Shown here: one piece after another, positions 1 to 64,000 of the stretch | Numbering within the stretch: the first letter of the stretch is position 1 | Layout of the letters: every line of letters starts with the position of its first letter | Assembly (NCBI GenBank): GCA_029561455.1 | Contig: JAKQIY010000064.1 | Coordinates: 53,579-117,578 of the forward strand | Origin: a bacterium | GTDB lineage: Bacteria; Zhuqueibacterota; Zhuqueibacteria; Residuimicrobiales; Krinioviventaceae | Length of the DNA stretch: 64,000 nucleotides | Direction of reading: 5' to 3' | Notes under the pieces: model-generated | Seen by the model: the letters and a program-made list of their open reading frames with translations, nothing else | Databases searched by the model: none | Told to the model about the DNA's origin: nothing | Position numbers and translations under genes: made by a program

Positions 1-208
1 CACCATACTGTTTTCCCTTATCGCGACCATCAATAACCAGACCGTGAGTGGGATTGGCAGGCTGTATCAATAGCTGCGAATTGTTTGCATCTGCGGTGTT
101 GATGGTAATAAAATTATCATTGTCGGATAAAGAAGCGGTTTCGGGCACATCAGCCCAGGTAAAAGCGGTTACAAACATACTAAAAACCGTAACAACAACT
201 TTATACAT
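1..208 (-). CDS. Secreted protein, N-terminal part only (runs off window)
   Basis: GGAGGAGG RBS before ATG at 208. Translation MYKVVVTVFSMFVTAFTWADVPETASL... looks like a Sec signal peptide and stays open to the window edge. Not in ORF track. Confidence 0.65.
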   Translation of the reverse strand, partial: MYKVVVTVFSMFVTAFTWADVPETASLSDNDNFITINTADANNSQLLIQPANPTHGLVIDGRDKGKQYG

Positions 209-289
209 AATTCCTCCTCCGGTGAAACAAACAGATTATAATGATATTTAACGTTTTAGCACGCTGCTTGTTCCTTTCCTACATGGCGC

Positions 290-1762
290 TCAAGAAAACA
301 AATGCCGGTGTTTTGCATAAGCATCATTCCAGGCGTTCCGGTCTTGAGGTTCATAATGCTTTAATTGAAAAGAATTGCGAATTATCTCCCGGCCCTGGTT
401 TACCGATGCCAGTTCGCCGCGGGCAATTGCCTGCACCATAATATTACCCAGTGCGGTCGCTTCCACCGGTCCCGCCACCACCGGCAGACCGGTAGCATTA
501 GCGGCAAACTGGTTGAGCAGTTCGTTTTGCGAGCCGCCGCCAACAATATGCAAGGTTGTAACCGGCTCGTCGATCATACTGTTGATCTTTTCAATCACAT
601 ACCGGTATTTTAAAGCCAGGCTCTCCAGAATGGCGCGCACAAACTCGCCTTTGCCGGTGGGAGCCGGTTGCCCGGTATTGTTGCAATAACCGGTAATCGC
701 TTCCGGCATATCCGGCGGATTCAAAAATACCGGGGCATCGGGGTCAACAATCGAACGGAACGGCGCCGCCTGGGCAGCAGCGGCCAGTAATTCATCATAA
801 TCACCAGCGCTGCCCTGGTTTGCCCAGTTCTTGCGGCAGCTTTGCAGCAGCCACAAACCCATAATATTTTTCAAAAACCGGATCGTCCCGTTAACGCCGC
901 CTTCATTGGTAAAATTATTCTCCCGCGAAGCCGGTGTAATGACCGGTTTTTCTGCTTCTATACCCATCAGCGACCATGTGCCGCTGCTGAGATATGCCCA
1001 GCCTTTGCCCTGCGCCGGTACAGCGGCAATGGCGCTGGCCGTATCATGACAACCCGGGGCAATAACATCAATTTCAGGGGCCCCGGTCTCCGCCATGATC
1101 TCCGGCATTATTTTACCCACACAGGTTCCGGGCGGGACGATTTCAGCCATCACATCGATCGGTAACGCCAGGCGGGCAAATAATTCCGGTTCCCACTGTT
1201 TGCTAACCGCATTCAACAACTGCGAGGTGGAAGCAATGGAATATTCCGATACTTTTTCACCGGTAAACAGAAAATTCAGCAGATCAGGCATGAACAATAA
1301 TTTTTCCGCAATATCGAGCAGTGGATTATTTTCTTCGACCATACTGAATAATTGAAAAATGGTATTAAACTGCATGAACTGGATACCGGTAATTCGATAA
1401 ATATCTGCCGCAGGAACAATATTAAAAACCTTATCCATCATCCCGTCGGTGCGCGCATCCCGGTAACAATAGGGATTCCCCAGCAGCACGTTATTACGCC
1501 CAACCAAACCGAAATCTACACCCCAGGTATCAACACCCAGGCTGCTGATCTGGCGATGGCCGTTTTTAAACGCCAGGGATAATGCGTATTTCATTTCTGT
1601 AAATAATCGTATTATATCCCAGTGATAATGCCCCATTATCTGCGCCTGGGTATTTTCGAACCGATGTATTTCCTGTAAAGATATCTTGCCCTTTTCTATT
1701 GCGCCAATAATTCCGCGCCCGCTACTGGCGCCCAGATCAAAAGCCAAATACTCGCTAACCAT
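290..1762 (-). CDS. rhaB: Rhamnulokinase (FGGY sugar kinase)
   Basis: DLGASSGR, DTWGVDFG, CHDTASA, SSGTWSLMG, FTNEGG, GGGSQN and GPVEATALGN motifs. Confidence 0.88.
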   Translation of the reverse strand: MVSEYLAFDLGASSGRGIIGAIEKGKISLQEIHRFENTQAQIMGHYHWDIIRLFTEMKYALSLAFKNGHRQISSLGVDTWGVDFGLVGRNNVLLGNPYCYRDARTDGMMDKVFNIVPAADIYRITGIQFMQFNTIFQLFSMVEENNPLLDIAEKLLFMPDLLNFLFTGEKVSEYSIASTSQLLNAVSKQWEPELFARLALPIDVMAEIVPPGTCVGKIMPEIMAETGAPEIDVIAPGCHDTASAIAAVPAQGKGWAYLSSGTWSLMGIEAEKPVITPASRENNFTNEGGVNGTIRFLKNIMGLWLLQSCRKNWANQGSAGDYDELLAAAAQAAPFRSIVDPDAPVFLNPPDMPEAITGYCNNTGQPAPTGKGEFVRAILESLALKYRYVIEKINSMIDEPVTTLHIVGGGSQNELLNQFAANATGLPVVAGPVEATALGNIMVQAIARGELASVNQGREIIRNSFQLKHYEPQDRNAWNDAYAKHRHLFS

Positions 1763-1816
1763 GCAGAAAAACCTTTCGATAATGTATTTTAAACGATAGA
1801 GTTCTGTTCCACACCT

Positions 1817-3001
1817 TTATTCTGCCAGTAACTGAATAACTCCTTTTTCCAGTTTGTCTTCCGTAGCTTTGCCGGAACCAATGGCGTAAATCCTGACCAG
1901 GCCTTTTTTATCGATCAGGGCAATATGCGGAATACCCATGACTCCCCAGGCGGTGGCGTTCTTCATACCATCCTCGACGCTGGCAATGGCATAAGGGAAT
2001 TGAATTTCATGATGCTGTTTGAATTTTTCGATCCAGGGTAATTCTTCTTCCGGTGTAATGTTTTGTAAATTTTGATTTAACTGATTGAACCGGCCATAAA
2101 ACCGGGTTACACCGATAATTTCCAATCCTTTATCATGGTATTCAGTGTATAATTTCTTTAGATGTGGAAATGTTGCCCGGCAGGGACCGCACCAGGGCGC
2201 CCAAAAGTCGACTATGACCACTTTGCCTTGAAAATCCTTGATCTGTATTGGTTCCGAGCCGATCCAGGTCGATGCCAAAATATCCGGCGCCGGTTTGCCG
2301 ATCAGGTTGAACAGGTTCAGTTTCGTTGAGACACGATTTTGCATACCCGGATCGCTTTCGGGTTGGTTTTGCAAATTATTTAACAATGTGTATGCCGAAT
2401 CTTTCTGCCCGGTATTAAAAAGGATTTCTGCTTTATCAAGAACAAAAAGTGGGGCTACAGTATTATCCAATGTTGTTAACGCCTCATCGATTACAGCCAG
2501 CGCTTCAGTAGTGTTACTCTGTTCCAGGTAACCGTACTCTAAATAATCATAATAATTTTGCGGCTGTTCCGGGTTGAGCGGCTTGATATTTTTATTAAAC
2601 AATGCGCGGGCTTGTTCAACCTTGCCGTTGTCGATCAATAATTCAAACAATAGCTCCAGATGTTTCAGATCAACAGTTGCGGAATCAAAGCGCTGCAAAG
2701 CGATAATTGCCTGTTCATACTTTTCAGCAAAATTGAACAACTTTCCGGCGGCATACGATTCTTCCAGGCTAATTTTGTTGACTTTAATTTTATCGGTATA
2801 TTGAATCGCCAGTTGCTTTTGCGCAGCCAACAAGCTGTCCCGGTTGCTGCCGGGCGTCAGGGCGCCTTTGATCATGACACTATCCACCAACGCAGCGGCT
2901 TGCTGAATATCCGGTTTTTGCGTATCCCGGCAGCTTGTTGATACAAAAACAAGCATTGACATAAATGCGATCAGGACAACAAAGAAATTTCTGGTTTTCA
3001 T
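1817..3001 (-). CDS. TlpA/ResA-family thiol-disulfide oxidoreductase lipoprotein with TPR-like N-region
   Basis: Lipobox-like VSTSC; helical repeats; DFWAPWCGPC thioredoxin motif; GIPH cis-Pro motif. Confidence 0.85.
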   Translation of the reverse strand: MKTRNFFVVLIAFMSMLVFVSTSCRDTQKPDIQQAAALVDSVMIKGALTPGSNRDSLLAAQKQLAIQYTDKIKVNKISLEESYAAGKLFNFAEKYEQAIIALQRFDSATVDLKHLELLFELLIDNGKVEQARALFNKNIKPLNPEQPQNYYDYLEYGYLEQSNTTEALAVIDEALTTLDNTVAPLFVLDKAEILFNTGQKDSAYTLLNNLQNQPESDPGMQNRVSTKLNLFNLIGKPAPDILASTWIGSEPIQIKDFQGKVVIVDFWAPWCGPCRATFPHLKKLYTEYHDKGLEIIGVTRFYGRFNQLNQNLQNITPEEELPWIEKFKQHHEIQFPYAIASVEDGMKNATAWGVMGIPHIALIDKKGLVRIYAIGSGKATEDKLEKGVIQLLAE

Positions 3002-3098
3002 AAGGATTCCTGAATTTATTAAGTCTTTCCATGATTAATTAACGGCAGGTTTATTGGTAAATATACAAATTCCGGGTTGGCTTTCAAAGTTATTTCAT

Positions 3099-3133
3099 AA
3101 AAAAAATCCCGGCAGCATACACTTTCCGGGATT
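3099..3133 (-). terminator. Intrinsic terminator after the Mrp operon
   Basis: ATCCCGG...CCGGGAT stem followed by a T-run on the minus strand; a second hairpin TAACCGGCAT/ATGCCGGTTA lies at 3158-3188. Confidence 0.6.
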
Positions 3134-3195
3134 ATAAAAAATACATTGTCAGTATAATAACCGGCATCCTTTACAGGTATGCCGGTTAATTAATA

Positions 3196-4419
3196 CTAAT
3201 GATCGCACATATTTTCACCGGCGATCAATTCTTTTTTCACATGCGCGCAAACCAGGTTTTCCGGAGTATCGACAGCAGCGCCGATAAAAACTTCAATCCC
3301 GGCATCTATGAACAAATTTTTGGCGCGTTCACCCATACCGCCGGCAATGATCACATGTACACCTTGTTCATGTAACCATTTGGGCAGAATACCGGGTTCG
3401 TGCGGTGGTGGATTTTTGATCTCTGTCTTGATAATTTTATTTTGTTCCAGGTCGTAATCAATCAAAGCAAACTTGTCGCTGTGACCAAAGTGCTGGCATA
3501 ACTTGCCGTCGGTAACTGGAATTCCGTAACGTTTGATATTCTCCGGTAATTTTTCCGGTTCGGCTGGCTGCGGTTCAGCTTGCGGTACAGGCTTGGAATC
3601 GCCAATAAATGTCAGTAAATTCTGGATTATTATATCGATCTTTTTGGCAGTTTCGGATTTTCCATAGTAATAAATATACGGCCGGCCTTCATCGCTGGCG
3701 GTAACTATATCCGGTTCCAGGGGAATTTGTCCTAAAAAGTTGACATTCATATCTTTAGCCATAACTTGACCGCCGCCGGATTTAAATATATCAGTCTTTT
3801 CATGGCAGTGAGGACATATAAAACCGCTCATGTTTTCTATAACACCCAAAACCGGCAGCTTGACTTTATCACAAAAAGTGATCGAACGCCGCACATCCGA
3901 AACCGACAAATCCTGCGGGGTGGTAACCACAACTGCTCCGGTAGGATTCTTGATGATCTGCACTACAGAAAGCGGTTCATCGCCGGTTCCGGGAGGGGAA
4001 TCGATAATAAAATAATCCAGTTCGCCCCAGTTCACATCTTTGATCAGTTGTTTGATCGCGCCCATTTTCATCGGCCCGCGCCAGATCACCGCATCATCTT
4101 TGCTTTTTAGCAACATACCCAGCGACATAACCTTAAGATTGGTGCCATAAACAAGCGGATTGATGCCGTTTTCATCGGTATGAATAGTTTCATGCTCCAA
4201 TCCCAACAATTTGGGAATACTGGGGCCATGAAAATCAATATCCAGCAGTCCGGTTTTAAAGCCATTCAGTCCCAACGAAATAGCCAGGTTTGCGGCAACC
4301 GTGCTTTTTCCAACTCCGCCCTTGCCGGATAGCACCATTATTTTGTGCTTGAATTGATCCAGTTTTTTGGTCAATTCCAGTTCTTCCATCATCATATCGG
4401 CATTTTCTTCATGTGCCAT
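3196..4419 (-). CDS. Mrp/NBP35 Fe-S carrier ATPase fused to C-terminal NifB/NifX-like domain
   Basis: SGKGGVGKST, IWRGP, DSPPGTGDE, ENMS..CPHC; C-terminal HFGH...PPPHEPG...GGMG...CDH. Confidence 0.9.
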   Translation of the reverse strand: MAHEENADMMMEELELTKKLDQFKHKIMVLSGKGGVGKSTVAANLAISLGLNGFKTGLLDIDFHGPSIPKLLGLEHETIHTDENGINPLVYGTNLKVMSLGMLLKSKDDAVIWRGPMKMGAIKQLIKDVNWGELDYFIIDSPPGTGDEPLSVVQIIKNPTGAVVVTTPQDLSVSDVRRSITFCDKVKLPVLGVIENMSGFICPHCHEKTDIFKSGGGQVMAKDMNVNFLGQIPLEPDIVTASDEGRPYIYYYGKSETAKKIDIIIQNLLTFIGDSKPVPQAEPQPAEPEKLPENIKRYGIPVTDGKLCQHFGHSDKFALIDYDLEQNKIIKTEIKNPPPHEPGILPKWLHEQGVHVIIAGGMGERAKNLFIDAGIEVFIGAAVDTPENLVCAHVKKELIAGENMCDH

Positions 4420-4437
4420 AATCTATCCTTTGGTTTA

Positions 4438-5301
4438 TTATATATTTAGTATGGTTTGTATTTTTTGCCATAATTGCCGAAATCTTGTGTTCAGGCCGAC
4501 GTCATTTAGCATAAAAACACTTTTACCAAGCTTTTGCGCCAGCAGTATATTTGCATTATAAGGTATTTCCGCTAAAATTTCAATATTATTTTTTTTTCCA
4601 TATTCGGTTATTTCTTTGGTTATATCAGCATTTATATCACACTTGTTGATACAAAGAGCAGCCGGCACATTAAAATGCCGCGCCAGGGCAACGGTTCTCT
4701 TCATATCATGCACAGCCGAAAGCGATGGTTCCGTAACTATCAACAACAAATCGGCGCCGCCCAGTGATGCAATAACCGGGCAGCCGGTTCCGGGCGGACC
4801 ATCTACCAAAATCATGCCGGATTTTCCAGTTTCAGCAATTTCTTTGGCTTTGGTTCGTACCTTGCTCACTAATTTACCGGAATTTTCTTCCCCGGCGTCA
4901 AGCCGGGCATGTACCATAGGCCCCCGCGCCGTTGCCGAGATAAAAAGCACACCGGACTGATGGTCATGCAAACTAATGGCTTTTTCCGGACAGTTCCATA
5001 CACAAACAGCGCAGCCTTCGCAATTCACAGGATCAATACGGAAATCTGTCGTAATAGCGTCAAAGCGGCATAACTCCCGGCAGCGTCCGCATTGCGTACA
5101 GAGATCACTGTCGATAACCGGCTTGGGCATTCCCCAAAACGGCTCTTCCGAAATAATTTGTGGTTTCAGCACCAGGTGCAAATCGGCGGCATCCACATCA
5201 CAATCGGCAAAGACAGCATTTTCCGCCAGGTACGCCAGAGCCCCGGTAACGCTGGTCTTTCCGGTGCCGCCTTTACCGCTGATGATAACCAGTTCTTTCA
5301 T
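4438..5301 (-). CDS. MinD-superfamily P-loop ATPase with inserted 2x[4Fe-4S] ferredoxin
   Basis: SGKGGTGKT, DCDVDA, CTQCGRCRELC, CEGCAVCVWNCP, DGPPGTGCP. Confidence 0.88.
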   Translation of the reverse strand: MKELVIISGKGGTGKTSVTGALAYLAENAVFADCDVDAADLHLVLKPQIISEEPFWGMPKPVIDSDLCTQCGRCRELCRFDAITTDFRIDPVNCEGCAVCVWNCPEKAISLHDHQSGVLFISATARGPMVHARLDAGEENSGKLVSKVRTKAKEIAETGKSGMILVDGPPGTGCPVIASLGGADLLLIVTEPSLSAVHDMKRTVALARHFNVPAALCINKCDINADITKEITEYGKKNNIEILAEIPYNANILLAQKLGKSVFMLNDVGLNTRFRQLWQKIQTILNI

Positions 5302-6146
5302 ACGGCGGCGAGTTCCTTTATGTTATTATACAAGGCAATGAACACCTTTTTATAGTCCGGCAGCCGGTCTACCAGTAAACAGCCGCCGGAATAGATTTTA
5401 GCGATTGTTAAATCAAACGGGAGTTCCGATAACACGTGGATATTTTCTGTAATGCAGTAATGCAACACATTCGGATAAGCAGAATCCGCTTTGTTAATGA
5501 CAACGCCAAAAGGGATATGTAGTTTTTTGACCACTTGTACGGCAATTTTCAGATCATGCAAACCAAATGGCGACGCTTCGGCAACCAATACAACATAATC
5601 GGTATCTTTAATTGCCGCAATAACAGGACATGAAGCGCCCGGCGGCGCATCAATAATTGTTATAGCCGCAGGGTCAATACACTTTTTCATCTCATTGATT
5701 ACCGGCGGGGCTTTGGCTTCACCGATTAGTAAAAACCCGGTGGTTAATTTAACAGCGCTGGAATGTCCCGTTTCAATATTTCCGGTTACCTTATCCGTCT
5801 CCATTATTGCCGCTTGCGGACAGGCAACAACACAGCCGCCGCAGGAATGACAAAGCTCCGGGAAGACCAGCACACTTTTGCCGAAAACCCCGATAGCGTG
5901 ATATGCACAGACCTCGTTGCACCGGTTGCACAAATTACAACGGTTATGATCAATAGCCGGAACAGGCATAACCACATCGGTTCGGCTTTCAATGACCGGC
6001 TTGAAAAATAAATGATCATTGGGCGCTTCTACATCGCAGTCCAGTAAATGAACAACATGTCCGCTTTCTGTCAAAGCAGCAGCCAGATTGGTCGCCAACA
6101 GAGTTTTGCCGGTGCCGCCCTTGCCGCTGGCAATGCTGATGATCAT
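5298..6146 (-). CDS. MinD-superfamily P-loop ATPase with inserted 2x[4Fe-4S] ferredoxin (paralog)
   Basis: SGKGGTGKT, DCDVEAPN, CNLCNRCNEVC, CHSCGGCVVACP. Start moved to MIISIASGK at 6146 to avoid overlap with the upstream gene. Confidence 0.86.
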   Translation of the reverse strand: MIISIASGKGGTGKTLLATNLAAALTESGHVVHLLDCDVEAPNDHLFFKPVIESRTDVVMPVPAIDHNRCNLCNRCNEVCAYHAIGVFGKSVLVFPELCHSCGGCVVACPQAAIMETDKVTGNIETGHSSAVKLTTGFLLIGEAKAPPVINEMKKCIDPAAITIIDAPPGASCPVIAAIKDTDYVVLVAEASPFGLHDLKIAVQVVKKLHIPFGVVINKADSAYPNVLHYCITENIHVLSELPFDLTIAKIYSGGCLLVDRLPDYKKVFIALYNNIKELAAV

Positions 6147-6148
6147 GG

Positions 6149-6373
6149 TTATGCCCCCTCGCGGCGATCCCTGGTCATCAGGCAGCCGCATTTCGGACAC
6201 TTTTGCTGGCTGCATTGTTCACCACGTACATGCGCAGTTCTTTCACCGCATTGGGGACAAACACACGTGCCACCTGCGCCCTGAAAGCGCCCACCGCGGC
6301 CCTGCCCTTTACCTGCGCCTTTTTGACAACCGGCATTCCGTCCCATCGGACCTGTACCATCTCCTCTAGGCAT
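6149..6373 (-). CDS. Small Gly-rich DUF5320-like protein with CxxC zinc/iron ribbon
   Basis: MPRGDGTGPMG start; CVCPQCG...CPKCG; AGGAGG RBS. Confidence 0.75.
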   Translation of the reverse strand: MPRGDGTGPMGRNAGCQKGAGKGQGRGGRFQGAGGTCVCPQCGERTAHVRGEQCSQQKCPKCGCLMTRDRREGA

Positions 6374-6391
6374 AGTTATTACCTCCTTAAA

Positions 6392-6757
6392 TTAAGCCCA
6401 ATGTCCTTCAACATCGGCATTAGTCGCCGGCTGGATAGCGCCGGAATTATATTTATCAATCGCTTCCTGTACGGTTCCGGTCAGACCGACATATACCGGA
6501 ATTCCGGCGGCCTGTAAGGCGCGAAACGCTTTGGGGCCGCAATGCGCGGATAAAAGCGCAGCAGCCCCGGCATCGATGATATGTCTTGCTGCCTGTACTC
6601 CGGCGCCGCTGGGGGTGTTGACAACTTGCGAGTTGCTGATATATTCTACTGTTCTTGAATCCGGATCATAAATAGCAAAAAAAGCGGCGCGGCCAAATTG
6701 CGGGCCAAGCAGCGCAGTTAATTTTTGTTCATTACAAGGTATAGCCAGTCTCATCAT
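6392..6757 (-). CDS. NifB/NifX (FeMo-cofactor-binding-like) family protein
   Basis: FGRAAFF, GAGVQAA, CGPKAF, NADVEGHW. Start moved to MMRLAIP at 6757. Confidence 0.82.
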   Translation of the reverse strand: MMRLAIPCNEQKLTALLGPQFGRAAFFAIYDPDSRTVEYISNSQVVNTPSGAGVQAARHIIDAGAAALLSAHCGPKAFRALQAAGIPVYVGLTGTVQEAIDKYNSGAIQPATNADVEGHWA

Positions 6758-7139
6758 TACTCCATTGTTTTTGATGTATTTTATCAATTTTTTCCAGAAA
6801 AGCATCGAGCGCCAGTTTGTACTGCCGCAGGGATTCAGCCCACAATTGCAAGTTCTCAATTCCAAGCGGTGTAATTGTATACAGACGCTTGGCCGGGCCG
6901 GTTCCACTTGTATCCCATTGCGAAACCACAAGGCCGTTTTCCTCTAGGTGACGTAAGGTCCGGTAAATTGCTCCCGGATCACCCTGGGTTGCAACAAATC
7001 CTAATTCCGGAAGATCGGTCATTAATTCATAACCATGCCGGGGTTGCTCCCATAACATGTATAGAATTGACGGTTCAACCCAGCGGGTTTTCCGTCCCGC
7101 ATGGCAGCCGCAGCCGTGTCCAAATCCTTCTTGCATCAC
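6732..7139 (-). CDS. PadR-family transcriptional regulator
   Basis: HGYEL, GAIYRTLRHLEENGLV, GPAKRLYTITPLG wHTH signature; N-terminal GHGCGCH. Confidence 0.88.
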   Translation of the reverse strand: MMQEGFGHGCGCHAGRKTRWVEPSILYMLWEQPRHGYELMTDLPELGFVATQGDPGAIYRTLRHLEENGLVVSQWDTSGTGPAKRLYTITPLGIENLQLWAESLRQYKLALDAFLEKIDKIHQKQWSNDETGYTL

Positions 7140-7148
7140 TTTTCTCCA

Positions 7149-7171
7149 TATATATGTTAATTACATATATA
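7149..7171. promoter_or_regulatory. Putative PadR operator (inverted repeat)
   Basis: TATATATGT-taatt-ACATATATA with 9-bp arms containing ATGT/ACAT, immediately upstream of the padR RBS. Confidence 0.5.
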
Positions 7172-7253
7172 AGATAATATAATATATATAAAAAGCAAGA
7201 AAATTTTTTGGGATGATTTACATTCCCATAACAAGTCAAATGATAAATTTAAC

Positions 7254-7282
7254 TTGATTGTTATATTACAGTTTCATATTAT
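7254..7282 (+). promoter_or_regulatory. Sigma70-type promoter for rfaE1-gmhB
   Basis: TTGATT-N17-TATTAT. Confidence 0.45.
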
Positions 7283-7316
7283 GTACCGCAAATTTTAAAA
7301 ACCAAAACGGGAAATT

Positions 7317-8312
7317 ATGAAAAAATATTCGCTAAAACAGATCGAATTATTTATCCATAAAATTCAGCAGCAGCGTATTCTGGTCATCGGCGATTTAATG
7401 CTGGATCAGTTCATCTGGGGCAAGGTCAACCGCATATCCCCGGAAGCGCCGGTGCCGGTGGTGCATGTTACCCATGAATCCGCCTACCCCGGCGGCGCTG
7501 CCAATGTCGCCCGAAACATAGCCGATTTCGGCGGCCAGGCGACCATTTGCGGCATGGTTGGCAGTGATGTCCATGGTCAGGAATTACTGGCATTGTTGGG
7601 TCAATCCCGTATTAATACCGGCGGGGTAATCGTACGCAACGAGTATACCACTATAGTAAAAACCCGCATTATTGCCCGGCAGCAGCAGGTAGTGCGGGTC
7701 GACCGGGAATCCGTTGAACCTCTGATACCGGCCATGTATGCAGCTCTGCCGGAAAAGCTGGAACAGATTATCCACAATGTGGATGCAGTCATCATTGAAG
7801 ATTACGGTAAAGGATTTATTACCCAGCCGTTGGTAGATAAAGTTACTGCAATTTGCCGGACACATAACAAAATCATTACTGTAGACCCTAATCCGGGCAA
7901 CCCTCTGCAATGGCAGGGAGTTACCCTGGTTAAACCCAATCGCGCTGAAGCCTATCAGTCTGCGGGCCTACCCTACAATGAAGACAAACAGAGCTTGCTT
8001 CAAGTAGGCGAAACATTACTCAATAAATGGCAGTCGGCTGGTATTCTCATAACCCTTGGAGAAGACGGACTGATGTTGTTCCAGCCGCCGGAACAACCGT
8101 TCCATACGCCAACCAAAGCCAGGGAAGTATTCGATGTTTCCGGCGCCGGCGATACGGTGATCGCCTTTTATACTGCCGCCCTGGCAGCCGGATTGACAGG
8201 GGCTGAGGCTGCCCAGGTAGCCAACCATGCCGCCGGAATTGTCGTCGGCAAGCTGGGTACAGCTACTCTTACACCCGATGAATTATTAAAGAGTTTTCAG
8301 GATAATGAATAA
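7317..8312 (+). CDS. rfaE1: D-glycero-beta-D-manno-heptose-7-phosphate kinase (stand-alone HldA/RfaE domain I)
   Basis: GDLMLDQF..G.V.RISPEAPVPV, GGAANVA, DYGKG, DVSGAGDT, VVGKLGT. Confidence 0.92.
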   Translation: MKKYSLKQIELFIHKIQQQRILVIGDLMLDQFIWGKVNRISPEAPVPVVHVTHESAYPGGAANVARNIADFGGQATICGMVGSDVHGQELLALLGQSRINTGGVIVRNEYTTIVKTRIIARQQQVVRVDRESVEPLIPAMYAALPEKLEQIIHNVDAVIIEDYGKGFITQPLVDKVTAICRTHNKIITVDPNPGNPLQWQGVTLVKPNRAEAYQSAGLPYNEDKQSLLQVGETLLNKWQSAGILITLGEDGLMLFQPPEQPFHTPTKAREVFDVSGAGDTVIAFYTAALAAGLTGAEAAQVANHAAGIVVGKLGTATLTPDELLKSFQDNE

Positions 8313-8835
8313 AGCAATTTTTTTAGACCGGGATAATACCATCATTAAAGATGTCCCGTATAACGGCGATCCGGCTAAAGTGGAACTGGTTCCCGGCGTT
8401 ACCGAAGCATTAACCATACTGCAAAAAAACGGCTACCTCCTGATTATCATATCCAACCAGTCCGGGGTGGGACGCGGGATGATCACTAAAGAGCAGGTAC
8501 GGTTGGTTAATGACGAAATGATCCGCAAGTTAGGGAAAAATTATTTCACCGACATATTTATTTGTTGTGATGATCCGGAGCGACCGGTAGAAAACTGCCG
8601 CAAGCCTTCGCCGGAAATGATCTTTAGAGCGCGGGATAAATATGATATTGACCTGTCCCGTTCATTTTTTATTGGGGACAAGGAAGAGGATGTGCAGGCC
8701 GGGCATAATGCCGGATGTACCAGTATCCGGTTTTTATATAACGACAATAACAAAGGGATAGGAAAGTACAATATTAAACCGGGGTTTGCATCGGGTGACT
8801 GGCGGATAATCGCTGAATGGATATGCAGTAAATAA
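8305..8835 (+). CDS. gmhB: Heptose-1,7-bisphosphate phosphatase (HAD)
   Basis: FLDRDNT, SNQSGVGRG, CRKP, IGDK..D; overlaps the rfaE1 stop. Confidence 0.82.
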   Translation: MNKAIFLDRDNTIIKDVPYNGDPAKVELVPGVTEALTILQKNGYLLIIISNQSGVGRGMITKEQVRLVNDEMIRKLGKNYFTDIFICCDDPERPVENCRKPSPEMIFRARDKYDIDLSRSFFIGDKEEDVQAGHNAGCTSIRFLYNDNNKGIGKYNIKPGFASGDWRIIAEWICSK

Positions 8836-8858
8836 AGCAGGGAATAATTAAAATTTCA

Positions 8859-8887
8859 TTGCAAATTGTTAATATTCTGATTATAAT
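8859..8887 (+). promoter_or_regulatory. Sigma70-type promoter for the cytochrome operon
   Basis: TTGCAA-N17-TATAAT. Confidence 0.55.
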
Positions 8888-8966
8888 TAGATAAATCCTG
8901 TTGTACTCTAACATATAACAAGCGGAAATTTTTTCCACTATTACATGTATTCATCAGGAGGCATAA

Positions 8967-10307
8967 ATGGGTAGATTAACACTAATTATTCTCTTTATTT
9001 ACGGGTTATTTTGTACTGCCACCGGACAACTGGCCGGCGATGAAGCCAAAGGCAGCAAAAAGTACGAACAGTATGAAAAGCCGGAAACCTGCGCCAGCTG
9101 TCATACCGATATTTATCAGCAATGGACCCAGGCGATGATGTCGCAGGCATATACGCATCACTGGGATGAAATCGAATATTTCGATCTGGCAGTAGCTCAT
9201 GCTGCGGTAAATCCGGATTTAAAGGGCCCGGTCGATGGCTGCAACGGCTGCCACACGCCGCTGGCATTTATGGCCGGTGATGTTACTCCCCCGCGCCCTG
9301 CTGAAAATTCTCGCGCCAATGAAAGCGTGAGCTGCGAAGTCTGTCACACCATTACCGGGTTCAAAGGCGAGCCGAATTTCAATTTCAATTTTATTTCCGA
9401 ACCGGGTAGAACCAAATATGGCGCCAAAGAAGGGCTGGTTTCGCCGCATCACAATACAAAATTCCTGGGCATTTATGAAGAGGCCAAATTTTGCGGCTCC
9501 TGCCATAACGAAAAAAACCCCTTTGGCATTTGGGTTAAATCCACCCAACTGGAATGGGAAGATGGGCCATATTCCAAACAGGGCGTTGCCTGTCATCAAT
9601 GCCACATGCCCAAAGCTCTGGGTAGAAACGCTAAAATGGCTCAGGAAGACTTGGTCGCCCAGCACTTGTTCCACGGCGCGCATGATCCCGGCAAAGTAGC
9701 CGGCGCGATTGAAATCCGCATGCACCCGGAAGAACGCGAAGTGAGTTATGACGGTACTGTAGCTCTGAAAATACAATTGTTCAACGGCAAAGCCGGTCAT
9801 AAAATCCCCACCGGCTCGGTAGAAGACCGCATTATGTGGCTGCATGTTACGGCAACGGACGCAAATGGTAAAGAATATCATTTGCCGGTGGATAAAAAAG
9901 GCTTTGAGGGTGAGGAATACACCATCGCCGCCGATGAACTGGCCTACATCGATATGGGCATTCCTAAAAAAGACCCCGCTTTCAAAGGCGTACAGCGCGA
10001 CGGCGTACCGGTTGGCGACCGTATTTTCCGCATGCCCTATTTTGACCCCAATGGTGTTATGACCATTATGCAATGGAATACCAAATCCCAGGGAGTGGAT
10101 TATCGCATCGGCCCGCGCGAGACCAAAATCGAAACTATAACCTGGGAATTGCCGGATAACATACCGGAAGGTAAAGTAACATTCCGCGCCGAGTTGAACT
10201 ATATGCGCCTGGTAAAACCGGTAGCGGATTATCTCAACGTTCCGGCGGATGAAACGGAAATTGTGCCGGTTAATTTTGCCACCACCTGGGTGGAAATTTA
10301 TGAATAA
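8967..10307 (+). CDS. Exported pentaheme c-type cytochrome (c554-like) with C-terminal Ig-like beta domain
   Basis: Signal peptide; five CxxCH motifs (CASCH, CNGCH, CEVCH, CGSCH, CHQCH); GHKIPTG motif; AGGAGG RBS. Confidence 0.9.
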   Translation: MGRLTLIILFIYGLFCTATGQLAGDEAKGSKKYEQYEKPETCASCHTDIYQQWTQAMMSQAYTHHWDEIEYFDLAVAHAAVNPDLKGPVDGCNGCHTPLAFMAGDVTPPRPAENSRANESVSCEVCHTITGFKGEPNFNFNFISEPGRTKYGAKEGLVSPHHNTKFLGIYEEAKFCGSCHNEKNPFGIWVKSTQLEWEDGPYSKQGVACHQCHMPKALGRNAKMAQEDLVAQHLFHGAHDPGKVAGAIEIRMHPEEREVSYDGTVALKIQLFNGKAGHKIPTGSVEDRIMWLHVTATDANGKEYHLPVDKKGFEGEEYTIAADELAYIDMGIPKKDPAFKGVQRDGVPVGDRIFRMPYFDPNGVMTIMQWNTKSQGVDYRIGPRETKIETITWELPDNIPEGKVTFRAELNYMRLVKPVADYLNVPADETEIVPVNFATTWVEIYE

Positions 10308-10323
10308 CTTTTGGGAGGAAAAG

Positions 10324-11541
10324 ATGAAAAGAAACACATTGTATGCAGCAGTATTATTTACTCTGATAATTATATTTATTGCCGGCAATGCTTTTGCTAT
10401 ACCGGCATTTGCCCGCCGCTATAAAATTTCCTGTTCCACATGTCACGCGCCATTCCCCAAGTTGAAACCTTATGGCGCGGATTTCGCCGGTAATGGATTC
10501 ATTATTACCGAAGAAGAAAAAGACCGGGACTATGTTTCTGCCGGGGACGACCTGCTGTGGCTGAACAAGGAATTTCCCCTGGCTGTCAGGTTCGATGCTT
10601 TCGCCCAATACAATAAAGACAGCGAGGTAACCAACGATTTGGAGACGCCCTGGGGAGTAAAGCTCCTCTCCGGAGGTGCTTTGTATAAAAATATTGGTTA
10701 CTATTTCTATTTTTACATGTATGAAGGCGGTGAAGTGGCCGGTATTGAAGATGCCTATATTCATTTCGACAATGTTTTTAACACCAATCTCGATATAATG
10801 GTCGGACAGTTCCAAACCTCTGATCCTTTGATGAAACGCGAACTCAGATTGACCTATGATGATTACCAGATATATAGACGAACAGTGGGTTTAACAACAA
10901 CCAATTTGACCTACGACCGCGGCATTATGATGTTATATACCATTGAAAAAACCGGCACCGATATTGTCGGAATGGTTGTAAACGGCAACGGTAAAGTAGC
11001 TGCCGGTGAGCAAGGCACAATGGATAACGACAACTATAAAAACTTTGGCATACGCTTGATGCAATCGGTAGGCAATAATTTGAGTATCGGCGGTTTTTAC
11101 TACCAGGGAAAACAAAAACTGTTTTTTGATAATACGGATCATCCGGAAAGCTCTATGTATCCAACTTATGAACAGGAAAATAAATTTACTTATATTGGTC
11201 CAGATTTGAACGCTACTGTCGGCCCTATTGAGATTACTTACCAATATCTGTTAAGAAAAGACAGCAATCCCGAATATTACATTAATGAACCCCAAAATAA
11301 AGTTGAAACCAAAGGCATGGTTGCTGAAGTGATTTATTCTCCAAAACTGGATAAATCCCGTTATTACCTGGTAGGATTGTATAATAAAATAGAATCCGAT
11401 TATATCGGTTATATCTATGAAACAGCTTCAGTTAATGTATCCTATCTTTTGGCCAGAAACCTGAAAATGTTGGTAGAATACACCCGCGACCTGGAATATG
11501 AACAGAATCGTTTTGTAATAGGACTGGTTAGCGGATTTTAA
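10324..11541 (+). CDS. Outer-membrane beta-barrel (porin-like) with N-terminal single CxxCH heme motif
   Basis: Signal peptide ending AFA, then IPAFARRY.ISCSTCH; amphipathic beta strands; C-terminal Phe (GLVSGF). Start moved to ATG 10324 after GGGAGG. Confidence 0.8.
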   Translation: MKRNTLYAAVLFTLIIIFIAGNAFAIPAFARRYKISCSTCHAPFPKLKPYGADFAGNGFIITEEEKDRDYVSAGDDLLWLNKEFPLAVRFDAFAQYNKDSEVTNDLETPWGVKLLSGGALYKNIGYYFYFYMYEGGEVAGIEDAYIHFDNVFNTNLDIMVGQFQTSDPLMKRELRLTYDDYQIYRRTVGLTTTNLTYDRGIMMLYTIEKTGTDIVGMVVNGNGKVAAGEQGTMDNDNYKNFGIRLMQSVGNNLSIGGFYYQGKQKLFFDNTDHPESSMYPTYEQENKFTYIGPDLNATVGPIEITYQYLLRKDSNPEYYINEPQNKVETKGMVAEVIYSPKLDKSRYYLVGLYNKIESDYIGYIYETASVNVSYLLARNLKMLVEYTRDLEYEQNRFVIGLVSGF

Positions 11542-11562
11542 ATTACTAGAAAAGGAGTATTG

Positions 11563-12228
11563 ATGAGAAAAAACCGATTTTTACTGAGACCGGAAATCAC
11601 AATTATAACAGTAATGATATTCCTATGCTGCACGGCTTTTACCAAATCCAAAGACGATGGCTATATTAAACTGATCAAACAAAACGACAAGGGTGAATAT
11701 AATCAACATGGCTGGAACCACTACGGGCCGGGTTATTTTACCCTGGACAAAAAAACCGGCGTTCTGACTGGCTATGAAGGTATGGGCTTGTATTGGTTCT
11801 CGGAAAAAAAGTTCAAAAATTTCATCCTGGAACTGGATTACATGACCGAATTGCCCAAATCGAATAGCGGCATATTTGTCCGCGTACCGGAACTGGTTAC
11901 CAATGATGATTATATTTACAAAGCCTTTGAAATCCAGATCGATGACCATATCAGCGGGATACACAAAACCGGCGCGGTTTATGACGCCAAAGCGCCGGAC
12001 GATTCCACCGCTTCCAAAGGGCCGGGACAGTGGAATCATTTCAAAATTACCTGCAGCAATGATACCATAAAGGTGGAACTCAACAATAAACTGATCAATA
12101 CCTGGAAGATCACTACTCCTATCGGCAAAATTAAGGAATGGTACCCGGAAGGCTATATCGGCCTGCAAAATCACGATGCTGATAACAGCACGCAGTTCAA
12201 GGATGTCAAGATCAAAGAATTACCGTAA
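11563..12228 (+). CDS. DUF1080 / 3-keto-disaccharide hydrolase family exported protein
   Basis: KNFILELD, SNSGIFVR, FEIQIDD, TGAVYD, GQWN, GYIGLQNH, FKDVKIKEL. Confidence 0.85.
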   Translation: MRKNRFLLRPEITIITVMIFLCCTAFTKSKDDGYIKLIKQNDKGEYNQHGWNHYGPGYFTLDKKTGVLTGYEGMGLYWFSEKKFKNFILELDYMTELPKSNSGIFVRVPELVTNDDYIYKAFEIQIDDHISGIHKTGAVYDAKAPDDSTASKGPGQWNHFKITCSNDTIKVELNNKLINTWKITTPIGKIKEWYPEGYIGLQNHDADNSTQFKDVKIKELP

Positions 12229-12255
12229 AAAAAGCCCTGGCAACAGGGCTTTTTT
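12227..12255. terminator. Bidirectional intrinsic terminator
   Basis: AAAAAAAGCCCTG-GCAA-CAGGGCTTTTTT between convergent genes. Confidence 0.85.
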
Positions 12256-12386
12256 ATTATCCGAAAAAAGAGTTGAATTTATTAGAACAAGGGGCTTTTG
12301 CCCCTTGCCGGATACTCTGTATAAAAACTTTCCCGTTGCAAGCTCCCCGAAATGACAAGCCTGGGTTGGTTTATCATCAGGAAAAC

Positions 12387-13106
12387 CTAAAACTTCCATT
12401 CCGCCGGATAATCCAGCATCGATAAAGTTTTGAAACCGCTCACTATTTTTTCCAAGCCGGGCTTTAGAGCAGCATATTCCGGTTCACTGGTTTGGCTTAA
12501 AATAATATAGGTCAGGTTGCGGCGCGGCAGCACACTGAGAATCCACACATTCAGCGTATTCTCCTTCGATGGCGGCAGAACTACCGCCCACCACACTCCC
12601 TGCAGGGCATGATGCGCCGGTTGGGTGGTTTCCTGTAATATGCTGGCGCGTGCACGGGGCGTTTCGTATTTTGCCAGTATCTGCGCCATCATTGTGATCG
12701 CCTTATCCTCAGCCCGAACGCTATCCTGCCATTTTAAAACGCCGATCTGCGAAACCGCATTGGGCGCTTGTTCGCCGCTATGGGTCATCTGCGCAAACCA
12801 GGTAACCTGATCCAGCAGCGGCTGCGCTTCATCAACATAATTCAACGTGGTATCGCCGGGCAAAACCTGAATAAGCCAGGAAGAATCGGGGCGCTTGACT
12901 GAAAAGTAATAGGGAAAATTAAAATACAAAGAATCCAGTTCGCCAATACGGTCGCCGTCCGCCAGGCGTTTTAGCTCGCCATCAGGATTGGGAACATTGC
13001 GGTTCATTTCATTGATTAATACCAGAACTGCAAACAGGGCAAAAACCAAAAACAATATTGAACTTTTATCAAAGGGGCGTTTTTTTCGTTCTTTCATAAG
13101 TTTCAC
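12387..13106 (-). CDS. Hypothetical single-pass membrane protein (possible PsbP/DcrB-like periplasmic fold)
   Basis: Basic N-terminus plus one TM helix. The C-terminal LTYIILSQT...YAALKPGLEKIVSGF pattern is only suggestive of the fold. Confidence 0.6.
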   Translation of the reverse strand: MKLMKERKKRPFDKSSILFLVFALFAVLVLINEMNRNVPNPDGELKRLADGDRIGELDSLYFNFPYYFSVKRPDSSWLIQVLPGDTTLNYVDEAQPLLDQVTWFAQMTHSGEQAPNAVSQIGVLKWQDSVRAEDKAITMMAQILAKYETPRARASILQETTQPAHHALQGVWWAVVLPPSKENTLNVWILSVLPRRNLTYIILSQTSEPEYAALKPGLEKIVSGFKTLSMLDYPAEWKF

Positions 13107-13148
13107 TACCGTAATAGTGTGAATAAATCAATCTATAGTTTTAATTCG

Positions 13149-14042
13149 CTATAGCGCTAATTGAAATAAATCCTTTTCCTGCCAGTGCGGAATGGCCCCG
13201 TGGTGGGTAGCCACAAACGCTCCCAGCCGGTTGCTGAATTCAGCAATTTCCGGCAAAGAAGCGCCCTGTAGAAATTTTACCAACAGTCCGGCGGCAAAAG
13301 CATCGCCCGAGCCGGTGGTATCCATCACATTTACCTTGAATCCGGGGTGGCGCACTACCTGATCCGGCGATACCAGCAAACAACCATCGGCGCCCAGAGT
13401 TACCGCCGCCAGCTTTACTGTGTATTGTTCCAGTATAGTCCGCAAAAAGACAATATCATCCATAATATCGGAAAAATTGTTTTTCAGGGTGTGCAGTTCT
13501 TCCTTGTTCAACTTGATAATATCTGCAAAGCGTAATGAATTAACAATTATTTCCCGGCTGTCTTTATTCCAGCCGCGCAGGTTCACATCAAACACTTTTA
13601 ACGCTTTATTACACAATTGTAAAAAGCCGATGATCGCTTGTCGTGATGCAGGCGCCCGTTGAGCCAGGGTTCCCCACAACACCGCGTCAAGCTGTGGGGC
13701 TATTTTCTTCCAGGCATTATCCAGTTCCAGAGCGTCGAATGCAACATTTTTACTGCATTTAAATGACGGCACACCATTATCATCCAGTGTTACATATACC
13801 GAGCCGGTGGCCAGTTGCTTATCTCGCTGCATACCGTCAGTGTTCAAATGCAGGGAATGTAAATAATGCACTAGTTCATTGCCGAGGGCATCCTCTCCCA
13901 CCCTGCTGAGAATGAATCCGCAATGACCCGCCTGCTGTACATGCGCTGCAAAATTAGCCGGGGCGCCGCCGGGGAATTTAGCGTTTTCATATATGTCCCA
14001 CAAAACTTCGCCTACTCCGGCTATTTTATATTGCTTTTTCAT
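13149..14042 (-). CDS. PfkB-family carbohydrate kinase (fructokinase-like)
   Basis: GEVLWD, GGAPANFA, FDVNLR, DTTGSGDAF. Confidence 0.88.
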   Translation of the reverse strand: MKKQYKIAGVGEVLWDIYENAKFPGGAPANFAAHVQQAGHCGFILSRVGEDALGNELVHYLHSLHLNTDGMQRDKQLATGSVYVTLDDNGVPSFKCSKNVAFDALELDNAWKKIAPQLDAVLWGTLAQRAPASRQAIIGFLQLCNKALKVFDVNLRGWNKDSREIIVNSLRFADIIKLNKEELHTLKNNFSDIMDDIVFLRTILEQYTVKLAAVTLGADGCLLVSPDQVVRHPGFKVNVMDTTGSGDAFAAGLLVKFLQGASLPEIAEFSNRLGAFVATHHGAIPHWQEKDLFQLAL

Positions 14043-14044
14043 AT

Positions 14045-16000
14045 TTATAACCCGCTACGTAATGCGACAGTGATCCTTTGCCCTCCCGGCATGGGGCCGC
14101 TGCCGGTCACCGGATCAATCTCTTCAAACACAATCCCCGGCGGTTTGGGAAAATCGGCAAACGGTTTATTGGCCAGGGCGCGCTTCATAAACTCGACCCA
14201 GATGGGCAACGCCGCCATTGAACCGGTAACGCCGGTGCGCCATTTGGATTGCATAATCCGGTTATCATCAAAACCGACCCATACAGCGGCGACCAGGTCG
14301 GGCGTAAAACCGATAAACCAGGCATCCCGGTGGTCATTGGTGGTGCCGGTTTTACCGGCGCAGGGCCGGTAAAAACGATAATCGCGAATATCCTGCGCGG
14401 TGCCGTATTCAACCACGCCTTTCATCATATCCAGCATAATATAACAGGTTTGCGGATCGATGACCTGCTTGCTCTTGAATTCGTGTTCGCACAGTAATTT
14501 ATCATTCTGCAGCGCGACCTTTTGTAAATAAAAAGGCTCCCGTCTTATTCCCTGGGTGGCAATCGTTGTGTATGCCGAAGCCATTTCCAGCGGCGACACA
14601 CCGGTTGCGCCCAGAGCCAGGGACAAATGCGGTTCCATAGGACTGGTGATACCCATTTTTTGGGCATAACTGACGGTCGTTTCCGGTCCTATTTTATTAA
14701 TTAATTTTGCCGCGATCACATTAATCGATTTGGCAAGCGCCCATTTTAAAGTAACCGGGCCAAGAAATTCTTCTTCAAAATTTTCCGGCTGCCATACCTG
14801 GTTATAAATGGTAAATGATACCGGTTCATCCACATAAACGGTTTTGGGAGTGACCAAACCTTTATCGAGCGCGGCAATATAGGTATATGGCTTGAAAGAA
14901 GAACCCGGCATGCGGTTATTGGCCACCGCGCGGTTGAATGGGGCGCGCTGGAAATCCCGCCCGCCGACCATAGCTTTCACCGCCCCGGTTTTGGGGTCGA
15001 TGACCACCAGCGCAACCTGCGGGTAATTTAATTTGTCCTGCCAGGAGGCCTCCTGGTACGGCGGCAGTCCAAACATATCATCAATAGTTTTCATAACCTC
15101 AACCACCGCCTGGGTAGCCGCCGCCTGGTATTTAAGGTTAATGGTGGAAAAAATTTCCAAACCGCCATGAATGATTGCATTGCGGTCATAATCTTTGCTC
15201 AGATCCTGAATGATCTGTTCGGTAAAGTAATCGGCATAACCAAAATACTTGTTAATACGCTGATATTCCAGTTTTTCCGCAAGGGCCTGGGTCATTTGTT
15301 CTTCGGTAATGAATTGTTCTTTCAACATACGATTCAGAACAAACTGCATCCGTTCGGCGGCCCGTTCTTCATTTTGATAGGGATTATAGCGATAAGGAGA
15401 ACGGGGAATGCCGGCCAGCATGGCGCTCTGCGCCAGGGATAATTCATCGGCATGGCGGGAAAAATAGGTCTGCGCAGCCATTTCCACACCATAGATACCG
15501 GAGCCGAAATCGATCTGGTTTATATAGGCTTCAATAATTTCATCCTTGCTGAACTGCCGCTCTATTTGCAGGGCAACGAACAGATCGTTAAGTTTTCGCG
15601 TCCAGGTGCGGTCAAAGCTGAAAAACAGGTTTTTAGCTAATTGCTGGGTTATCGTGCTGCCCCCTTCACGAATTCGCAGAGATTTCAAATTGACCAGCAT
15701 GGCGCGCAGCACCGCGCGTTTGCTGATGCCGTGATGTTGGTAAAAATCAACATCTTCGAGGGCAATTATAGCGTTGATAAAATCCGGGGAAATTTGATCC
15801 AAAGATACTACCTGGCGGTTGGTCAGGGTTTTAACTATTTCCCCATCATCTGCATAAATTACCGTCGGGTTACTGGTGGCGATGAGATTAAGATCATCGG
15901 GTATTTGCGGCAGTTTGAACACAATAATAAAAAATACCAGTAAAAACAGTATCAATAATATAAAAACGATCCTGGTAATCCATCCCGGTTTTTTATCCAT
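14045..16000 (-). CDS. Class A penicillin-binding protein (PBP1A family)
   Basis: EDVDFYQHHG, GGSTITQQLAKN, SSFK, SIN and KTGT motifs; N-terminal TM. Confidence 0.93.
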   Translation of the reverse strand: MDKKPGWITRIVFILLILFLLVFFIIVFKLPQIPDDLNLIATSNPTVIYADDGEIVKTLTNRQVVSLDQISPDFINAIIALEDVDFYQHHGISKRAVLRAMLVNLKSLRIREGGSTITQQLAKNLFFSFDRTWTRKLNDLFVALQIERQFSKDEIIEAYINQIDFGSGIYGVEMAAQTYFSRHADELSLAQSAMLAGIPRSPYRYNPYQNEERAAERMQFVLNRMLKEQFITEEQMTQALAEKLEYQRINKYFGYADYFTEQIIQDLSKDYDRNAIIHGGLEIFSTINLKYQAAATQAVVEVMKTIDDMFGLPPYQEASWQDKLNYPQVALVVIDPKTGAVKAMVGGRDFQRAPFNRAVANNRMPGSSFKPYTYIAALDKGLVTPKTVYVDEPVSFTIYNQVWQPENFEEEFLGPVTLKWALAKSINVIAAKLINKIGPETTVSYAQKMGITSPMEPHLSLALGATGVSPLEMASAYTTIATQGIRREPFYLQKVALQNDKLLCEHEFKSKQVIDPQTCYIMLDMMKGVVEYGTAQDIRDYRFYRPCAGKTGTTNDHRDAWFIGFTPDLVAAVWVGFDDNRIMQSKWRTGVTGSMAALPIWVEFMKRALANKPFADFPKPPGIVFEEIDPVTGSGPMPGGQRITVALRSGL

Positions 16001-16874
16001 TCTGTTTCTCCTGCCGTACGGGGAATTTCAATTTAAGTCCTTTATTGAGACTATTGATTGCATCAATTAAATAGCCGGTAGCAATCTCGGAGCCATTCAG
16101 ATAATAAACCTGGTTGCGGGCGCCCTGGGCTACTTCAAAGGCAATCTTTACTTCACCATCAACGACCTGTGATGATATAGCCACCCGCTGCAGGTTATCG
16201 CCCCATTGCACCAGCCGGTGGGGATTATTGATGATTTGTAATTTATAGGTTTGGGATAATTTTTGAAACGCTTCATAAAAAATATCCGCCGGTACTATTC
16301 GGCCGGCAAACATGGTTTCACGATCCAGTTCGGAACCGGTCACGGTTCCTGGTCTTTCGGTCAGGTCGCTGAACGACAGGGATTTTTCATAAAGCGGTTG
16401 GCCAAAGCCATCCAGGAATGAAATGCCCAGCACATTCCCTTCATAACTGAAATTAACAGTCTGCCAGTCACGGTTGCGATCCAGTTCCAGGAATTTAAGC
16501 GGATCGATCAGCTTTTGCGCTTGGCGGTTGGGGATTTGATTATAGAAACTTTTAAAATTTGCTTTGGTAAGCTGCATAAATTGTCGGGCCGCCAGGTTAG
16601 CCTGCAAATCTTCAACCGAGTAAAGCGTTCCGCCGAAAAGCGAATCTTGCTTAATAGCGACTGTCAACGAATCAATCACCCGGGTAGCGGCAATATCCTT
16701 GTTTTCTTCCACCCACAGCCGCCCGGTTTTGGAACGTATGGGATTAGTTGCCAGCAAGACCTTGCCGACGGCAATTTCCAGGTAATCGAAAATCAACTCA
16801 CCGGCAATTAGCGCAGCAATGATAAACAGAATCCATTTCTGTTTATTTTTTAATTGTGTTTTTAATATCTGCAT
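15993..16874 (-). CDS. Hypothetical membrane-anchored periplasmic protein
   Basis: 293-aa ORF with one N-terminal TM; stop overlaps the PBP1A start. Confidence 0.7.
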   Translation of the reverse strand: MQILKTQLKNKQKWILFIIAALIAGELIFDYLEIAVGKVLLATNPIRSKTGRLWVEENKDIAATRVIDSLTVAIKQDSLFGGTLYSVEDLQANLAARQFMQLTKANFKSFYNQIPNRQAQKLIDPLKFLELDRNRDWQTVNFSYEGNVLGISFLDGFGQPLYEKSLSFSDLTERPGTVTGSELDRETMFAGRIVPADIFYEAFQKLSQTYKLQIINNPHRLVQWGDNLQRVAISSQVVDGEVKIAFEVAQGARNQVYYLNGSEIATGYLIDAINSLNKGLKLKFPVRQEKQNG

Positions 16875-16934
16875 AGGCCGTTATGTTAAAGATACAATTG
16901 AACCGGACAGGAAATGATCGTAACAAGATCAATC

Positions 16935-17801
16935 CTAAAATTTAAATGGTACTGGCGTGAAAGATATGAGAAAGATAATAAAAATTATATATCCAAGCAA
17001 GCGCCGATTTGCATCCAGGGGAGTAATAGAATCAAGCGGCTCGGGATGGTGGCGGCCAAACAATACTAACAACAGGAACAATAGCCCCCAACCCGGATAT
17101 ATCACCGTTAAAACAGCAAAACCGGCTAAAAAAACCAGGGTCGCTTTTTTTGCTAAACGGCCAAACAGGCTGTAAAAAATATGCCCGCCATCCAACTGGC
17201 CGATTGGGATCAAATTGAGAGCGGTAACAAACAAGCCCACCCACCCGGCATAAGCTAACGGATGCAATGAAACATCAAATCCGGATGGCACGTGACCGAT
17301 TGATATATACGCAATATATTTGAACAGCAGCGATTCGCCGAGGAAGAATCCTTGTTGCTCTGCGCCGATTACCGGCACGATTTCGGAACGGGCAATGCCA
17401 AAATAGACGAGGGGCAATGCAACCATAAATCCCGATAGCGGCCCGGCAGCGCCAATATCGAATAAGGCTTTTTTACCTGGTATATGTTCCTTGATCTGGA
17501 TAAATGCGCCCATTGTGCCGAACGGATTGAGAAACGGGAACGGGATGAAAAAAGGCAGAGTGGCTCTCACGCCATATTTGCGGCACATCAAATAATGCCC
17601 CATTTCATGCGCCGTTAAAAAAATCATTATGGCAACAGAATACCATGCCCCCAGCATCAGCCAGGTGGACGCAAAGGTGAGGATAAATAACGCCAGGTTG
17701 ATGAGCGGCTTATTATCGGGCAACGGTTTGATCTGCCACCGGAACCGGTTCTTCAGCAAGGCAAACCTGGAGGGAGTATATTTTTGATAATAATCGCTCA
17801 T
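16935..17801 (-). CDS. Site-2 protease (peptidase M50)
   Basis: HEMGH zinc motif; NLIPIGQLDGGH; multiple TMs. Confidence 0.92.
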   Translation of the reverse strand: MSDYYQKYTPSRFALLKNRFRWQIKPLPDNKPLINLALFILTFASTWLMLGAWYSVAIMIFLTAHEMGHYLMCRKYGVRATLPFFIPFPFLNPFGTMGAFIQIKEHIPGKKALFDIGAAGPLSGFMVALPLVYFGIARSEIVPVIGAEQQGFFLGESLLFKYIAYISIGHVPSGFDVSLHPLAYAGWVGLFVTALNLIPIGQLDGGHIFYSLFGRLAKKATLVFLAGFAVLTVIYPGWGLLFLLLVLFGRHHPEPLDSITPLDANRRLLGYIIFIIFLISFTPVPFKF

Positions 17802-17810
17802 ACCTATTGC

Positions 17811-18587
17811 CTATTCCGTAAAGTAAATATCGATTGCCGCGCCAATGCCATAGTGCAATATCTCATTGGCATTTTGACCATCTAGCGCAATTTCCAGAAA
17901 CCCATGACTGCCGATAAGCGCCACCGGGCCGTTATCATTGTTCCGGTAGTTGCTGCTTAACCGGGCAATCGTATGCCGCGGTAAAACAATACCGGTAATA
18001 TTTTTGTCCCTTAAATTACCGGCAGGAATGTTACTGACCAGGTTGCCGAACCGGTCAATATAAATAATTTCCCCGGAAATTCGTTTACCCTCAAGCCGTA
18101 AAACCGGTATAACGCCGTGTTCAAAGGTTGTACATGGTTTACCCATACGAGCGATTGGAACACCAAGAGATAAATGAGCGGCGACCGGCGCAAACAGATC
18201 GCGGCCATGAAAGGTATTGCTCAACGGGGTTTTAAAGAACTGCGGCTCGGTCAGTTCCATAACAAAGGCATCAGGGTGAGCGGACAGGATCCATTTCAAT
18301 ATACCATTATCCGGCGCTACGAAATAATGTGAATTCGCCCGTACAGCTAACGGTTTGCGCGTTGTGCCGACTCCCGGATCGATGACCGCAACATGGATCG
18401 TGTCCGGTGGAAAACAGGAATACGCCGACGCCAGCACAAAAGCCCCGGCATTAATATCTCCGGGAGCGATCTCATGGGCAATATCTATGATATGTACGTG
18501 TGGATTTAAAGACAGGATCACTCCCTTGAGTGCGCCGACAAAGCCGTCACGGGCGCCGAAATCCGACAGTAAGGTAATTATCGACAT
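17811..18587 (-). CDS. SAM hydroxide adenosyltransferase / chlorinase-fluorinase family (DUF62)
   Basis: TLLSDFG, VIDPGVG, APDNG, SNTFHGRDLFAP, IDRFGN. Confidence 0.9.
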   Translation of the reverse strand: MSIITLLSDFGARDGFVGALKGVILSLNPHVHIIDIAHEIAPGDINAGAFVLASAYSCFPPDTIHVAVIDPGVGTTRKPLAVRANSHYFVAPDNGILKWILSAHPDAFVMELTEPQFFKTPLSNTFHGRDLFAPVAAHLSLGVPIARMGKPCTTFEHGVIPVLRLEGKRISGEIIYIDRFGNLVSNIPAGNLRDKNITGIVLPRHTIARLSSNYRNNDNGPVALIGSHGFLEIALDGQNANEILHYGIGAAIDIYFTE

Positions 18588-18598
18588 AGGGAGTCAGT

Positions 18599-19267
18599 TC
18601 AACTTTTTTCGTACAAGTCAATTTGTTCCTGCACGCGGGCATAGACATCATAAATAAGTTCCGGGCGTTTATCCAGATCAAGCTGGTCGGCGTCAATGGT
18701 CAGCACTTTGAATTCATTACGCAGCGAGGCTATCCAGCGCTCGTATGCATCATGCAATTCAAACAGGTATTCGCTGGTAATTTTCTGCTCAAAATCCCGT
18801 CCGCGTTTGCGTATACGGGAGATCAGAGTCCACACCGAAGCCCTGAGATAGATGATCAGATCCGGTTTGCGCAGGTAATCGGCAATTTCATAGAACAATT
18901 GCCGGTAGGTATTATAGTCATCATTCGACAGGTATCCCTGTTTGTTTAAAATATACGCAAATACTTCAACATCCTCGTATATGGAGCGATCCTGAACGCA
19001 GGGCCGTTCACAATTGATAATTTTCCGTTGTTCAATAAAACGCTGCGTCATAAAATAGATTTGCAGGTTGAAACTCCAGCGGTTCATGTCCCGGTAAAAA
19101 TCTTCAAGATAAGGATTATGAATTGTGCTCTCGTAAAAAGCGTTGAACTGGAAATAATCGGCAATTTTTTCCGCCAGGGTGGTTTTACCGGCGCCGATAT
19201 TGCCGGCTACAACAATATAAACAGGCGGTTTAAAAGGAAGTATTGTTTTGCTGCCGTTATTTATCAT
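18599..19267 (-). CDS. Deoxynucleoside kinase
   Basis: GNIGAGKTT, QDRSIYED, RIRKRGRDFE. Confidence 0.9.
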   Translation of the reverse strand: MINNGSKTILPFKPPVYIVVAGNIGAGKTTLAEKIADYFQFNAFYESTIHNPYLEDFYRDMNRWSFNLQIYFMTQRFIEQRKIINCERPCVQDRSIYEDVEVFAYILNKQGYLSNDDYNTYRQLFYEIADYLRKPDLIIYLRASVWTLISRIRKRGRDFEQKITSEYLFELHDAYERWIASLRNEFKVLTIDADQLDLDKRPELIYDVYARVQEQIDLYEKS

Positions 19268-19304
19268 ACAATTCCATAGTTAATAATAAATAATATAATA
19301 GCTG

Positions 19305-21866
19305 CTAATGTACGGAACATGCCAGGGTTTGCGCAGCCGGAGAAAAAGTTATATCCGGGAATCCATAGCCTTTTTCATCGGTAAGCCGGAAATAGAATCC
19401 CATATCACCGATGCGGTTATAACATTTAACCAGGATATAATTCATGCCGGTATTGAGGTTGACTGAAGTAATGATCCGGTCCAGCAATGCCGGTTCATAC
19501 TCATTACGGGTCAGGATAAGGTGGCCGTTGAGCCACATCTTAACCGGCCCGGCAGGCCCCAGTCTGATCTGCGCAATTCTTGCCGACGGGACATTTACCG
19601 CTAACAAGCCGAAAACCGTGTTATTGGGCCCAGCTTGGGTGATTTGCTGTAAATTAATATATCCGTCCGTCACCGCAGCTTTAACATCAGTAACGGTAGA
19701 AAGATCTTTGGTTTTGTTAAGTAAATCAATGACCGGCAGTTGTTCCGGCCAATACTGTTCATGGAGTCCTTTTTTAACCGCAAACGGGCCCCAAAACCGC
19801 CACTCGCTCTCAAGTGGAGCGCCGGTGAACCTGAAAATATCTGTAAAAGCCCGGTGGTTATTATCCAATAAATGTAAAAAAGCCAGGGCATAACTGCTGT
19901 TAATTTCAAAGTGTAAATTGTTTTCCTGGCGGGAATAGTCGATTATTGCCTGGATATCGCCGGGAGCGATCTCTTTTTGTTTTTGTGCTTGTTCCAGGGC
20001 TTTAAAATAATATTTCCAATAATAAAGCCACGCTATATTATTCGTTTCACTGAATACGTTACTGTCATACAGTTCGTCGGGCATTTCAACCGGACTGCTA
20101 TCCTGGCTTTTACCCAGAAAGTAGATGAGTTGTTTATAAGCAACAGCCGTTTGTAACAGGAACGGATCGCTTTTGCTGGCTAAAAACTGGTTCAGGTATT
20201 GTTCTGCCTTGTCAAGACAGTAATCATACTGTAAACAAAGCGAAACGACTAAAAATAAATTATTATAATTAATTTGTAATGAATCGGCAATATTGGGGGT
20301 ATTCTCAAACCAGTTATTCAAACGTTGTTTATTAAGCGCCGGGTCATGATCCAGCAACATTAACACATACAGAGTGTACAATTTATCGGGATTTTCCCGG
20401 TAGAGTTTTTCCAGGATTTGAATACTTTTACCAATATTGCCCGCAGTAAAATATGTTCGCGCCAGGAGATGCGATGCCGTAAATTTTTCATTCGGGGTAT
20501 CGGCTTTTTTCAGAGCTTTATTGGCAATAGAGCGGGCTTTGCCGATTTTACCCTTGTCCAGGTTGACATTGACGAGATGAACAATTGCGGGATAAAATTC
20601 AGGATTTATATCCAGCGCTTTTTTATATTGAGCAATAGCTTCATCGAGCTGCCCCTGCTTTTGTAACACTTCGCCATAACTGTCATAAGGGTTAGGCTCA
20701 TCGGGGGCCAGTTCGATATACTTTTGCAGATAATGCCAGGCATAATCGAGTTTACCGGTGGCGGCGCAGGCGTATCCGAGGTGATTATAAGCCAGCTTGT
20801 TTTTGGGATTAAGAGCGATGGTAATTTCAAATTCCTCGATCGCTTTATCCCAACTATTATTCTGCATAAAGTAATAATTTCCCAAATTAAAATGCGCATT
20901 ATCGTCTTCGGGAAACATATTGGTCAATTGTTTATATATTTCAATAGCTTCATACAAACTGCCGGTCATAATGGCATGAGACGCCAAAATCTTGAGTCGT
21001 TCTTTGGGAGGCGATGATTCGGAATAATGGACAGCTTTATCCAGCAGTTCCACAGCTTCGCGGTTATTGCCGTTAGCGCCCTGAATAACCCCCAAATGAT
21101 GCCAGGCGGATGCAAAGGTAGAGTCGATACCAACTGCCTTTTTAAATTCCACGGCAGCCTGGTCCAGGTACAATTTGCTTTCCAGTTCAACGCCCTGGGC
21201 ATAATATTTATATGCTTCAACAGAACTGGTGGTAACATTGGCCAGATTCTTATTGATTTCCGGGGTGTTGCTGGAATTGATCTGAAAATGTTCGCGTAGT
21301 TTTCTGGAAAGTCTGTTTACCATGGCAAATACATTTTCAAGCCCGCCTCCTGTTTCGCTCACCCTTTTTAATAAAAAGCCGTTGCGGGCATCGCGTAATT
21401 CAAGATCGATACGCAGGGAATCGTTTTTAATTAAATAACTGCCGCAAATAAACACTTCGGCGCCGATCTGTTGGGCCACAGCGCTGCCGGCAAGCGAATC
21501 CGCTAAAAGCTGACGGTTATACCCCAGTTCCTGCATGGTTTCGGTAATTCTTGAGGTCGATTTAAGATTAAGCTGTCGCGACTGGGCAAGTTCGCCGCCG
21601 AGCATTTCTACAATACCGGATTCCAGCCAGTCCAGGCTGTTCATGCCGGTTTTATTGAGGAACTGGAAAATAGCCAGACTTTTTTTTTGGGCTGCCGCCA
21701 CCTGGATTGTTGAAACTTTATCCTGCATTAAAACTGTTACCGGCTGGGAAGCGAGTTTGATACGGCGATCACTTTCCAGGTTGCACCCTGCAAGCAGCGC
21801 CAAAAGCACAACGGGGGAAAAAAACTGGCAGTATCTTTTTAAAAAAGTTTTGGTTGAATAAATCAT
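19305..21866 (-). CDS. Lipoprotein with TolB-N/FlgO-like domain, TPR array and C-terminal beta-sandwich
   Basis: Lipobox LLAGC; LAIFQFLNKTG...DWLESGIVEML; TTSSVEAYKYY; multiple TPRs; EWRFWGPF...VKMWLNG...LNTGMNYILVKC. Confidence 0.78.
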   Translation of the reverse strand: MIYSTKTFLKRYCQFFSPVVLLALLAGCNLESDRRIKLASQPVTVLMQDKVSTIQVAAAQKKSLAIFQFLNKTGMNSLDWLESGIVEMLGGELAQSRQLNLKSTSRITETMQELGYNRQLLADSLAGSAVAQQIGAEVFICGSYLIKNDSLRIDLELRDARNGFLLKRVSETGGGLENVFAMVNRLSRKLREHFQINSSNTPEINKNLANVTTSSVEAYKYYAQGVELESKLYLDQAAVEFKKAVGIDSTFASAWHHLGVIQGANGNNREAVELLDKAVHYSESSPPKERLKILASHAIMTGSLYEAIEIYKQLTNMFPEDDNAHFNLGNYYFMQNNSWDKAIEEFEITIALNPKNKLAYNHLGYACAATGKLDYAWHYLQKYIELAPDEPNPYDSYGEVLQKQGQLDEAIAQYKKALDINPEFYPAIVHLVNVNLDKGKIGKARSIANKALKKADTPNEKFTASHLLARTYFTAGNIGKSIQILEKLYRENPDKLYTLYVLMLLDHDPALNKQRLNNWFENTPNIADSLQINYNNLFLVVSLCLQYDYCLDKAEQYLNQFLASKSDPFLLQTAVAYKQLIYFLGKSQDSSPVEMPDELYDSNVFSETNNIAWLYYWKYYFKALEQAQKQKEIAPGDIQAIIDYSRQENNLHFEINSSYALAFLHLLDNNHRAFTDIFRFTGAPLESEWRFWGPFAVKKGLHEQYWPEQLPVIDLLNKTKDLSTVTDVKAAVTDGYINLQQITQAGPNNTVFGLLAVNVPSARIAQIRLGPAGPVKMWLNGHLILTRNEYEPALLDRIITSVNLNTGMNYILVKCYNRIGDMGFYFRLTDEKGYGFPDITFSPAAQTLACSVH

Positions 21867-23845
21867 AAAGACCTGACTAGAATCATGGTAATATCATCAT
21901 GTTGCTGGTTGCCGGCTTTGAACGCATCAATTTCCATTAATATCCGGTTCTGCAATTGCCTGGCGCTTGAATCACTATCCGCACTGATCAGATCGATGAA
22001 TCGCTCTTCCGTAAACTCGGTTAATTGTGCATTCATGGCATCCGGAACACCATCGGTATAAAGCACCAGGGTATCGCCTGGGTTTAATGTAACAATTTTT
22101 TCTTCCAAATGCATCTCAAAATTTGCTTCATCGGTTAAACCCAGGGCAATACCGGAAGGTATATACATTTCAATATTATCTTTTGTTCCGTTTCTTTTAA
22201 TGATTAATGCATTATGACCCGCGCGCACAAAATTAAAACTACGGTTTTGCAAATCCAGGACTCCATACAGCATGGTAGCATATATTCTTTTATCCAGCGA
22301 CTGTCCCAATTGTCGGTTAATTATGCTCAACAGCTTCTTGGGTGAAGAAACAGTACACGCCAGCGAGGTCATCATGCCTTTCAATTCTGCCATATAAAAA
22401 GCCGCCGAAGTGCCCTTGCCTGAAACATCGGCGATTGCCAGACCGAGGTGGCTCCGGTCGATATAAAAATAATCAAAATAATCGCCGCCCACCTCTTCTG
22501 CCGGCAGACAGATACCCGATATATCAAAACCGGCAATTTGCGGATCGCTTTGCGGTAATAAACGCTTTTGTACATTGCGGGCTATATCAAGTTCCTGTTT
22601 CAGGCGTTCTTTTTCCGTTAACTCTTGAAGCAGAAAAGCATTTTCCACCGCCATTGCCGCTTGTGTTCCCAGGGTGATAAGAAAATTTATTTCCTCGTTG
22701 CCGAATTCACTTTTTTCACGTTCGGGCGCCAGCAGAATAAAGCCTAGTAATTTACTTTTTCTCACCAGTGGGATCACATATTCAAGTGTTTTTATTTGCA
22801 AAGCTGCGCTAATATTTTGTAACAATTGTATGCATTCCTCCTCCTGCAACTGGATAGGAGAAAATGGCGCATCATAAAAAAGCATACGTTGTATACAGGA
22901 CGCATCGACTGTAAATTCATCGTTACTGAAAAAAGACTGCGGATAACCGCCGGCCACCCAGGCTTTGGCCCCGGCATCATTTTGGTTCACAACCAACAGA
23001 ACACCATACCTGGCAGAAATGGCTGTTACTATCTTTTCCGTTACCAGTTGAGTGATATTTTCGAACTTCCAGGTAAAGCCCAGTTCGCGGCTGAAATTTT
23101 CGATGATACTTTTTTCACGTAACCGGGTAGTCATATAATTAAAAGACGTTGCCAGAGTTCCAATCTCATCCCTGCTTCCAATAGTCACCAGTTGGTCTAG
23201 GTCGCCGTTGGAAACCGCAACCAGGGCATTGGATAGTGTATTGAGAGGCCGGGTTATCCTCAAACCGATAAATATTGAGGCCAGAACTCCCACCAGCAAA
23301 AACAGGAGCAACAGGTAAAGATTGATAAAAATTTGCCGGCGAAATTTATTATTAAAATCAATCAGGGAGAAACCCACATCAACGGCGCCAAGCATTTCCC
23401 GGCCCAATTGAATTTGCACGGAAAAATGATCAAAATCCTGGCGACTCTCATCGGCAATCTGACCCTGTGAGAGGGATTCAACGATCTGGATCTGTTCGGC
23501 GCGGTTGAGAATGCCGCTATCGGCAAGATCGAGCCATTGGTAATTGATCCCGAAGGCGGCAAGCGTTTGTTTTTCATCAAAAATTGCAATATAAACCAGG
23601 TCGTGTCCAATGTCGGATGCTATAATATTATCGATCCAGTCCTGGTACACATACCAGCCTTCGGTCTCCGCCAGGCGGATAGAGGCAATTTGTTTGGCTA
23701 TTCGACCCATATTCTCGCGCAACGCAATATGTTCGGACCGTAATTGGCGGATGGTAAAAAAATAAAAAACTAACAGCATGATGACAAAAATAATGCTGAC
23801 GATCGCTACCGATAACTTTATCCAAATTTTATTGAGTCGTTGCAT
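21863..23845 (-). CDS. Membrane HAMP-GAF-SpoIIE/PP2C phosphatase
   Basis: Two TMs; HAMP (ITRPL...DEIG.LA.SFN.M); GGDYFD, DVSGKG, TDGV, DDIT. Confidence 0.9.
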   Translation of the reverse strand: MQRLNKIWIKLSVAIVSIIFVIMLLVFYFFTIRQLRSEHIALRENMGRIAKQIASIRLAETEGWYVYQDWIDNIIASDIGHDLVYIAIFDEKQTLAAFGINYQWLDLADSGILNRAEQIQIVESLSQGQIADESRQDFDHFSVQIQLGREMLGAVDVGFSLIDFNNKFRRQIFINLYLLLLFLLVGVLASIFIGLRITRPLNTLSNALVAVSNGDLDQLVTIGSRDEIGTLATSFNYMTTRLREKSIIENFSRELGFTWKFENITQLVTEKIVTAISARYGVLLVVNQNDAGAKAWVAGGYPQSFFSNDEFTVDASCIQRMLFYDAPFSPIQLQEEECIQLLQNISAALQIKTLEYVIPLVRKSKLLGFILLAPEREKSEFGNEEINFLITLGTQAAMAVENAFLLQELTEKERLKQELDIARNVQKRLLPQSDPQIAGFDISGICLPAEEVGGDYFDYFYIDRSHLGLAIADVSGKGTSAAFYMAELKGMMTSLACTVSSPKKLLSIINRQLGQSLDKRIYATMLYGVLDLQNRSFNFVRAGHNALIIKRNGTKDNIEMYIPSGIALGLTDEANFEMHLEEKIVTLNPGDTLVLYTDGVPDAMNAQLTEFTEERFIDLISADSDSSARQLQNRILMEIDAFKAGNQQHDDITMILVRSL

Positions 23846-23869
23846 CGAGTTTATTCTGCCGGTTTAATG

Positions 23870-25264
23870 CTATTCAACCTCGTTTACCACAACATCGCAT
23901 TGTTTATTTTTTTCGACAATTTTATGCACAAAATCCTGACATTGCTGATAACCAAAACGCCGGCTCCAGATGGGAAAAACCGAAGTATTGGTCATCAACA
24001 GATCGTCATCCGGACTCCAGTAACCCATGTCGATTGCGCGCTGCCATTCGCTTGTATGAGGAATGGGCGAAAACGACGCCAGGTTGACCCGTGCGCCCAG
24101 ATCGAGCACATAATTTACACTATCAAGCGCTTCGGCCGGCTCCTGATCAGGCAAACCCATCAACACATAAACACCTATTGTATGCCGCTTATAGCCGGCT
24201 TGTTCCAGGTTTTCGATGGCAGTTTTCAACTCCTGGCACGTTACTTTGGCAGACATAGACTTTTGCCGGGTCGGATTGATTGTCTCAAAACTCAGTTTTA
24301 CAGTGATCCCCCCGGCCTGGTAGAAAAGATCGGCAAATTCGGCATCGACAAAGCGCGGCTGCATTCCATTGGCGGCATGCAGGCAGACAGGCAGTTTTTG
24401 CTTTATTACCCCCCGTAATAATGGTTTAATATAATCATCGGCCTTGTGCAGCAAGGCATCATCAAAAAAGGCAAAATGTTGTACCTGTCGGGTATTATGC
24501 CAGTGCGCGATTTCATGCAAAACATGCTCTGCCGAACGCCTGGTATATTCCGGCGCGAGTACCCGCGAGGCGCAAAAGCTGCAATGATTCGGGCAGCCGC
24601 GCGAAGTGATTATAGCTACTGACCGTAAATCGGGGTACAGATCATATAACGGCCGCGGAAATGCGCCGTCCGGTAAATGCCGTTGTTGCGGTGGATTCGC
24701 CCCGGTTACGGCTGCAACCAGATCTACGATATGATGTTCTCCGGCGCCGGTAAACAGATGGTCGGGGCCAATATGTTTTTGCGCATGTTCAGGGCATAAT
24801 GAAGCATAAATACCGCCCAATATGAGCGGCGTATCCGGGAAATATTCCCGTAACAGTTTTGCCGCATCGCGCACAGCCGGATACCAATAGGTCATCGTCG
24901 AGGTTAGTAGTATTACATCGGGCTTTTCAGATAAATTGGCAAGTAACTTTTCAACAATATGCGCCGGCATGCCATAACGGCAATATTTGCGGGGAATATG
25001 ACTGTAAACCTCCGGTTTTGGAATCTGTTCACGGATAAACTTGCCGGTGCCGTTGGCTTTAATTTTAGCTGGGGGATGGTCCGGTAAATTTTGCAAGGCA
25101 GGATGAAAACGATCAAGGCAATCGATCAATTCAATATGCAAGCCAGATTGTTTCAATACAGCAGCTAATTGCAACAAGCCCAGCGGTTTGACCCAGAAAT
25201 CATAAGCGGCAAAATCATAAATCCAGGGATTAAAAAGTAGTATTTTTTTTCCGGTCAATTCCAT
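23870..25264 (-). CDS. B12-binding-domain radical SAM protein
   Basis: KPLGLL, LGGIYASL, TSRGCPNHCSFC, FFDDA. Confidence 0.88.
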   Translation of the reverse strand: MELTGKKILLFNPWIYDFAAYDFWVKPLGLLQLAAVLKQSGLHIELIDCLDRFHPALQNLPDHPPAKIKANGTGKFIREQIPKPEVYSHIPRKYCRYGMPAHIVEKLLANLSEKPDVILLTSTMTYWYPAVRDAAKLLREYFPDTPLILGGIYASLCPEHAQKHIGPDHLFTGAGEHHIVDLVAAVTGANPPQQRHLPDGAFPRPLYDLYPDLRSVAIITSRGCPNHCSFCASRVLAPEYTRRSAEHVLHEIAHWHNTRQVQHFAFFDDALLHKADDYIKPLLRGVIKQKLPVCLHAANGMQPRFVDAEFADLFYQAGGITVKLSFETINPTRQKSMSAKVTCQELKTAIENLEQAGYKRHTIGVYVLMGLPDQEPAEALDSVNYVLDLGARVNLASFSPIPHTSEWQRAIDMGYWSPDDDLLMTNTSVFPIWSRRFGYQQCQDFVHKIVEKNKQCDVVVNEVE

Positions 25265-25274
25265 GCGGACGTTT

Positions 25275-26444
25275 TCAGGTTAATTCCGTTAAAATAAGCA
25301 GAATATCGTCGCGCAGGTCGCCATGACCAAAATTTCGTACTTGATTGATAATAGCGTGAGCGGCTTCGTCAACCGGGCTGCTCACCCCATCCAGCAGGGA
25401 TTCTTTCAAGCCGTTAATACCAAAGGGGGTTTGGGTTTCGTTTTCGGTTTCGATAATGCCGTCGGTATATAAAAACAGGCGGTCGCGGCTATTATAATGA
25501 TAAACATTCTGCACAAATTTATCCTTATCGCTGCGGGAAAAACCGATAATGGGATTTTGCGGATCCAGGTGGATTAACTGCCGGCTGGTGGAATTGTACA
25601 ACAGGGCCGCAGGATGGGCGCTGCCGGCATGATATATCGTTTTGTTATAATAATCAATTTTTATGGAATGTATGGTCAAAAACAAGCCGGTTTGGGCAAA
25701 TGAATCGTAAAAAAAGGTGTTCAAATAATATAGCAATTCATCGGGGTTGATCCCGGCGCGCACCAGTTTGTTTATTTCACTGCATACCCGGTTGACCAGC
25801 AATGCCGCGGCAATGCCATGCCCGGTAACATCGATGATCGTCAAATAAAATTTACCGTTATTGTCGTCATAAATATCGGCAAAATCTCCGCCAATGCCAA
25901 TCATCGGCAGGTATTCGACCGCCAGGGTAAAGTATTCATTACGGTAATTATTGGGCACCAGGCTGTTTTGCACGCGCTCAGCCAGGTTCAAATCTTTTTC
26001 AATCATGCGGTGAAATTCATCAATCTTTTTTTGCTGTTCCTCTACCAGAATCTCCATGTTACGGCGTTCGAGGGCTTTACTCACCCGCACCAGAAATGCT
26101 TCATGATTGATTGGTTTGGATAAATATTCATAAGCGCCATCCTGCATGGCTTTAACGGCGCTGGCAATACTGCCGAATCCGGTGAGTATAATCACCTGGG
26201 TATATTTGTCTTTATCTTTAGCGGCTTTTAAAACTTCAAGTCCCCCGATTTCAAACATGTGCAAATCGGTAACAACAATATCATAATTTGTTGCAGCAAT
26301 TTTTACCAAAGCCGCTTCGCCGCTGGCCGCGTCATCGACATGATATTTCTTGAGTTTGAGAATCTGGACAAATAACTTGCGGTTATAGCCGTCATCATCA
26401 ACAACAAGAATTCGAGGTTTTTTACTGCCGGTGGTTGAATCCAT
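25275..26444 (-). CDS. Response-regulator receiver-SpoIIE/PP2C phosphatase
   Basis: LVVDDD, TDLHM, ILTG, KP receiver motifs; GGDFAD, DVTGHG, TDGI, DDIL. Confidence 0.9.
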   Translation of the reverse strand: MDSTTGSKKPRILVVDDDGYNRKLFVQILKLKKYHVDDAASGEAALVKIAATNYDIVVTDLHMFEIGGLEVLKAAKDKDKYTQVIILTGFGSIASAVKAMQDGAYEYLSKPINHEAFLVRVSKALERRNMEILVEEQQKKIDEFHRMIEKDLNLAERVQNSLVPNNYRNEYFTLAVEYLPMIGIGGDFADIYDDNNGKFYLTIIDVTGHGIAAALLVNRVCSEINKLVRAGINPDELLYYLNTFFYDSFAQTGLFLTIHSIKIDYYNKTIYHAGSAHPAALLYNSTSRQLIHLDPQNPIIGFSRSDKDKFVQNVYHYNSRDRLFLYTDGIIETENETQTPFGINGLKESLLDGVSSPVDEAAHAIINQVRNFGHGDLRDDILLILTELT

Positions 26445-26465
26445 AAATTTTTGCGGTTTTCAATT

Positions 26466-28229
26466 CTAGTTCAATACTTTGAGGCCCAGCATGGTAATAT
26501 CGTCAGCTTGCGGCATGCCTTGGGAAAAATCTTTAACTTCAACAACTATTTTATTAATTAATTCCTGAATTTTCAAGTCATTTTTTAGCGCATATTCCAG
26601 TATTGCCTGCAGCCGCCATTCTCCATACTCCATTTCAAGTGTATTCATTGCCTCGGTAACACCATCGGTGAACATTAATAACTGGTCGCCGGGTTTCAAC
26701 TGAATCGTTTCCGTCTCATAAGTCAGGTTTGGCATCATGCCAAGCAGCAATCCGCCTTTTTCCAGGCTCATGCAGGAACCGTCGCGCCGATATAAAAAAG
26801 GCGGATTATGACCGGCATTGGCATAGGTGAGAGTAAATTCATCAATGTTAATTTCGGCATAAAAAAAGGTAATAAATTTATCAAATGTTGTATGCGCCTG
26901 GATCAGGTTATTGAGTTTAGATAAAATAGTGGTTATATCGGCTTTGGTCATGATCAAGGTATGCAGACCGGCATGTAAATTGGACATGAGCAGCGAAGCC
27001 GGTGCGCCTTTTCCAGAAACATCGCCAATGGCAATGGCAAAACGATGCTGATCGAGGCGGATACAATCAAAATAGTCGCCGCCAACTTCACGGGACGGCA
27101 CATTGTACCCCATAATTTCAAAATGATCATATTCCGGGTATGAATCGGGTAATAAACGGGTCTGAATTTCCCGGGCAATGTTGAGTTCTTCTTCCATCCG
27201 CTGTTTTTCTATGGTTTCATCAAACAAGCGGGCATTTTCAAGCGATATGGCGGCGGCATTACAAAGTGTGGCAAGGAATTCCAGATCGTCGGCAGTATAA
27301 TCGACATGGTTGATCCGTTCTCCCAATAACACAACCCCACCGGTTTTATCCTGGATGCGCATAGGTACGACCGCATTAATATTCAGGTTCCGCAAGGGAG
27401 CTAAAGCTGAGGGCAAAATGGTATCTTTAACCAGAAAGGGTTTGGTAACATCAGCCAATTCACGCAAAAGATCAGGGTCGGCAAAAACAGCCATTTCCCC
27501 GGTTTTGGTTGCACCACCGCGATAATCGGCAAAGGTCAGCTTGGTACCTTTTTTTAAAAAAATATTACAGCGTTGCGCAGCCATCTCGCCCATTATGGCA
27601 TAAACCAGCAGGTTAACGATTTTTTTCTTATCAAGGGTTGAATTCAGTTCCCGGCCTATATCAAATATCGTATTTAATTGCTGTATTTTGGTATCCAGTT
27701 TACGGTTGACACTTTCAAGTTTTTGAAAAATTATAGCATTTTCTATAGCAGTGGAAGCGAGATTGGTCAGCGAATTGAGGAATTCCAGTTCTGCTTCGGT
27801 ATAGCGGCTACGGTTAATTTTTTTGCCAAGCGCAATCATGCCAATCATTCGGGAGGTGCTGTTAATCGGCAAGATCAACTCGATACCGAGTTCGAGGAAA
27901 AAATTCTTTAATTTACATTCATTCAGATCAACATCGGTCAAAAAAACAGGTTTATCAAACCTGAATTCAACATCGCAGGTTGAATTTAACAGTTCCCGCG
28001 ACAAGCCTTTGATGTTGCGGATAGAAAATTTATTGCCGTCTTCCGAAACCATAACCAGACCCCGAGAAATCATCATCCGCCCCATGGGCGTTAGCAGCAA
28101 ATTATTGAGAATAGTATTTAACTGTAATGAAGAGTTCAGTACTTTGCTGGTTTCGAATAACGATTTTAATTCTACATGACGCTGATCCAGTTCCGAGTTA
28201 ACGATTCCAGGTTCTTTTGCGTCTTCCAT
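26466..28229 (-). CDS. Cytoplasmic GAF-GAF-SpoIIE/PP2C phosphatase (RsbU-like)
   Basis: Two GAF repeats ending AIENA/SLENA; GGDYFD, DVSGKG, TDGV, DDIT. Confidence 0.9.
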   Translation of the reverse strand: MEDAKEPGIVNSELDQRHVELKSLFETSKVLNSSLQLNTILNNLLLTPMGRMMISRGLVMVSEDGNKFSIRNIKGLSRELLNSTCDVEFRFDKPVFLTDVDLNECKLKNFFLELGIELILPINSTSRMIGMIALGKKINRSRYTEAELEFLNSLTNLASTAIENAIIFQKLESVNRKLDTKIQQLNTIFDIGRELNSTLDKKKIVNLLVYAIMGEMAAQRCNIFLKKGTKLTFADYRGGATKTGEMAVFADPDLLRELADVTKPFLVKDTILPSALAPLRNLNINAVVPMRIQDKTGGVVLLGERINHVDYTADDLEFLATLCNAAAISLENARLFDETIEKQRMEEELNIAREIQTRLLPDSYPEYDHFEIMGYNVPSREVGGDYFDCIRLDQHRFAIAIGDVSGKGAPASLLMSNLHAGLHTLIMTKADITTILSKLNNLIQAHTTFDKFITFFYAEINIDEFTLTYANAGHNPPFLYRRDGSCMSLEKGGLLLGMMPNLTYETETIQLKPGDQLLMFTDGVTEAMNTLEMEYGEWRLQAILEYALKNDLKIQELINKIVVEVKDFSQGMPQADDITMLGLKVLN

Positions 28230-28705
28230 TACACACCTTTTGCCGTGTTAACCAGACCGGGCTTTTTTTTGTCCAGGAAGTACTTAACCATACGCACCTG
28301 GTTCTGCACTCCTGGTTTAATATCATAATCAACCTCATCCATCAAAGTCCGCATTAAATAAATACCCAAACCGCCAACCTTAAGTTCAGCCAGGTATTCT
28401 TTAACATTAGGCATTTTAATAGTATCGGGATCAAAACCTTTACCGTGATCGGTAACCACCAGCGTAAATTTCTGATAGTCGATTTTTATAATCACATCCA
28501 GCGATGTGTTCTTACTGCTTTGGTCATAAGCATGTTTCATCACATTTGTGCAGGCTTCATCACAAGCCAACTCTATTTTACAAATATCGTCAGGGATAAA
28601 ACCAACTTTTTCCGCAACCTTGGCAACAAAACTTCGAATCAATTCCAGATTATCCGTATCACTCGGAATCCGAAGTTTGTATTCAGCTTTTAATTTTGGT
28701 TTCAC
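28229..28705 (-). CDS. Anti-sigma factor Ser kinase (RsbW/SpoIIAB-like)
   Basis: DEACTNVMKHAY, DHGKGFD, GGLGIYLM HATPase boxes. Confidence 0.9.
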   Translation of the reverse strand: MKPKLKAEYKLRIPSDTDNLELIRSFVAKVAEKVGFIPDDICKIELACDEACTNVMKHAYDQSSKNTSLDVIIKIDYQKFTLVVTDHGKGFDPDTIKMPNVKEYLAELKVGGLGIYLMRTLMDEVDYDIKPGVQNQVRMVKYFLDKKKPGLVNTAKGV

Positions 28706-28768
28706 CGTCGTTACCCTTATTTTTTATTATAAACATTATCATATCACTACCAACTCTACCTATTATAT

Positions 28769-28796
28769 TTTACATAAATTCCACAAAATAGTTACA
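28769..28796 (-). promoter_or_regulatory. ECF-type promoter candidate upstream of the rsbW-like gene
   Basis: Minus strand TGTAAC-N16-TGTAAA, matching the site at 31413-31440. Confidence 0.4.
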
Positions 28797-28798
28797 AA

Positions 28799-29146
28799 CT
28801 AACTCCTGAATTTTATTATAGCCAGGGTCTCATCTTCCACAATGTCATACAATGTCGGAAATCCGAGTAAATCAAAAACCCGGAAAATTTTCGGCGTCAT
28901 ATTGCTCATTTTAATATCGCCGCTATGTTCGCGAATTTGCTCTATAAAACCCATAAACACGCCTAACCCGGCGCTGCTGATATAACTGAGATCTTTAAAA
29001 TTAATTACAAGTTTATATCTTTGACCATCGATTAACTTTTGAATTGCTTCTTCAAGCTCGGGCGCCGTATGTGCGTCCAGAAAACCGCTGATATACAATA
29101 CCGAGATATCTTCTTTATCAATACGGTTTACATTAAAATTTTCCAT
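28799..29146 (-). CDS. STAS anti-sigma factor antagonist (RsbV/SpoIIAA-like)
   Basis: GFLDAHTA; LSYISSAGLG with the conserved phospho-Ser; GGAGGA RBS. Confidence 0.92.
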   Translation of the reverse strand: MENFNVNRIDKEDISVLYISGFLDAHTAPELEEAIQKLIDGQRYKLVINFKDLSYISSAGLGVFMGFIEQIREHSGDIKMSNMTPKIFRVFDLLGFPTLYDIVEDETLAIIKFRS

Positions 29147-29210
29147 GTTTCTCCTCCAGTAATCTCATTTTTATTACAAAGTAAATCATTCACTTGTTGT
29201 TTTTAACAAT

Positions 29211-31313
29211 TCAAATCTTTTTTTTATTATTCAGCGCTTTAATCACTATAAAAGTCATATCATCTGTGGCATTTTCTCCATCAAAAAATGTATATATTTC
29301 ATGAATTATACGTTTTTTTATTTCATACGCCGACAAATCTTTGGCGGCAGTAAAAACCTGGGCCAAACGTTCCTCGCCAAACTCTTCTCCCAGCCGATTG
29401 CGCGCTTCGGTCACTCCATCGGTATAGAGCAGGTAGATATACCCCTCTTGTAAAGGCATATCAACCTGCTGCAAAGTTTTCTCAAACAATATACCGGCAT
29501 CCAGACCCAGCCCTAATCCTTTCGGCTCCAAGAGTTCACATTTTTCTTCATCCGGCTTTAACATTAAAACCGGGCAATGGCCGGCGCGACAAAAAGAAAA
29601 GACTTTGCGTTTTACATCAATGATCCCGTAGATCATGCTGATAAAGGTATTGCGGTCGAAATTACGGTACAGGGTGGCATTGGTGGGAACCAGCAGGTTT
29701 TTGGGAGTTTGGTTGGCTTTGGCCAGGGCTTCCATTATCCCTTTAACTTCGGCCATATAAAAAGCCGCAGAAGGCCCTTTACCGGAAACATCGCCGATGA
29801 CCACGCCCAGGCGGTTTTTATCAATCTGGAAGAAATCATAATAATCGCCGCCCACTTCATTTGCAGTTATACAAACAGCGTCCAGTTCAATATCCGGCAA
29901 CCTGGGCATATCTTTGGGGAGCAGTTTCATTTGCGCTTCATGGGCAATCTTGAGTTCCTGCTCAAGGCGTTCTTTAACTATAGATTCCTCGACCAGACGG
30001 GTATTTTCCACAGCCACCACCGCCTGCTCACAAAAAGCGCGCAGCATATCGGCATCATCATATTCAAATCCGAATTCCACTTTTTTACCGGCATACAAAA
30101 AGCCAATGATCTCGTCTCCCATAATAAGCGGCACGGCCAACAGCGAATTTAAATCCTTTTTCCATTTACATAAATTTTTGGCAACCTGACTTTTATTGAC
30201 CTGGTTGTTTAAAAAAGGATCTTTATTATTTTTCAACCACAATGATAGCGGATCGGTAAAAGAGGGCTTGCGGCTTTTCATTTCCGCATCGCGTAAATTT
30301 TGACTGGATGCCAGTTGCAGTTCGCCGGATTTTTGATCAAGTAATTCCAGCCAGCTAAAATCAGCTTCGGTAACTTCTATTGCCAACTTAACAATGGTTA
30401 CAACCAGCTTTTCAATATCAAACTCGGAACTAACGGCGCGGCTGAGATGATGCAAAGAAGAAATTTGCCTGATCTTGCGGTCATACAACTGGGCAGTCGG
30501 TAAATGCGCCAATAGCGCTAGAAATGCTATAACCACATAAATCGTCAACAGGATTATACTGGTATCCACAAATTTTCCCAGCACCGGGCTGAATATTTCA
30601 ACCGGATTCAGTTCATGGAACTTGAAGGCAAAATATAACTGGATGGGAACCAGGAAAAAACCGCCCCAAAAACAGGCCAGTTTCTGTTTTTTATTCAGAT
30701 AATTGATCCATGCCACGCGAAACGAATTGACCACCATCAGGTTGATCAGGATAAACAAAATCACATAGCGAAATTTATCCAGCCAGTTGTTGCTCAGCCA
30801 GTTCATGTATTTAAATGATTCCGGCAAGCTGAACAAAGGATATAATAATAAAAAGATCATTAACCAGGTAAAATTCCGGGCGGTGGCTTTTTTACGTTTT
30901 ATATAGATTAAATTACGTAATGAACCCAGGGTGATAAGAACGAATATTGTGGAAAAAAAAGTCCAGGCAAGTAAAAAGAAATAATTGCCGGCATTTTCAT
31001 AGAGCTTGTTTTTTGTAAAGACATGATCATAAAAAGTGTTCAGCAGATCGTTGGACATGATCAGCAAAAAACAGGTAAAAAGGATCAGGAAAAATAATGA
31101 TCGCAGCCCCCTTAACACATTCCGGTCGGATGCCCATTTCTGCTTGTAGATCAACGGTAAGGACAGGATTAAAGCAAAAATAATAAAATATTCGCGAATA
31201 TATATAGAAGTAATCGAGTGTTCAGAATTGGAAAGCATATTCACATCCTGAACGACTGCGGCTATCAAAAGAGCTAGCGGCAACAATAAAGAAAGTTTAC
31301 TTATTTCTTTCAT
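29211..31313 (-). CDS. Polytopic membrane GAF-SpoIIE/PP2C phosphatase
   Basis: About 8 TM N-domain; GAF; GGDYYD, DVSGKG, TDGV, DDMT. Confidence 0.9.
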   Translation of the reverse strand: MKEISKLSLLLPLALLIAAVVQDVNMLSNSEHSITSIYIREYFIIFALILSLPLIYKQKWASDRNVLRGLRSLFFLILFTCFLLIMSNDLLNTFYDHVFTKNKLYENAGNYFFLLAWTFFSTIFVLITLGSLRNLIYIKRKKATARNFTWLMIFLLLYPLFSLPESFKYMNWLSNNWLDKFRYVILFILINLMVVNSFRVAWINYLNKKQKLACFWGGFFLVPIQLYFAFKFHELNPVEIFSPVLGKFVDTSIILLTIYVVIAFLALLAHLPTAQLYDRKIRQISSLHHLSRAVSSEFDIEKLVVTIVKLAIEVTEADFSWLELLDQKSGELQLASSQNLRDAEMKSRKPSFTDPLSLWLKNNKDPFLNNQVNKSQVAKNLCKWKKDLNSLLAVPLIMGDEIIGFLYAGKKVEFGFEYDDADMLRAFCEQAVVAVENTRLVEESIVKERLEQELKIAHEAQMKLLPKDMPRLPDIELDAVCITANEVGGDYYDFFQIDKNRLGVVIGDVSGKGPSAAFYMAEVKGIMEALAKANQTPKNLLVPTNATLYRNFDRNTFISMIYGIIDVKRKVFSFCRAGHCPVLMLKPDEEKCELLEPKGLGLGLDAGILFEKTLQQVDMPLQEGYIYLLYTDGVTEARNRLGEEFGEERLAQVFTAAKDLSAYEIKKRIIHEIYTFFDGENATDDMTFIVIKALNNKKKI

Positions 31314-31412
31314 TATTCACTTACTTGATTAGCATATATCTAAAAAACATTTTTTTATCGATTTACAAACCATTACTTTAATCTTTATTCATAAAGCTAT
31401 TTTCTACGAATG

Positions 31413-31440
31413 TTTACGTTTCGTGCCTATCTTTGTTACA
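31413..31440 (-). promoter_or_regulatory. ECF-type promoter candidate upstream of the membrane PP2C gene
   Basis: Minus strand TGTAAC-N16-CGTAAA (canonical AAC-N16-CGT spacing). Confidence 0.5.
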
Positions 31441-31453
31441 CACATAAAATAAA

Positions 31454-33862
31454 TCAGTTTATCCTTACAATCAGCATGGTCATATCGTCATGCTGAGCCA
31501 TGGAACCGGTAAAATCTTTGACCGATTTCTTGATCATATTTATAATGGAACTGGAGTCTTCATCCTGTATTTGCGTAATCAGGTTCTCAAGACGCTGCTC
31601 ACCGAATTCCTGGTTTTTCTCATTCATTGCCTCTGTAAAGCCGTCCGTATAAAATACAAAAATGTCACCGGATTTGATTGGAATGTTTCTTTCTTCAATT
31701 ACGGAATTAAAAATATTACCCTTATCCATGCCCAGGGCTAATCCCTGCGGGCAAATGATCTGGGTCAGGCTGGCATCATTTTTCCGATTTATTACCGGGT
31801 TATGACCCGCGCGGGCAAACGTTAACTCCATTTTTTCCAGGTCAAAAATACCATAAATCATACTGACAAAATGATTCCTTTCAACATTTTCAAAAAACAA
31901 GGAATTCATCTCGATAAGAACCTGCGACGGGGAGAGCGGAGTCCTGGTCAATGAACGTAGAAAGCCTTTTGTCAAGGTCATATAAAATGCTGCAGAAATA
32001 CCTTTACCGGAAACATCGCCAATTGCTATACCAAGTTTTTTATCATCAATTTTGATAAAATCATAATAATCGCCGCCGACTTCTTCAGCAGGATAACAGA
32101 TACTTGCGACATCCAGGTGAGGGATATTGGGCGTCGAGCGGGGTAAAAAGCTCAACTGCACACGTTTGGCAATTTCTAATTCCCGTTTTAATCGCTCCCG
32201 CTCGAATAGTTTTTTAACATGTCGGGGTGAATAACGTAATAATTCATCTCGTTCAATTACTTTTTTTAAACCTGCCAAACCCAGCATTAAGAGGGCGAAT
32301 AGAATTAAATCATAACCGATGCCATCATATAAAAATTGCCGGTTATTGAAATGTAAAAAACGCACCGATTCAAAGACCAGGATAAAAGTTACCTGAGATA
32401 CCAGCGAGGTTACAAAGTCAAAAGCCAAAAAGATAATAACATAACCTGCGCCTATACAAAAGTAATATAATATTGCTAACCATTCCGGATGGGATATAAA
32501 TTCATTAACGCCCATTCCAAATGCCCAGATAATAGCTGCTGATAGAACTATCCAGCGTCGCTTGTTGAAATATCTGGCTAAAAAAGATGATACAAATAAA
32601 ACAAAAACAAACTGTGTCCATACAATATTGGTAATGGCGGCGGTAAAACGGTAAATAAAGGGAGAATAGGAATTAAGATCGGTTACATCGCTGCTCCAAC
32701 CGGTTAAATCAACAGGAGACGACATTGAGAATATACTGATGAGAAAAGTTGAAAAACCGACCAGGATTAAACCCGACGCTAGTCCATATAAAATGGAATT
32801 GGCAAATAAACGATGCCGTACCTTGCCACGCATCAGCGCGTCAAAAGTTAGCAGTTTGTCATTCCAGGCATCACGGGTAACGGCATCGGCGCAGGCAACG
32901 GCAATAACTCCAAAAAATCCCATAAATAATGGCCCAATGATTAACCCCCCCAGAATACTTCCGGTATCCCATTGTTCAAGTTTGAGCAGAAAAGTCAGAA
33001 CCGAACATAAGATTAAAATAATGCCTGCCGGGATTGACGCTTTAATGCTGATCTCATCATTACGGATCTTTTTCAGGAGAGAAATAACATAAAGCACTAT
33101 CAATCCCACAATTACAAAAAGAGATGCAAATAAGTTAAATTCTCCATCATGGCCGGTTTGATCTTTATCCAGTTTTTCAAAGGTATACTCAAATTTCCCT
33201 ATTTGAGTACCAAGTATATCAATTTGTAATTGTACAGGAATTTGGAGAATTGCGCTTTTGCGATTGTAAAAAACCGAATAATCTACTCTTTTTTCCTGGT
33301 TTATGGTTTTAATTTTACTAAAAGCAAACAGGCTGGTATCGGCTCCCAGACGGGCAAACCACAGCGAATCGGCTATGGCGCGCGCAGCCTGCTCGCTAAC
33401 AGAAGAAGCACTGCTATCCTCGGCGGCTTCTACCCAAAAGGCAATTTCATTACCATTTTGATCATAATGAATACCAACCTGGTTAAACCATGCCGGGAAT
33501 AAACGAGTCGTATCCACAGGTGTGATATTTTTACGGTTATCCTGTTTTTTCCAGGTAACCGCCCAGTAATAAGCAGGTAATTTTTCATTAATCACCAGTT
33601 CCAGGGAATCGGCAGGGACCGATTTTTGTAAATATCGCAACAGGGCTTCACGAACCCGGAATTGTGCGGAGACCTGGTAACGGTCGTCCTCATACCCCCA
33701 CTCTAATAATGACTGGCGTGCTTTATCAATTATCTGCTGTCGGTTGAAACGGATATTGATATGGGCAGATAAATAAATTGCTTTATATTGATACAGAAAA
33801 AAAGCCAGGCCAAGCAATGCCAGAATTACCAGTAGTATATTTTTTATTGTTCTGTTACTCAT
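31454..33862 (-). CDS. Membrane SpoIIE/PP2C phosphatase with large periplasmic domain and polytopic region
   Basis: TM, ~210-aa periplasmic domain, many TMs; GGDYYD, DVSGKG, TDGF, DDMT. Confidence 0.88.
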   Translation of the reverse strand: MSNRTIKNILLVILALLGLAFFLYQYKAIYLSAHINIRFNRQQIIDKARQSLLEWGYEDDRYQVSAQFRVREALLRYLQKSVPADSLELVINEKLPAYYWAVTWKKQDNRKNITPVDTTRLFPAWFNQVGIHYDQNGNEIAFWVEAAEDSSASSVSEQAARAIADSLWFARLGADTSLFAFSKIKTINQEKRVDYSVFYNRKSAILQIPVQLQIDILGTQIGKFEYTFEKLDKDQTGHDGEFNLFASLFVIVGLIVLYVISLLKKIRNDEISIKASIPAGIILILCSVLTFLLKLEQWDTGSILGGLIIGPLFMGFFGVIAVACADAVTRDAWNDKLLTFDALMRGKVRHRLFANSILYGLASGLILVGFSTFLISIFSMSSPVDLTGWSSDVTDLNSYSPFIYRFTAAITNIVWTQFVFVLFVSSFLARYFNKRRWIVLSAAIIWAFGMGVNEFISHPEWLAILYYFCIGAGYVIIFLAFDFVTSLVSQVTFILVFESVRFLHFNNRQFLYDGIGYDLILFALLMLGLAGLKKVIERDELLRYSPRHVKKLFERERLKRELEIAKRVQLSFLPRSTPNIPHLDVASICYPAEEVGGDYYDFIKIDDKKLGIAIGDVSGKGISAAFYMTLTKGFLRSLTRTPLSPSQVLIEMNSLFFENVERNHFVSMIYGIFDLEKMELTFARAGHNPVINRKNDASLTQIICPQGLALGMDKGNIFNSVIEERNIPIKSGDIFVFYTDGFTEAMNEKNQEFGEQRLENLITQIQDEDSSSIINMIKKSVKDFTGSMAQHDDMTMLIVRIN

Positions 33863-34047
33863 TCAGCAGGTCCGGTATAGATAAACTTCAAGGTTATGTC
33901 CGGGTTTTTACCAGATCATTCTATAAAAGAGAGATTACGAACGTTAGAATAAATTTCAAATTATGAAAAAACAATTGCTAAATCAAGTAAAATATAAAAA
34001 ATTACACTATGCAAATTGTGGGCGGGAGCACTATTTACAGATATTAT

Positions 34048-34626
34048 TCAGGCGAGCAACTTGTCGTTGAACACATTTGCTGAAAAAATAAATATTTTGG
34101 TTTCACTATCCTTCCAGGCATTCATTGGCAAACCGGCTTTGCGACAGGTATGTTCAAGAAAGGTCTTTCGATCCCAACCGTTTTCGCCGGCAACCTGGGG
34201 TAATAATAAACCGCTATAAAAACCGTTTTCTATATACAGCCCATGTTCACCGGGAGTGATTTCCTCCACAGAACTGATGCGTCGCATAGGCGTTAACACG
34301 GAAATCTCAATTTCCAGGTCTGTCAATTCATCGGGGCGTACAGGGTCAAAACGCGGATCATTCAGAGCCGCGGCGCTGGCCATTTCGATTATTGTTTGTA
34401 ATAATGGCCGCACACCACGGATAAGACCGATACAGCCCCGCAGGTCATGTCTTTTATGAATAGTAACAAAAGCGCCCCGTTTCTCTGTAAATACCGGCGC
34501 TTCCAAAGTATATGATTTTGGTTTTTTTCCATTAACAACCAGGGTGATCGTCTCCCGCGCTATATTGAGCAATTGTTTTTTTTCCTCTATGCTCAAATCA
34601 GCATTATTATTTCTGTTTTCAGGCAT
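34048..34626 (-). CDS. amrA: AmmeMemoRadiSam system protein A (AMMECR1 domain), no signal peptide
   Basis: GAFVT...LRGCIG, DPRF, LLLPQV, KAGLP. Confidence 0.92.
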   Translation of the reverse strand: MPENRNNNADLSIEEKKQLLNIARETITLVVNGKKPKSYTLEAPVFTEKRGAFVTIHKRHDLRGCIGLIRGVRPLLQTIIEMASAAALNDPRFDPVRPDELTDLEIEISVLTPMRRISSVEEITPGEHGLYIENGFYSGLLLPQVAGENGWDRKTFLEHTCRKAGLPMNAWKDSETKIFIFSANVFNDKLLA

Positions 34627-34638
34627 GATTTTTCCCTT

Positions 34639-36147
34639 TTATAAAATGTCTTCGCCAAATACCTGGGTTTTATAGATCCAAAAAGAAGCACCTTCTTTCC
34701 AGGCGTTATCCGGTAATCCTGCTTTACGGCACAAACTGGTCATTTCTTCCGCAACGGTCTTCCATCCCGCTTCGAGAGGCACCTCCGGCAGATAAGTGGC
34801 GCCGTGACCCTCTTTTTGCATAATGATGCCATGCTTGCCCATTTCAAATTCATCAAGACTGTTAATCGGGTATACATTAGTTAAATAGATCGATACTTTA
34901 ATATATACATGTTCAAGCTCTTTTGCCGTTAGCGGAGGAAACCTGGGATCGCCAAATGCGGCAGCCGCCGCCATTTGCGGAACCAGTTTATAAAGCGGCT
35001 GATCCGATTCATGATGCCCAATGCAGCCACGCAGGTCGCCATTTATTGTCAAAGTAACAAAAACTCCCCGTTTTTCTTTCATCACCTCATTGAGCGGGTC
35101 AAATTCCGGAACGGTTTGGGTATCCAGATAAGATTTAATCGTGTTACGCGCCATCCGTAAAAATTCTTTTTGCGTTGCCAGGTCGATCTTGCCATATTCG
35201 ATTTTTTGACTGTTTACTCCCTTACCTGCTTTATACACGGCAACTGCGCCATAACCGACAATATAGCCGGTTTTTTTGCCGGTAACATCGCCCGATGTGG
35301 TGTGCGCCAGTTGCAGGGCTTTATCGGCGCCCAGTTTTTGAGCGGCTACCTGCATAATAACTACCGGCCCACCACCGCAGGCCTGGTAGCGATCCTCTAT
35401 AAATCCCTGGCATAATTTTTCCGGTTCTAGCCGGCTAATTGCCGCCAGAGTCGTCTTGTCGAATGATAGGCATTCCGAATATGACTCGCCATGATAGAGA
35501 TCGGTACTGGCAATGAGCAATACTTTTTTTCCTTTTACCGCTCCGGCAAGTGTATTACCGATTGCCGAACAGACAGTCCAGTCATAAGCACCAACCACTA
35601 TGGGAATAATTTTGGCATCGGGAAACACTTTTTGCACAAACGGGATCTGCACTTCAACAGCATGTTCCTGTTGTTGATGGCCGAAATTGGAACTGGTGAT
35701 ATACCGGCAATTTTTGATCAGCGCATCGGCAACAACCCGGTCAATTATTGCTTCACCCAGGGGGGTTTTATAGGCGCTGCCGGGGTATATAGTTGCGCCG
35801 TTAATTGGATCGCGATGGCTTGGCGCCAATATCACAACCAGATCAAATTTTCCGATGTCTGCGGTTTTATAACCAAACGCAGCTGTTGCAGCCGAATAAA
35901 CATAACCGGCATGTGGCACAACCAGCCCAATAATTTCTCCTTCAGGAGGCGCCGCCTGGGTATTGTCAAGTAATTGCTGTATAAATACGCTTAATTCATC
36001 GCTATCGGCAGGATAAAACATGCCGGCAACAGCAGATTCCCTTACCTTGTCATTTTTTGCCCCTGTAAGTGATATTGCAATTGAACAACACAGAAGAATG
36101 AAAACCAGGGAGTAAAGGATAGATTTCGCAGTAAACTTTATTTTCAT
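34639..36147 (-). CDS. amrB: AmmeMemoRadiSam protein B (MEMO1) fused to protein A (AMMECR1), with Sec-type signal peptide
   Basis: Hydrophobic N-terminus; AVAGMFYP, PHAGYVYS, PSH, EHAVEVQIP, STDLYH, ACG, VGYG; C-terminal LRGCIG/DPRF/YLPEV/KAGL. Confidence 0.9.
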   Translation of the reverse strand: MKIKFTAKSILYSLVFILLCCSIAISLTGAKNDKVRESAVAGMFYPADSDELSVFIQQLLDNTQAAPPEGEIIGLVVPHAGYVYSAATAAFGYKTADIGKFDLVVILAPSHRDPINGATIYPGSAYKTPLGEAIIDRVVADALIKNCRYITSSNFGHQQQEHAVEVQIPFVQKVFPDAKIIPIVVGAYDWTVCSAIGNTLAGAVKGKKVLLIASTDLYHGESYSECLSFDKTTLAAISRLEPEKLCQGFIEDRYQACGGGPVVIMQVAAQKLGADKALQLAHTTSGDVTGKKTGYIVGYGAVAVYKAGKGVNSQKIEYGKIDLATQKEFLRMARNTIKSYLDTQTVPEFDPLNEVMKEKRGVFVTLTINGDLRGCIGHHESDQPLYKLVPQMAAAAAFGDPRFPPLTAKELEHVYIKVSIYLTNVYPINSLDEFEMGKHGIIMQKEGHGATYLPEVPLEAGWKTVAEEMTSLCRKAGLPDNAWKEGASFWIYKTQVFGEDIL

Positions 36148-36289
36148 CTGTTTAACCTCATTACTTGTTAATAACCAAAAACAAATAAAGGACAGATATT
36201 ATTGTAACCTGAAACATTACGACTGTAAGCCAATAACCAATATACTATATTAACGCAATTTTGCAAACAATAAAACGACCCGCTGTTGG

Positions 36290-37432
36290 TTATTTCCAAA
36301 TACCGGCGATTTTGTAATTGCAGGTGGGACATTTAGAATCGCTGATCTTGTTTTCCAGAATCCGGAAACCAATCCGCCGCACCAGCACAGCGCCGCAGCC
36401 CGGACAATAAGTATTTTCACCGGGATCGCCGGGGATGTTGCCGGTATAAACATAATGCAAACCATTATCGAGCCCGATTTGCCGCGCGGTTTTCAGGGTT
36501 TCCAACGGCGTGGCCGGCAAGTTGGTCAACCGGTATTGAGGATGAAAACGGGAAAAATGCACCGGAACATCGGGGCCCAATTCCGTAACTATCCATTTGC
36601 ACATCTCTTTCAACTCCCGGCGATCATCGTTCTGTCCGGGGATGACAAGATAAACAATTTCCGTCCACATATTTTTTTTGCGCAACAACACCAGGGTATC
36701 CAAAACCGGCCGCAAATGTCCGGCAACCAGTTCGGTATAAAAACGTTCGCTAAAGGCTTTTAAATCAATCTTGACGGCATCGAGCACCTGGCACAGATCG
36801 GACATGGGCTGTTTTTGTATATAACCATTCGAGATCATGATGCTTTTTACACCCGGTTTGCGACCTGCAACAGCCGTATCGTACAAATATTCGGTAAAAA
36901 CTACCGGTTCATTATAGGTATAGGCAATAGAAACGCAGTGATTGTGCCTGGCCAGGGTAACTATCTTTTGCGGGGGCAGATCGAGCGATTCGATCTGTTC
37001 CGGTCGGGACTGGGATATCTCCCAATTTTGGCAAAACTTGCACATTACATTACAACCGGCAGTAGCGTATGAAAAAGCCAGGCTGCCGGGGAAAAAGTGG
37101 AACATGGGCTTTTTTTCAACCGGATCGACATGGGCGCTGCATGCTTTGCCATAAACGAGCGTATAATATACTCCCCCCTCATTCTCACGCACGCCACAAT
37201 AACCTCTCTCCAGGTCATCGATTACACATTCGCGCGGACATAACTGACATTTGATCTTACGGTTATCCAGTTTTTGATAATACCGCGCTTCGGTTTTATC
37301 TTCCAGGCCGCTACTCTGCGCCCGTGCATTTGATGTTAAGAATTTTTGCATTAAAGGAGCAGCCAACAGGCAGCCGCCGGCAGCGCAGGTTGTTTTAATA
37401 TATTGTCTTCTGCTCAGGTTCTTCATGATCAT
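36290..37432 (-). CDS. amrS: AmmeMemoRadiSam radical SAM enzyme with twin-arginine signal
   Basis: SRRQYIK Tat motif with ARA cleavage site; CQLCPREC; DPVEKKP; GCNVMCKFCQNWEISQ; YTYNEP; C-terminal CPGC/CPTC. Start at 37432 gives an ATGA overlap with the upstream stop. Confidence 0.92.
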   Translation of the reverse strand: MIMKNLSRRQYIKTTCAAGGCLLAAPLMQKFLTSNARAQSSGLEDKTEARYYQKLDNRKIKCQLCPRECVIDDLERGYCGVRENEGGVYYTLVYGKACSAHVDPVEKKPMFHFFPGSLAFSYATAGCNVMCKFCQNWEISQSRPEQIESLDLPPQKIVTLARHNHCVSIAYTYNEPVVFTEYLYDTAVAGRKPGVKSIMISNGYIQKQPMSDLCQVLDAVKIDLKAFSERFYTELVAGHLRPVLDTLVLLRKKNMWTEIVYLVIPGQNDDRRELKEMCKWIVTELGPDVPVHFSRFHPQYRLTNLPATPLETLKTARQIGLDNGLHYVYTGNIPGDPGENTYCPGCGAVLVRRIGFRILENKISDSKCPTCNYKIAGIWK

Positions 37433-38439
37433 ACCCGCACACATTCGATCTTTTCAAGATCATTGGTTCCCAGACGATGGGTTTGGTCGGCGGCAGTTGC
37501 AATATAACGTGGTTCGCGGCCGGCCTGTTTCAGGGAGAAAAGTTTTTCGGCCTTACGTTTTGTTTCCACAATGTCCCAGCAAACCTGGTCGAGCGCGACA
37601 ATATCGGTTGCTACAACCAAACTGTCCATATTCCAGCACCATTGCGGCATAAAAGGTGGTCCGCCTTCATATTGAGCGGTGATGGCATCGCAAATAATTA
37701 ACCTGGTTTTATTGCGGATTGGAGGCAGCATATTGACATCGGCGACAAAAGGATCGCCAATATTATCATGATATTTATTGGGATTATTGATAACCCCGAA
37801 ATTATTTTTCATTCCCGCAGAGAGCCCCACAATGCCATGATCTTTGAGAATCGGCAGATTAATTAATGCTGTACACATTTCGGTAACAATGCGGGTCAAT
37901 AAACTGCCAATTTGGCCATATTCGGCGATGTCCTGTGAAAATCCTACCCGGTTGTTGCCAAAACACTGTACTTTTTGCCGACCCTGATACAACGTATACC
38001 CGGCGCGTAACAGGTCGTTATCATGGCGATCCCAAATAATGATATTACTTTTGTTCACCCCCGCAGCAATCAGCCGTTCTACAACCGCGTTTACAAGTTC
38101 CGGCCGGGTCGATAATCCCTTTCCTGCCAGGCAATTGACTTTGAGACCGACAATATCTTCTGGTTTAAATAAATATCTCCAAATATTCTGGCTGTTTTGC
38201 TGAAACAGGTTTTCCAGCGCAGTATCCAGCAATTTTTGAACCGCCGCTTCATCGGGTAAATTCTGCGAGGTGCGTAAATCGTTGCGGTGTGCAATAACCA
38301 CACGCGACTGTTTTTGGCCAGCTGTGTTAGAGGGTATTGTTAATCCGGGAACGGCATACGCAGTAGCGCTACGTCTGCCCAATAATAATGCGCCACCCAC
38401 AAGCATAGTTTTTTTTATGAATTGCCGGCGTTTTTCCAA
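37429..38439 (-). CDS. DUF362 family protein with twin-arginine signal
   Basis: KRRQFIKK plus hydrophobic stretch and AYA; VGLKVNC, NLPILKDH, GMKNNFG, DIVALD. TTG start at 38439 after GAGGA. Confidence 0.85.
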   Translation of the reverse strand: MEKRRQFIKKTMLVGGALLLGRRSATAYAVPGLTIPSNTAGQKQSRVVIAHRNDLRTSQNLPDEAAVQKLLDTALENLFQQNSQNIWRYLFKPEDIVGLKVNCLAGKGLSTRPELVNAVVERLIAAGVNKSNIIIWDRHDNDLLRAGYTLYQGRQKVQCFGNNRVGFSQDIAEYGQIGSLLTRIVTEMCTALINLPILKDHGIVGLSAGMKNNFGVINNPNKYHDNIGDPFVADVNMLPPIRNKTRLIICDAITAQYEGGPPFMPQWCWNMDSLVVATDIVALDQVCWDIVETKRKAEKLFSLKQAGREPRYIATAADQTHRLGTNDLEKIECVRV

Positions 38440-38515
38440 GTATCTTTCCTCAAACAAAAAACCGCAATCGGTTATGATCACGGTTTTAAATATGGACTAC
38501 TTGAGGAATATACTA

Positions 38516-40711
38516 TTATCTGAGAAAACGTTCAACAAGTTTTTTAAATCCGGTTTTGGTAAAATCGGCTTCTTCAAAGAAATCGGACGAGGTCACATCT
38601 TCATCTTGGGTTTCATTTTGAACAGGTTTGATCTCTTCCTGGTTTATGACCGGAATTTGAGTATTTAATTGCTGCGGAGTTAGGAAAGCGTTACTTTCCT
38701 GAATAAATGCGGCGCCAGGTGCAACCTGGGGAGCAGGTTCGTTTTGCAGAGCTTCCGGTTGTTCATTTTCCAGATCCGGTTCGGGTAACGATCTCTCTTT
38801 AGCCTGTACATACATCACCCGGTTATCGATGGCGATTGCGATCTGGTTAGCCAGAATTTCCAAAGTATGCATAGTATCCAATGAAGGTAAGCGGCAATCT
38901 ACAGGATCATCGACAATTAAAAAGCCGATAATTTTTCCTTCCCGCGATTTGATCGGTACAATGATCACAGCCCAGTTCGGCCAGCAATCTGCAAAAAATT
39001 CTCCACCATCTGAACCATAATAAACACGCTTTAACGGGCGTAAAATCCGTTCTTCATTTTTCACAAAATAAGACTTGCCCAGCATATATTCTTTACGTAA
39101 CAGATTGCTGAATTCAGCAAGATCATAGTTTAACTCTTTGATTTGCGCCAGCTTTACTTTATCTTCACAAGCGACTGCTTTGGTTTCAAGCATACCGCTC
39201 TTTTTACTGATCAAAACCAGCGATACCATACTAAAATCAAGTGAAAACTTGACCGACCAGACCACCTCTTTTAATAATTCACTCAGGCTGTAATATAGCT
39301 TGAATACATTACTGTTAACCAGAATCTGTTTCATCCGCCGGTTACGACGCTCCAGTGTGGATATGCGATAATAGTTTTCCACAGTAATCGAAACAAGCCG
39401 ACTGAATAATTCCAGATTATAAAAAGTAGCTTTGGTCGGAACATTGCCAGGATGAGGTTCATCCAGCGAGATATAGCCAAAAGTACGGTTACTTTGATCG
39501 GTAAGATTCAAAATAATCAAATCACGTTTATGCCACTCCGGGATTGGTTGATTATCCAGGGAATTGTTTTGTACCAGTTCGTGATTTAAATTTGTCGTTA
39601 ACTGACGCTGTTCTTTTTTATGGTAAATAACTTTGACGTGTGATTTGTCGCTAAAGATCTTTTCCACTACTTTTTGCGGAACTTCCATAGTTTGCTGGCT
39701 AGCCGGATCTTCTTTTTCTGCATATCCAACCATTGCCTGTTTCACAAAGGCATGTTTGCGGGGGTCCAGTAACGCAACTGTAGAACGTTTAAAACCGAAT
39801 ACCTGGCATACCAGTTCAGAAAGATTTTTCAACAATACATCAATCGAATCCGTATAACTGCGATGAATAACATCGACAATTTCAGAGATCATATTTTTTT
39901 GATCGATGGAGTATTTTTGCAGAGCCACACTCGTTTTTTCTTCGGCAAGGATAATGAGATTACCGCGAAAACCAATAATAAGCTTGGGATTGGTATCGTC
40001 GTAAATAAGAGATAATTGTATACGTGCATGAGATTTTTGCCCACCCTTGTTTAACATGAAAACATCAAATGACGCGGCAGGCTTTTTAGCGGCAATATTA
40101 AATACTTTATTAAAGAAATCATTACTGTCTGTAAGCGATAAAATATCAATTATGGTTAATTCAAGCAATTCATCATTAGTATAACCGGTTACCTTTTGTA
40201 AATATTTACTTACAGAAAGAAAACGCCCTTTGCGGTCACAAACAAAATAACCGGATTCACCGCTTACCAGAGATACGGATTTTTCTTCTTTTACGGGTAA
40301 TGATGTAATTTTGTGAATGGGGGGTTGTGCCGGTTGTAATCTTTTTTTAAATTTTGCAGCGCGTTTCAGGCTTTCAGAAAGAGCGGCCAAATAACCTTTG
40401 CGTTTGATAACACATTCAAAAACACCCAGTTCCTTACCACGTATGGCGATAAAATCATCATCTTCATTTATAGTTAAAATGACCGGCAGATCATGACTAA
40501 TCTTTTTTATTGTATCACAAAATATTTCACGTTTTCCGTTTGCTAACTCGCTATCTATCAATAATATATCAAAATCAGCTTTTGTAAAATGATCAACTAC
40601 TTCCTGCAAAGTTGTCGCACCAAGCGGCAGGTAATGTTGATTTTGAACACTCAAAACCTGTCGCGTGGCTTCAACATAAGATGCGTTGGGATGAGCAATT
40701 ACTATTTTCAT
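38516..40711 (-). CDS. Degenerate receiver-PAS-GAF-GAF protein without a recognizable output domain
   Basis: Receiver-like N-terminus (DILLIDSEL) lacking the acidic pair; PAS (CDRKGRFL...TGY...EL); two GAF-like blocks ending ITVENY/IAIDNR; acidic tail. Confidence 0.75.
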   Translation of the reverse strand: MKIVIAHPNASYVEATRQVLSVQNQHYLPLGATTLQEVVDHFTKADFDILLIDSELANGKREIFCDTIKKISHDLPVILTINEDDDFIAIRGKELGVFECVIKRKGYLAALSESLKRAAKFKKRLQPAQPPIHKITSLPVKEEKSVSLVSGESGYFVCDRKGRFLSVSKYLQKVTGYTNDELLELTIIDILSLTDSNDFFNKVFNIAAKKPAASFDVFMLNKGGQKSHARIQLSLIYDDTNPKLIIGFRGNLIILAEEKTSVALQKYSIDQKNMISEIVDVIHRSYTDSIDVLLKNLSELVCQVFGFKRSTVALLDPRKHAFVKQAMVGYAEKEDPASQQTMEVPQKVVEKIFSDKSHVKVIYHKKEQRQLTTNLNHELVQNNSLDNQPIPEWHKRDLIILNLTDQSNRTFGYISLDEPHPGNVPTKATFYNLELFSRLVSITVENYYRISTLERRNRRMKQILVNSNVFKLYYSLSELLKEVVWSVKFSLDFSMVSLVLISKKSGMLETKAVACEDKVKLAQIKELNYDLAEFSNLLRKEYMLGKSYFVKNEERILRPLKRVYYGSDGGEFFADCWPNWAVIIVPIKSREGKIIGFLIVDDPVDCRLPSLDTMHTLEILANQIAIAIDNRVMYVQAKERSLPEPDLENEQPEALQNEPAPQVAPGAAFIQESNAFLTPQQLNTQIPVINQEEIKPVQNETQDEDVTSSDFFEEADFTKTGFKKLVERFLR

Positions 40712-41047
40712 ATTCCCATAATCTCCATATTCAAATAAGGGTGAATACCCTTTATAACTAGATAATTTAAAACAAGGTCCGACTACAAGTCACGTCATTC
40801 AATTTTTATCAACAAGGTAGTAATATAATGATATTATCTACAATACACAATCTAGTCTTTACCTGTCAGTGAGTACTTTTCGCCACATCCTGACATTTTG
40901 TTGCCTGCATGTCACTCCTGTATTAATTGATTACCAAAATCTCTTACAATAACCGGACATAAATTCAATAATAACAACAAAATTAAAAAGAACATTATTT
41001 CAGTATCATGAGTATAAATCAATACATTGTACGATACGCACATAAAA

Positions 41048-41066
41048 GCAAAATTTAAGCCAAAAT
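41048..41066 (-). promoter_or_regulatory. Sigma54 (-24/-12) promoter
   Basis: Minus strand TTTTGGCTTAAATTTTGC with exact GG-N10-GC spacing; near-identical copy at 45570-45588. Confidence 0.65.
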
Positions 41067-41292
41067 CAAAATACTAAAAATTTATTAAATTAAAAAACAC
41101 AGGATAGCAAACAGCCTGACAAGTGATAATTTAATAAAAAACATGACTAGTAAAATTATGAATACCTGAATTATATCATATCACTAAAACAAATAGGTTC
41201 TTATATAATAATGAGCGGCGAAACATAAACCTGATACGAATATGTAATAGTAGAGACTGCAGATATGTAACAAGAAATCAGGAGTATTCTTG

Positions 41293-41321
41293 TTGCTTTT
41301 TTTAAGAAATATGTTTATCAT
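41293..41321 (+). promoter_or_regulatory. Sigma70-type promoter for the KamA-like gene
   Basis: TTGCTT-N17-TATCAT. Confidence 0.45.
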
Positions 41322-41379
41322 TCATTAGAGACAAGACAATATACGATCTGAATTATTCATTTGATCAAAGAGTACAATT

Positions 41380-43176
41380 ATGAATTATAATAAAAAAAAT
41401 ATTGACCGATTTTTTTCCATTAATCCTACCATTTATAATTTGTTAAATGATGCAGAAAATCCGCTCATGGCAAAAAACTTTTTAAAAGTTTATATAGATG
41501 AAATGATCAATATATTGCATCGAAATAATCGCACAATTCAACCTCTGGAATGGTCCTTGCAAATGAATTGTTTGCAAACCTTTAGAAGAATAATCTCGGT
41601 TCGCAGTCAAAAATTAACCAAATTCAATATTGTCAAATTATTATGGCATTTAGCCAAAGAAAATATCAAAAAATTACCTGATGACTTGAACGATGGATTT
41701 TTTGAAGAGATGAGCCGCTTGTTTGCCGGAATGCTTGGTAAAAGCGGTATCTATAATGACGATATGATAGCCGGAAATGTCAGGTTAAAAGGACGGGACG
41801 CAGCCATTGACCGCTCTGAACGATTAGATGAAATGGCGTTAAAAGCGCAAAAGATCATCAGAAAATATAAATGCGGTCTGGACGAATCAATAATCAAGCT
41901 CAGGCAGGAAAATAAAAAAAGAATTTTGAACTATTTTAAAGCAACTGATGCGGAATGGAATGATTATCTATGGCAAATTCGTCATGTTATCAGAGATGCA
42001 AAGAAACTAGGCGAACTGGTAGAATTAACCGGTGAAGAAATAAAAGCTATAGAACTGGCCCGCAGCAATAACTTGCCGTTTGGAATTACACCTTATTATG
42101 TTTCCCTTATGGATAAAACTCCGGAAAGGACTGCCGATCATGCGATCAGAGCACAGGTAATACCACCTTTGGATTATGTAGAAACGATTATTGCGTGTAA
42201 GCAGGATCCATCTTATAGCTTTGACTTTATGCTGGAAAATAATACTTCTCCTGTGGATATTGTTACCCGCCGGTACCCGATGATCATTATTATTAAACCC
42301 TATAATACCTGCAGTCAGATATGTGTGTATTGTCAACGAAACTGGGAAATCAATGATGTTTTGGTGCCTCATGCTCTGGCATCCACAGCAAAAATTGACC
42401 GGGCAATTGAATGGGTAAAAGAGCATAAAGCAGTAACCGAAGTCTTGGTTACCGGGGGCGATCCCCTGGTAATGAAAGACGATAAAATCAATGAAATTCT
42501 TGCAAAGCTCTCTGCCATAAAACATGTTGAACGTATACGCATTGGGTCACGAACACCGGTGGTTCTTCCGCAACGGATAACCAATGAACTAATCAATACA
42601 ATTGCGCACTATCATCAACCAGGGAAAAGAGAAATTATACTCATTACCCATTTTGAACATAGTTATGAAATCACTCCCCAAGCAATGCAGGCGGTTCAAA
42701 AATTCAAAACCAGAGGCATGTCCGTATATAACCAGGCCGTATTTACCGTTGAAAATAGCCGCCGCTTTGAACTGGTAGCCTTACGGAACAAACTTAGATT
42801 AATTGGTGTTGACCCATATTATACCTTTAATACCAAAGGAAAGGAAGAAACCAAAAAATACCGCGTACCTCTGGCCAGGTTACAGCAAGAAACCAAAGAA
42901 GAAGCTCGTTTAATGCCGGGTACGGTAAGGACTGATGAGCCGGTATATAATGTTCCAGGCTTGGGTAAAAACTATATCAAAGCCCAACAGCACCATAGTT
43001 TACTTACAATTTTGCCGAATGGGAAGCGGGTTTATGAATTTCATCCCTGGGAAAAATATTTGTCGTTATCCAATACTTTTATTGATATTGATGTTTCAAT
43101 TTATGATTATTTGCAGGAAATGAAAAAACGTGGTGAAAATATTAAAGATTATCAATCAATCTGGTACTATTATTAG
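41380..43176 (+). CDS. KamA-family radical SAM/PLP aminomutase-like protein, long form
   Basis: ITPYY, RRYP, CSQICVYCQR, TGGDP, RIGSRTPVVLPQRIT, THFEH, PYY, VPGLGK (PLP Lys). Confidence 0.9.
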   Translation: MNYNKKNIDRFFSINPTIYNLLNDAENPLMAKNFLKVYIDEMINILHRNNRTIQPLEWSLQMNCLQTFRRIISVRSQKLTKFNIVKLLWHLAKENIKKLPDDLNDGFFEEMSRLFAGMLGKSGIYNDDMIAGNVRLKGRDAAIDRSERLDEMALKAQKIIRKYKCGLDESIIKLRQENKKRILNYFKATDAEWNDYLWQIRHVIRDAKKLGELVELTGEEIKAIELARSNNLPFGITPYYVSLMDKTPERTADHAIRAQVIPPLDYVETIIACKQDPSYSFDFMLENNTSPVDIVTRRYPMIIIIKPYNTCSQICVYCQRNWEINDVLVPHALASTAKIDRAIEWVKEHKAVTEVLVTGGDPLVMKDDKINEILAKLSAIKHVERIRIGSRTPVVLPQRITNELINTIAHYHQPGKREIILITHFEHSYEITPQAMQAVQKFKTRGMSVYNQAVFTVENSRRFELVALRNKLRLIGVDPYYTFNTKGKEETKKYRVPLARLQQETKEEARLMPGTVRTDEPVYNVPGLGKNYIKAQQHHSLLTILPNGKRVYEFHPWEKYLSLSNTFIDIDVSIYDYLQEMKKRGENIKDYQSIWYYY

Positions 43177-43187
43177 AAAGGGAAATT

Positions 43188-43367
43188 ATGACGGAAATGA
43201 ATGAGCAGCAGTCTGTGGGACCAACTGAAAGTGAGTACAAGGGAAAACCAATCTTGACATTAAATCCTGAGGACAGGTATCCCTTTTCATTCGGTGTTAC
43301 AAAAGCTAAATTGATTTTGCAATACCTGGACGAGATCAAGGCTTTTATTGAAAAATATGATAAATAA
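43188..43367 (+). CDS. Small hypothetical protein (59 aa), absent from the ORF track
   Basis: AAGGGA RBS; MTEMNEQQSVGPTESEYKGKPILTLNPEDRYPFSFGVTKAKLILQYLDEIKAFIEKYDK; starts 11 nt after the KamA stop and ends at a terminator. Confidence 0.75.
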   Translation: MTEMNEQQSVGPTESEYKGKPILTLNPEDRYPFSFGVTKAKLILQYLDEIKAFIEKYDK

Positions 43368-43400
43368 AAAAAAACCGTACAATTTCTTGTACGGTTTTTT
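43368..43400. terminator. Bidirectional intrinsic terminator
   Basis: AAAAAACCGTACAA-TTTC-TTGTACGGTTTTTT between convergent genes. Confidence 0.85.
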
Positions 43401-43424
43401 CAAAATTCTAAATAATAATTAATC

Positions 43425-44744
43425 TTAACCGATACGGCTTAACCATTCTTTGGCTTTGCCGATATACTCGCTATCAGGATACTTGTTTATCAGATCTTGC
43501 AGCATTGTCCTGGCGTTATTGTAATCGTTGATTTTCATATAGCATCTTCCCAGCATAAGGGTAGCATCGTCCTTTTTATAGGAAAAGCTATGCGTAAAAA
43601 CATTCTGGAAGGATTGAATCGCCATTTTATAATCGGCCATTGCAAAATAGGATTCGCCGATCCAGTAGTCACAGTTGCTGATCAGCTTATGATCGGGGAA
43701 ACGTTTTTTCAGGTCCTGAAACATACCAATTGCTTTGGAGAAATCCTTTGTATAATAAACCTGTAAGGCATTCTGATAGTCGTTCGAAAAAGAGCCTGAA
43801 CCGGCAGAGCTATACACACCGCCCCGGGTGGAACCACCAGAAGTTTGCAATTCTTTTTCCAGATCAGCAATGCGTTGATCTTTGAACGACAGATCCTGTT
43901 GCAAAGAATTGATCTCTTGTTGTTTGGCATTGATATTCTGGGACAATTCCTGGTAACGGGTTTGCAGAGTGGTTTGCGGTAACGGCGTGCTGGAAAAATC
44001 ATCGCCGGATTCAAGCTGCGCAAGGATATCATCCTCCACTTCACTGAATTCAACCTGTTCAAGGGCAAGTAAATCATCATCAGATTGCTGACGGGCACTG
44101 CGTTGCCCCATATAATAGGTTAAGCCAAAACGGGCATTCAAATACCCATCTTTAGAGCCACTTAAATCCGCGTTATTGATACCATCAATGTCATCGCCCA
44201 TGGTGAAGCGATAATCTGCCAGGGCTGTTAAAGCAACCTGCGGCGACACAAACAAATCCACACCGGCACCGAGTATCAGAGAACCATCATAAAAGGTAGA
44301 GCCCGATTTAACACCATTGGGTATCCTGGTTGGCGTGGGAATACCATTCACCAGTGGAAAATTTTTGGGATAATTATAGTATTCAAAACTGAAAGCACCC
44401 AGACCGATTGAAGCATAAGGGATAAAACTACCGGTGGAAACCAGATTAAAATTCGCCATTAAATCGATTGAATTCAGAAATGATGTAAATTCGCTGTTTT
44501 CATCAGCAAGACGACTGAAACCAATACCAAGGGATAAATTGAAACGATCGGACATTAGATAACGTCCGATTGCGCCGCCTGAAAGGGCATTGCCGGCTTT
44601 AGGGTAATCACAAAATGGATGAGAAAAACCGCCCACTGCGCCAATGCCGAATTTTGGCTGGGCGGTTGCATTTGTGCTGAAAACAAACTGTGATATCATC
44701 AACACAGTTACTGTTATTACAACAACTATTTTTAACTTGCTCAT
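43425..44744 (-). CDS. Outer-membrane beta-barrel fused to coiled coil and CpoB/YbgF-like TPR domain
   Basis: Signal peptide; barrel strands (FIPYASIGLG, NARFGLTYYMG); coiled coil; YWIGESYF...DDATLMLG...YPDSEY. Start moved to MSKLK at 44744. Confidence 0.78.
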   Translation of the reverse strand: MSKLKIVVVITVTVLMISQFVFSTNATAQPKFGIGAVGGFSHPFCDYPKAGNALSGGAIGRYLMSDRFNLSLGIGFSRLADENSEFTSFLNSIDLMANFNLVSTGSFIPYASIGLGAFSFEYYNYPKNFPLVNGIPTPTRIPNGVKSGSTFYDGSLILGAGVDLFVSPQVALTALADYRFTMGDDIDGINNADLSGSKDGYLNARFGLTYYMGQRSARQQSDDDLLALEQVEFSEVEDDILAQLESGDDFSSTPLPQTTLQTRYQELSQNINAKQQEINSLQQDLSFKDQRIADLEKELQTSGGSTRGGVYSSAGSGSFSNDYQNALQVYYTKDFSKAIGMFQDLKKRFPDHKLISNCDYWIGESYFAMADYKMAIQSFQNVFTHSFSYKKDDATLMLGRCYMKINDYNNARTMLQDLINKYPDSEYIGKAKEWLSRIG

Positions 44745-44834
44745 TTCTTGTCTCCCTTCACGGATGATATACATCAAAAACCAGATAAATCCTTTCATTA
44801 CGGTTTTACCGTAATCCTCCCTTTTACTTTCAAA

Positions 44835-45386
44835 TTAAAGAATACTTACTTCCTGTTCGTTTGTTAACTGACAATACAGGGTTAAAATTTCCTTTGGTAA
44901 AATATTCCTGATATGAATATTTTGCCCGGTATTTTCGTTATAAGCGTTTAATAGAATTTTTAATTGCATGAGTTTAATTTCAAATTGTTCTTCAGTAAAT
45001 CCATTTTTTAACAGGTTTTTTAATTCCAATAGTTTATCACCCACTTTATCAAAATAATAAGAACCGAGTGATTGACAAATAAATTCCTTTACTTTGTTGT
45101 CAATTACTATTTTGTGATCCAGGGCATTTTGCATTAAATTCTGGATCCTGAACACGTTTAGATTTTTTTCCAACCGTTTTTCAATACCGGCATAAAGCAT
45201 AATCGAGGGTGTGCGATTAAAATAGTCAGTATTTGGCGCTACTTTACGTAAAATATAATTTTCAATAACCTCCCGTTCATTAGCTAAAACTGCCCGGTGG
45301 GTTGCATATCGTATGGAATTTGTATCAGTTCCATAATTAATTCTGATTAAAACATCAATCTTGGGGAAAAAAAGTAACTCATTCAT
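44835..45386 (-). CDS. Hypothetical cytoplasmic protein
   Basis: 183-aa ORF in an AT-rich region, downstream of a sigma54 motif. Confidence 0.65.
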   Translation of the reverse strand: MNELLFFPKIDVLIRINYGTDTNSIRYATHRAVLANEREVIENYILRKVAPNTDYFNRTPSIMLYAGIEKRLEKNLNVFRIQNLMQNALDHKIVIDNKVKEFICQSLGSYYFDKVGDKLLELKNLLKNGFTEEQFEIKLMQLKILLNAYNENTGQNIHIRNILPKEILTLYCQLTNEQEVSIL

Positions 45387-45569
45387 TTGGCTTGACCGTT
45401 TTAGTAATTATCAGTTTAGATTGATTGTCTGTTACATCTTTGCTTTGCAAATTCCGTCGCATTATTTCATTATTCATTTTTTATGATACGCTTTTTGTAC
45501 CGGCTTTTTTACATTTATCTGTTTTAAGCAGGTTATAACATGAATAAAAATAATCGACTAAAATCTATC

Positions 45570-45588
45570 GCAAATTTTAAGCCAAAAT
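45570..45588 (-). promoter_or_regulatory. Sigma54 (-24/-12) promoter
   Basis: Minus strand TTTTGGCTTAAAATTTGC; 18/19 identical to the site at 41048-41066. Confidence 0.65.
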
Positions 45589-45865
45589 AAATGATAATTT
45601 CGTTTGATTTTATCCTACATTATATATGTCAGGTGAATTATTCATAAAATACAATTTCCATTATTTATCATTTTAAAAAACTTATTCCAAGTACATTAAA
45701 AATATAAAATTATCTAAATAAATATTTGTGCTGTAGATCAATATTTTGCAAACGCAGTTTTTTGGAAAATCTTTCTTACTCTATATAAAACAAACTTGAA
45801 CAGCTTTTTATTTTCATTAAATGTAACAGAATAATACACATTATGTTATAACAGTACAAAATTAC

Positions 45866-46813
45866 CTATTTGTAATTCAACAAAACTTTTAAATGTCCGC
45901 TTTGCGCGTAATCAAATGCAGCTATGGCATCATCAAAGGGGAACACTTTGGCAATCAACGGGTCGATACGAATCAATTCCTTTTCCAGCAGCCGGATAGC
46001 CGGGGCAAAGGGCCCGCATCGGGAACCGATCAGGGTTATTTCATCAACAACCAGGCCGGCAAAATTCAAATTCACCTTACCATGAAATGTACTTTTTAAT
46101 ACCAGTTGTCCGCGTGGTTTTAATAATTCCAGGGCTTTGAGCAAACCCTCCTTTTTACCGGAGGCTTCAATTACCAGATCAAATACTCTTTTATACTTTT
46201 TTGTAGTCGATTCTGTGTTGGCGCCCAGATTTTGAGCTATTAACAGTTTATCTTCATGCTTGCCAAAAAGTACACAATGTACACCAAGTAATTGAATAAC
46301 TTGTAAAATTAATAAAGCAAGTTTACCATCACCAATTATGGCGACACTGGTGGCAGGTATTATTTTAACCTGTTCAAGGATTTCCAGCGCTGCTGCCAGA
46401 GGTTCCACAAATACCGCATGTTCATCCGGTATGGAATCAGGAACCAGGCACAAATTAGCATCAGGCAAGGTAATATATTGAGCAAATACGCCTTGTTTAG
46501 CCAATATGCCAATAACACTGCGGTTTTGACAATGACGGCTGAGTCCCTGCAGACAAAAATCACATTTGCCGCAGCCGATATTAATCTCGCCAACGACACG
46601 TTTATTGATTAAAGTATGATTGCCGCTATCCTCAACAATGCCAACAAACTCATGACCCAGCACGCCTTTGTAACCCATATAACCTTTGATAATTTCAAGA
46701 TCGGTATTACAAATACCCGCCACAAGTATTTTAATTAAAGACTCGTTTTCTTTACGGGCCGGTTTTGGTAAATCAGCAATAAAGATCTTTTCATCAAATA
46801 CCAGAGCTTTCAC
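45866..46813 (-). CDS. Zinc-dependent medium-chain alcohol dehydrogenase
   Basis: GICNTD, GHEFVG, CGKCDFC...HC, GDGKLA. Confidence 0.9.
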   Translation of the reverse strand: MKALVFDEKIFIADLPKPARKENESLIKILVAGICNTDLEIIKGYMGYKGVLGHEFVGIVEDSGNHTLINKRVVGEINIGCGKCDFCLQGLSRHCQNRSVIGILAKQGVFAQYITLPDANLCLVPDSIPDEHAVFVEPLAAALEILEQVKIIPATSVAIIGDGKLALLILQVIQLLGVHCVLFGKHEDKLLIAQNLGANTESTTKKYKRVFDLVIEASGKKEGLLKALELLKPRGQLVLKSTFHGKVNLNFAGLVVDEITLIGSRCGPFAPAIRLLEKELIRIDPLIAKVFPFDDAIAAFDYAQSGHLKVLLNYK

Positions 46814-46926
46814 TACGATCTCTATAATTTATCATACAATGGGAAATTTGTGATAATTTAAATAAAAATATATATTTTGTCAAGAAATTTGTTATAACTG
46901 CAATATGGACAAATAGTAACGCTTAT

Positions 46927-48666
46927 CTAACGGATCAACGCTATTTTCCCTGGCCCAATTAATCCATCAGCTTCTATAAAAACCAGATAAATACCGGAAG
47001 CAACCGGTTCATTGTTTTCATTTGTTCCATCCCAAACATAACTATTTATTCCGTCCGGCTGCTTGCCAATAGCTGCTTTTTTGATTATTTTACCATTTTC
47101 ATTAAATATTGAAACCGTAATATCATCACCAATCTTTTCAAGTTGAAATAATATATTTACATTATTAAATTGTGACAAGTTGGCAGGATTGGGGAAAACC
47201 GCAATTATTTTATCCTCCAGTTGCGGGGTATTACCACGTGTTAATTGCATGGTAAAATTAGCATTACTTATAGTACTTGAAGCAGGCTTTTTTGCATAGA
47301 TTGGGATCAGCAATATATTGGACAATGCCCGAACATCGAGCAGATTTTTTATACCGTTGCCGCCACAGTAAGTATAATATGCGGGAGAATCGTAAGGCTC
47401 AACAATAACTGCATAAATCCAGTATTGTTGATCCGAAAAGGACGGGCGAATAGCATAATCTCCGCTTGCCGATGCAGTAATTCTGTAATAGTTAAAGCCC
47501 AGTTGGGTTACATCATCCTGAAATGACAAGGTGTTGTTTACTTCATAACTGCCCTGCTCCTTTAATTGTGGATAATAGTTCCCTTCAGGATAAAAAAGTA
47601 TCGTATCAGCCCTGGCGCCGGTATAGTAATTCCAAATTGCAAAATCTGCTAATTCATAATTGAGGTTACTACCCAGCATTGCCAGCGATTGTTCGATAGC
47701 CTCGTAAGGTTCGGAATCGATAAACTGTTCCCAGATTTGTTTGGTTATTGAACGGCTATACTTTTTTTCCAAATAATGAAAAAAAATGCACATGGCATAC
47801 TCATGAGCCCCGTCGATCTGGCTGAATGAATAATAAGGATAATTGAAAAAATAGGGCAAGTAATTATAATAATCGTTAACGTCATCAAAAACAACATCCT
47901 CCATCCAGGCGGCAGTAGCTTCAAATAAAAAAATAGAATTTGCTTCGGTATTCATAAAAACACGATACCCAAACTGGATGAGGTGAAAAAATTCATGGGC
48001 GGCTGTAACCTGGATTGCACCTAGGCCCTTGGTCAAAGTATGAGTAAAATCATTATCCATTTCAATCCAGCCGGTATAGTCGTCTCGTGTTGTCGAGGTT
48101 ACAGGGTTTTCCGGGGTTGAGGCGCCATAATCTCCAAAATTATAAACATAAATATCATATTCCGGGTTTTCAGGATCGTCCACTGGCGGGGGCATGAATC
48201 CCAATATATTGACTTCATAATTATAAGAATAATCAAAGGACAGGGCGACATTGTTAATAAACTCGTCAGTAGCAGCATCAGGTCCATTTTGTGTGAAATG
48301 GATCTTGAACAAACCGCTCGGACTGACTAGCGATAGTTCCAACCGATCGAATGACGGACGATTAAAATAATGTTGATAACCCTCCTGTTGTTCTGCTGTT
48401 AAACCGGGCCAGAGTGATAGTAATTGTAATTTTAAACCGGTTGCGGTGCGGGAAATTTCAGGTAGTAAAGCTTGGTATTTTAACGACAGGGTTTCGGGAT
48501 GGTAAATTGCTTGTAATTGATAATCAATATAGTCTGATGTGGTAATTGCGCCGGCGTTCAGCTCTTCGTTAAGCAAATAGAAAAACGCCTGTTGATTTGA
48601 TGCTGAAAAAATCGGCGAATAACACAGTAGAATTAAAAACAATGTTTTGACTAACTTACAGGCCAT
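46927..48666 (-). CDS. Secreted zinc metalloprotease (MXAN_6640-like) with FlgD-Ig/T9SS-type C-terminal domain
   Basis: Signal peptide; TAAHEFFHLIQFGY...EATAAWMED; C-terminal FPNP...WDGTNENNEPVASGIYL. Confidence 0.8.
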   Translation of the reverse strand: MACKLVKTLFLILLCYSPIFSASNQQAFFYLLNEELNAGAITTSDYIDYQLQAIYHPETLSLKYQALLPEISRTATGLKLQLLSLWPGLTAEQQEGYQHYFNRPSFDRLELSLVSPSGLFKIHFTQNGPDAATDEFINNVALSFDYSYNYEVNILGFMPPPVDDPENPEYDIYVYNFGDYGASTPENPVTSTTRDDYTGWIEMDNDFTHTLTKGLGAIQVTAAHEFFHLIQFGYRVFMNTEANSIFLFEATAAWMEDVVFDDVNDYYNYLPYFFNYPYYSFSQIDGAHEYAMCIFFHYLEKKYSRSITKQIWEQFIDSEPYEAIEQSLAMLGSNLNYELADFAIWNYYTGARADTILFYPEGNYYPQLKEQGSYEVNNTLSFQDDVTQLGFNYYRITASASGDYAIRPSFSDQQYWIYAVIVEPYDSPAYYTYCGGNGIKNLLDVRALSNILLIPIYAKKPASSTISNANFTMQLTRGNTPQLEDKIIAVFPNPANLSQFNNVNILFQLEKIGDDITVSIFNENGKIIKKAAIGKQPDGINSYVWDGTNENNEPVASGIYLVFIEADGLIGPGKIALIR

Positions 48667-48679
48667 GCAGAGAACGCTC

Positions 48680-49996
48680 TCAGTTCTTTTTTCTAAACAA
48701 TATTTTTACCGGCACGCCCGTAAAACCAAACTGGCTGCGAAATTGATTTTCCAGAAAATTCCTGTAATTCTTTTTTACTCCTTTGGGTTCATTGGTAAAA
48801 ATCACAAACACCGGCGGAGCGGTTTTAACCTGGGTGACATAATTCAACTTGATATATTTATCGCCAAAGGCCGGAGGATGATGCTGTGCTACAATGTCTT
48901 CCAAAAATTTATTCAACTCTACAGTTTTTAATTGTTTTTGTCTTTCATTGAATACGGAAATTGCCATATCGATCAATTTGAAAACCCGTTGTTTTGTAAG
49001 CGCTGAAATGAACATAATCGGTACATAACTGATATCACGAAATGAATATTTTATATCCAGTTCAAACTTGCGGGCGGTCATGGTGTCTTTTTCAACCAGA
49101 TCCCATTTATTGACGCCAATGACTAAACCTTTGCCTTCATCAACAGCATTTTTAATGATCTTTTTATCCTGATCGGTAATACCCTGGGTGGCATCAAGCA
49201 GAACGATGGCGACATCGCAACGATGCAGGGCATTGATAGTACGGACAGTGCTAAAATATTCAATACTTTCGGTGACCCGGGATTTTTTTCGTAGTCCGGC
49301 AGTATCAATCAAAGTCAGAGTTTGATTTTGATATTTTACTTCCGTATCTATGGAATCACGGGTAGTACCGGCTATTTCGGTAACAATAAGTTTATTCTGC
49401 CCGAGTATGGCATTAACATAAGATGATTTGCCCACATTGGGTCTGCCCAATACCGTGATCTTGATCGTTTCGGGACGGAGAGTAATACGGGCATTTTTAC
49501 CGGGGAATTGTTCCAAAACCTGGTCAAGCATGTTACCAATATTGCGTCCTGCCATGGCTGAAATAGCCACCGGGTCACCAAGACCGAGACGGTAAAAGTC
49601 GAGCGCATCCAGTTCGCGCTGGCCGTTATCCACCTTGTTGACCGCCAGAATTATCTTCCGCCCTGATTTTTTTAACATGGCGGCTATTTCTTCATCGAGA
49701 GGCGTTACACCCGTTGTAACATCCGTTACAAAAACGATGACATCGGCTTCATGGATGGCCTGGCCGACCTGTTCGCGGATTGCCCGCTCAAAAACATCAT
49801 CGGAATCCGGCACATATCCGCCGGTGTCTAAAAGCTCAAAATCCACACCTGCCCAATCAGTCAGTGAATAATTACGATCCCGGGTTACACCCGACGTATC
49901 GTCGACAATAGCTTCACGTTTTCTTAAAATGCGATTGAATAAAGTCGATTTACCAACATTAGGGCGGCCAAGTATAGCGACAATTGGAATTTTCAT
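48680..49996 (-). CDS. der: Ribosome biogenesis GTPase Der
   Basis: Two GRPNVGKS P-loops; DTGG/DTAG; NKVD/NKWD; KH-like C-terminus. Confidence 0.97.
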   Translation of the reverse strand: MKIPIVAILGRPNVGKSTLFNRILRKREAIVDDTSGVTRDRNYSLTDWAGVDFELLDTGGYVPDSDDVFERAIREQVGQAIHEADVIVFVTDVTTGVTPLDEEIAAMLKKSGRKIILAVNKVDNGQRELDALDFYRLGLGDPVAISAMAGRNIGNMLDQVLEQFPGKNARITLRPETIKITVLGRPNVGKSSYVNAILGQNKLIVTEIAGTTRDSIDTEVKYQNQTLTLIDTAGLRKKSRVTESIEYFSTVRTINALHRCDVAIVLLDATQGITDQDKKIIKNAVDEGKGLVIGVNKWDLVEKDTMTARKFELDIKYSFRDISYVPIMFISALTKQRVFKLIDMAISVFNERQKQLKTVELNKFLEDIVAQHHPPAFGDKYIKLNYVTQVKTAPPVFVIFTNEPKGVKKNYRNFLENQFRSQFGFTGVPVKILFRKKN

Positions 49997-50005
49997 GTTT
50001 TGTAT

Positions 50006-50770
50006 TTATTTCTCTGCGTTTATATCTCTTTCCTTATTCCACACAACCCAGTCCAATGTCGCATCTTTTGCTTCGTCAAATTTGGACTTGGCATATTTAC
50101 CATCCGGGCGAACTACGATTTGAAAACCCTGTATGATCTGAACCCAGGTTTCCAGGCTAACTTCATAGGGTGGTGGCACTTCAAAGGGACCCGGTACTTC
50201 TACCGGCTGCAAGCTGTTCGTTGGCACAGGAGGTTGATTTCCCCAGTTTTGCAAAGGTCCGACATCTACTTTACCGTCATAAACCAGGCAGGTGGTAGAG
50301 GAATCACTATCTATTCTGTATATGGTACCCCTCACTGCACATACGGCAGTGGGTGTTTTAATTTGAAATTCATCAGCTGGCTTGGACGATTTGTTAACGT
50401 TTAACCAGACCCGGCCTTGTAAGAGTTCGGAGCGAACACTTTTTTTATAATCATCAATAGAACTTTCAACAAAGCAAAAAACCGTATTCTCACCTATGCG
50501 AATGATGCTTTTATCATCCAGGGTCACTTCACAGCGCGATTCGGCAGCGGTTTTTATTTTATCTTCCCGGTATATGGAACTGGTGAGTTTAATACTTTGC
50601 CAAACATTCAAGTTTTTGTGTTGTATCTGTACATCATTTGCGCCGCCAAGTACAAATGTAACTTTGCCAATTCGCTTCTCGTTTGTGGCGCCACCGGTGA
50701 CCGGATTATTTTTTAAAGTCAGGCATGTAATAATTAAAAGAAAAATTATCAATGTTTTTCTGTTCATCAT
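50006..50770 (-). CDS. Exported FecR-domain protein
   Basis: Signal peptide; EDKIKT...SRCEVTLDDKSIIRIGENT; IKTPTAVCAVRGT. Start moved to 50770. Confidence 0.82.
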   Translation of the reverse strand: MMNRKTLIIFLLIITCLTLKNNPVTGGATNEKRIGKVTFVLGGANDVQIQHKNLNVWQSIKLTSSIYREDKIKTAAESRCEVTLDDKSIIRIGENTVFCFVESSIDDYKKSVRSELLQGRVWLNVNKSSKPADEFQIKTPTAVCAVRGTIYRIDSDSSTTCLVYDGKVDVGPLQNWGNQPPVPTNSLQPVEVPGPFEVPPPYEVSLETWVQIIQGFQIVVRPDGKYAKSKFDEAKDATLDWVVWNKERDINAEK

Positions 50771-51066
50771 AATGGCCTCAATCTTTAAAATATTTCTAAA
50801 TAATTCCCTGATCGCGCGACTTTTAAGCATCACTAAATATTGTGTAATATTTGTTAAACCTGTATCAGGAAAATTTTAAATTGTGCAAAGTAATTTTAAA
50901 TTACAATATAAAAAAAAACCGTTAATTTAAAAAGTCATTTATACAATTTACCTGATTAATGTATTGACAGATATTACAAACCAATATTTTTGGTTGTACG
51001 TTCAAAAACTTCTCATACTGTAAATACATAATCCTTATACATACTGAAACCGGTTTGCCAAATATC

Positions 51067-51107
51067 AAAAAAAAAGGAGAAGGTGACTGTTGAGCAAACC
51101 TTCTCCC
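51067..51107 (-). terminator. Intrinsic terminator after the CsgG-like gene
   Basis: GGAGAAGGT...ACCTTCTCC stem followed by T9 on the minus strand. Confidence 0.75.
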
Positions 51108-51130
51108 TTGAATATTAAACCAGATGGTGG

Positions 51131-52066
51131 TTATTTCATTCGTACCATATCATTTCTGGCGAAACCGGTTCCTGATATAGCTACACATTCGGAAGCTTTA
51201 CCGTTTCCAATGTTATTGTTGGTTACTTTGATCCTACCGATTTCAGCTTCTGTGGTACCTAACGAGAGACCGGTATCGGGATCGACCAGTTCTTCACCGG
51301 CGCGGATGACAACTAATTCATCACCGATATTGACGCCTCCCAGGGCGCCGGAATTGATGATGATTTTGGGCGAGACGGTAACAATTTTAGCCTGCCAGGG
51401 TATGTTTTCAACAACGCCATCACAAAAAGTAACAATTTCATTAATAGCGTCACGGGTAGCCTTACCAACGATAGATTCGTCAAACTGGCTTTGATTTTCA
51501 AAATTAAACTTGTCGGTATCCAGGGAAACGCCTTTTTTGGAATTTTCTTTACGGATGCTTTCCGCTTTAAGTATTTCACCGGTTGTAGTATTGACAAAAC
51601 GAATATCAATACCGACAGTAGCTTTGGAGCTTTTTATTCCGACGCCAAACCCCATATTATTAAGCCGACCGCCGGTAGAGCCTTCGGAATAACCAAATTC
51701 GGTAACCGAACCAAAAATGGCCAGTTCAACGCCCAGCATTTTTCCAACCTGGGCGGCGGTTTCCTGGGTCACAATACCACTTTGTCCCAGATTTTGTTCT
51801 TCCAACACCTTATTCATTTCCTGGCGTTCCATCACCTGGTATTTACCGGTTTTAACCAGCGCGGTCACCAGCATATCGGCCATACCTTCGCCAACCGGCT
51901 GGCCGGTCCACCAGTGATAATTGTGACTGGATTTATCATCAAAGCTGAAAACTGCAACGCGTTTTTTTAACTGTTTTTTATCATCGGCAGCATTACCACC
52001 AGCTATCGAGAGACAAAAGAATACAAAAACCAATACAGCGATCTTTTTACTAATAGAATTTACCAT
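51131..52066 (-). CDS. CsgG/HfaB-like protein with FlgT C-terminal-like domain
   Basis: KKRVAVFSF, GMADMLVTALVKTGKYQVMER, GSVTEFG, DIRFVNTTTGEI; C-terminal INSG..GV.IGD...DPDTG..LG. Confidence 0.82.
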   Translation of the reverse strand: MVNSISKKIAVLVFVFFCLSIAGGNAADDKKQLKKRVAVFSFDDKSSHNYHWWTGQPVGEGMADMLVTALVKTGKYQVMERQEMNKVLEEQNLGQSGIVTQETAAQVGKMLGVELAIFGSVTEFGYSEGSTGGRLNNMGFGVGIKSSKATVGIDIRFVNTTTGEILKAESIRKENSKKGVSLDTDKFNFENQSQFDESIVGKATRDAINEIVTFCDGVVENIPWQAKIVTVSPKIIINSGALGGVNIGDELVVIRAGEELVDPDTGLSLGTTEAEIGRIKVTNNNIGNGKASECVAISGTGFARNDMVRMK

Positions 52067-52097
52067 GTGCATCCTCAACTAGTTTATAAAATATTGT

Positions 52098-53315
52098 TTA
52101 CTCCGGCAATACGGAATCGGGATTGGCATTGGTTCTGGCCCGAACGGCGCGCAACGTTACTTTATTTTGCGTTGCTCCGGTTACAGCAAGGTTATATTCA
52201 CCAACTGCCCGTTGATCAAGTTCGCGGGCCAGTTGTTCGGCATTGCCAGATATTTTTATATCAAATTCTGCCGTACCGGCGGCAACATTACGCTGAAAAA
52301 CTGATTTTACGCCACGAGCGGTAAATTGTAATGCGTTTTTAAAATTCGAAGCTTCAGTATAATTTTCCAATCCGGTTATTACCAGTTTCACATCATTAAG
52401 ACTATAAAATTTACTACGCCATTTTTCCAGAATTTTGGTGATCAGTTCATCAGCCAGGGCATTGGCGGCTTTTTCAATAGCCATTGTGCCTCCCGTTACC
52501 TCATCAATATGAGGATATGCCGCATGTTTACTGCTGGTAGCGATTATAGTACCCACATCAGCATCTACAACCCTGGCGTTAATATTTGCCTGGCAGGATT
52601 TCATCCCGCCAAGGTTGATACCGGTAGCGACCTTGGCAACAGCTTTACCGGTGATAATTACCTCTGCTTCCAGCGCCTGGGCAATGCTTTGGGCGGCTTT
52701 GGTATCGCCGTTGATTGCCGCAATGATAGAATCGCGCTGTTTATTGCCGCGAATAGTTGCCGGATCGACAACACTAAAGTTCTTTTCCAAAAACTTGTTA
52801 TTCAATGCGGTTTCGGAGGCGGTCATATTTACTTCAAAATAATGGTACTGAGTACTCACTTCACCAACATTAGCCTCATCAATCATGATCATAACGCGGG
52901 GATTACCCATACCCTGAAGCAGATTCTGCACCGCATCAGCGTCGCTGGCGAGATTAGTCATATCAACCGTTGCCTGAATGAGCGCTTCATAGGTTTCAGG
53001 AGTCTTCTTACCCTCGGAAATGATCTGGTAATTTTTTACATACCCGCGGCTCCAGTTGAGAATCCGGTCTTCAACGACCATATAATTTTCAACCTTGGTC
53101 TGGGCGTCGATATATGTACCCAGGGTTTGTTCAACAGCTTTGCGCAAGGCATCGTCGATTGCCCGGTCACGGGCGGCGGCAACATCATCATACATAATTG
53201 CGCCTACACCAATACTTTGCACAACCTGGGTTGGCGCCGTACCCTGGGCAAAAAGCAAACTGCCGGACAAACATATTAATGAAATAACTGCAACATATAA
53301 AGTTAATTTTTTCAC
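52098..53315 (-). CDS. FlgT N-terminal-domain protein with TolB-N/CsgG-like middle domain
   Basis: AARDRAIDDALRKAVEQTLG...SRGYVKNY; NPRVMIMI. GTG start at 53315 after GGAGA. Confidence 0.75.
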   Translation of the reverse strand: MKKLTLYVAVISLICLSGSLLFAQGTAPTQVVQSIGVGAIMYDDVAAARDRAIDDALRKAVEQTLGTYIDAQTKVENYMVVEDRILNWSRGYVKNYQIISEGKKTPETYEALIQATVDMTNLASDADAVQNLLQGMGNPRVMIMIDEANVGEVSTQYHYFEVNMTASETALNNKFLEKNFSVVDPATIRGNKQRDSIIAAINGDTKAAQSIAQALEAEVIITGKAVAKVATGINLGGMKSCQANINARVVDADVGTIIATSSKHAAYPHIDEVTGGTMAIEKAANALADELITKILEKWRSKFYSLNDVKLVITGLENYTEASNFKNALQFTARGVKSVFQRNVAAGTAEFDIKISGNAEQLARELDQRAVGEYNLAVTGATQNKVTLRAVRARTNANPDSVLPE

Positions 53316-53396
53316 AGTTATATCTCCACTTTCAATAATTAGATAAACAGATAGCAAAAGTAAACCGGGCAGTTATTCTAACCGCCCGGTTAATAC

Positions 53397-54551
53397 TTAA
53401 AAAGTCATACGGAGGGCATTTTGAAAATCACGGATAATCAATAACGCATCGGCTCCGGATACCGTTGTATTCATGTTAAAAGCACCCGTCATTTTATCGG
53501 CGGACATAATTCCACGATCTACGGTCAAACAAATAGCATTGTATGCAAAATGTGAAGGATTAACATCGGGGAACCGGGACTGTGTGCCGATATATTTGGT
53601 TGCCAGGGTTTCGTCGCTTGTTGCCATGATCAAAATATTCTGAATTAATTGCGCATAATTAGCGCGGGTAATTTTATCATCCGGACGGAATGTGTGATCC
53701 GGGAATACATCCATACCTTTGGCTTTAACGATATCATTTATCCAGTTTTTGGCCCAATGAGTATCTACATCCGTGGCGTCGGCCATAAAAGTAGTTTCAC
53801 TGGTTTGCATCTTGGTCGGATCATCCGGGGCTTTGAAACCGGTATCATATTCCTGCGGACGTTTCTTTTCAAATATCTCTAACAGTTTCAACTCTTCAAT
53901 GAACAATACAGCAAGATCGGCGCGATCAATTTCCTTGATCAAAGCGATTTTGGCGCCAATTTTAGTGCCAGGCGCAGCCCGTACTATCTTTTGCACCAAC
54001 GACCATTCTTCATTAGCGTCTTTGGCAAAATCACCCTTCATACCGACTACCTGACTGAAAACACCTTCAGATTCGCGGAACATATAGGCGTTTTTATAAG
54101 CAATACCTTTGTAATACAAAGGCTTATCGCTATTCGGATTGATTTTGGATGCTTTATCAAATTCTTTTACCGCATCTTCAACCCAGTTATCGCCCTTACG
54201 TTCGGCAACATAAATACGCCCTTTGATTACGCGGGCATCGAGTGAATTACCGTTTTTACCCAAACCTTTATCGGCAAACTCATGCGCCTTTTTAAAATCA
54301 CCACGGGCAGCCCAAACCAAACCGATACCGGAATAGCCTTCGGCAAAATTGGGATTGAGTTGTACAGCCTTGGTAAATTCACCTTCCGCATTATTAAAAT
54401 TACCGCGATCAAATTCACGCATTCCCTGGCTATAGTGATTCTCCGGGGTTTCAAGCACAGAGGCCGGTTTTATCGGTTTTGGACCGCAGCCGAAAGCGAT
54501 CATCATGATTAACAAACAAATCGGCAACAGGATTAACAGTTTTATTTTCAT
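53397..54551 (-). CDS. TPR + S-layer homology (SLH) lipoprotein
   Basis: Lipobox IAFGC; TPRs; SLH repeats DVDTHWAKNWI...TFRPDDKITRANYA and FPDVNPSHFAYNAI. Confidence 0.85.
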   Translation of the reverse strand: MKIKLLILLPICLLIMMIAFGCGPKPIKPASVLETPENHYSQGMREFDRGNFNNAEGEFTKAVQLNPNFAEGYSGIGLVWAARGDFKKAHEFADKGLGKNGNSLDARVIKGRIYVAERKGDNWVEDAVKEFDKASKINPNSDKPLYYKGIAYKNAYMFRESEGVFSQVVGMKGDFAKDANEEWSLVQKIVRAAPGTKIGAKIALIKEIDRADLAVLFIEELKLLEIFEKKRPQEYDTGFKAPDDPTKMQTSETTFMADATDVDTHWAKNWINDIVKAKGMDVFPDHTFRPDDKITRANYAQLIQNILIMATSDETLATKYIGTQSRFPDVNPSHFAYNAICLTVDRGIMSADKMTGAFNMNTTVSGADALLIIRDFQNALRMTF

Positions 54552-54587
54552 TACAAATCTCCCATAAAAGTTTAGTATTGTGAAACG

Positions 54588-55511
54588 TTAATCAACAATA
54601 AACATAACTTTGCATTTATCAAGGAAATTCTGGGTAGCTGCCGCATTTCTGATCATCGCAGCATCATTGTTGGAAACGACAATATCGGCCTTATTAGCGC
54701 CGGAAGCCTTGATACCTTTTACTACCAGCGGATTATTGGTAACACGATCGTTGCTCTTCGCACGGGTCACATCTTTATCATAGCCAACCATACCGATCTG
54801 TACTGCCCAATCTCTGCTGACATATTTGGAACCATAAATTTCCTGTCCGGATTCATCGACTACTTTGGGAGCCATTGCAGGACGTATGCCCAAACCTTTG
54901 GCATCAATTACCAGTCCGGTAAAAACACCGCCAGCGCTTGTTTGAGTGGCTGGAGCCTGACCGGGATTGATTGGGGCAATTAATTTATAACCATCGGGAA
55001 CCGGTTTGTCTATTGGCCATAATTGACCATAAGCCGGTGCAGCGCCCAGAGTTGTGGCTATTGGGGTACCGCCCATTTGCTGCGGTAATATTGCATCCGA
55101 TAATGCGCCGGTGATCGGCATTTCCACGGTTACTTCAATATCGCCGGTGGACATGTATTTGGTATCGATTACTGTAAAACCACGCACTACTCCCTGCACA
55201 CGGGTATTAATAACATCGTTTTCCATCATAGCATTGCGAACTGTAGTCTCGGAGTTAATGGACATACCCTGAATGGTTTCAATTAAATTACGTAAAGCTA
55301 CTCTTTTGGCGGCTTCAATTGCGCTGGCTCTTTGTGCGGCTTGCGGTAAATTGGGATTAGGAGCGCCTATACCTGTAGAACGGATAATCTGCGAAGACCA
55401 ATCAACCGATCCGGCATCGCCAACAGCTTGATTTACATATTGTGCACTTGTGAAACTGGTTAAAGCTAATAACATTACTGTTATTGTTAAAAAAAGACTT
55501 TTTAAATTCAT
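54588..55511 (-). CDS. LPP20/FlgP-like exported protein
   Basis: GSVDWS..IIRSTGIG, AIEAAKRVALRNLIETIQG, FTGLVIDAKG...PAMAP. Start 55511 after AAGGAGG. Confidence 0.75.
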   Translation of the reverse strand: MNLKSLFLTITVMLLALTSFTSAQYVNQAVGDAGSVDWSSQIIRSTGIGAPNPNLPQAAQRASAIEAAKRVALRNLIETIQGMSINSETTVRNAMMENDVINTRVQGVVRGFTVIDTKYMSTGDIEVTVEMPITGALSDAILPQQMGGTPIATTLGAAPAYGQLWPIDKPVPDGYKLIAPINPGQAPATQTSAGGVFTGLVIDAKGLGIRPAMAPKVVDESGQEIYGSKYVSRDWAVQIGMVGYDKDVTRAKSNDRVTNNPLVVKGIKASGANKADIVVSNNDAAMIRNAAATQNFLDKCKVMFIVD

Positions 55512-55931
55512 TGCATTACCCTCCTTCATAAGAAGTTGTTATTTAATTAAAGAGTCTTTTGTTTTCTTTGTCATTTAATTGTACTATTAAATATCATTCA
55601 AGCGGGTGATTATCATCACAAAAAAGCATTATTTGCCTGTTTGTTGGCTTTGGTTTTTCAAATGAATGTAACAATATTTTGCGTTCCCTTATTTCTGTTA
55701 TAATTAAATTAGTCAAGATAGACATAATTGTCAAGTTATATTTGCATTTATCAATATTATGTCTAAATTTATATTGACACCATTGGTGCGGTTACCGGTT
55801 GTAGTGATATTAACAAAAGAAAACACGTAATAAAAAAGGACTGGTTTTTACCTGTATAACCGGTTGTTTACACACTTAACTTTGATAATAACTAAAACTT
55901 TTCTCATTGTCAAATAACACAGGAGCGTTCT

Positions 55932-57194
55932 ATGGCAGATCGAATTGGCGTTGGTTTTGTTGGCGCAGGTTTTAATACAAATTTTCACATTAAATCATGG
56001 CAGGGTGTTCGTTATGCCGATGTTAAAGGCATAGCCGACCCCAACCTGGCCAGGGCAAAGGCTACTGCGCAAGAGTGTAAAAAACTGCGGGTTGGCGACC
56101 CCAAAGTATATGCCGATGTTGCGGAAATGGTTACCGATCCGGCTATTGATGCGATCTGGATCTGTTCACCCAATTATACCCGCCTGGATGTAATGGAAAA
56201 GATTTACAAGGCCGTAAAATCCGGAAAATCAAAACTCATCGGTCTTGCCTGCGAAAAACCGTTGGCGCGGAATGCGGCTGAAGCGGAAAAAATGCTGGAA
56301 ATGGTTGAAGACCTGGGCTTGCTGCACGGTTACCTCGAAAACCAGGTATTCTCCCCTTCCGTAAATCGCGGTAAAGAGATCATTTGGCGGCGCGGAGCCA
56401 GCGTAGCCGGACGCCCTTACCTGGCGCGCTGCGCCGAAGAACACGGCGGTCCGCATGAACCCTGGTTCTGGGATGGCGAACGACAGGGCGGCGGGGTGCT
56501 GAACGATATGATGTGTCATAGCATCGAAGCGGCGCGCCACCTGTTGACCGACCCATCCAAACCGAAAAGTAATATCCGCCCGGTTTCAGTAAATGCAGAG
56601 ATTGCCACTTTAAAATGGTCCAGGCCGGAATATATTAACATTCTCAAAGAGCGTTCAACCGGACAAATTGATTATGGCAAAGCGCCGGCAGAAGATTTCG
56701 CCCGCGCCAATGTCAATTTTACAGACGAACAAGGCAATATCATGGTTGCCGAAGTGACCACCTCCTGGTGTTTTATGGGGCCGGGTCTGCGTCTCAGTTT
56801 TGAATTGATCGGGCCGGAATATTATATGCAGGTCAATACTCTCAATCCCGATCTGAACATCTTTTTTAGCAGGAACATCGTTGGTAAGGAAGGCGAAGAC
56901 CTGGTAGAAAAACAGTCCGCTGAACAGGGACTAATGCCGGTGGTCGCCAGTGAAGGTATCGTCTACGGCTATACCGACGAGGATCGTTATATGGTAGAAT
57001 GTTTCCTGGATGGTAAAATGCCGGAAGAAAACTGGCATGACGGGTTATTGGTAACCCAGATTCTAATGACTGCCTACAAGTCCAGCGAACTGGGTAATAA
57101 AATTGCTTTCGATGCCAAAGCGATAAAGAATTATGTCCCCAATGTCGCCAAACGTTTATACACCGCTCAGGATGCTTTGAAAACCGCCCGCTAA
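55932..57194 (+). CDS. Gfo/Idh/MocA NAD(P)-dependent oxidoreductase
   Basis: VGAGF, CEKPLA, GGGVLNDMMCH; AGGAG RBS. Confidence 0.9.
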   Translation: MADRIGVGFVGAGFNTNFHIKSWQGVRYADVKGIADPNLARAKATAQECKKLRVGDPKVYADVAEMVTDPAIDAIWICSPNYTRLDVMEKIYKAVKSGKSKLIGLACEKPLARNAAEAEKMLEMVEDLGLLHGYLENQVFSPSVNRGKEIIWRRGASVAGRPYLARCAEEHGGPHEPWFWDGERQGGGVLNDMMCHSIEAARHLLTDPSKPKSNIRPVSVNAEIATLKWSRPEYINILKERSTGQIDYGKAPAEDFARANVNFTDEQGNIMVAEVTTSWCFMGPGLRLSFELIGPEYYMQVNTLNPDLNIFFSRNIVGKEGEDLVEKQSAEQGLMPVVASEGIVYGYTDEDRYMVECFLDGKMPEENWHDGLLVTQILMTAYKSSELGNKIAFDAKAIKNYVPNVAKRLYTAQDALKTAR

Positions 57195-57209
57195 AACTCT
57201 CCCACTTGA

Positions 57210-57241
57210 AATTTCAGCCGCCTGAAAAGGCGGCTGAAATT
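57210..57241. terminator. Strong hairpin/terminator
   Basis: AATTTCAGCCGCCT-GAAA-AGGCGGCTGAAATT, 14-bp perfect stem with a GNRA loop. Confidence 0.75.
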
Positions 57242-57288
57242 AATTACCCGGTTAGCTTGTTAATAAACAACAATTCCCGGGCTCTACA

Positions 57289-57315
57289 GAACTTTTACGT
57301 AACCTGTACGTTTTA
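57289..57315 (+). promoter_or_regulatory. ECF autoregulatory promoter candidate
   Basis: GAAC-N16-CGTTTT directly upstream of the ECF sigma gene. Confidence 0.55.
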
Positions 57316-57364
57316 GTGTTTGAAGACGGAGCTGCGACTATTTCCCTATTGTAAGGAAGTATTA

Positions 57365-57946
57365 TTGTATAACCAGGAAACAGATAACAATGAATTAATA
57401 CTTGCGGCAAAAAAAGGAGATCAAAAGGCGCTGACTTTATTAATCAACCAACATGCCGAAGCAATTCACAGTTTTATCTATTCTCTTTTAGGCGATCGTC
57501 ATATTGTAGAAGACTTGTCACAGGAAACATTTCTCAGAATGATTGTAGCTATTAAAGATTATGAATTTCGCGCCCCGTTTCGTTCCTGGTTATTTCGTAT
57601 TGCCGTTAATTTAAGCCGCGATCACCTGCGCAGAAAAAAAGTACGTAACATTATGTCATTTCTCACTACCGAAGAGAATGACGATGAGTATACTATTGTT
57701 GATGCAGTTCAAAATCCATTTAAAGACCTTGAACAAAAAGAAACGATGAATAACATAAACCTGGCGCTAAAAAGTTTGCCCGAATCTTTACGGGTTGTTT
57801 TCCTGCTCCGCGATGTACAAGAACTTTCCTATGAGGAAATTGCCGATTCATTAAAATGGAGTCTGGGCACCGTGAAATCACGCTTGTTCCGCGCCCGTAA
57901 AGAAATTGCCAATTATTTGACCCAATTACAGGAAGAAATGATATGA
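57365..57946 (+). CDS. ECF sigma-70 factor
   Basis: EDLSQETF, FRSWLFRIAVN, LSYEEIA...GTVKSRLFRAR. TTG start at 57365 after AAGGA; 57320 is an alternative start. Confidence 0.92.
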   Translation: MYNQETDNNELILAAKKGDQKALTLLINQHAEAIHSFIYSLLGDRHIVEDLSQETFLRMIVAIKDYEFRAPFRSWLFRIAVNLSRDHLRRKKVRNIMSFLTTEENDDEYTIVDAVQNPFKDLEQKETMNNINLALKSLPESLRVVFLLRDVQELSYEEIADSLKWSLGTVKSRLFRARKEIANYLTQLQEEMI

Positions 57947-58368
57947 AAAAGCTACAAGTATTTACCAGATTGCTCAACAGCTTGAAAGAGCTGTTCAAGC
58001 CAGTCAATTCCATTTACCAGGATGAAGCCAAACAGGCGGAGCAGATAAAATTTTTGCAGGAACGGACCGAATTTTTACGCTATTTTCCGGTTTCGCCCTA
58101 TTTTGCACAAAAAGTTCTGGTTACGGCCAATTCAAGAAAACGGGAAGAATTCTGGCTTAATTTGCAATTGTTTCCCGGACCGGCTGCCAAATTCGCCCTG
58201 TTTTCACTGATCCTGGTCATTACCCTGTTCCTGGTGCCCGGTAATAACGGCAATACCGGCAGTGAAGAGACAACCACAGACGCTATTACAATAATATATA
58301 ATAATGATGCCTCTATTAATGAAATAAAGACGGATGAACAGGCATTACAGTTTGCTTTGCTTTATTAA
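57943..58368 (+). CDS. Probable single-pass membrane anti-sigma factor
   Basis: ATGA overlap with the sigma gene; one TM. Confidence 0.6.
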   Translation: MKKLQVFTRLLNSLKELFKPVNSIYQDEAKQAEQIKFLQERTEFLRYFPVSPYFAQKVLVTANSRKREEFWLNLQLFPGPAAKFALFSLILVITLFLVPGNNGNTGSEETTTDAITIIYNNDASINEIKTDEQALQFALLY

Positions 58369-58384
58369 TAAACCGGAGTTGGAA

Positions 58385-58795
58385 ATGTTAAAATCAAAAC
58401 GTATGGCTCTTGCAAGCCTTGTCATAATTTTTCTTTTAGGTATTATCCTTGGTGTTGCAGGCGAACGCTACATTTTTCGCCACTGGCATCCACAAAGACA
58501 CGGCCGCGGCGATGATTTTATGATTAAAGATTTTACCCAAAAATTAAATTTAACTGTTGACCAGCAGCAACAATTAAAAGTCCTGCTTGGAGAAATACGC
58601 GAAAAATATGAACAGGCGCGCGCCAGCATGAAACCGGAATTTGAAAAAATATCCCAGGAATTTCGGGATAAATTTGCACAAATTCTGGATGAAAAACAAA
58701 AACCAATATTTGACCAAATGAACAAGGAATTTGATTCGAGAGAAAATGAAAAAAATCGAGACCGAAGAGATAGAGACCGCGAAAAAAGAGAATAA
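58385..58795 (+). CDS. Spy/CpxP/heavy-metal-sensor-like helical periplasmic protein
   Basis: TM; KLNLTVDQQQQL...ILDEKQ LTxxQ-like motifs. Confidence 0.7.
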   Translation: MLKSKRMALASLVIIFLLGIILGVAGERYIFRHWHPQRHGRGDDFMIKDFTQKLNLTVDQQQQLKVLLGEIREKYEQARASMKPEFEKISQEFRDKFAQILDEKQKPIFDQMNKEFDSRENEKNRDRRDRDREKRE

Positions 58796-58851
58796 TTTAG
58801 TGTATTTGAACATCTAATATAATAAAATGTAAGAATGGAGATGTATATTAT

Positions 58852-60141
58852 ATGAAAAAGTGGATTTTTATACCGATTGTCCTTATTGTAGCAGTCATCA
58901 TCTGGCTGGTAACAAAACCGGGTGACGCCCGCAATGTAAATACAGGATTTACACCCCAGACAGATTCAATAAAAAAGGGCGATATTAAAGTGGAAGTATC
59001 CGCCACAGGCATCATTCAACCCATTAATAAAGTTGAAATCAAATCCAAAGCCAGCGGTTTGATTGAGGAATTGCCGATTGAAGAAGCAGATATTGTTACG
59101 AAAGGTGAACTAATAGCCAGACTCGATCAGCGCGACACGAAAAACGCTTATGATCAGTCCGTTGCCGACCGGGATGCAGCTGAAGCAAACGTGGCCTTTT
59201 GCGAAAGCGATTATACCCGGAAAAAAGAGCTATACGATCGCGGTCTTATATCTGCCACCGATTTTGATCAGGCAAAATTAAGCCTGGTCCAGGCCAAAGC
59301 GCAACTGGTGCGCGTCAAGATTGAAGTGGATAATAACGATATTAAACTGAAAGATACTATTGTACGCTCGCCTATCAACGGCGTTATATTGACCAAAGAC
59401 GTGGAAATCGGGCAGATCATTTCATCCGGTATTTCTTCGGTATCCGGCGGTACGCTGATCGCTACAGTTGCGGAAATGAGCGAGGTTCACGTAATTGCGG
59501 TTGTCGATGAAGTGGATATAGGCAGAATGCGTAACGGCATGAAAGCTAATGTGATCGCCGATGCTTTCCCCAACAAGGTTTTTCAGGGTGAAGTGATACG
59601 TATTGCCGCCCAGGCGACTGTTGAACAAAATGTTACCAGTTTTGAAGTAACCATCAAAGTTTCCAATCCGGGTTCTTTACTCAAAGCCGGTATGAACACC
59701 GCGGTGGAAATCCTGGTAGCTGATAAAAAAGATGTGCTGCTCATTCCTAATGAAGCGTTAATGACGCAAAAGGAAATGCAGCAGGAAATCATGAAACTGA
59801 ACCTGGCTGCAGGCCAGACAACGGCCAAACCCAAACAAAACGGTAACGAACCAAGACAGTACGGACAAGGGAATCGGCCGCAGGAATCGTCGGCGCCGGC
59901 AGAGGCTGAATCTCTGAACCGGGGTGTGATTATTAAACAAGAGTCCGGTTACCGTATGCAGATGGTCAATACCGGCATCAGCAATTTCGATTACACCGAA
60001 GCGCTGGATGGCGTTAAAGAAGGCGACCAGGTGGTGTATACCTACGTATCCCAATCCATGCAGGCAAATAGTGAAATGCGTGAACGGATGATCCAGCGTA
60101 ACGCGGCGCAATCCGGCATGAGAAGCCAGCGTTCAAATTAA
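58852..60141 (+). CDS. MacA-like efflux periplasmic adaptor subunit
   Basis: VSATGIIQP, lipoyl halves (SKASG, RSPINGVI), VDEVDIG, LKAGMN. Confidence 0.9.
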   Translation: MKKWIFIPIVLIVAVIIWLVTKPGDARNVNTGFTPQTDSIKKGDIKVEVSATGIIQPINKVEIKSKASGLIEELPIEEADIVTKGELIARLDQRDTKNAYDQSVADRDAAEANVAFCESDYTRKKELYDRGLISATDFDQAKLSLVQAKAQLVRVKIEVDNNDIKLKDTIVRSPINGVILTKDVEIGQIISSGISSVSGGTLIATVAEMSEVHVIAVVDEVDIGRMRNGMKANVIADAFPNKVFQGEVIRIAAQATVEQNVTSFEVTIKVSNPGSLLKAGMNTAVEILVADKKDVLLIPNEALMTQKEMQQEIMKLNLAAGQTTAKPKQNGNEPRQYGQGNRPQESSAPAEAESLNRGVIIKQESGYRMQMVNTGISNFDYTEALDGVKEGDQVVYTYVSQSMQANSEMRERMIQRNAAQSGMRSQRSN

Positions 60142-60159
60142 AAAAATCAAGGTAGTACT

Positions 60160-61401
60160 ATGTATAAAAAAACCAAAAAATCATTAACGGAACTGGGAGA
60201 AAGTATAAAAATTGCCCTGACCTCCCTGGCCGCCAACAAGATGCGGGCAGCGCTGACCATGCTGGGCATTATCATTGGAGTTGCCGCAGTTATTACCGTT
60301 GTGGGACTTGGCAATGGCGCGCAAAAAGCCATTACCGACAGGATACAATCCCTGGGCTCGAATTTGTTATTTGTTCGCGCCGGCTCGCCAAACCAGGGCC
60401 ATATTCACTGGGGCGAAGGCAGTTCCCAAAGTCTGGAAAACATTGACGCTGAAGTTATTAAAGAAAAAAGCACCATGGCAGCCTATGTGATCCCGGAATT
60501 CAGTAAAAATGCGCAAATTGTGTATGGCGCAAAAAACTGGAATAGCTCGGTAGTCGGCACCATTCCGGAATTTGAAGCCGCGCGCAGTTTTAAAACCACC
60601 GATGGCAGGTATTTTACCGCCAAGGAAATGGAAAATTCGGAGCGGGTTGCGGTTATCGGTAATGAAGTTAAGAACAACCTGTTCGGCTCCACCAACCCCA
60701 TCGGTGAAACCATAAAAATCAACCAGGATAATTTTATTGTCGTCGGTTTGCTGGAAAAAAAGGGCCAAACCGGCTGGCGTAATGAAGACGACCAGATATT
60801 GATCCCGATAACTACGGCGCAAAAGCGGGTGTTCGGCGCCGATTACCTCACCGGCATAACCATTCAGGTATTAAACGACAAGGTGGTGGACGAAGCCCTG
60901 GTGGAAATTGAAAAAATCCTGCGCCGCCAGCATCGCCTGCTGCGCGACCAGGATAATGACTTTTCCATCCGTAACCAGTCCGATGTTATTACAACTTTTC
61001 AGGAGACCAACAAATCATTCAGTTTTCTGCTGGCTTCTATTGCCGGAGTATCGTTGCTGGTGGGCGGCATCGGCATTATGAACATCATGCTGGTATCGGT
61101 AACGGAGCGCACCCGCGAGATCGGTATTCGCAAAGCCATCGGCGCCCGCCGCAAGGATATTTTACTACAATTTCTCATCGAATCGGTCACCATCAGCCTG
61201 GCAGGTGGAGTTTTGGGTATTCTTTTGGGCATCCTTCTCTCCTATGGCCTGGCGACCTGGGCGCAATGGAATACCATGGTATCGGCAGCTTCAATAATAA
61301 TGAGTTTTGCATTTGCTTCGGCGGTGGGCTTGTTTTTTGGTATCTACCCGGCCCGTAAAGCCGCCAGTCTCGACCCGATCATTGCGTTGCGATATGAATA
61401 A
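60160..61401 (+). CDS. MacB/FtsX-like ABC transporter permease (no ATPase domain)
   Basis: RAALTMLGIIIGVAAVI, GGIGIMNIMLVSVTERTREIGIRKAIGA, PARKAASLDPIIALRYE. Confidence 0.93.
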   Translation: MYKKTKKSLTELGESIKIALTSLAANKMRAALTMLGIIIGVAAVITVVGLGNGAQKAITDRIQSLGSNLLFVRAGSPNQGHIHWGEGSSQSLENIDAEVIKEKSTMAAYVIPEFSKNAQIVYGAKNWNSSVVGTIPEFEAARSFKTTDGRYFTAKEMENSERVAVIGNEVKNNLFGSTNPIGETIKINQDNFIVVGLLEKKGQTGWRNEDDQILIPITTAQKRVFGADYLTGITIQVLNDKVVDEALVEIEKILRRQHRLLRDQDNDFSIRNQSDVITTFQETNKSFSFLLASIAGVSLLVGGIGIMNIMLVSVTERTREIGIRKAIGARRKDILLQFLIESVTISLAGGVLGILLGILLSYGLATWAQWNTMVSAASIIMSFAFASAVGLFFGIYPARKAASLDPIIALRYE

Positions 61402-61471
61402 AACGCTTTAATTTATTTTAAGAGTAATTTTATTATTATCAATACACTACCCGGTTGCTCCTTAAAAACCG

Positions 61472-61507
61472 CCCCCATCGGGATTTGCTGCCCGGTGGGG
61501 GATTTTT
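61472..61507 (+). terminator. Intrinsic terminator after the permease
   Basis: CCCCCATCGGG...CCCGGTGGGGG stem followed by a T-run. Confidence 0.6.
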
Positions 61508-61589
61508 AATAATCATGGGAAGAAACGGTAGATTCCAACCTCTGCTTCATCATTATAAAAATATCCGCCTTACGAACAAGGCATCCCCC

Positions 61590-61617
61590 GTCGAGACAAG
61601 GCATGCCTTGTCTCGAC
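61590..61617. repeat. Perfect 28-bp palindrome, REP-like
   Basis: GTCGAGACAAGGCATGCCTTGTCTCGAC equals its own reverse complement; partial copy ACAAGGCAT at 61576-61584. Confidence 0.7.
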
Positions 61618-61633
61618 AATTTTTACCTCTCAC

Positions 61634-63952
61634 CTAAAACTCGTATTCCAAGCCGAATATCGGCAGCATGCCCCATTGCGTGGTTGTACCCTGTTCATTT
61701 TTAGTTATATTCCAGTAATAACCGGCCACATTCTTGCGGTTGTATACATTCCACACACTGAAATAAAATACCAGGTTGGAATTGCTAAAGTGGAAGCGCC
61801 GATCAAAACGTAAATTTAACGAATGGTAATCCGGATAACGGGCGCCATTCAGGCGGTTTTCATCCAGCACTTCACGATCAAGCGCGCGCGACGCCGCCAG
61901 ATCGAGTGGCGTATAGGGTGTGCCGCCGGCAATGATCCAGCGACAGCTATATTCCCATTTGCTGTTCGGCTTATAACCGCCCTCGATGCTGAATAAGTAG
62001 CGATTATCAAACACCCGGTCACGCCATTCGCCGTCGCCGCCCTGGTAACGACTGGTAAAATAGGCGGCGCTCACTAATCCATAAACTTTTTCAGCCAGCT
62101 TTTTTTGCAGCGTCAGTTCAACGCCTTTTGATTCCGCTTTGCCGTTATCCACAAGATTGGCGTGGTTGAAAAAGAACCCGTAGCGGTAATAGATCTCGTC
62201 AATCAGGAACAATGACGGCTGGGTGGGATCAATCGGAAAATGGCTGTAATCTTTTTTATATACTTCCAGCGTCAACCGGGTATTCTCGGTGAGCAAGCGC
62301 TCGATGCCGGCAACATAATGCACAGCGCGGGTATCATCAAGTTCTTTATTGGCGTTATTTTGCGCCAGCAGCGTGAACGGTAGACTCTGATAAAATACAC
62401 CCGCAGATGCATTCAGGGATGTCCGATTCCCTAAACGATAGGACATTGCGAAGCGCGGTGATACGGTGGTCTTTTTATTATAGGAAAAATAATCACTGCG
62501 CGCGCCCAGGGTAACGGTGAGCGGCTGAACCGGACGAGAGATCAGGTTGGCGAATGCCCCGGCTTTGGCGGCATTAACGGCAGTATTATAGTCAAAGTAT
62601 GGTACGGTATCGCCCAGGGCGTCGGTATATTGTGAAACAAAATTATCATATTTTATTTGATAATTTTTGGCTTCAACGCCAATTTCCAGGGTATTGTTAC
62701 CGTTCACCTGCAAATGGTTCATATTGCGGAACTTGAACTCGTGTTCACGGGAGCGGTTTTGCAGCAGGTGAATTTCGGTAGCGGTTTCAAAAAAATCTTC
62801 ATTAAAATGGTTGATGGTCGCCGCGAGCGACGTAGTGGAATAGAATTTTTTGTGCCACAAGGCGCGCCAGTTAACGCCCAGGGTGTTTTCATATATATTT
62901 TGCGAACCATAGGCCACCATAGCGTTTTCGAGCGCCGCTGCTTTATCGGGTTTGTTATGGTCATCGCCGAAAACACCCAGGAGTTCCAGCTTATGGTTGG
63001 GGTTCACGTCCCACACCAGTTTGCCCTGGGTATCGCCATAGCGCGGGGCAATGGACGTACCAGCATCTATAGCTTTAATAATCAAATCCAGGTAACTGCG
63101 CCGTACGGAAAACAGGTACGAGCCCTTTTCTCCCGCCAACGGGCCTTCGAATGTGCCGCCAAAACCAGCAAAATTCAAATCCAGTTGGCCGTCAAACTCT
63201 TCGCGATTACCCTCGCGGAAATTCATTTCCATGATAGAAGATAGTTTATCGCCATACATGGCGGAGAACCCGCCGGTGTAAAAATTCACATCCTGGACGA
63301 AATCGACATTAATCATGCCGATAGGCCCGCCGGAAGCGCCCTGGGTGGGGAAATGGTTGATGTTGGGAATTTCAATGTTATCGATATAAAAAGCATTCTC
63401 AACCGGGCTGCCACCGCGCACAATGAGACTGTTGCTCTGATCGTTTACTTTGGCCACGCTGGGCAGGCTCATTAAAATCCGGCTCACATCGCCGGCAGAT
63501 CCCGGCGCCCGGCGGATTTCCTCGGCTGAAAAATTAACAATGCTGGTCGGCTGTTCCGCAGTTTGTGTAAAATAACCGGCGCTGACACTGATCGCCTCGG
63601 CTTCCAAAACAGACATTTTTAATTCAACCCGAACCGGAGTAATACGTTCAGAACGGATAATAATATCGGTCTTGCGGAATGTTTCATAACCGATATAATT
63701 AAATTGCAACACATAACTGCCAACCGGGACATTTTTTATAGTAAATTTACCATTATCGTCCGTTGCCGAACCTAACTGGGTGCCAACCAGTGACACATTG
63801 GCGCCAATCAACGGCTGTTGATTATCGGTATCGACCACTTGTCCCTGAATTGTTCCCTTTAATCCGGCGGCACTCGAGTTTGCTATAAAAAAACAGCCGA
63901 ACAGTACCACGAGTAAAATAGCACATTTTGAAAAACACTTGATAATTTTCAT
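61634..63952 (-). CDS. TonB-dependent receptor with N-terminal carboxypeptidase-regulatory-like domain
   Basis: GTIQGQVVD...PLIGANV...GSATD; plug VRGGSP.EN...IDNIEI; GGFSAMYGDKLSS; C-terminal EYEF. Confidence 0.92.
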   Translation of the reverse strand: MKIIKCFSKCAILLVVLFGCFFIANSSAAGLKGTIQGQVVDTDNQQPLIGANVSLVGTQLGSATDDNGKFTIKNVPVGSYVLQFNYIGYETFRKTDIIIRSERITPVRVELKMSVLEAEAISVSAGYFTQTAEQPTSIVNFSAEEIRRAPGSAGDVSRILMSLPSVAKVNDQSNSLIVRGGSPVENAFYIDNIEIPNINHFPTQGASGGPIGMINVDFVQDVNFYTGGFSAMYGDKLSSIMEMNFREGNREEFDGQLDLNFAGFGGTFEGPLAGEKGSYLFSVRRSYLDLIIKAIDAGTSIAPRYGDTQGKLVWDVNPNHKLELLGVFGDDHNKPDKAAALENAMVAYGSQNIYENTLGVNWRALWHKKFYSTTSLAATINHFNEDFFETATEIHLLQNRSREHEFKFRNMNHLQVNGNNTLEIGVEAKNYQIKYDNFVSQYTDALGDTVPYFDYNTAVNAAKAGAFANLISRPVQPLTVTLGARSDYFSYNKKTTVSPRFAMSYRLGNRTSLNASAGVFYQSLPFTLLAQNNANKELDDTRAVHYVAGIERLLTENTRLTLEVYKKDYSHFPIDPTQPSLFLIDEIYYRYGFFFNHANLVDNGKAESKGVELTLQKKLAEKVYGLVSAAYFTSRYQGGDGEWRDRVFDNRYLFSIEGGYKPNSKWEYSCRWIIAGGTPYTPLDLAASRALDREVLDENRLNGARYPDYHSLNLRFDRRFHFSNSNLVFYFSVWNVYNRKNVAGYYWNITKNEQGTTTQWGMLPIFGLEYEF

Positions 63953-64000
63953 TGTTTCTTTCCTGATTTTTAGTTATTGTTAATTATCCTTACATATAAT

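Follow-up and report, generated by a model that had tools for sequence, protein, structure and literature searches.

A predicted exported paralogue of the AmmeMemoRadiSam system with twin-arginine leaders on its radical SAM enzyme and DUF362 partner

The 64,000-nucleotide stretch of bacterial DNA that we analyzed (the window) carries, on its minus strand, an operon that the leaders of its products predict to be an exported paralogue of the AmmeMemoRadiSam system, a reading to which we give a probability of about 0.6. The radical SAM superfamily is among the largest of all enzyme superfamilies, and its members are considered strictly cytoplasmic, given their dependence on SAM and on a low-potential reductant and the protection that their clusters require. 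To our knowledge, this oxygen-sensitive chemistry has so far been known only within the cell, and the leaders suggest that it may here run outside the inner membrane. An earlier note on this DNA had proposed an extracytoplasmic radical-SAM/MEMO pathway, which the sequence evidence partly supports.

Gene order and family assignment

The four open reading frames of the operon are co-directional, in the order DUF362, amrS, Memo-AMMECR1 fusion, and lone AMMECR1. The DUF362 gene (37429..38439; 336 aa from a TTG at 38439) matched PF04015 at 71.3 bits (gathering threshold, 24), and its neighbors in the ESM Atlas were exclusively DUF362 clusters. The radical SAM gene, amrS (36290..37432; 380 aa), matched TIGR04337 at 405.5 bits (cutoff, 220); its ATG at 37432 overlaps the DUF362 stop as ATGA, which bears out the coupling of the two genes described earlier. 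The fusion gene (34639..36147; 502 aa) matched TIGR04336 at 237.8 bits (cutoff, 26) and TIGR04335 at 157.3 bits (cutoff, 99), with Pfam scores of 186.6 bits for Memo and 166.2 bits for AMMECR1. Twelve bases past it lies the lone AMMECR1 gene (34048..34626; 192 aa), which reached 192.2 bits against TIGR04335 and is 37% identical to the AMMECR1 domain of the fusion. The whole genome yielded just two AMMECR1 matches, of which this is one.

A minus-strand spacer of 142 bases (36148..36289) separates amrS from the fusion gene; it contains promoter-like hexamers, known from consensus matches only, at 36267-36239 and 36229-36201. The spacer had no match in Rfam, and it shrinks to 16 bases or to an overlap in some related loci. 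Two short RNA-library contigs, both from one run and thus weak evidence, were 100% identical to the fusion gene (34722-35074 and 35399-35596). Immediately upstream of DUF362 and also on the minus strand is a response-regulator/PAS/GAF gene (38516..40711; Pfam Response_reg, PAS_9, and GAF), followed by a terminator-like hairpin (38458..38487, minus strand; a 12-pair stem and then a T run, from a consensus scan only). A homologue of this gene adjoins DUF362 upstream on the same strand in 10 of the loci titled KSB1 or "Cytophagia"; the gene is a conserved neighbor, and its product is a possible regulator of the operon. No electron-transfer module was found beside the operon in this genome.

Leaders on three of the four products

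Leaders had been sought on all four proteins; three carry one, and the lone AMMECR1 has none. The twin-arginine leaders reported earlier on AmrS and DUF362 were confirmed. In AmrS, the leader (about residues 1-38; 37319-37432, minus strand) consists of SRRQYIK, a hydrophobic stretch (h-region), and an ARA site, and it passed the TAT signal model TIGR01409 (cutoff, 16.7 bits) both within the whole protein (18.4 bits) and alone (22.9 bits). The DUF362 leader (about residues 1-29; 38353-38439, minus strand) has KRRQFIKK followed by AYA and scored 13.5 bits, under that cutoff. The Sec-type hydrophobic start of the fusion likewise held up: its leader (about residues 1-30; 36058-36147, minus strand) is followed by a TGA site, and its mean Kyte-Doolittle value of 2.44 makes it more hydrophobic than the h-regions of DUF362 (1.93) and AmrS (1.45). 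All three small-x-small sites were judged by eye. The genome encodes TatC (245.6 bits) and two TatA/B/E proteins (74 and 68.3 bits).

The RR motifs lie downstream of every usable start. The candidate amrS ATGs (37444, 37432, and 37426) are all upstream of SRRQYIK, and KRRQFIKK comes after the TTG of DUF362, which is preceded by a ribosome-binding site (GAGGAAAG). A longer DUF362 start, GTG 38481, falls within the hairpin (38487-38458) behind the upstream gene. Homologues also conserve the signals. Among the 120 nearest AmrS homologues (61 to 100% identity), 112 kept a leader, counted as RR plus a hydrophobic residue within the first 40 residues; the remaining eight either start late (5) or have variant motifs (3). 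An RR leader was likewise present in 109 of 120 DUF362 homologues. The consensus of 115 leaders is S/T-R-R-x-F-I/L-K, and across 21 loci all six Arg codons occur at the RR positions. The arginines are invariant in AmrS (R8 and R9; 64 aligned sequences) and in DUF362 (R4 and R5; 62 aligned sequences). In the same AmrS alignment, the CX3CX2C motif (C127, C131, and C134) is invariant, as are C62, C65, C79, C343, C346, C368, and C371, and the protein has extra four-Cys groups near its N and C termini.

The AmrS leader also has conserved Cys in its h-region, at +8 to +14 from the first Arg, with a Cys share of 6.9% compared to 1.7% in 86 candidate Tat leaders of this genome. Such a Cys-rich h-region is atypical for Tat leaders of this genome and counts against the export reading.

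Partner proteins across related loci

Co-occurrence of Tat-leader AmrS with its partners was found for Memo and only partly for DUF362. Of the Tat-AmrS loci, 19 include a Memo gene, and every one of these encodes a Memo with a hydrophobic or Tat-like N terminus. The separate AMMECR1 gene was leaderless in 7/7 related loci that have one. The earlier note had also reported the His/His/His/Cys-type residues of MEMO. An alignment to human MEMO1 that spans residues 36-222 does match the His/His/Asp-His positions of the fusion; the Cys position is outside this alignment and was seen only as an ACGGGP motif on reading the sequence.

DUF362 was present at only 12 of ∼28 Tat-AmrS loci (titled KSB1 or "Cytophagia," plus one Zixibacteria and one "Eubacteriales"), and because of this distribution it is a lineage-specific partner. 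Its proposed role as electron donor is unlikely because it lacks a conserved cluster-type Cys motif; across 62 aligned homologues, its sole nearly invariant Cys residues are C103 and C189.

Paralogues, fusions, and split leaders

The genome encodes a leaderless AmrS2 on another contig, 49% identical to the operon AmrS, and a separate leaderless Memo. At least two AmrS matches were found in 32 of 41 genomes of the source's order, typically one long and one short open frame. Among the 135 representative AmrS clusters retained, 31 have leaders. A FastTree phylogeny of 142 rows placed every one of the 37 leader rows inside one half (59 rows) and AmrS2 in the other, with weak support for the basal branch (83). 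A tree uniting 53 leader, anchor, and membrane-fusion rows, a group chosen after seeing a tree, was not rejected (log-likelihood better by 11.8; p-AU, 0.62).

The leader-bearing half also contains AmrS fused to membrane and redox modules: DsbD_2 plus AmrS; DsbD_2, FMN_bind, and Fer4_5 plus AmrS; FMN_bind and Fer4_5 plus AmrS; and an anchor with FMN_bind (SGAT motif) plus AmrS, without an additional membrane helix. According to the portion of the source available, DsbD-like, FMN-binding, and NapH-like module types are parts of extracytosolic electron transfer (PMC8238504). Further, the leader can exist as a gene of its own. At 19 of 24 loci where a leaderless AmrS is followed by Memo, the gap contains an ORF of 53 to 88 aa whose product has RR plus a hydrophobic stretch, and at two more of these loci the leader ORF is fused to Memo. 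The split-leader ORF aligns with the operon AmrS leader through the EARYY strand, which the adjoining leaderless AmrS lacks, and has a weak echo of TIGR02811. Not all relatives conform. Some (P0129, P0136, and P0154) have Sec-like or anchor N termini ahead of the radical SAM domain, which fits poorly with cytoplasmic cluster loading, and two triple fusions (P0146 and L073) have basic residues past the N-terminal helix, which suggests a cytoplasmic orientation.

Proposed mechanism and alternatives

In the mechanism that we propose, AmrS would gain its iron-sulfur clusters in the cytoplasm, and Tat would then carry the folded enzyme over the inner membrane, with cleavage after ARA. DUF362 would likewise travel via Tat, possibly as the carrier of a cofactor or just in a prefolded state; the Memo-AMMECR1 fusion would be exported through Sec. 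The three proteins could then cooperate on a substrate located in the envelope, working in the periplasm or at the outer face of the membrane. We know of neither SAM nor a low-potential reductant in the periplasm. In relatives, electrons may arrive via the DsbD-like, NapH-like Fe-S, and flavinylated FMN-binding membrane modules with which the enzyme is fused. As for SAM, it might be coexported as a ligand of the enzyme, be regenerated as a cofactor, or come through some exporter. The lone leaderless AMMECR1 would stay in the cytoplasm and probably works with the leaderless copies of AmrS and Memo that the genome encodes elsewhere.

We considered whether the leaders could be reconciled with chemistry confined to the cytoplasm. 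AmrS might modify DUF362, itself, or other Tat cargo inside the cell and then leave together with the cargo in an inactive or purely structural form, so that no SAM chemistry occurs outside. The problem of supplying SAM and reductant would then vanish, the ATGA coupling of amrS to DUF362 would suit such a pairing, and there are cytoplasmic precedents: as described in the available part of one source, the radical SAM maturases HxsB and HxsC act in the cytoplasm on the periplasmic effector HxsA (PMC13128918). These precedent enzymes, as far as that part of the source goes, are themselves leaderless, whereas here the leader is on the enzyme or its dedicated small protein. Moreover, outward electron-transfer modules fused to the AmrS of relatives make little sense for a spent enzyme, and DUF362 is missing from over half of the Tat-AmrS loci. 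We consider pre-export catalysis unlikely.

Alternatively, the leader may not be a working export signal but may hold AmrS at the membrane, either uncleaved or at the inner face, or may interact with some factor in the cytoplasm; the enzyme would then act on a membrane substrate from inside the cell. Membrane association is a theme of the family, the basic residues after the helix in the two triple fusions agree with this, and so do the weak hydrophobicity of the AmrS h-region and its unusual Cys content. On the other hand, the Tat motif is textbook-like and passes TIGR01409, a small-x-small site follows it, and the fusion bears a Sec- or lipoprotein-type signal wherever AmrS has a leader, so that the membrane would part the two; we find such a tether quite improbable. 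That the leaders are an annotation artefact, with real starts past the RR motifs and every protein cytoplasmic, is largely refuted and close to negligible. Although an in-frame Met occurs near the leader end of AmrS (residue 28) and shorter N termini are called in 5 of the 120 homologues, the leader is kept at the protein level despite synonymous codon turnover, a ribosome-binding site precedes the DUF362 TTG, and the leader and EARYY strand exist as a separate ORF in other loci.

Export of the three leader-bearing products remains our preferred reading. The broader proposal, that a coherent AmrS branch catalyzes radical SAM reactions beyond the cytoplasmic membrane, with Tat delivery by a fused or separate leader and a DsbD-like, NapH-like, or flavinylated electron feed, is more tentative, and we give it slightly less than an even chance. 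Records titled KSB1, Zixibacteria, Planctomycetota, Spirochaetota, and Bacteroidales contain the branch, and many more have it with split leaders. If true, the Tat-leader clade, its exported partners, and the outward electron wires would extend radical SAM chemistry to the cell envelope and would imply either a SAM route into the periplasm or SAM as a regenerated, coexported cofactor. This would also open a way into the long-unexplained pair of Memo and AMMECR1, whose human homologues are linked to disease, and would point to a membrane or envelope substrate. Exported and cytoplasmic systems paired in one genome would provide a natural comparison.

Comparison with known systems

The nearest solved structure to AmrS by sequence is pyruvate formate-lyase activating enzyme (PDB 3c8f; E value of 1.1e-10, residues 121-273), with which it shares the radical SAM core. 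AmrS is rejected as a glycyl-radical activase, however, by its scores against TIGR02493 (58 bits; cutoff, 231.75) and TIGR02494 (38.8 bits; cutoff, 174.35), and no glycyl-radical partner is evident. DUF362 belongs to the same Pfam clan (CL0471) as the LarA/DUF2088 lactate-racemase superfamily, according to the part of the source available (PMC11770544), but no solved structure matches the operon DUF362 by sequence. Close relatives of AmrS are fused to the same module types as those described, in the portion available, for flavinylation-linked extracytosolic electron transfer (Meheust et al. 2021, PMC8238504), while the operon itself has no such module; radical SAM, Memo, and AMMECR1 go unmentioned in the main text of that paper, in the portion available.

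Like Tat-exported Fe-S proteins and hitchhiker cargo, of which hydrogenase small subunits are an example, AmrS combines a twin-arginine leader with a need for cytoplasmic Fe-S loading. The leader that relatives encode on a small ORF beside the enzyme resembles the small Tat-target proteins of TIGR02811 ("formate dehydrogenase region TAT target"). Our literature search turned up neither a report of a radical SAM enzyme that is a Tat substrate nor a paper describing an AmmeMemoRadiSam operon with export leaders. The first-described AmmeMemoRadiSam members are, implicitly, leaderless cytoplasmic proteins. As in the canonical system, the TIGR04335, TIGR04336, and TIGR04337 families are adjacent here, with scores well over their cutoffs, and the operon AmrS retains CX3CX2C and the flanking Cys groups. 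The operon differs from the canonical system in that AmrS and the fusion carry leaders and a DUF362 protein with a Tat leader is added; further, this genome retains a separate leaderless AmrS and Memo, and leader-bearing AmrS cluster apart on the tree.

Operon structure and gene starts

Four minus-strand genes lie head to tail and encode a DUF362 protein (37429-38439; PF04015, 71.3 bits), the radical SAM enzyme AmrS (36290-37432; TIGR04337, 405.5 bits where 220 is required), a Memo-AMMECR1 fusion (34639-36147; TIGR04336, 237.8 bits; TIGR04335, 157.3 bits), and a lone AMMECR1 protein (34048-34626; TIGR04335, 192.2 bits). Source names among the closest homologues suggest candidate division KSB1. 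Three ATG codons are candidates for the amrS start, each located 5' of the twin-arginine (RR) motif, and one of them forms the ATGA overlap with the DUF362 stop by which the earlier note had coupled the two genes. For DUF362, the TTG at 38439, preceded by GAGGAAAG, is the best placed start; an alternative, longer GTG frame opens within a terminator-like hairpin (38487-38458) downstream of a regulator gene. The spacer between amrS and the fusion gene is 142 bases long and contains promoter-like hexamers, and in some relatives it is reduced to 16 bases or to an overlap.

A search of the region 33800-41500 against Rfam gave no match, and none of the PADLOC defense-system families matched beyond weak viperin signals from the radical SAM core. 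In an activated-sludge RNA library (run X3), two short contigs were identical to parts of the fusion gene, the only gene of the operon so represented; this coverage is too thin to conclude that the operon is expressed. DNA run X1 yielded nothing, and run X4 contained only fragments at 95 to 99%.

Export signals of the encoded proteins

The N-terminus of AmrS consists of SRRQYIK, a stretch of low hydrophobicity, basic residues, and ARA, and that of DUF362 of KRRQFIK, a stretch with a terminal RR, and AYA. The fusion has a Lys-rich tip and a far more hydrophobic stretch that ends in TGA (all three cleavage sites, ARA, AYA, and TGA, were read by eye). The mean hydropathy of these stretches was 1.45 for AmrS, 1.93 for DUF362, and 2.44 for the fusion, and the Sec-type signal previously proposed for the fusion thus held. 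As for the twin-arginine (Tat) signals proposed for AmrS and DUF362, both proteins carry the RR motif, and the AmrS leader passed the TAT signal model TIGR01409 (cut-off, 16.7) with 18.4 bits in the whole protein and 22.9 bits alone, but the DUF362 leader, at 13.5 bits, fell below the cut-off. The lone AMMECR1 is leaderless.

The h-regions of AmrS leaders (37319-37432 in the window, and homologues P0001-P0120) are rich in cysteine, which makes up 6.9% of the residues and occurs in 111 of 115 leaders, with peaks at +8/9, +11/12, and +14 counted from the first Arg. For comparison, the Cys share was 2.9% in DUF362 leaders and 1.7% in 86 Tat-like leaders of the same genome. A lipobox reading of these cysteines was ruled out, as they fall 8 to 14 residues past the first Arg, before most of the hydrophobic stretch. 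Elsewhere in the genome, a Tat-like leader combined with a CX3CX2C pattern was found only in a DUF3795 protein of 219 amino acids (C13:5207-5866; L105:1208-1867), whose leader likewise contains Cys.

Conservation of the leaders

Among the 120 nearest AmrS homologues (61 to 100% identity), 112 had RR and hydrophobic residues within the first 40 residues; the eight misses comprised five N-terminally short calls and three variant motifs, and a looser pattern was matched by 115. The consensus of these 115 leaders was S/T, R, R, x, F, I/L, K, with a median of 37 residues from RR to the EARYY strand, the first strand of the catalytic domain. All six Arg codons were in use at the two RR positions over 21 loci, indicating that selection acts on the protein. 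Of 120 DUF362 homologues, 109 carried the RR leader, and the other 11 mostly had late starts. A lack of conservation, by which the earlier note would have had its proposal fail, was therefore not what we found in either family. Both arginines were also invariant in alignments of 64 AmrS and 62 DUF362 sequences, but these were hand-picked from the match lists and mostly full length, so that the alignments add little to the counts.

A putative detached leader in related loci

A leaderless AmrS precedes Memo in 24 loci. In 19 of these, the gap between the two holds an ORF of 53 to 88 residues that combines RR with a hydrophobic stretch, and two others have this element joined to the N-terminus of Memo. 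Small RR ORFs in the AmrS-Memo gap were listed for L040, L047-L051, L054-L056, L065, L066, L069, L071, L077, L080, L083, L084, and L086-L088, and often have a C-terminal W/L-A-G. Nine of them align with the AmrS N-termini of the window and of L021, a related locus, from RR through an A-x-aromatic-aromatic strand, with R8, R9, and A49 invariant in this 11-sequence alignment. The AmrS proteins of the split-leader loci begin just past that strand. Except for the generic Tat model, which 1 of 12 passed, no Pfam or NCBIfam family covers the split-leader ORFs.

The small RR ORF looks like a detached AmrS leader. Since the small ORFs align in this way and their AmrS partners start past the strand, we recognize a module, Tat leader plus first strand, that is kept either fused, as in the window, or as a neighbor, and we read this retention as selection for Tat targeting of AmrS. 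The small RR protein may carry AmrS across the membrane by strand complementation.

Leaders in the AmrS family tree

From a search of 1.84 billion cluster representatives, we took the best 150 matches and retained the 135 with coverage of the domain, setting aside 15 fragments. Tat-type leaders occurred in 31 of the 135 (four of these being RK/KR or weak variants assigned by eye), other hydrophobic N-termini in 4, and N-terminal fusions in 13. A FastTree phylogeny of 142 rows (the 135 representatives, the AmrS of the window, its leaderless paralogue AmrS2, and five KSB1 sequences) placed all 37 leader rows in one half of 59 rows; AmrS2 fell in the other half, whose 83 rows include no leader row. 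The branch dividing the halves had a local support of only 83. On an IQ-TREE subsample of 95 rows (32 of 67 plain sequences, 6 of 18 C-terminal fusions, and all others), the label "leader, anchor or membrane fusion" required 3 changes. A tree that held the 53 rows with this label together had a log-likelihood 11.8 better than the free quick tree (p-AU, 0.62); as the group was named after the first tree was seen, this is consistency and not proof. In one representative, P0184, the radical SAM domain is interrupted by an intein that carries a LAGLIDADG domain.

Gene neighborhoods in related genomes

We examined 80 related loci from named public genomes, with classes assigned by a simple heuristic. 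A Tat-type AmrS was present in 25, with weak or RK variants in a further three (L037, L061, and L062). In all 19 Tat-AmrS loci with a Memo gene, the encoded Memo has a hydrophobic or Tat-like N-terminus, in agreement with the expected co-occurrence of Tat-AmrS and signal-bearing Memo. DUF362 lay upstream of AmrS in 12 loci (ten KSB1 or "Cytophagia"-titled, one Zixibacteria, and one Eubacteriales-titled), and the RR pattern was found on DUF362 in 11 of the 12, or in 9 under a stricter rule. The KSB1 or "Cytophagia"-titled loci share the regulator upstream, a KamA-family gene in divergent orientation, and SpoIIE genes downstream; these loci come from close relatives, so their synteny says little about function.

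Other groups differed in composition. Planctomycetota loci had Tat-AmrS alone, and Geothrix loci a plain trio without leaders. In Spirochaetota loci and one Bacteroidales locus, Tat-AmrS was accompanied by a Memo-AMMECR1 that resembles a lipoprotein and by a large membrane protein of 774 to 806 amino acids with a spermidine-synthase-like (Spermine_synth) domain (L052:6996-9320 and L076:3527-5947). Enzymes related to this domain use a SAM derivative. In the window's own genome, the protein has its nearest relative, only 25% identical, on another contig (C61).

Fusions and the proposed export of AmrS

The leader half of the tree also contains AmrS fusions. These join AmrS to DsbD_2 (P0128 and P0134), to DsbD_2, FMN_bind, and Fer4_5 (P0133), to FMN_bind and NapH-like Fer4_5 (P0135 and P0137), or to an N-terminal helix and an SGAT-bearing FMN_bind, without an additional helix ahead of AmrS (P0160 and P0166). 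In others, AmrS is fused to a beta-propeller (P0129), a CBM_11 domain (P0136), or Memo plus AMMECR1 (P0154), in each case behind a signal-like helix. FMN-binding domains flavinylated at a [S/T]GA[S/T]-like motif, NapH-like PF12801, and DsbD have been described as parts of extracytosolic electron transfer (Meheust et al., PMC8238504), in a paper whose main text makes no mention of radical SAM, Memo, or AMMECR1. The fusions suggest how an outward-facing AmrS could be reduced.

We put at about 0.6 the probability that a cluster-loaded AmrS is truly exported by Tat and that the system operates on the inner membrane's outer face or beyond it. An artefact of start-codon choice is barely credible. 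That the leader is a tether, or does not lead to export, seems improbable. Some of the fusions look Sec-dependent, which complicates the picture, and the triple fusions P0146 and L073 have basic residues past the helix, which would fit an enzyme on the cytoplasmic side.

In a full-text literature search, mostly at the level of abstracts, no radical SAM enzyme was found to be reported with a Tat leader. Burroughs et al. 2019, said to be the main comparative study of Memo-AMMECR1-radical SAM systems, may bear on a Tat-leader AmrS. We regard it as unlikely, if somewhat less so than a tether, that AmrS acts before it is exported; maturases of exported proteins as described in PMC13128918 do act at that stage, but they have no leaders.

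Paralogues in the genome and order

The genome encodes a second AmrS on another contig (AmrS2, 339 amino acids; C84:374456-375448; L006:8442-9461), which is leaderless and 49% identical, together with a leaderless Memo (Memo2; C4:92441-93250; L008) and, elsewhere, a third gene of the Memo type. No AMMECR1 domain was found in the genome outside the operon described here, which has two. A dispersed leaderless set would be made up of AmrS2, Memo2, and the lone AMMECR1 (34048-34626), encoded by the last gene of the putatively exported operon. At least two AmrS matches, typically one long and one short open frame, were found in 32 of 41 genomes of the order; AMMECR1 occurred as an adjacent fused and lone pair in 25 of the 41 and as a single copy in 16. 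Because some genomes with two AmrS are without a lone AMMECR1, its membership in the cytoplasmic set is only likely.

Other genes of the window

A divergent gene for a KamA-family radical SAM protein (41380-43176, plus strand; TIGR00238, 334 bits) shows synteny in six related loci; the N-terminal extension of the protein, ~190 residues long, matched no Pfam family. A partner-switching cluster (21863-33862, minus strand) contains five SpoIIE-type phosphatases, a STAS protein, and a HATPase_c_2 kinase, with GAF, HAMP, or receiver domains in several of the phosphatases and large membrane domains in two, and has a B12-binding radical SAM gene inside it (23870-25264). At 3196-6931 (minus strand), three P-loop proteins of the ParA/NUBPL type, two of which contain ferredoxin inserts, and two Nitro_FeMo-Co (NifB/X-like) domains may form an iron-sulfur cluster carrier set. 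A SAM-cleaving SAM hydroxide adenosyltransferase (SAM_HAT_N/C; 17811-18587, minus strand) has no evident link to the AmrS operon.

The DUF362 partner

The genome contains 12 DUF362 paralogues, of which 5 have Tat-like leaders by our heuristic and 7 have tails resembling type IX secretion sorting domains, as read from the sequence by eye. On these counts, the family in this genome is, by prediction, largely extracytoplasmic. One paralogue is fused to ferredoxin-type Cys motifs. A glycyl-radical-like site at the C-terminal HRLGT of the operon's DUF362 was ruled out, as similar LG-containing tails occur in two paralogues unlinked to AmrS.

The earlier note had listed electron donor among the possible roles of DUF362. 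The invariant residues of the protein are Lys, Asn, Asp, His, and Gly and not clustered Cys, which makes an iron-sulfur electron-donor role unlikely. PDB searches with the single DUF362 sequence and with a profile gave no meaningful match. DUF362 is described as sharing a Pfam clan with the N-terminal domain of LarA (PMC11770544).
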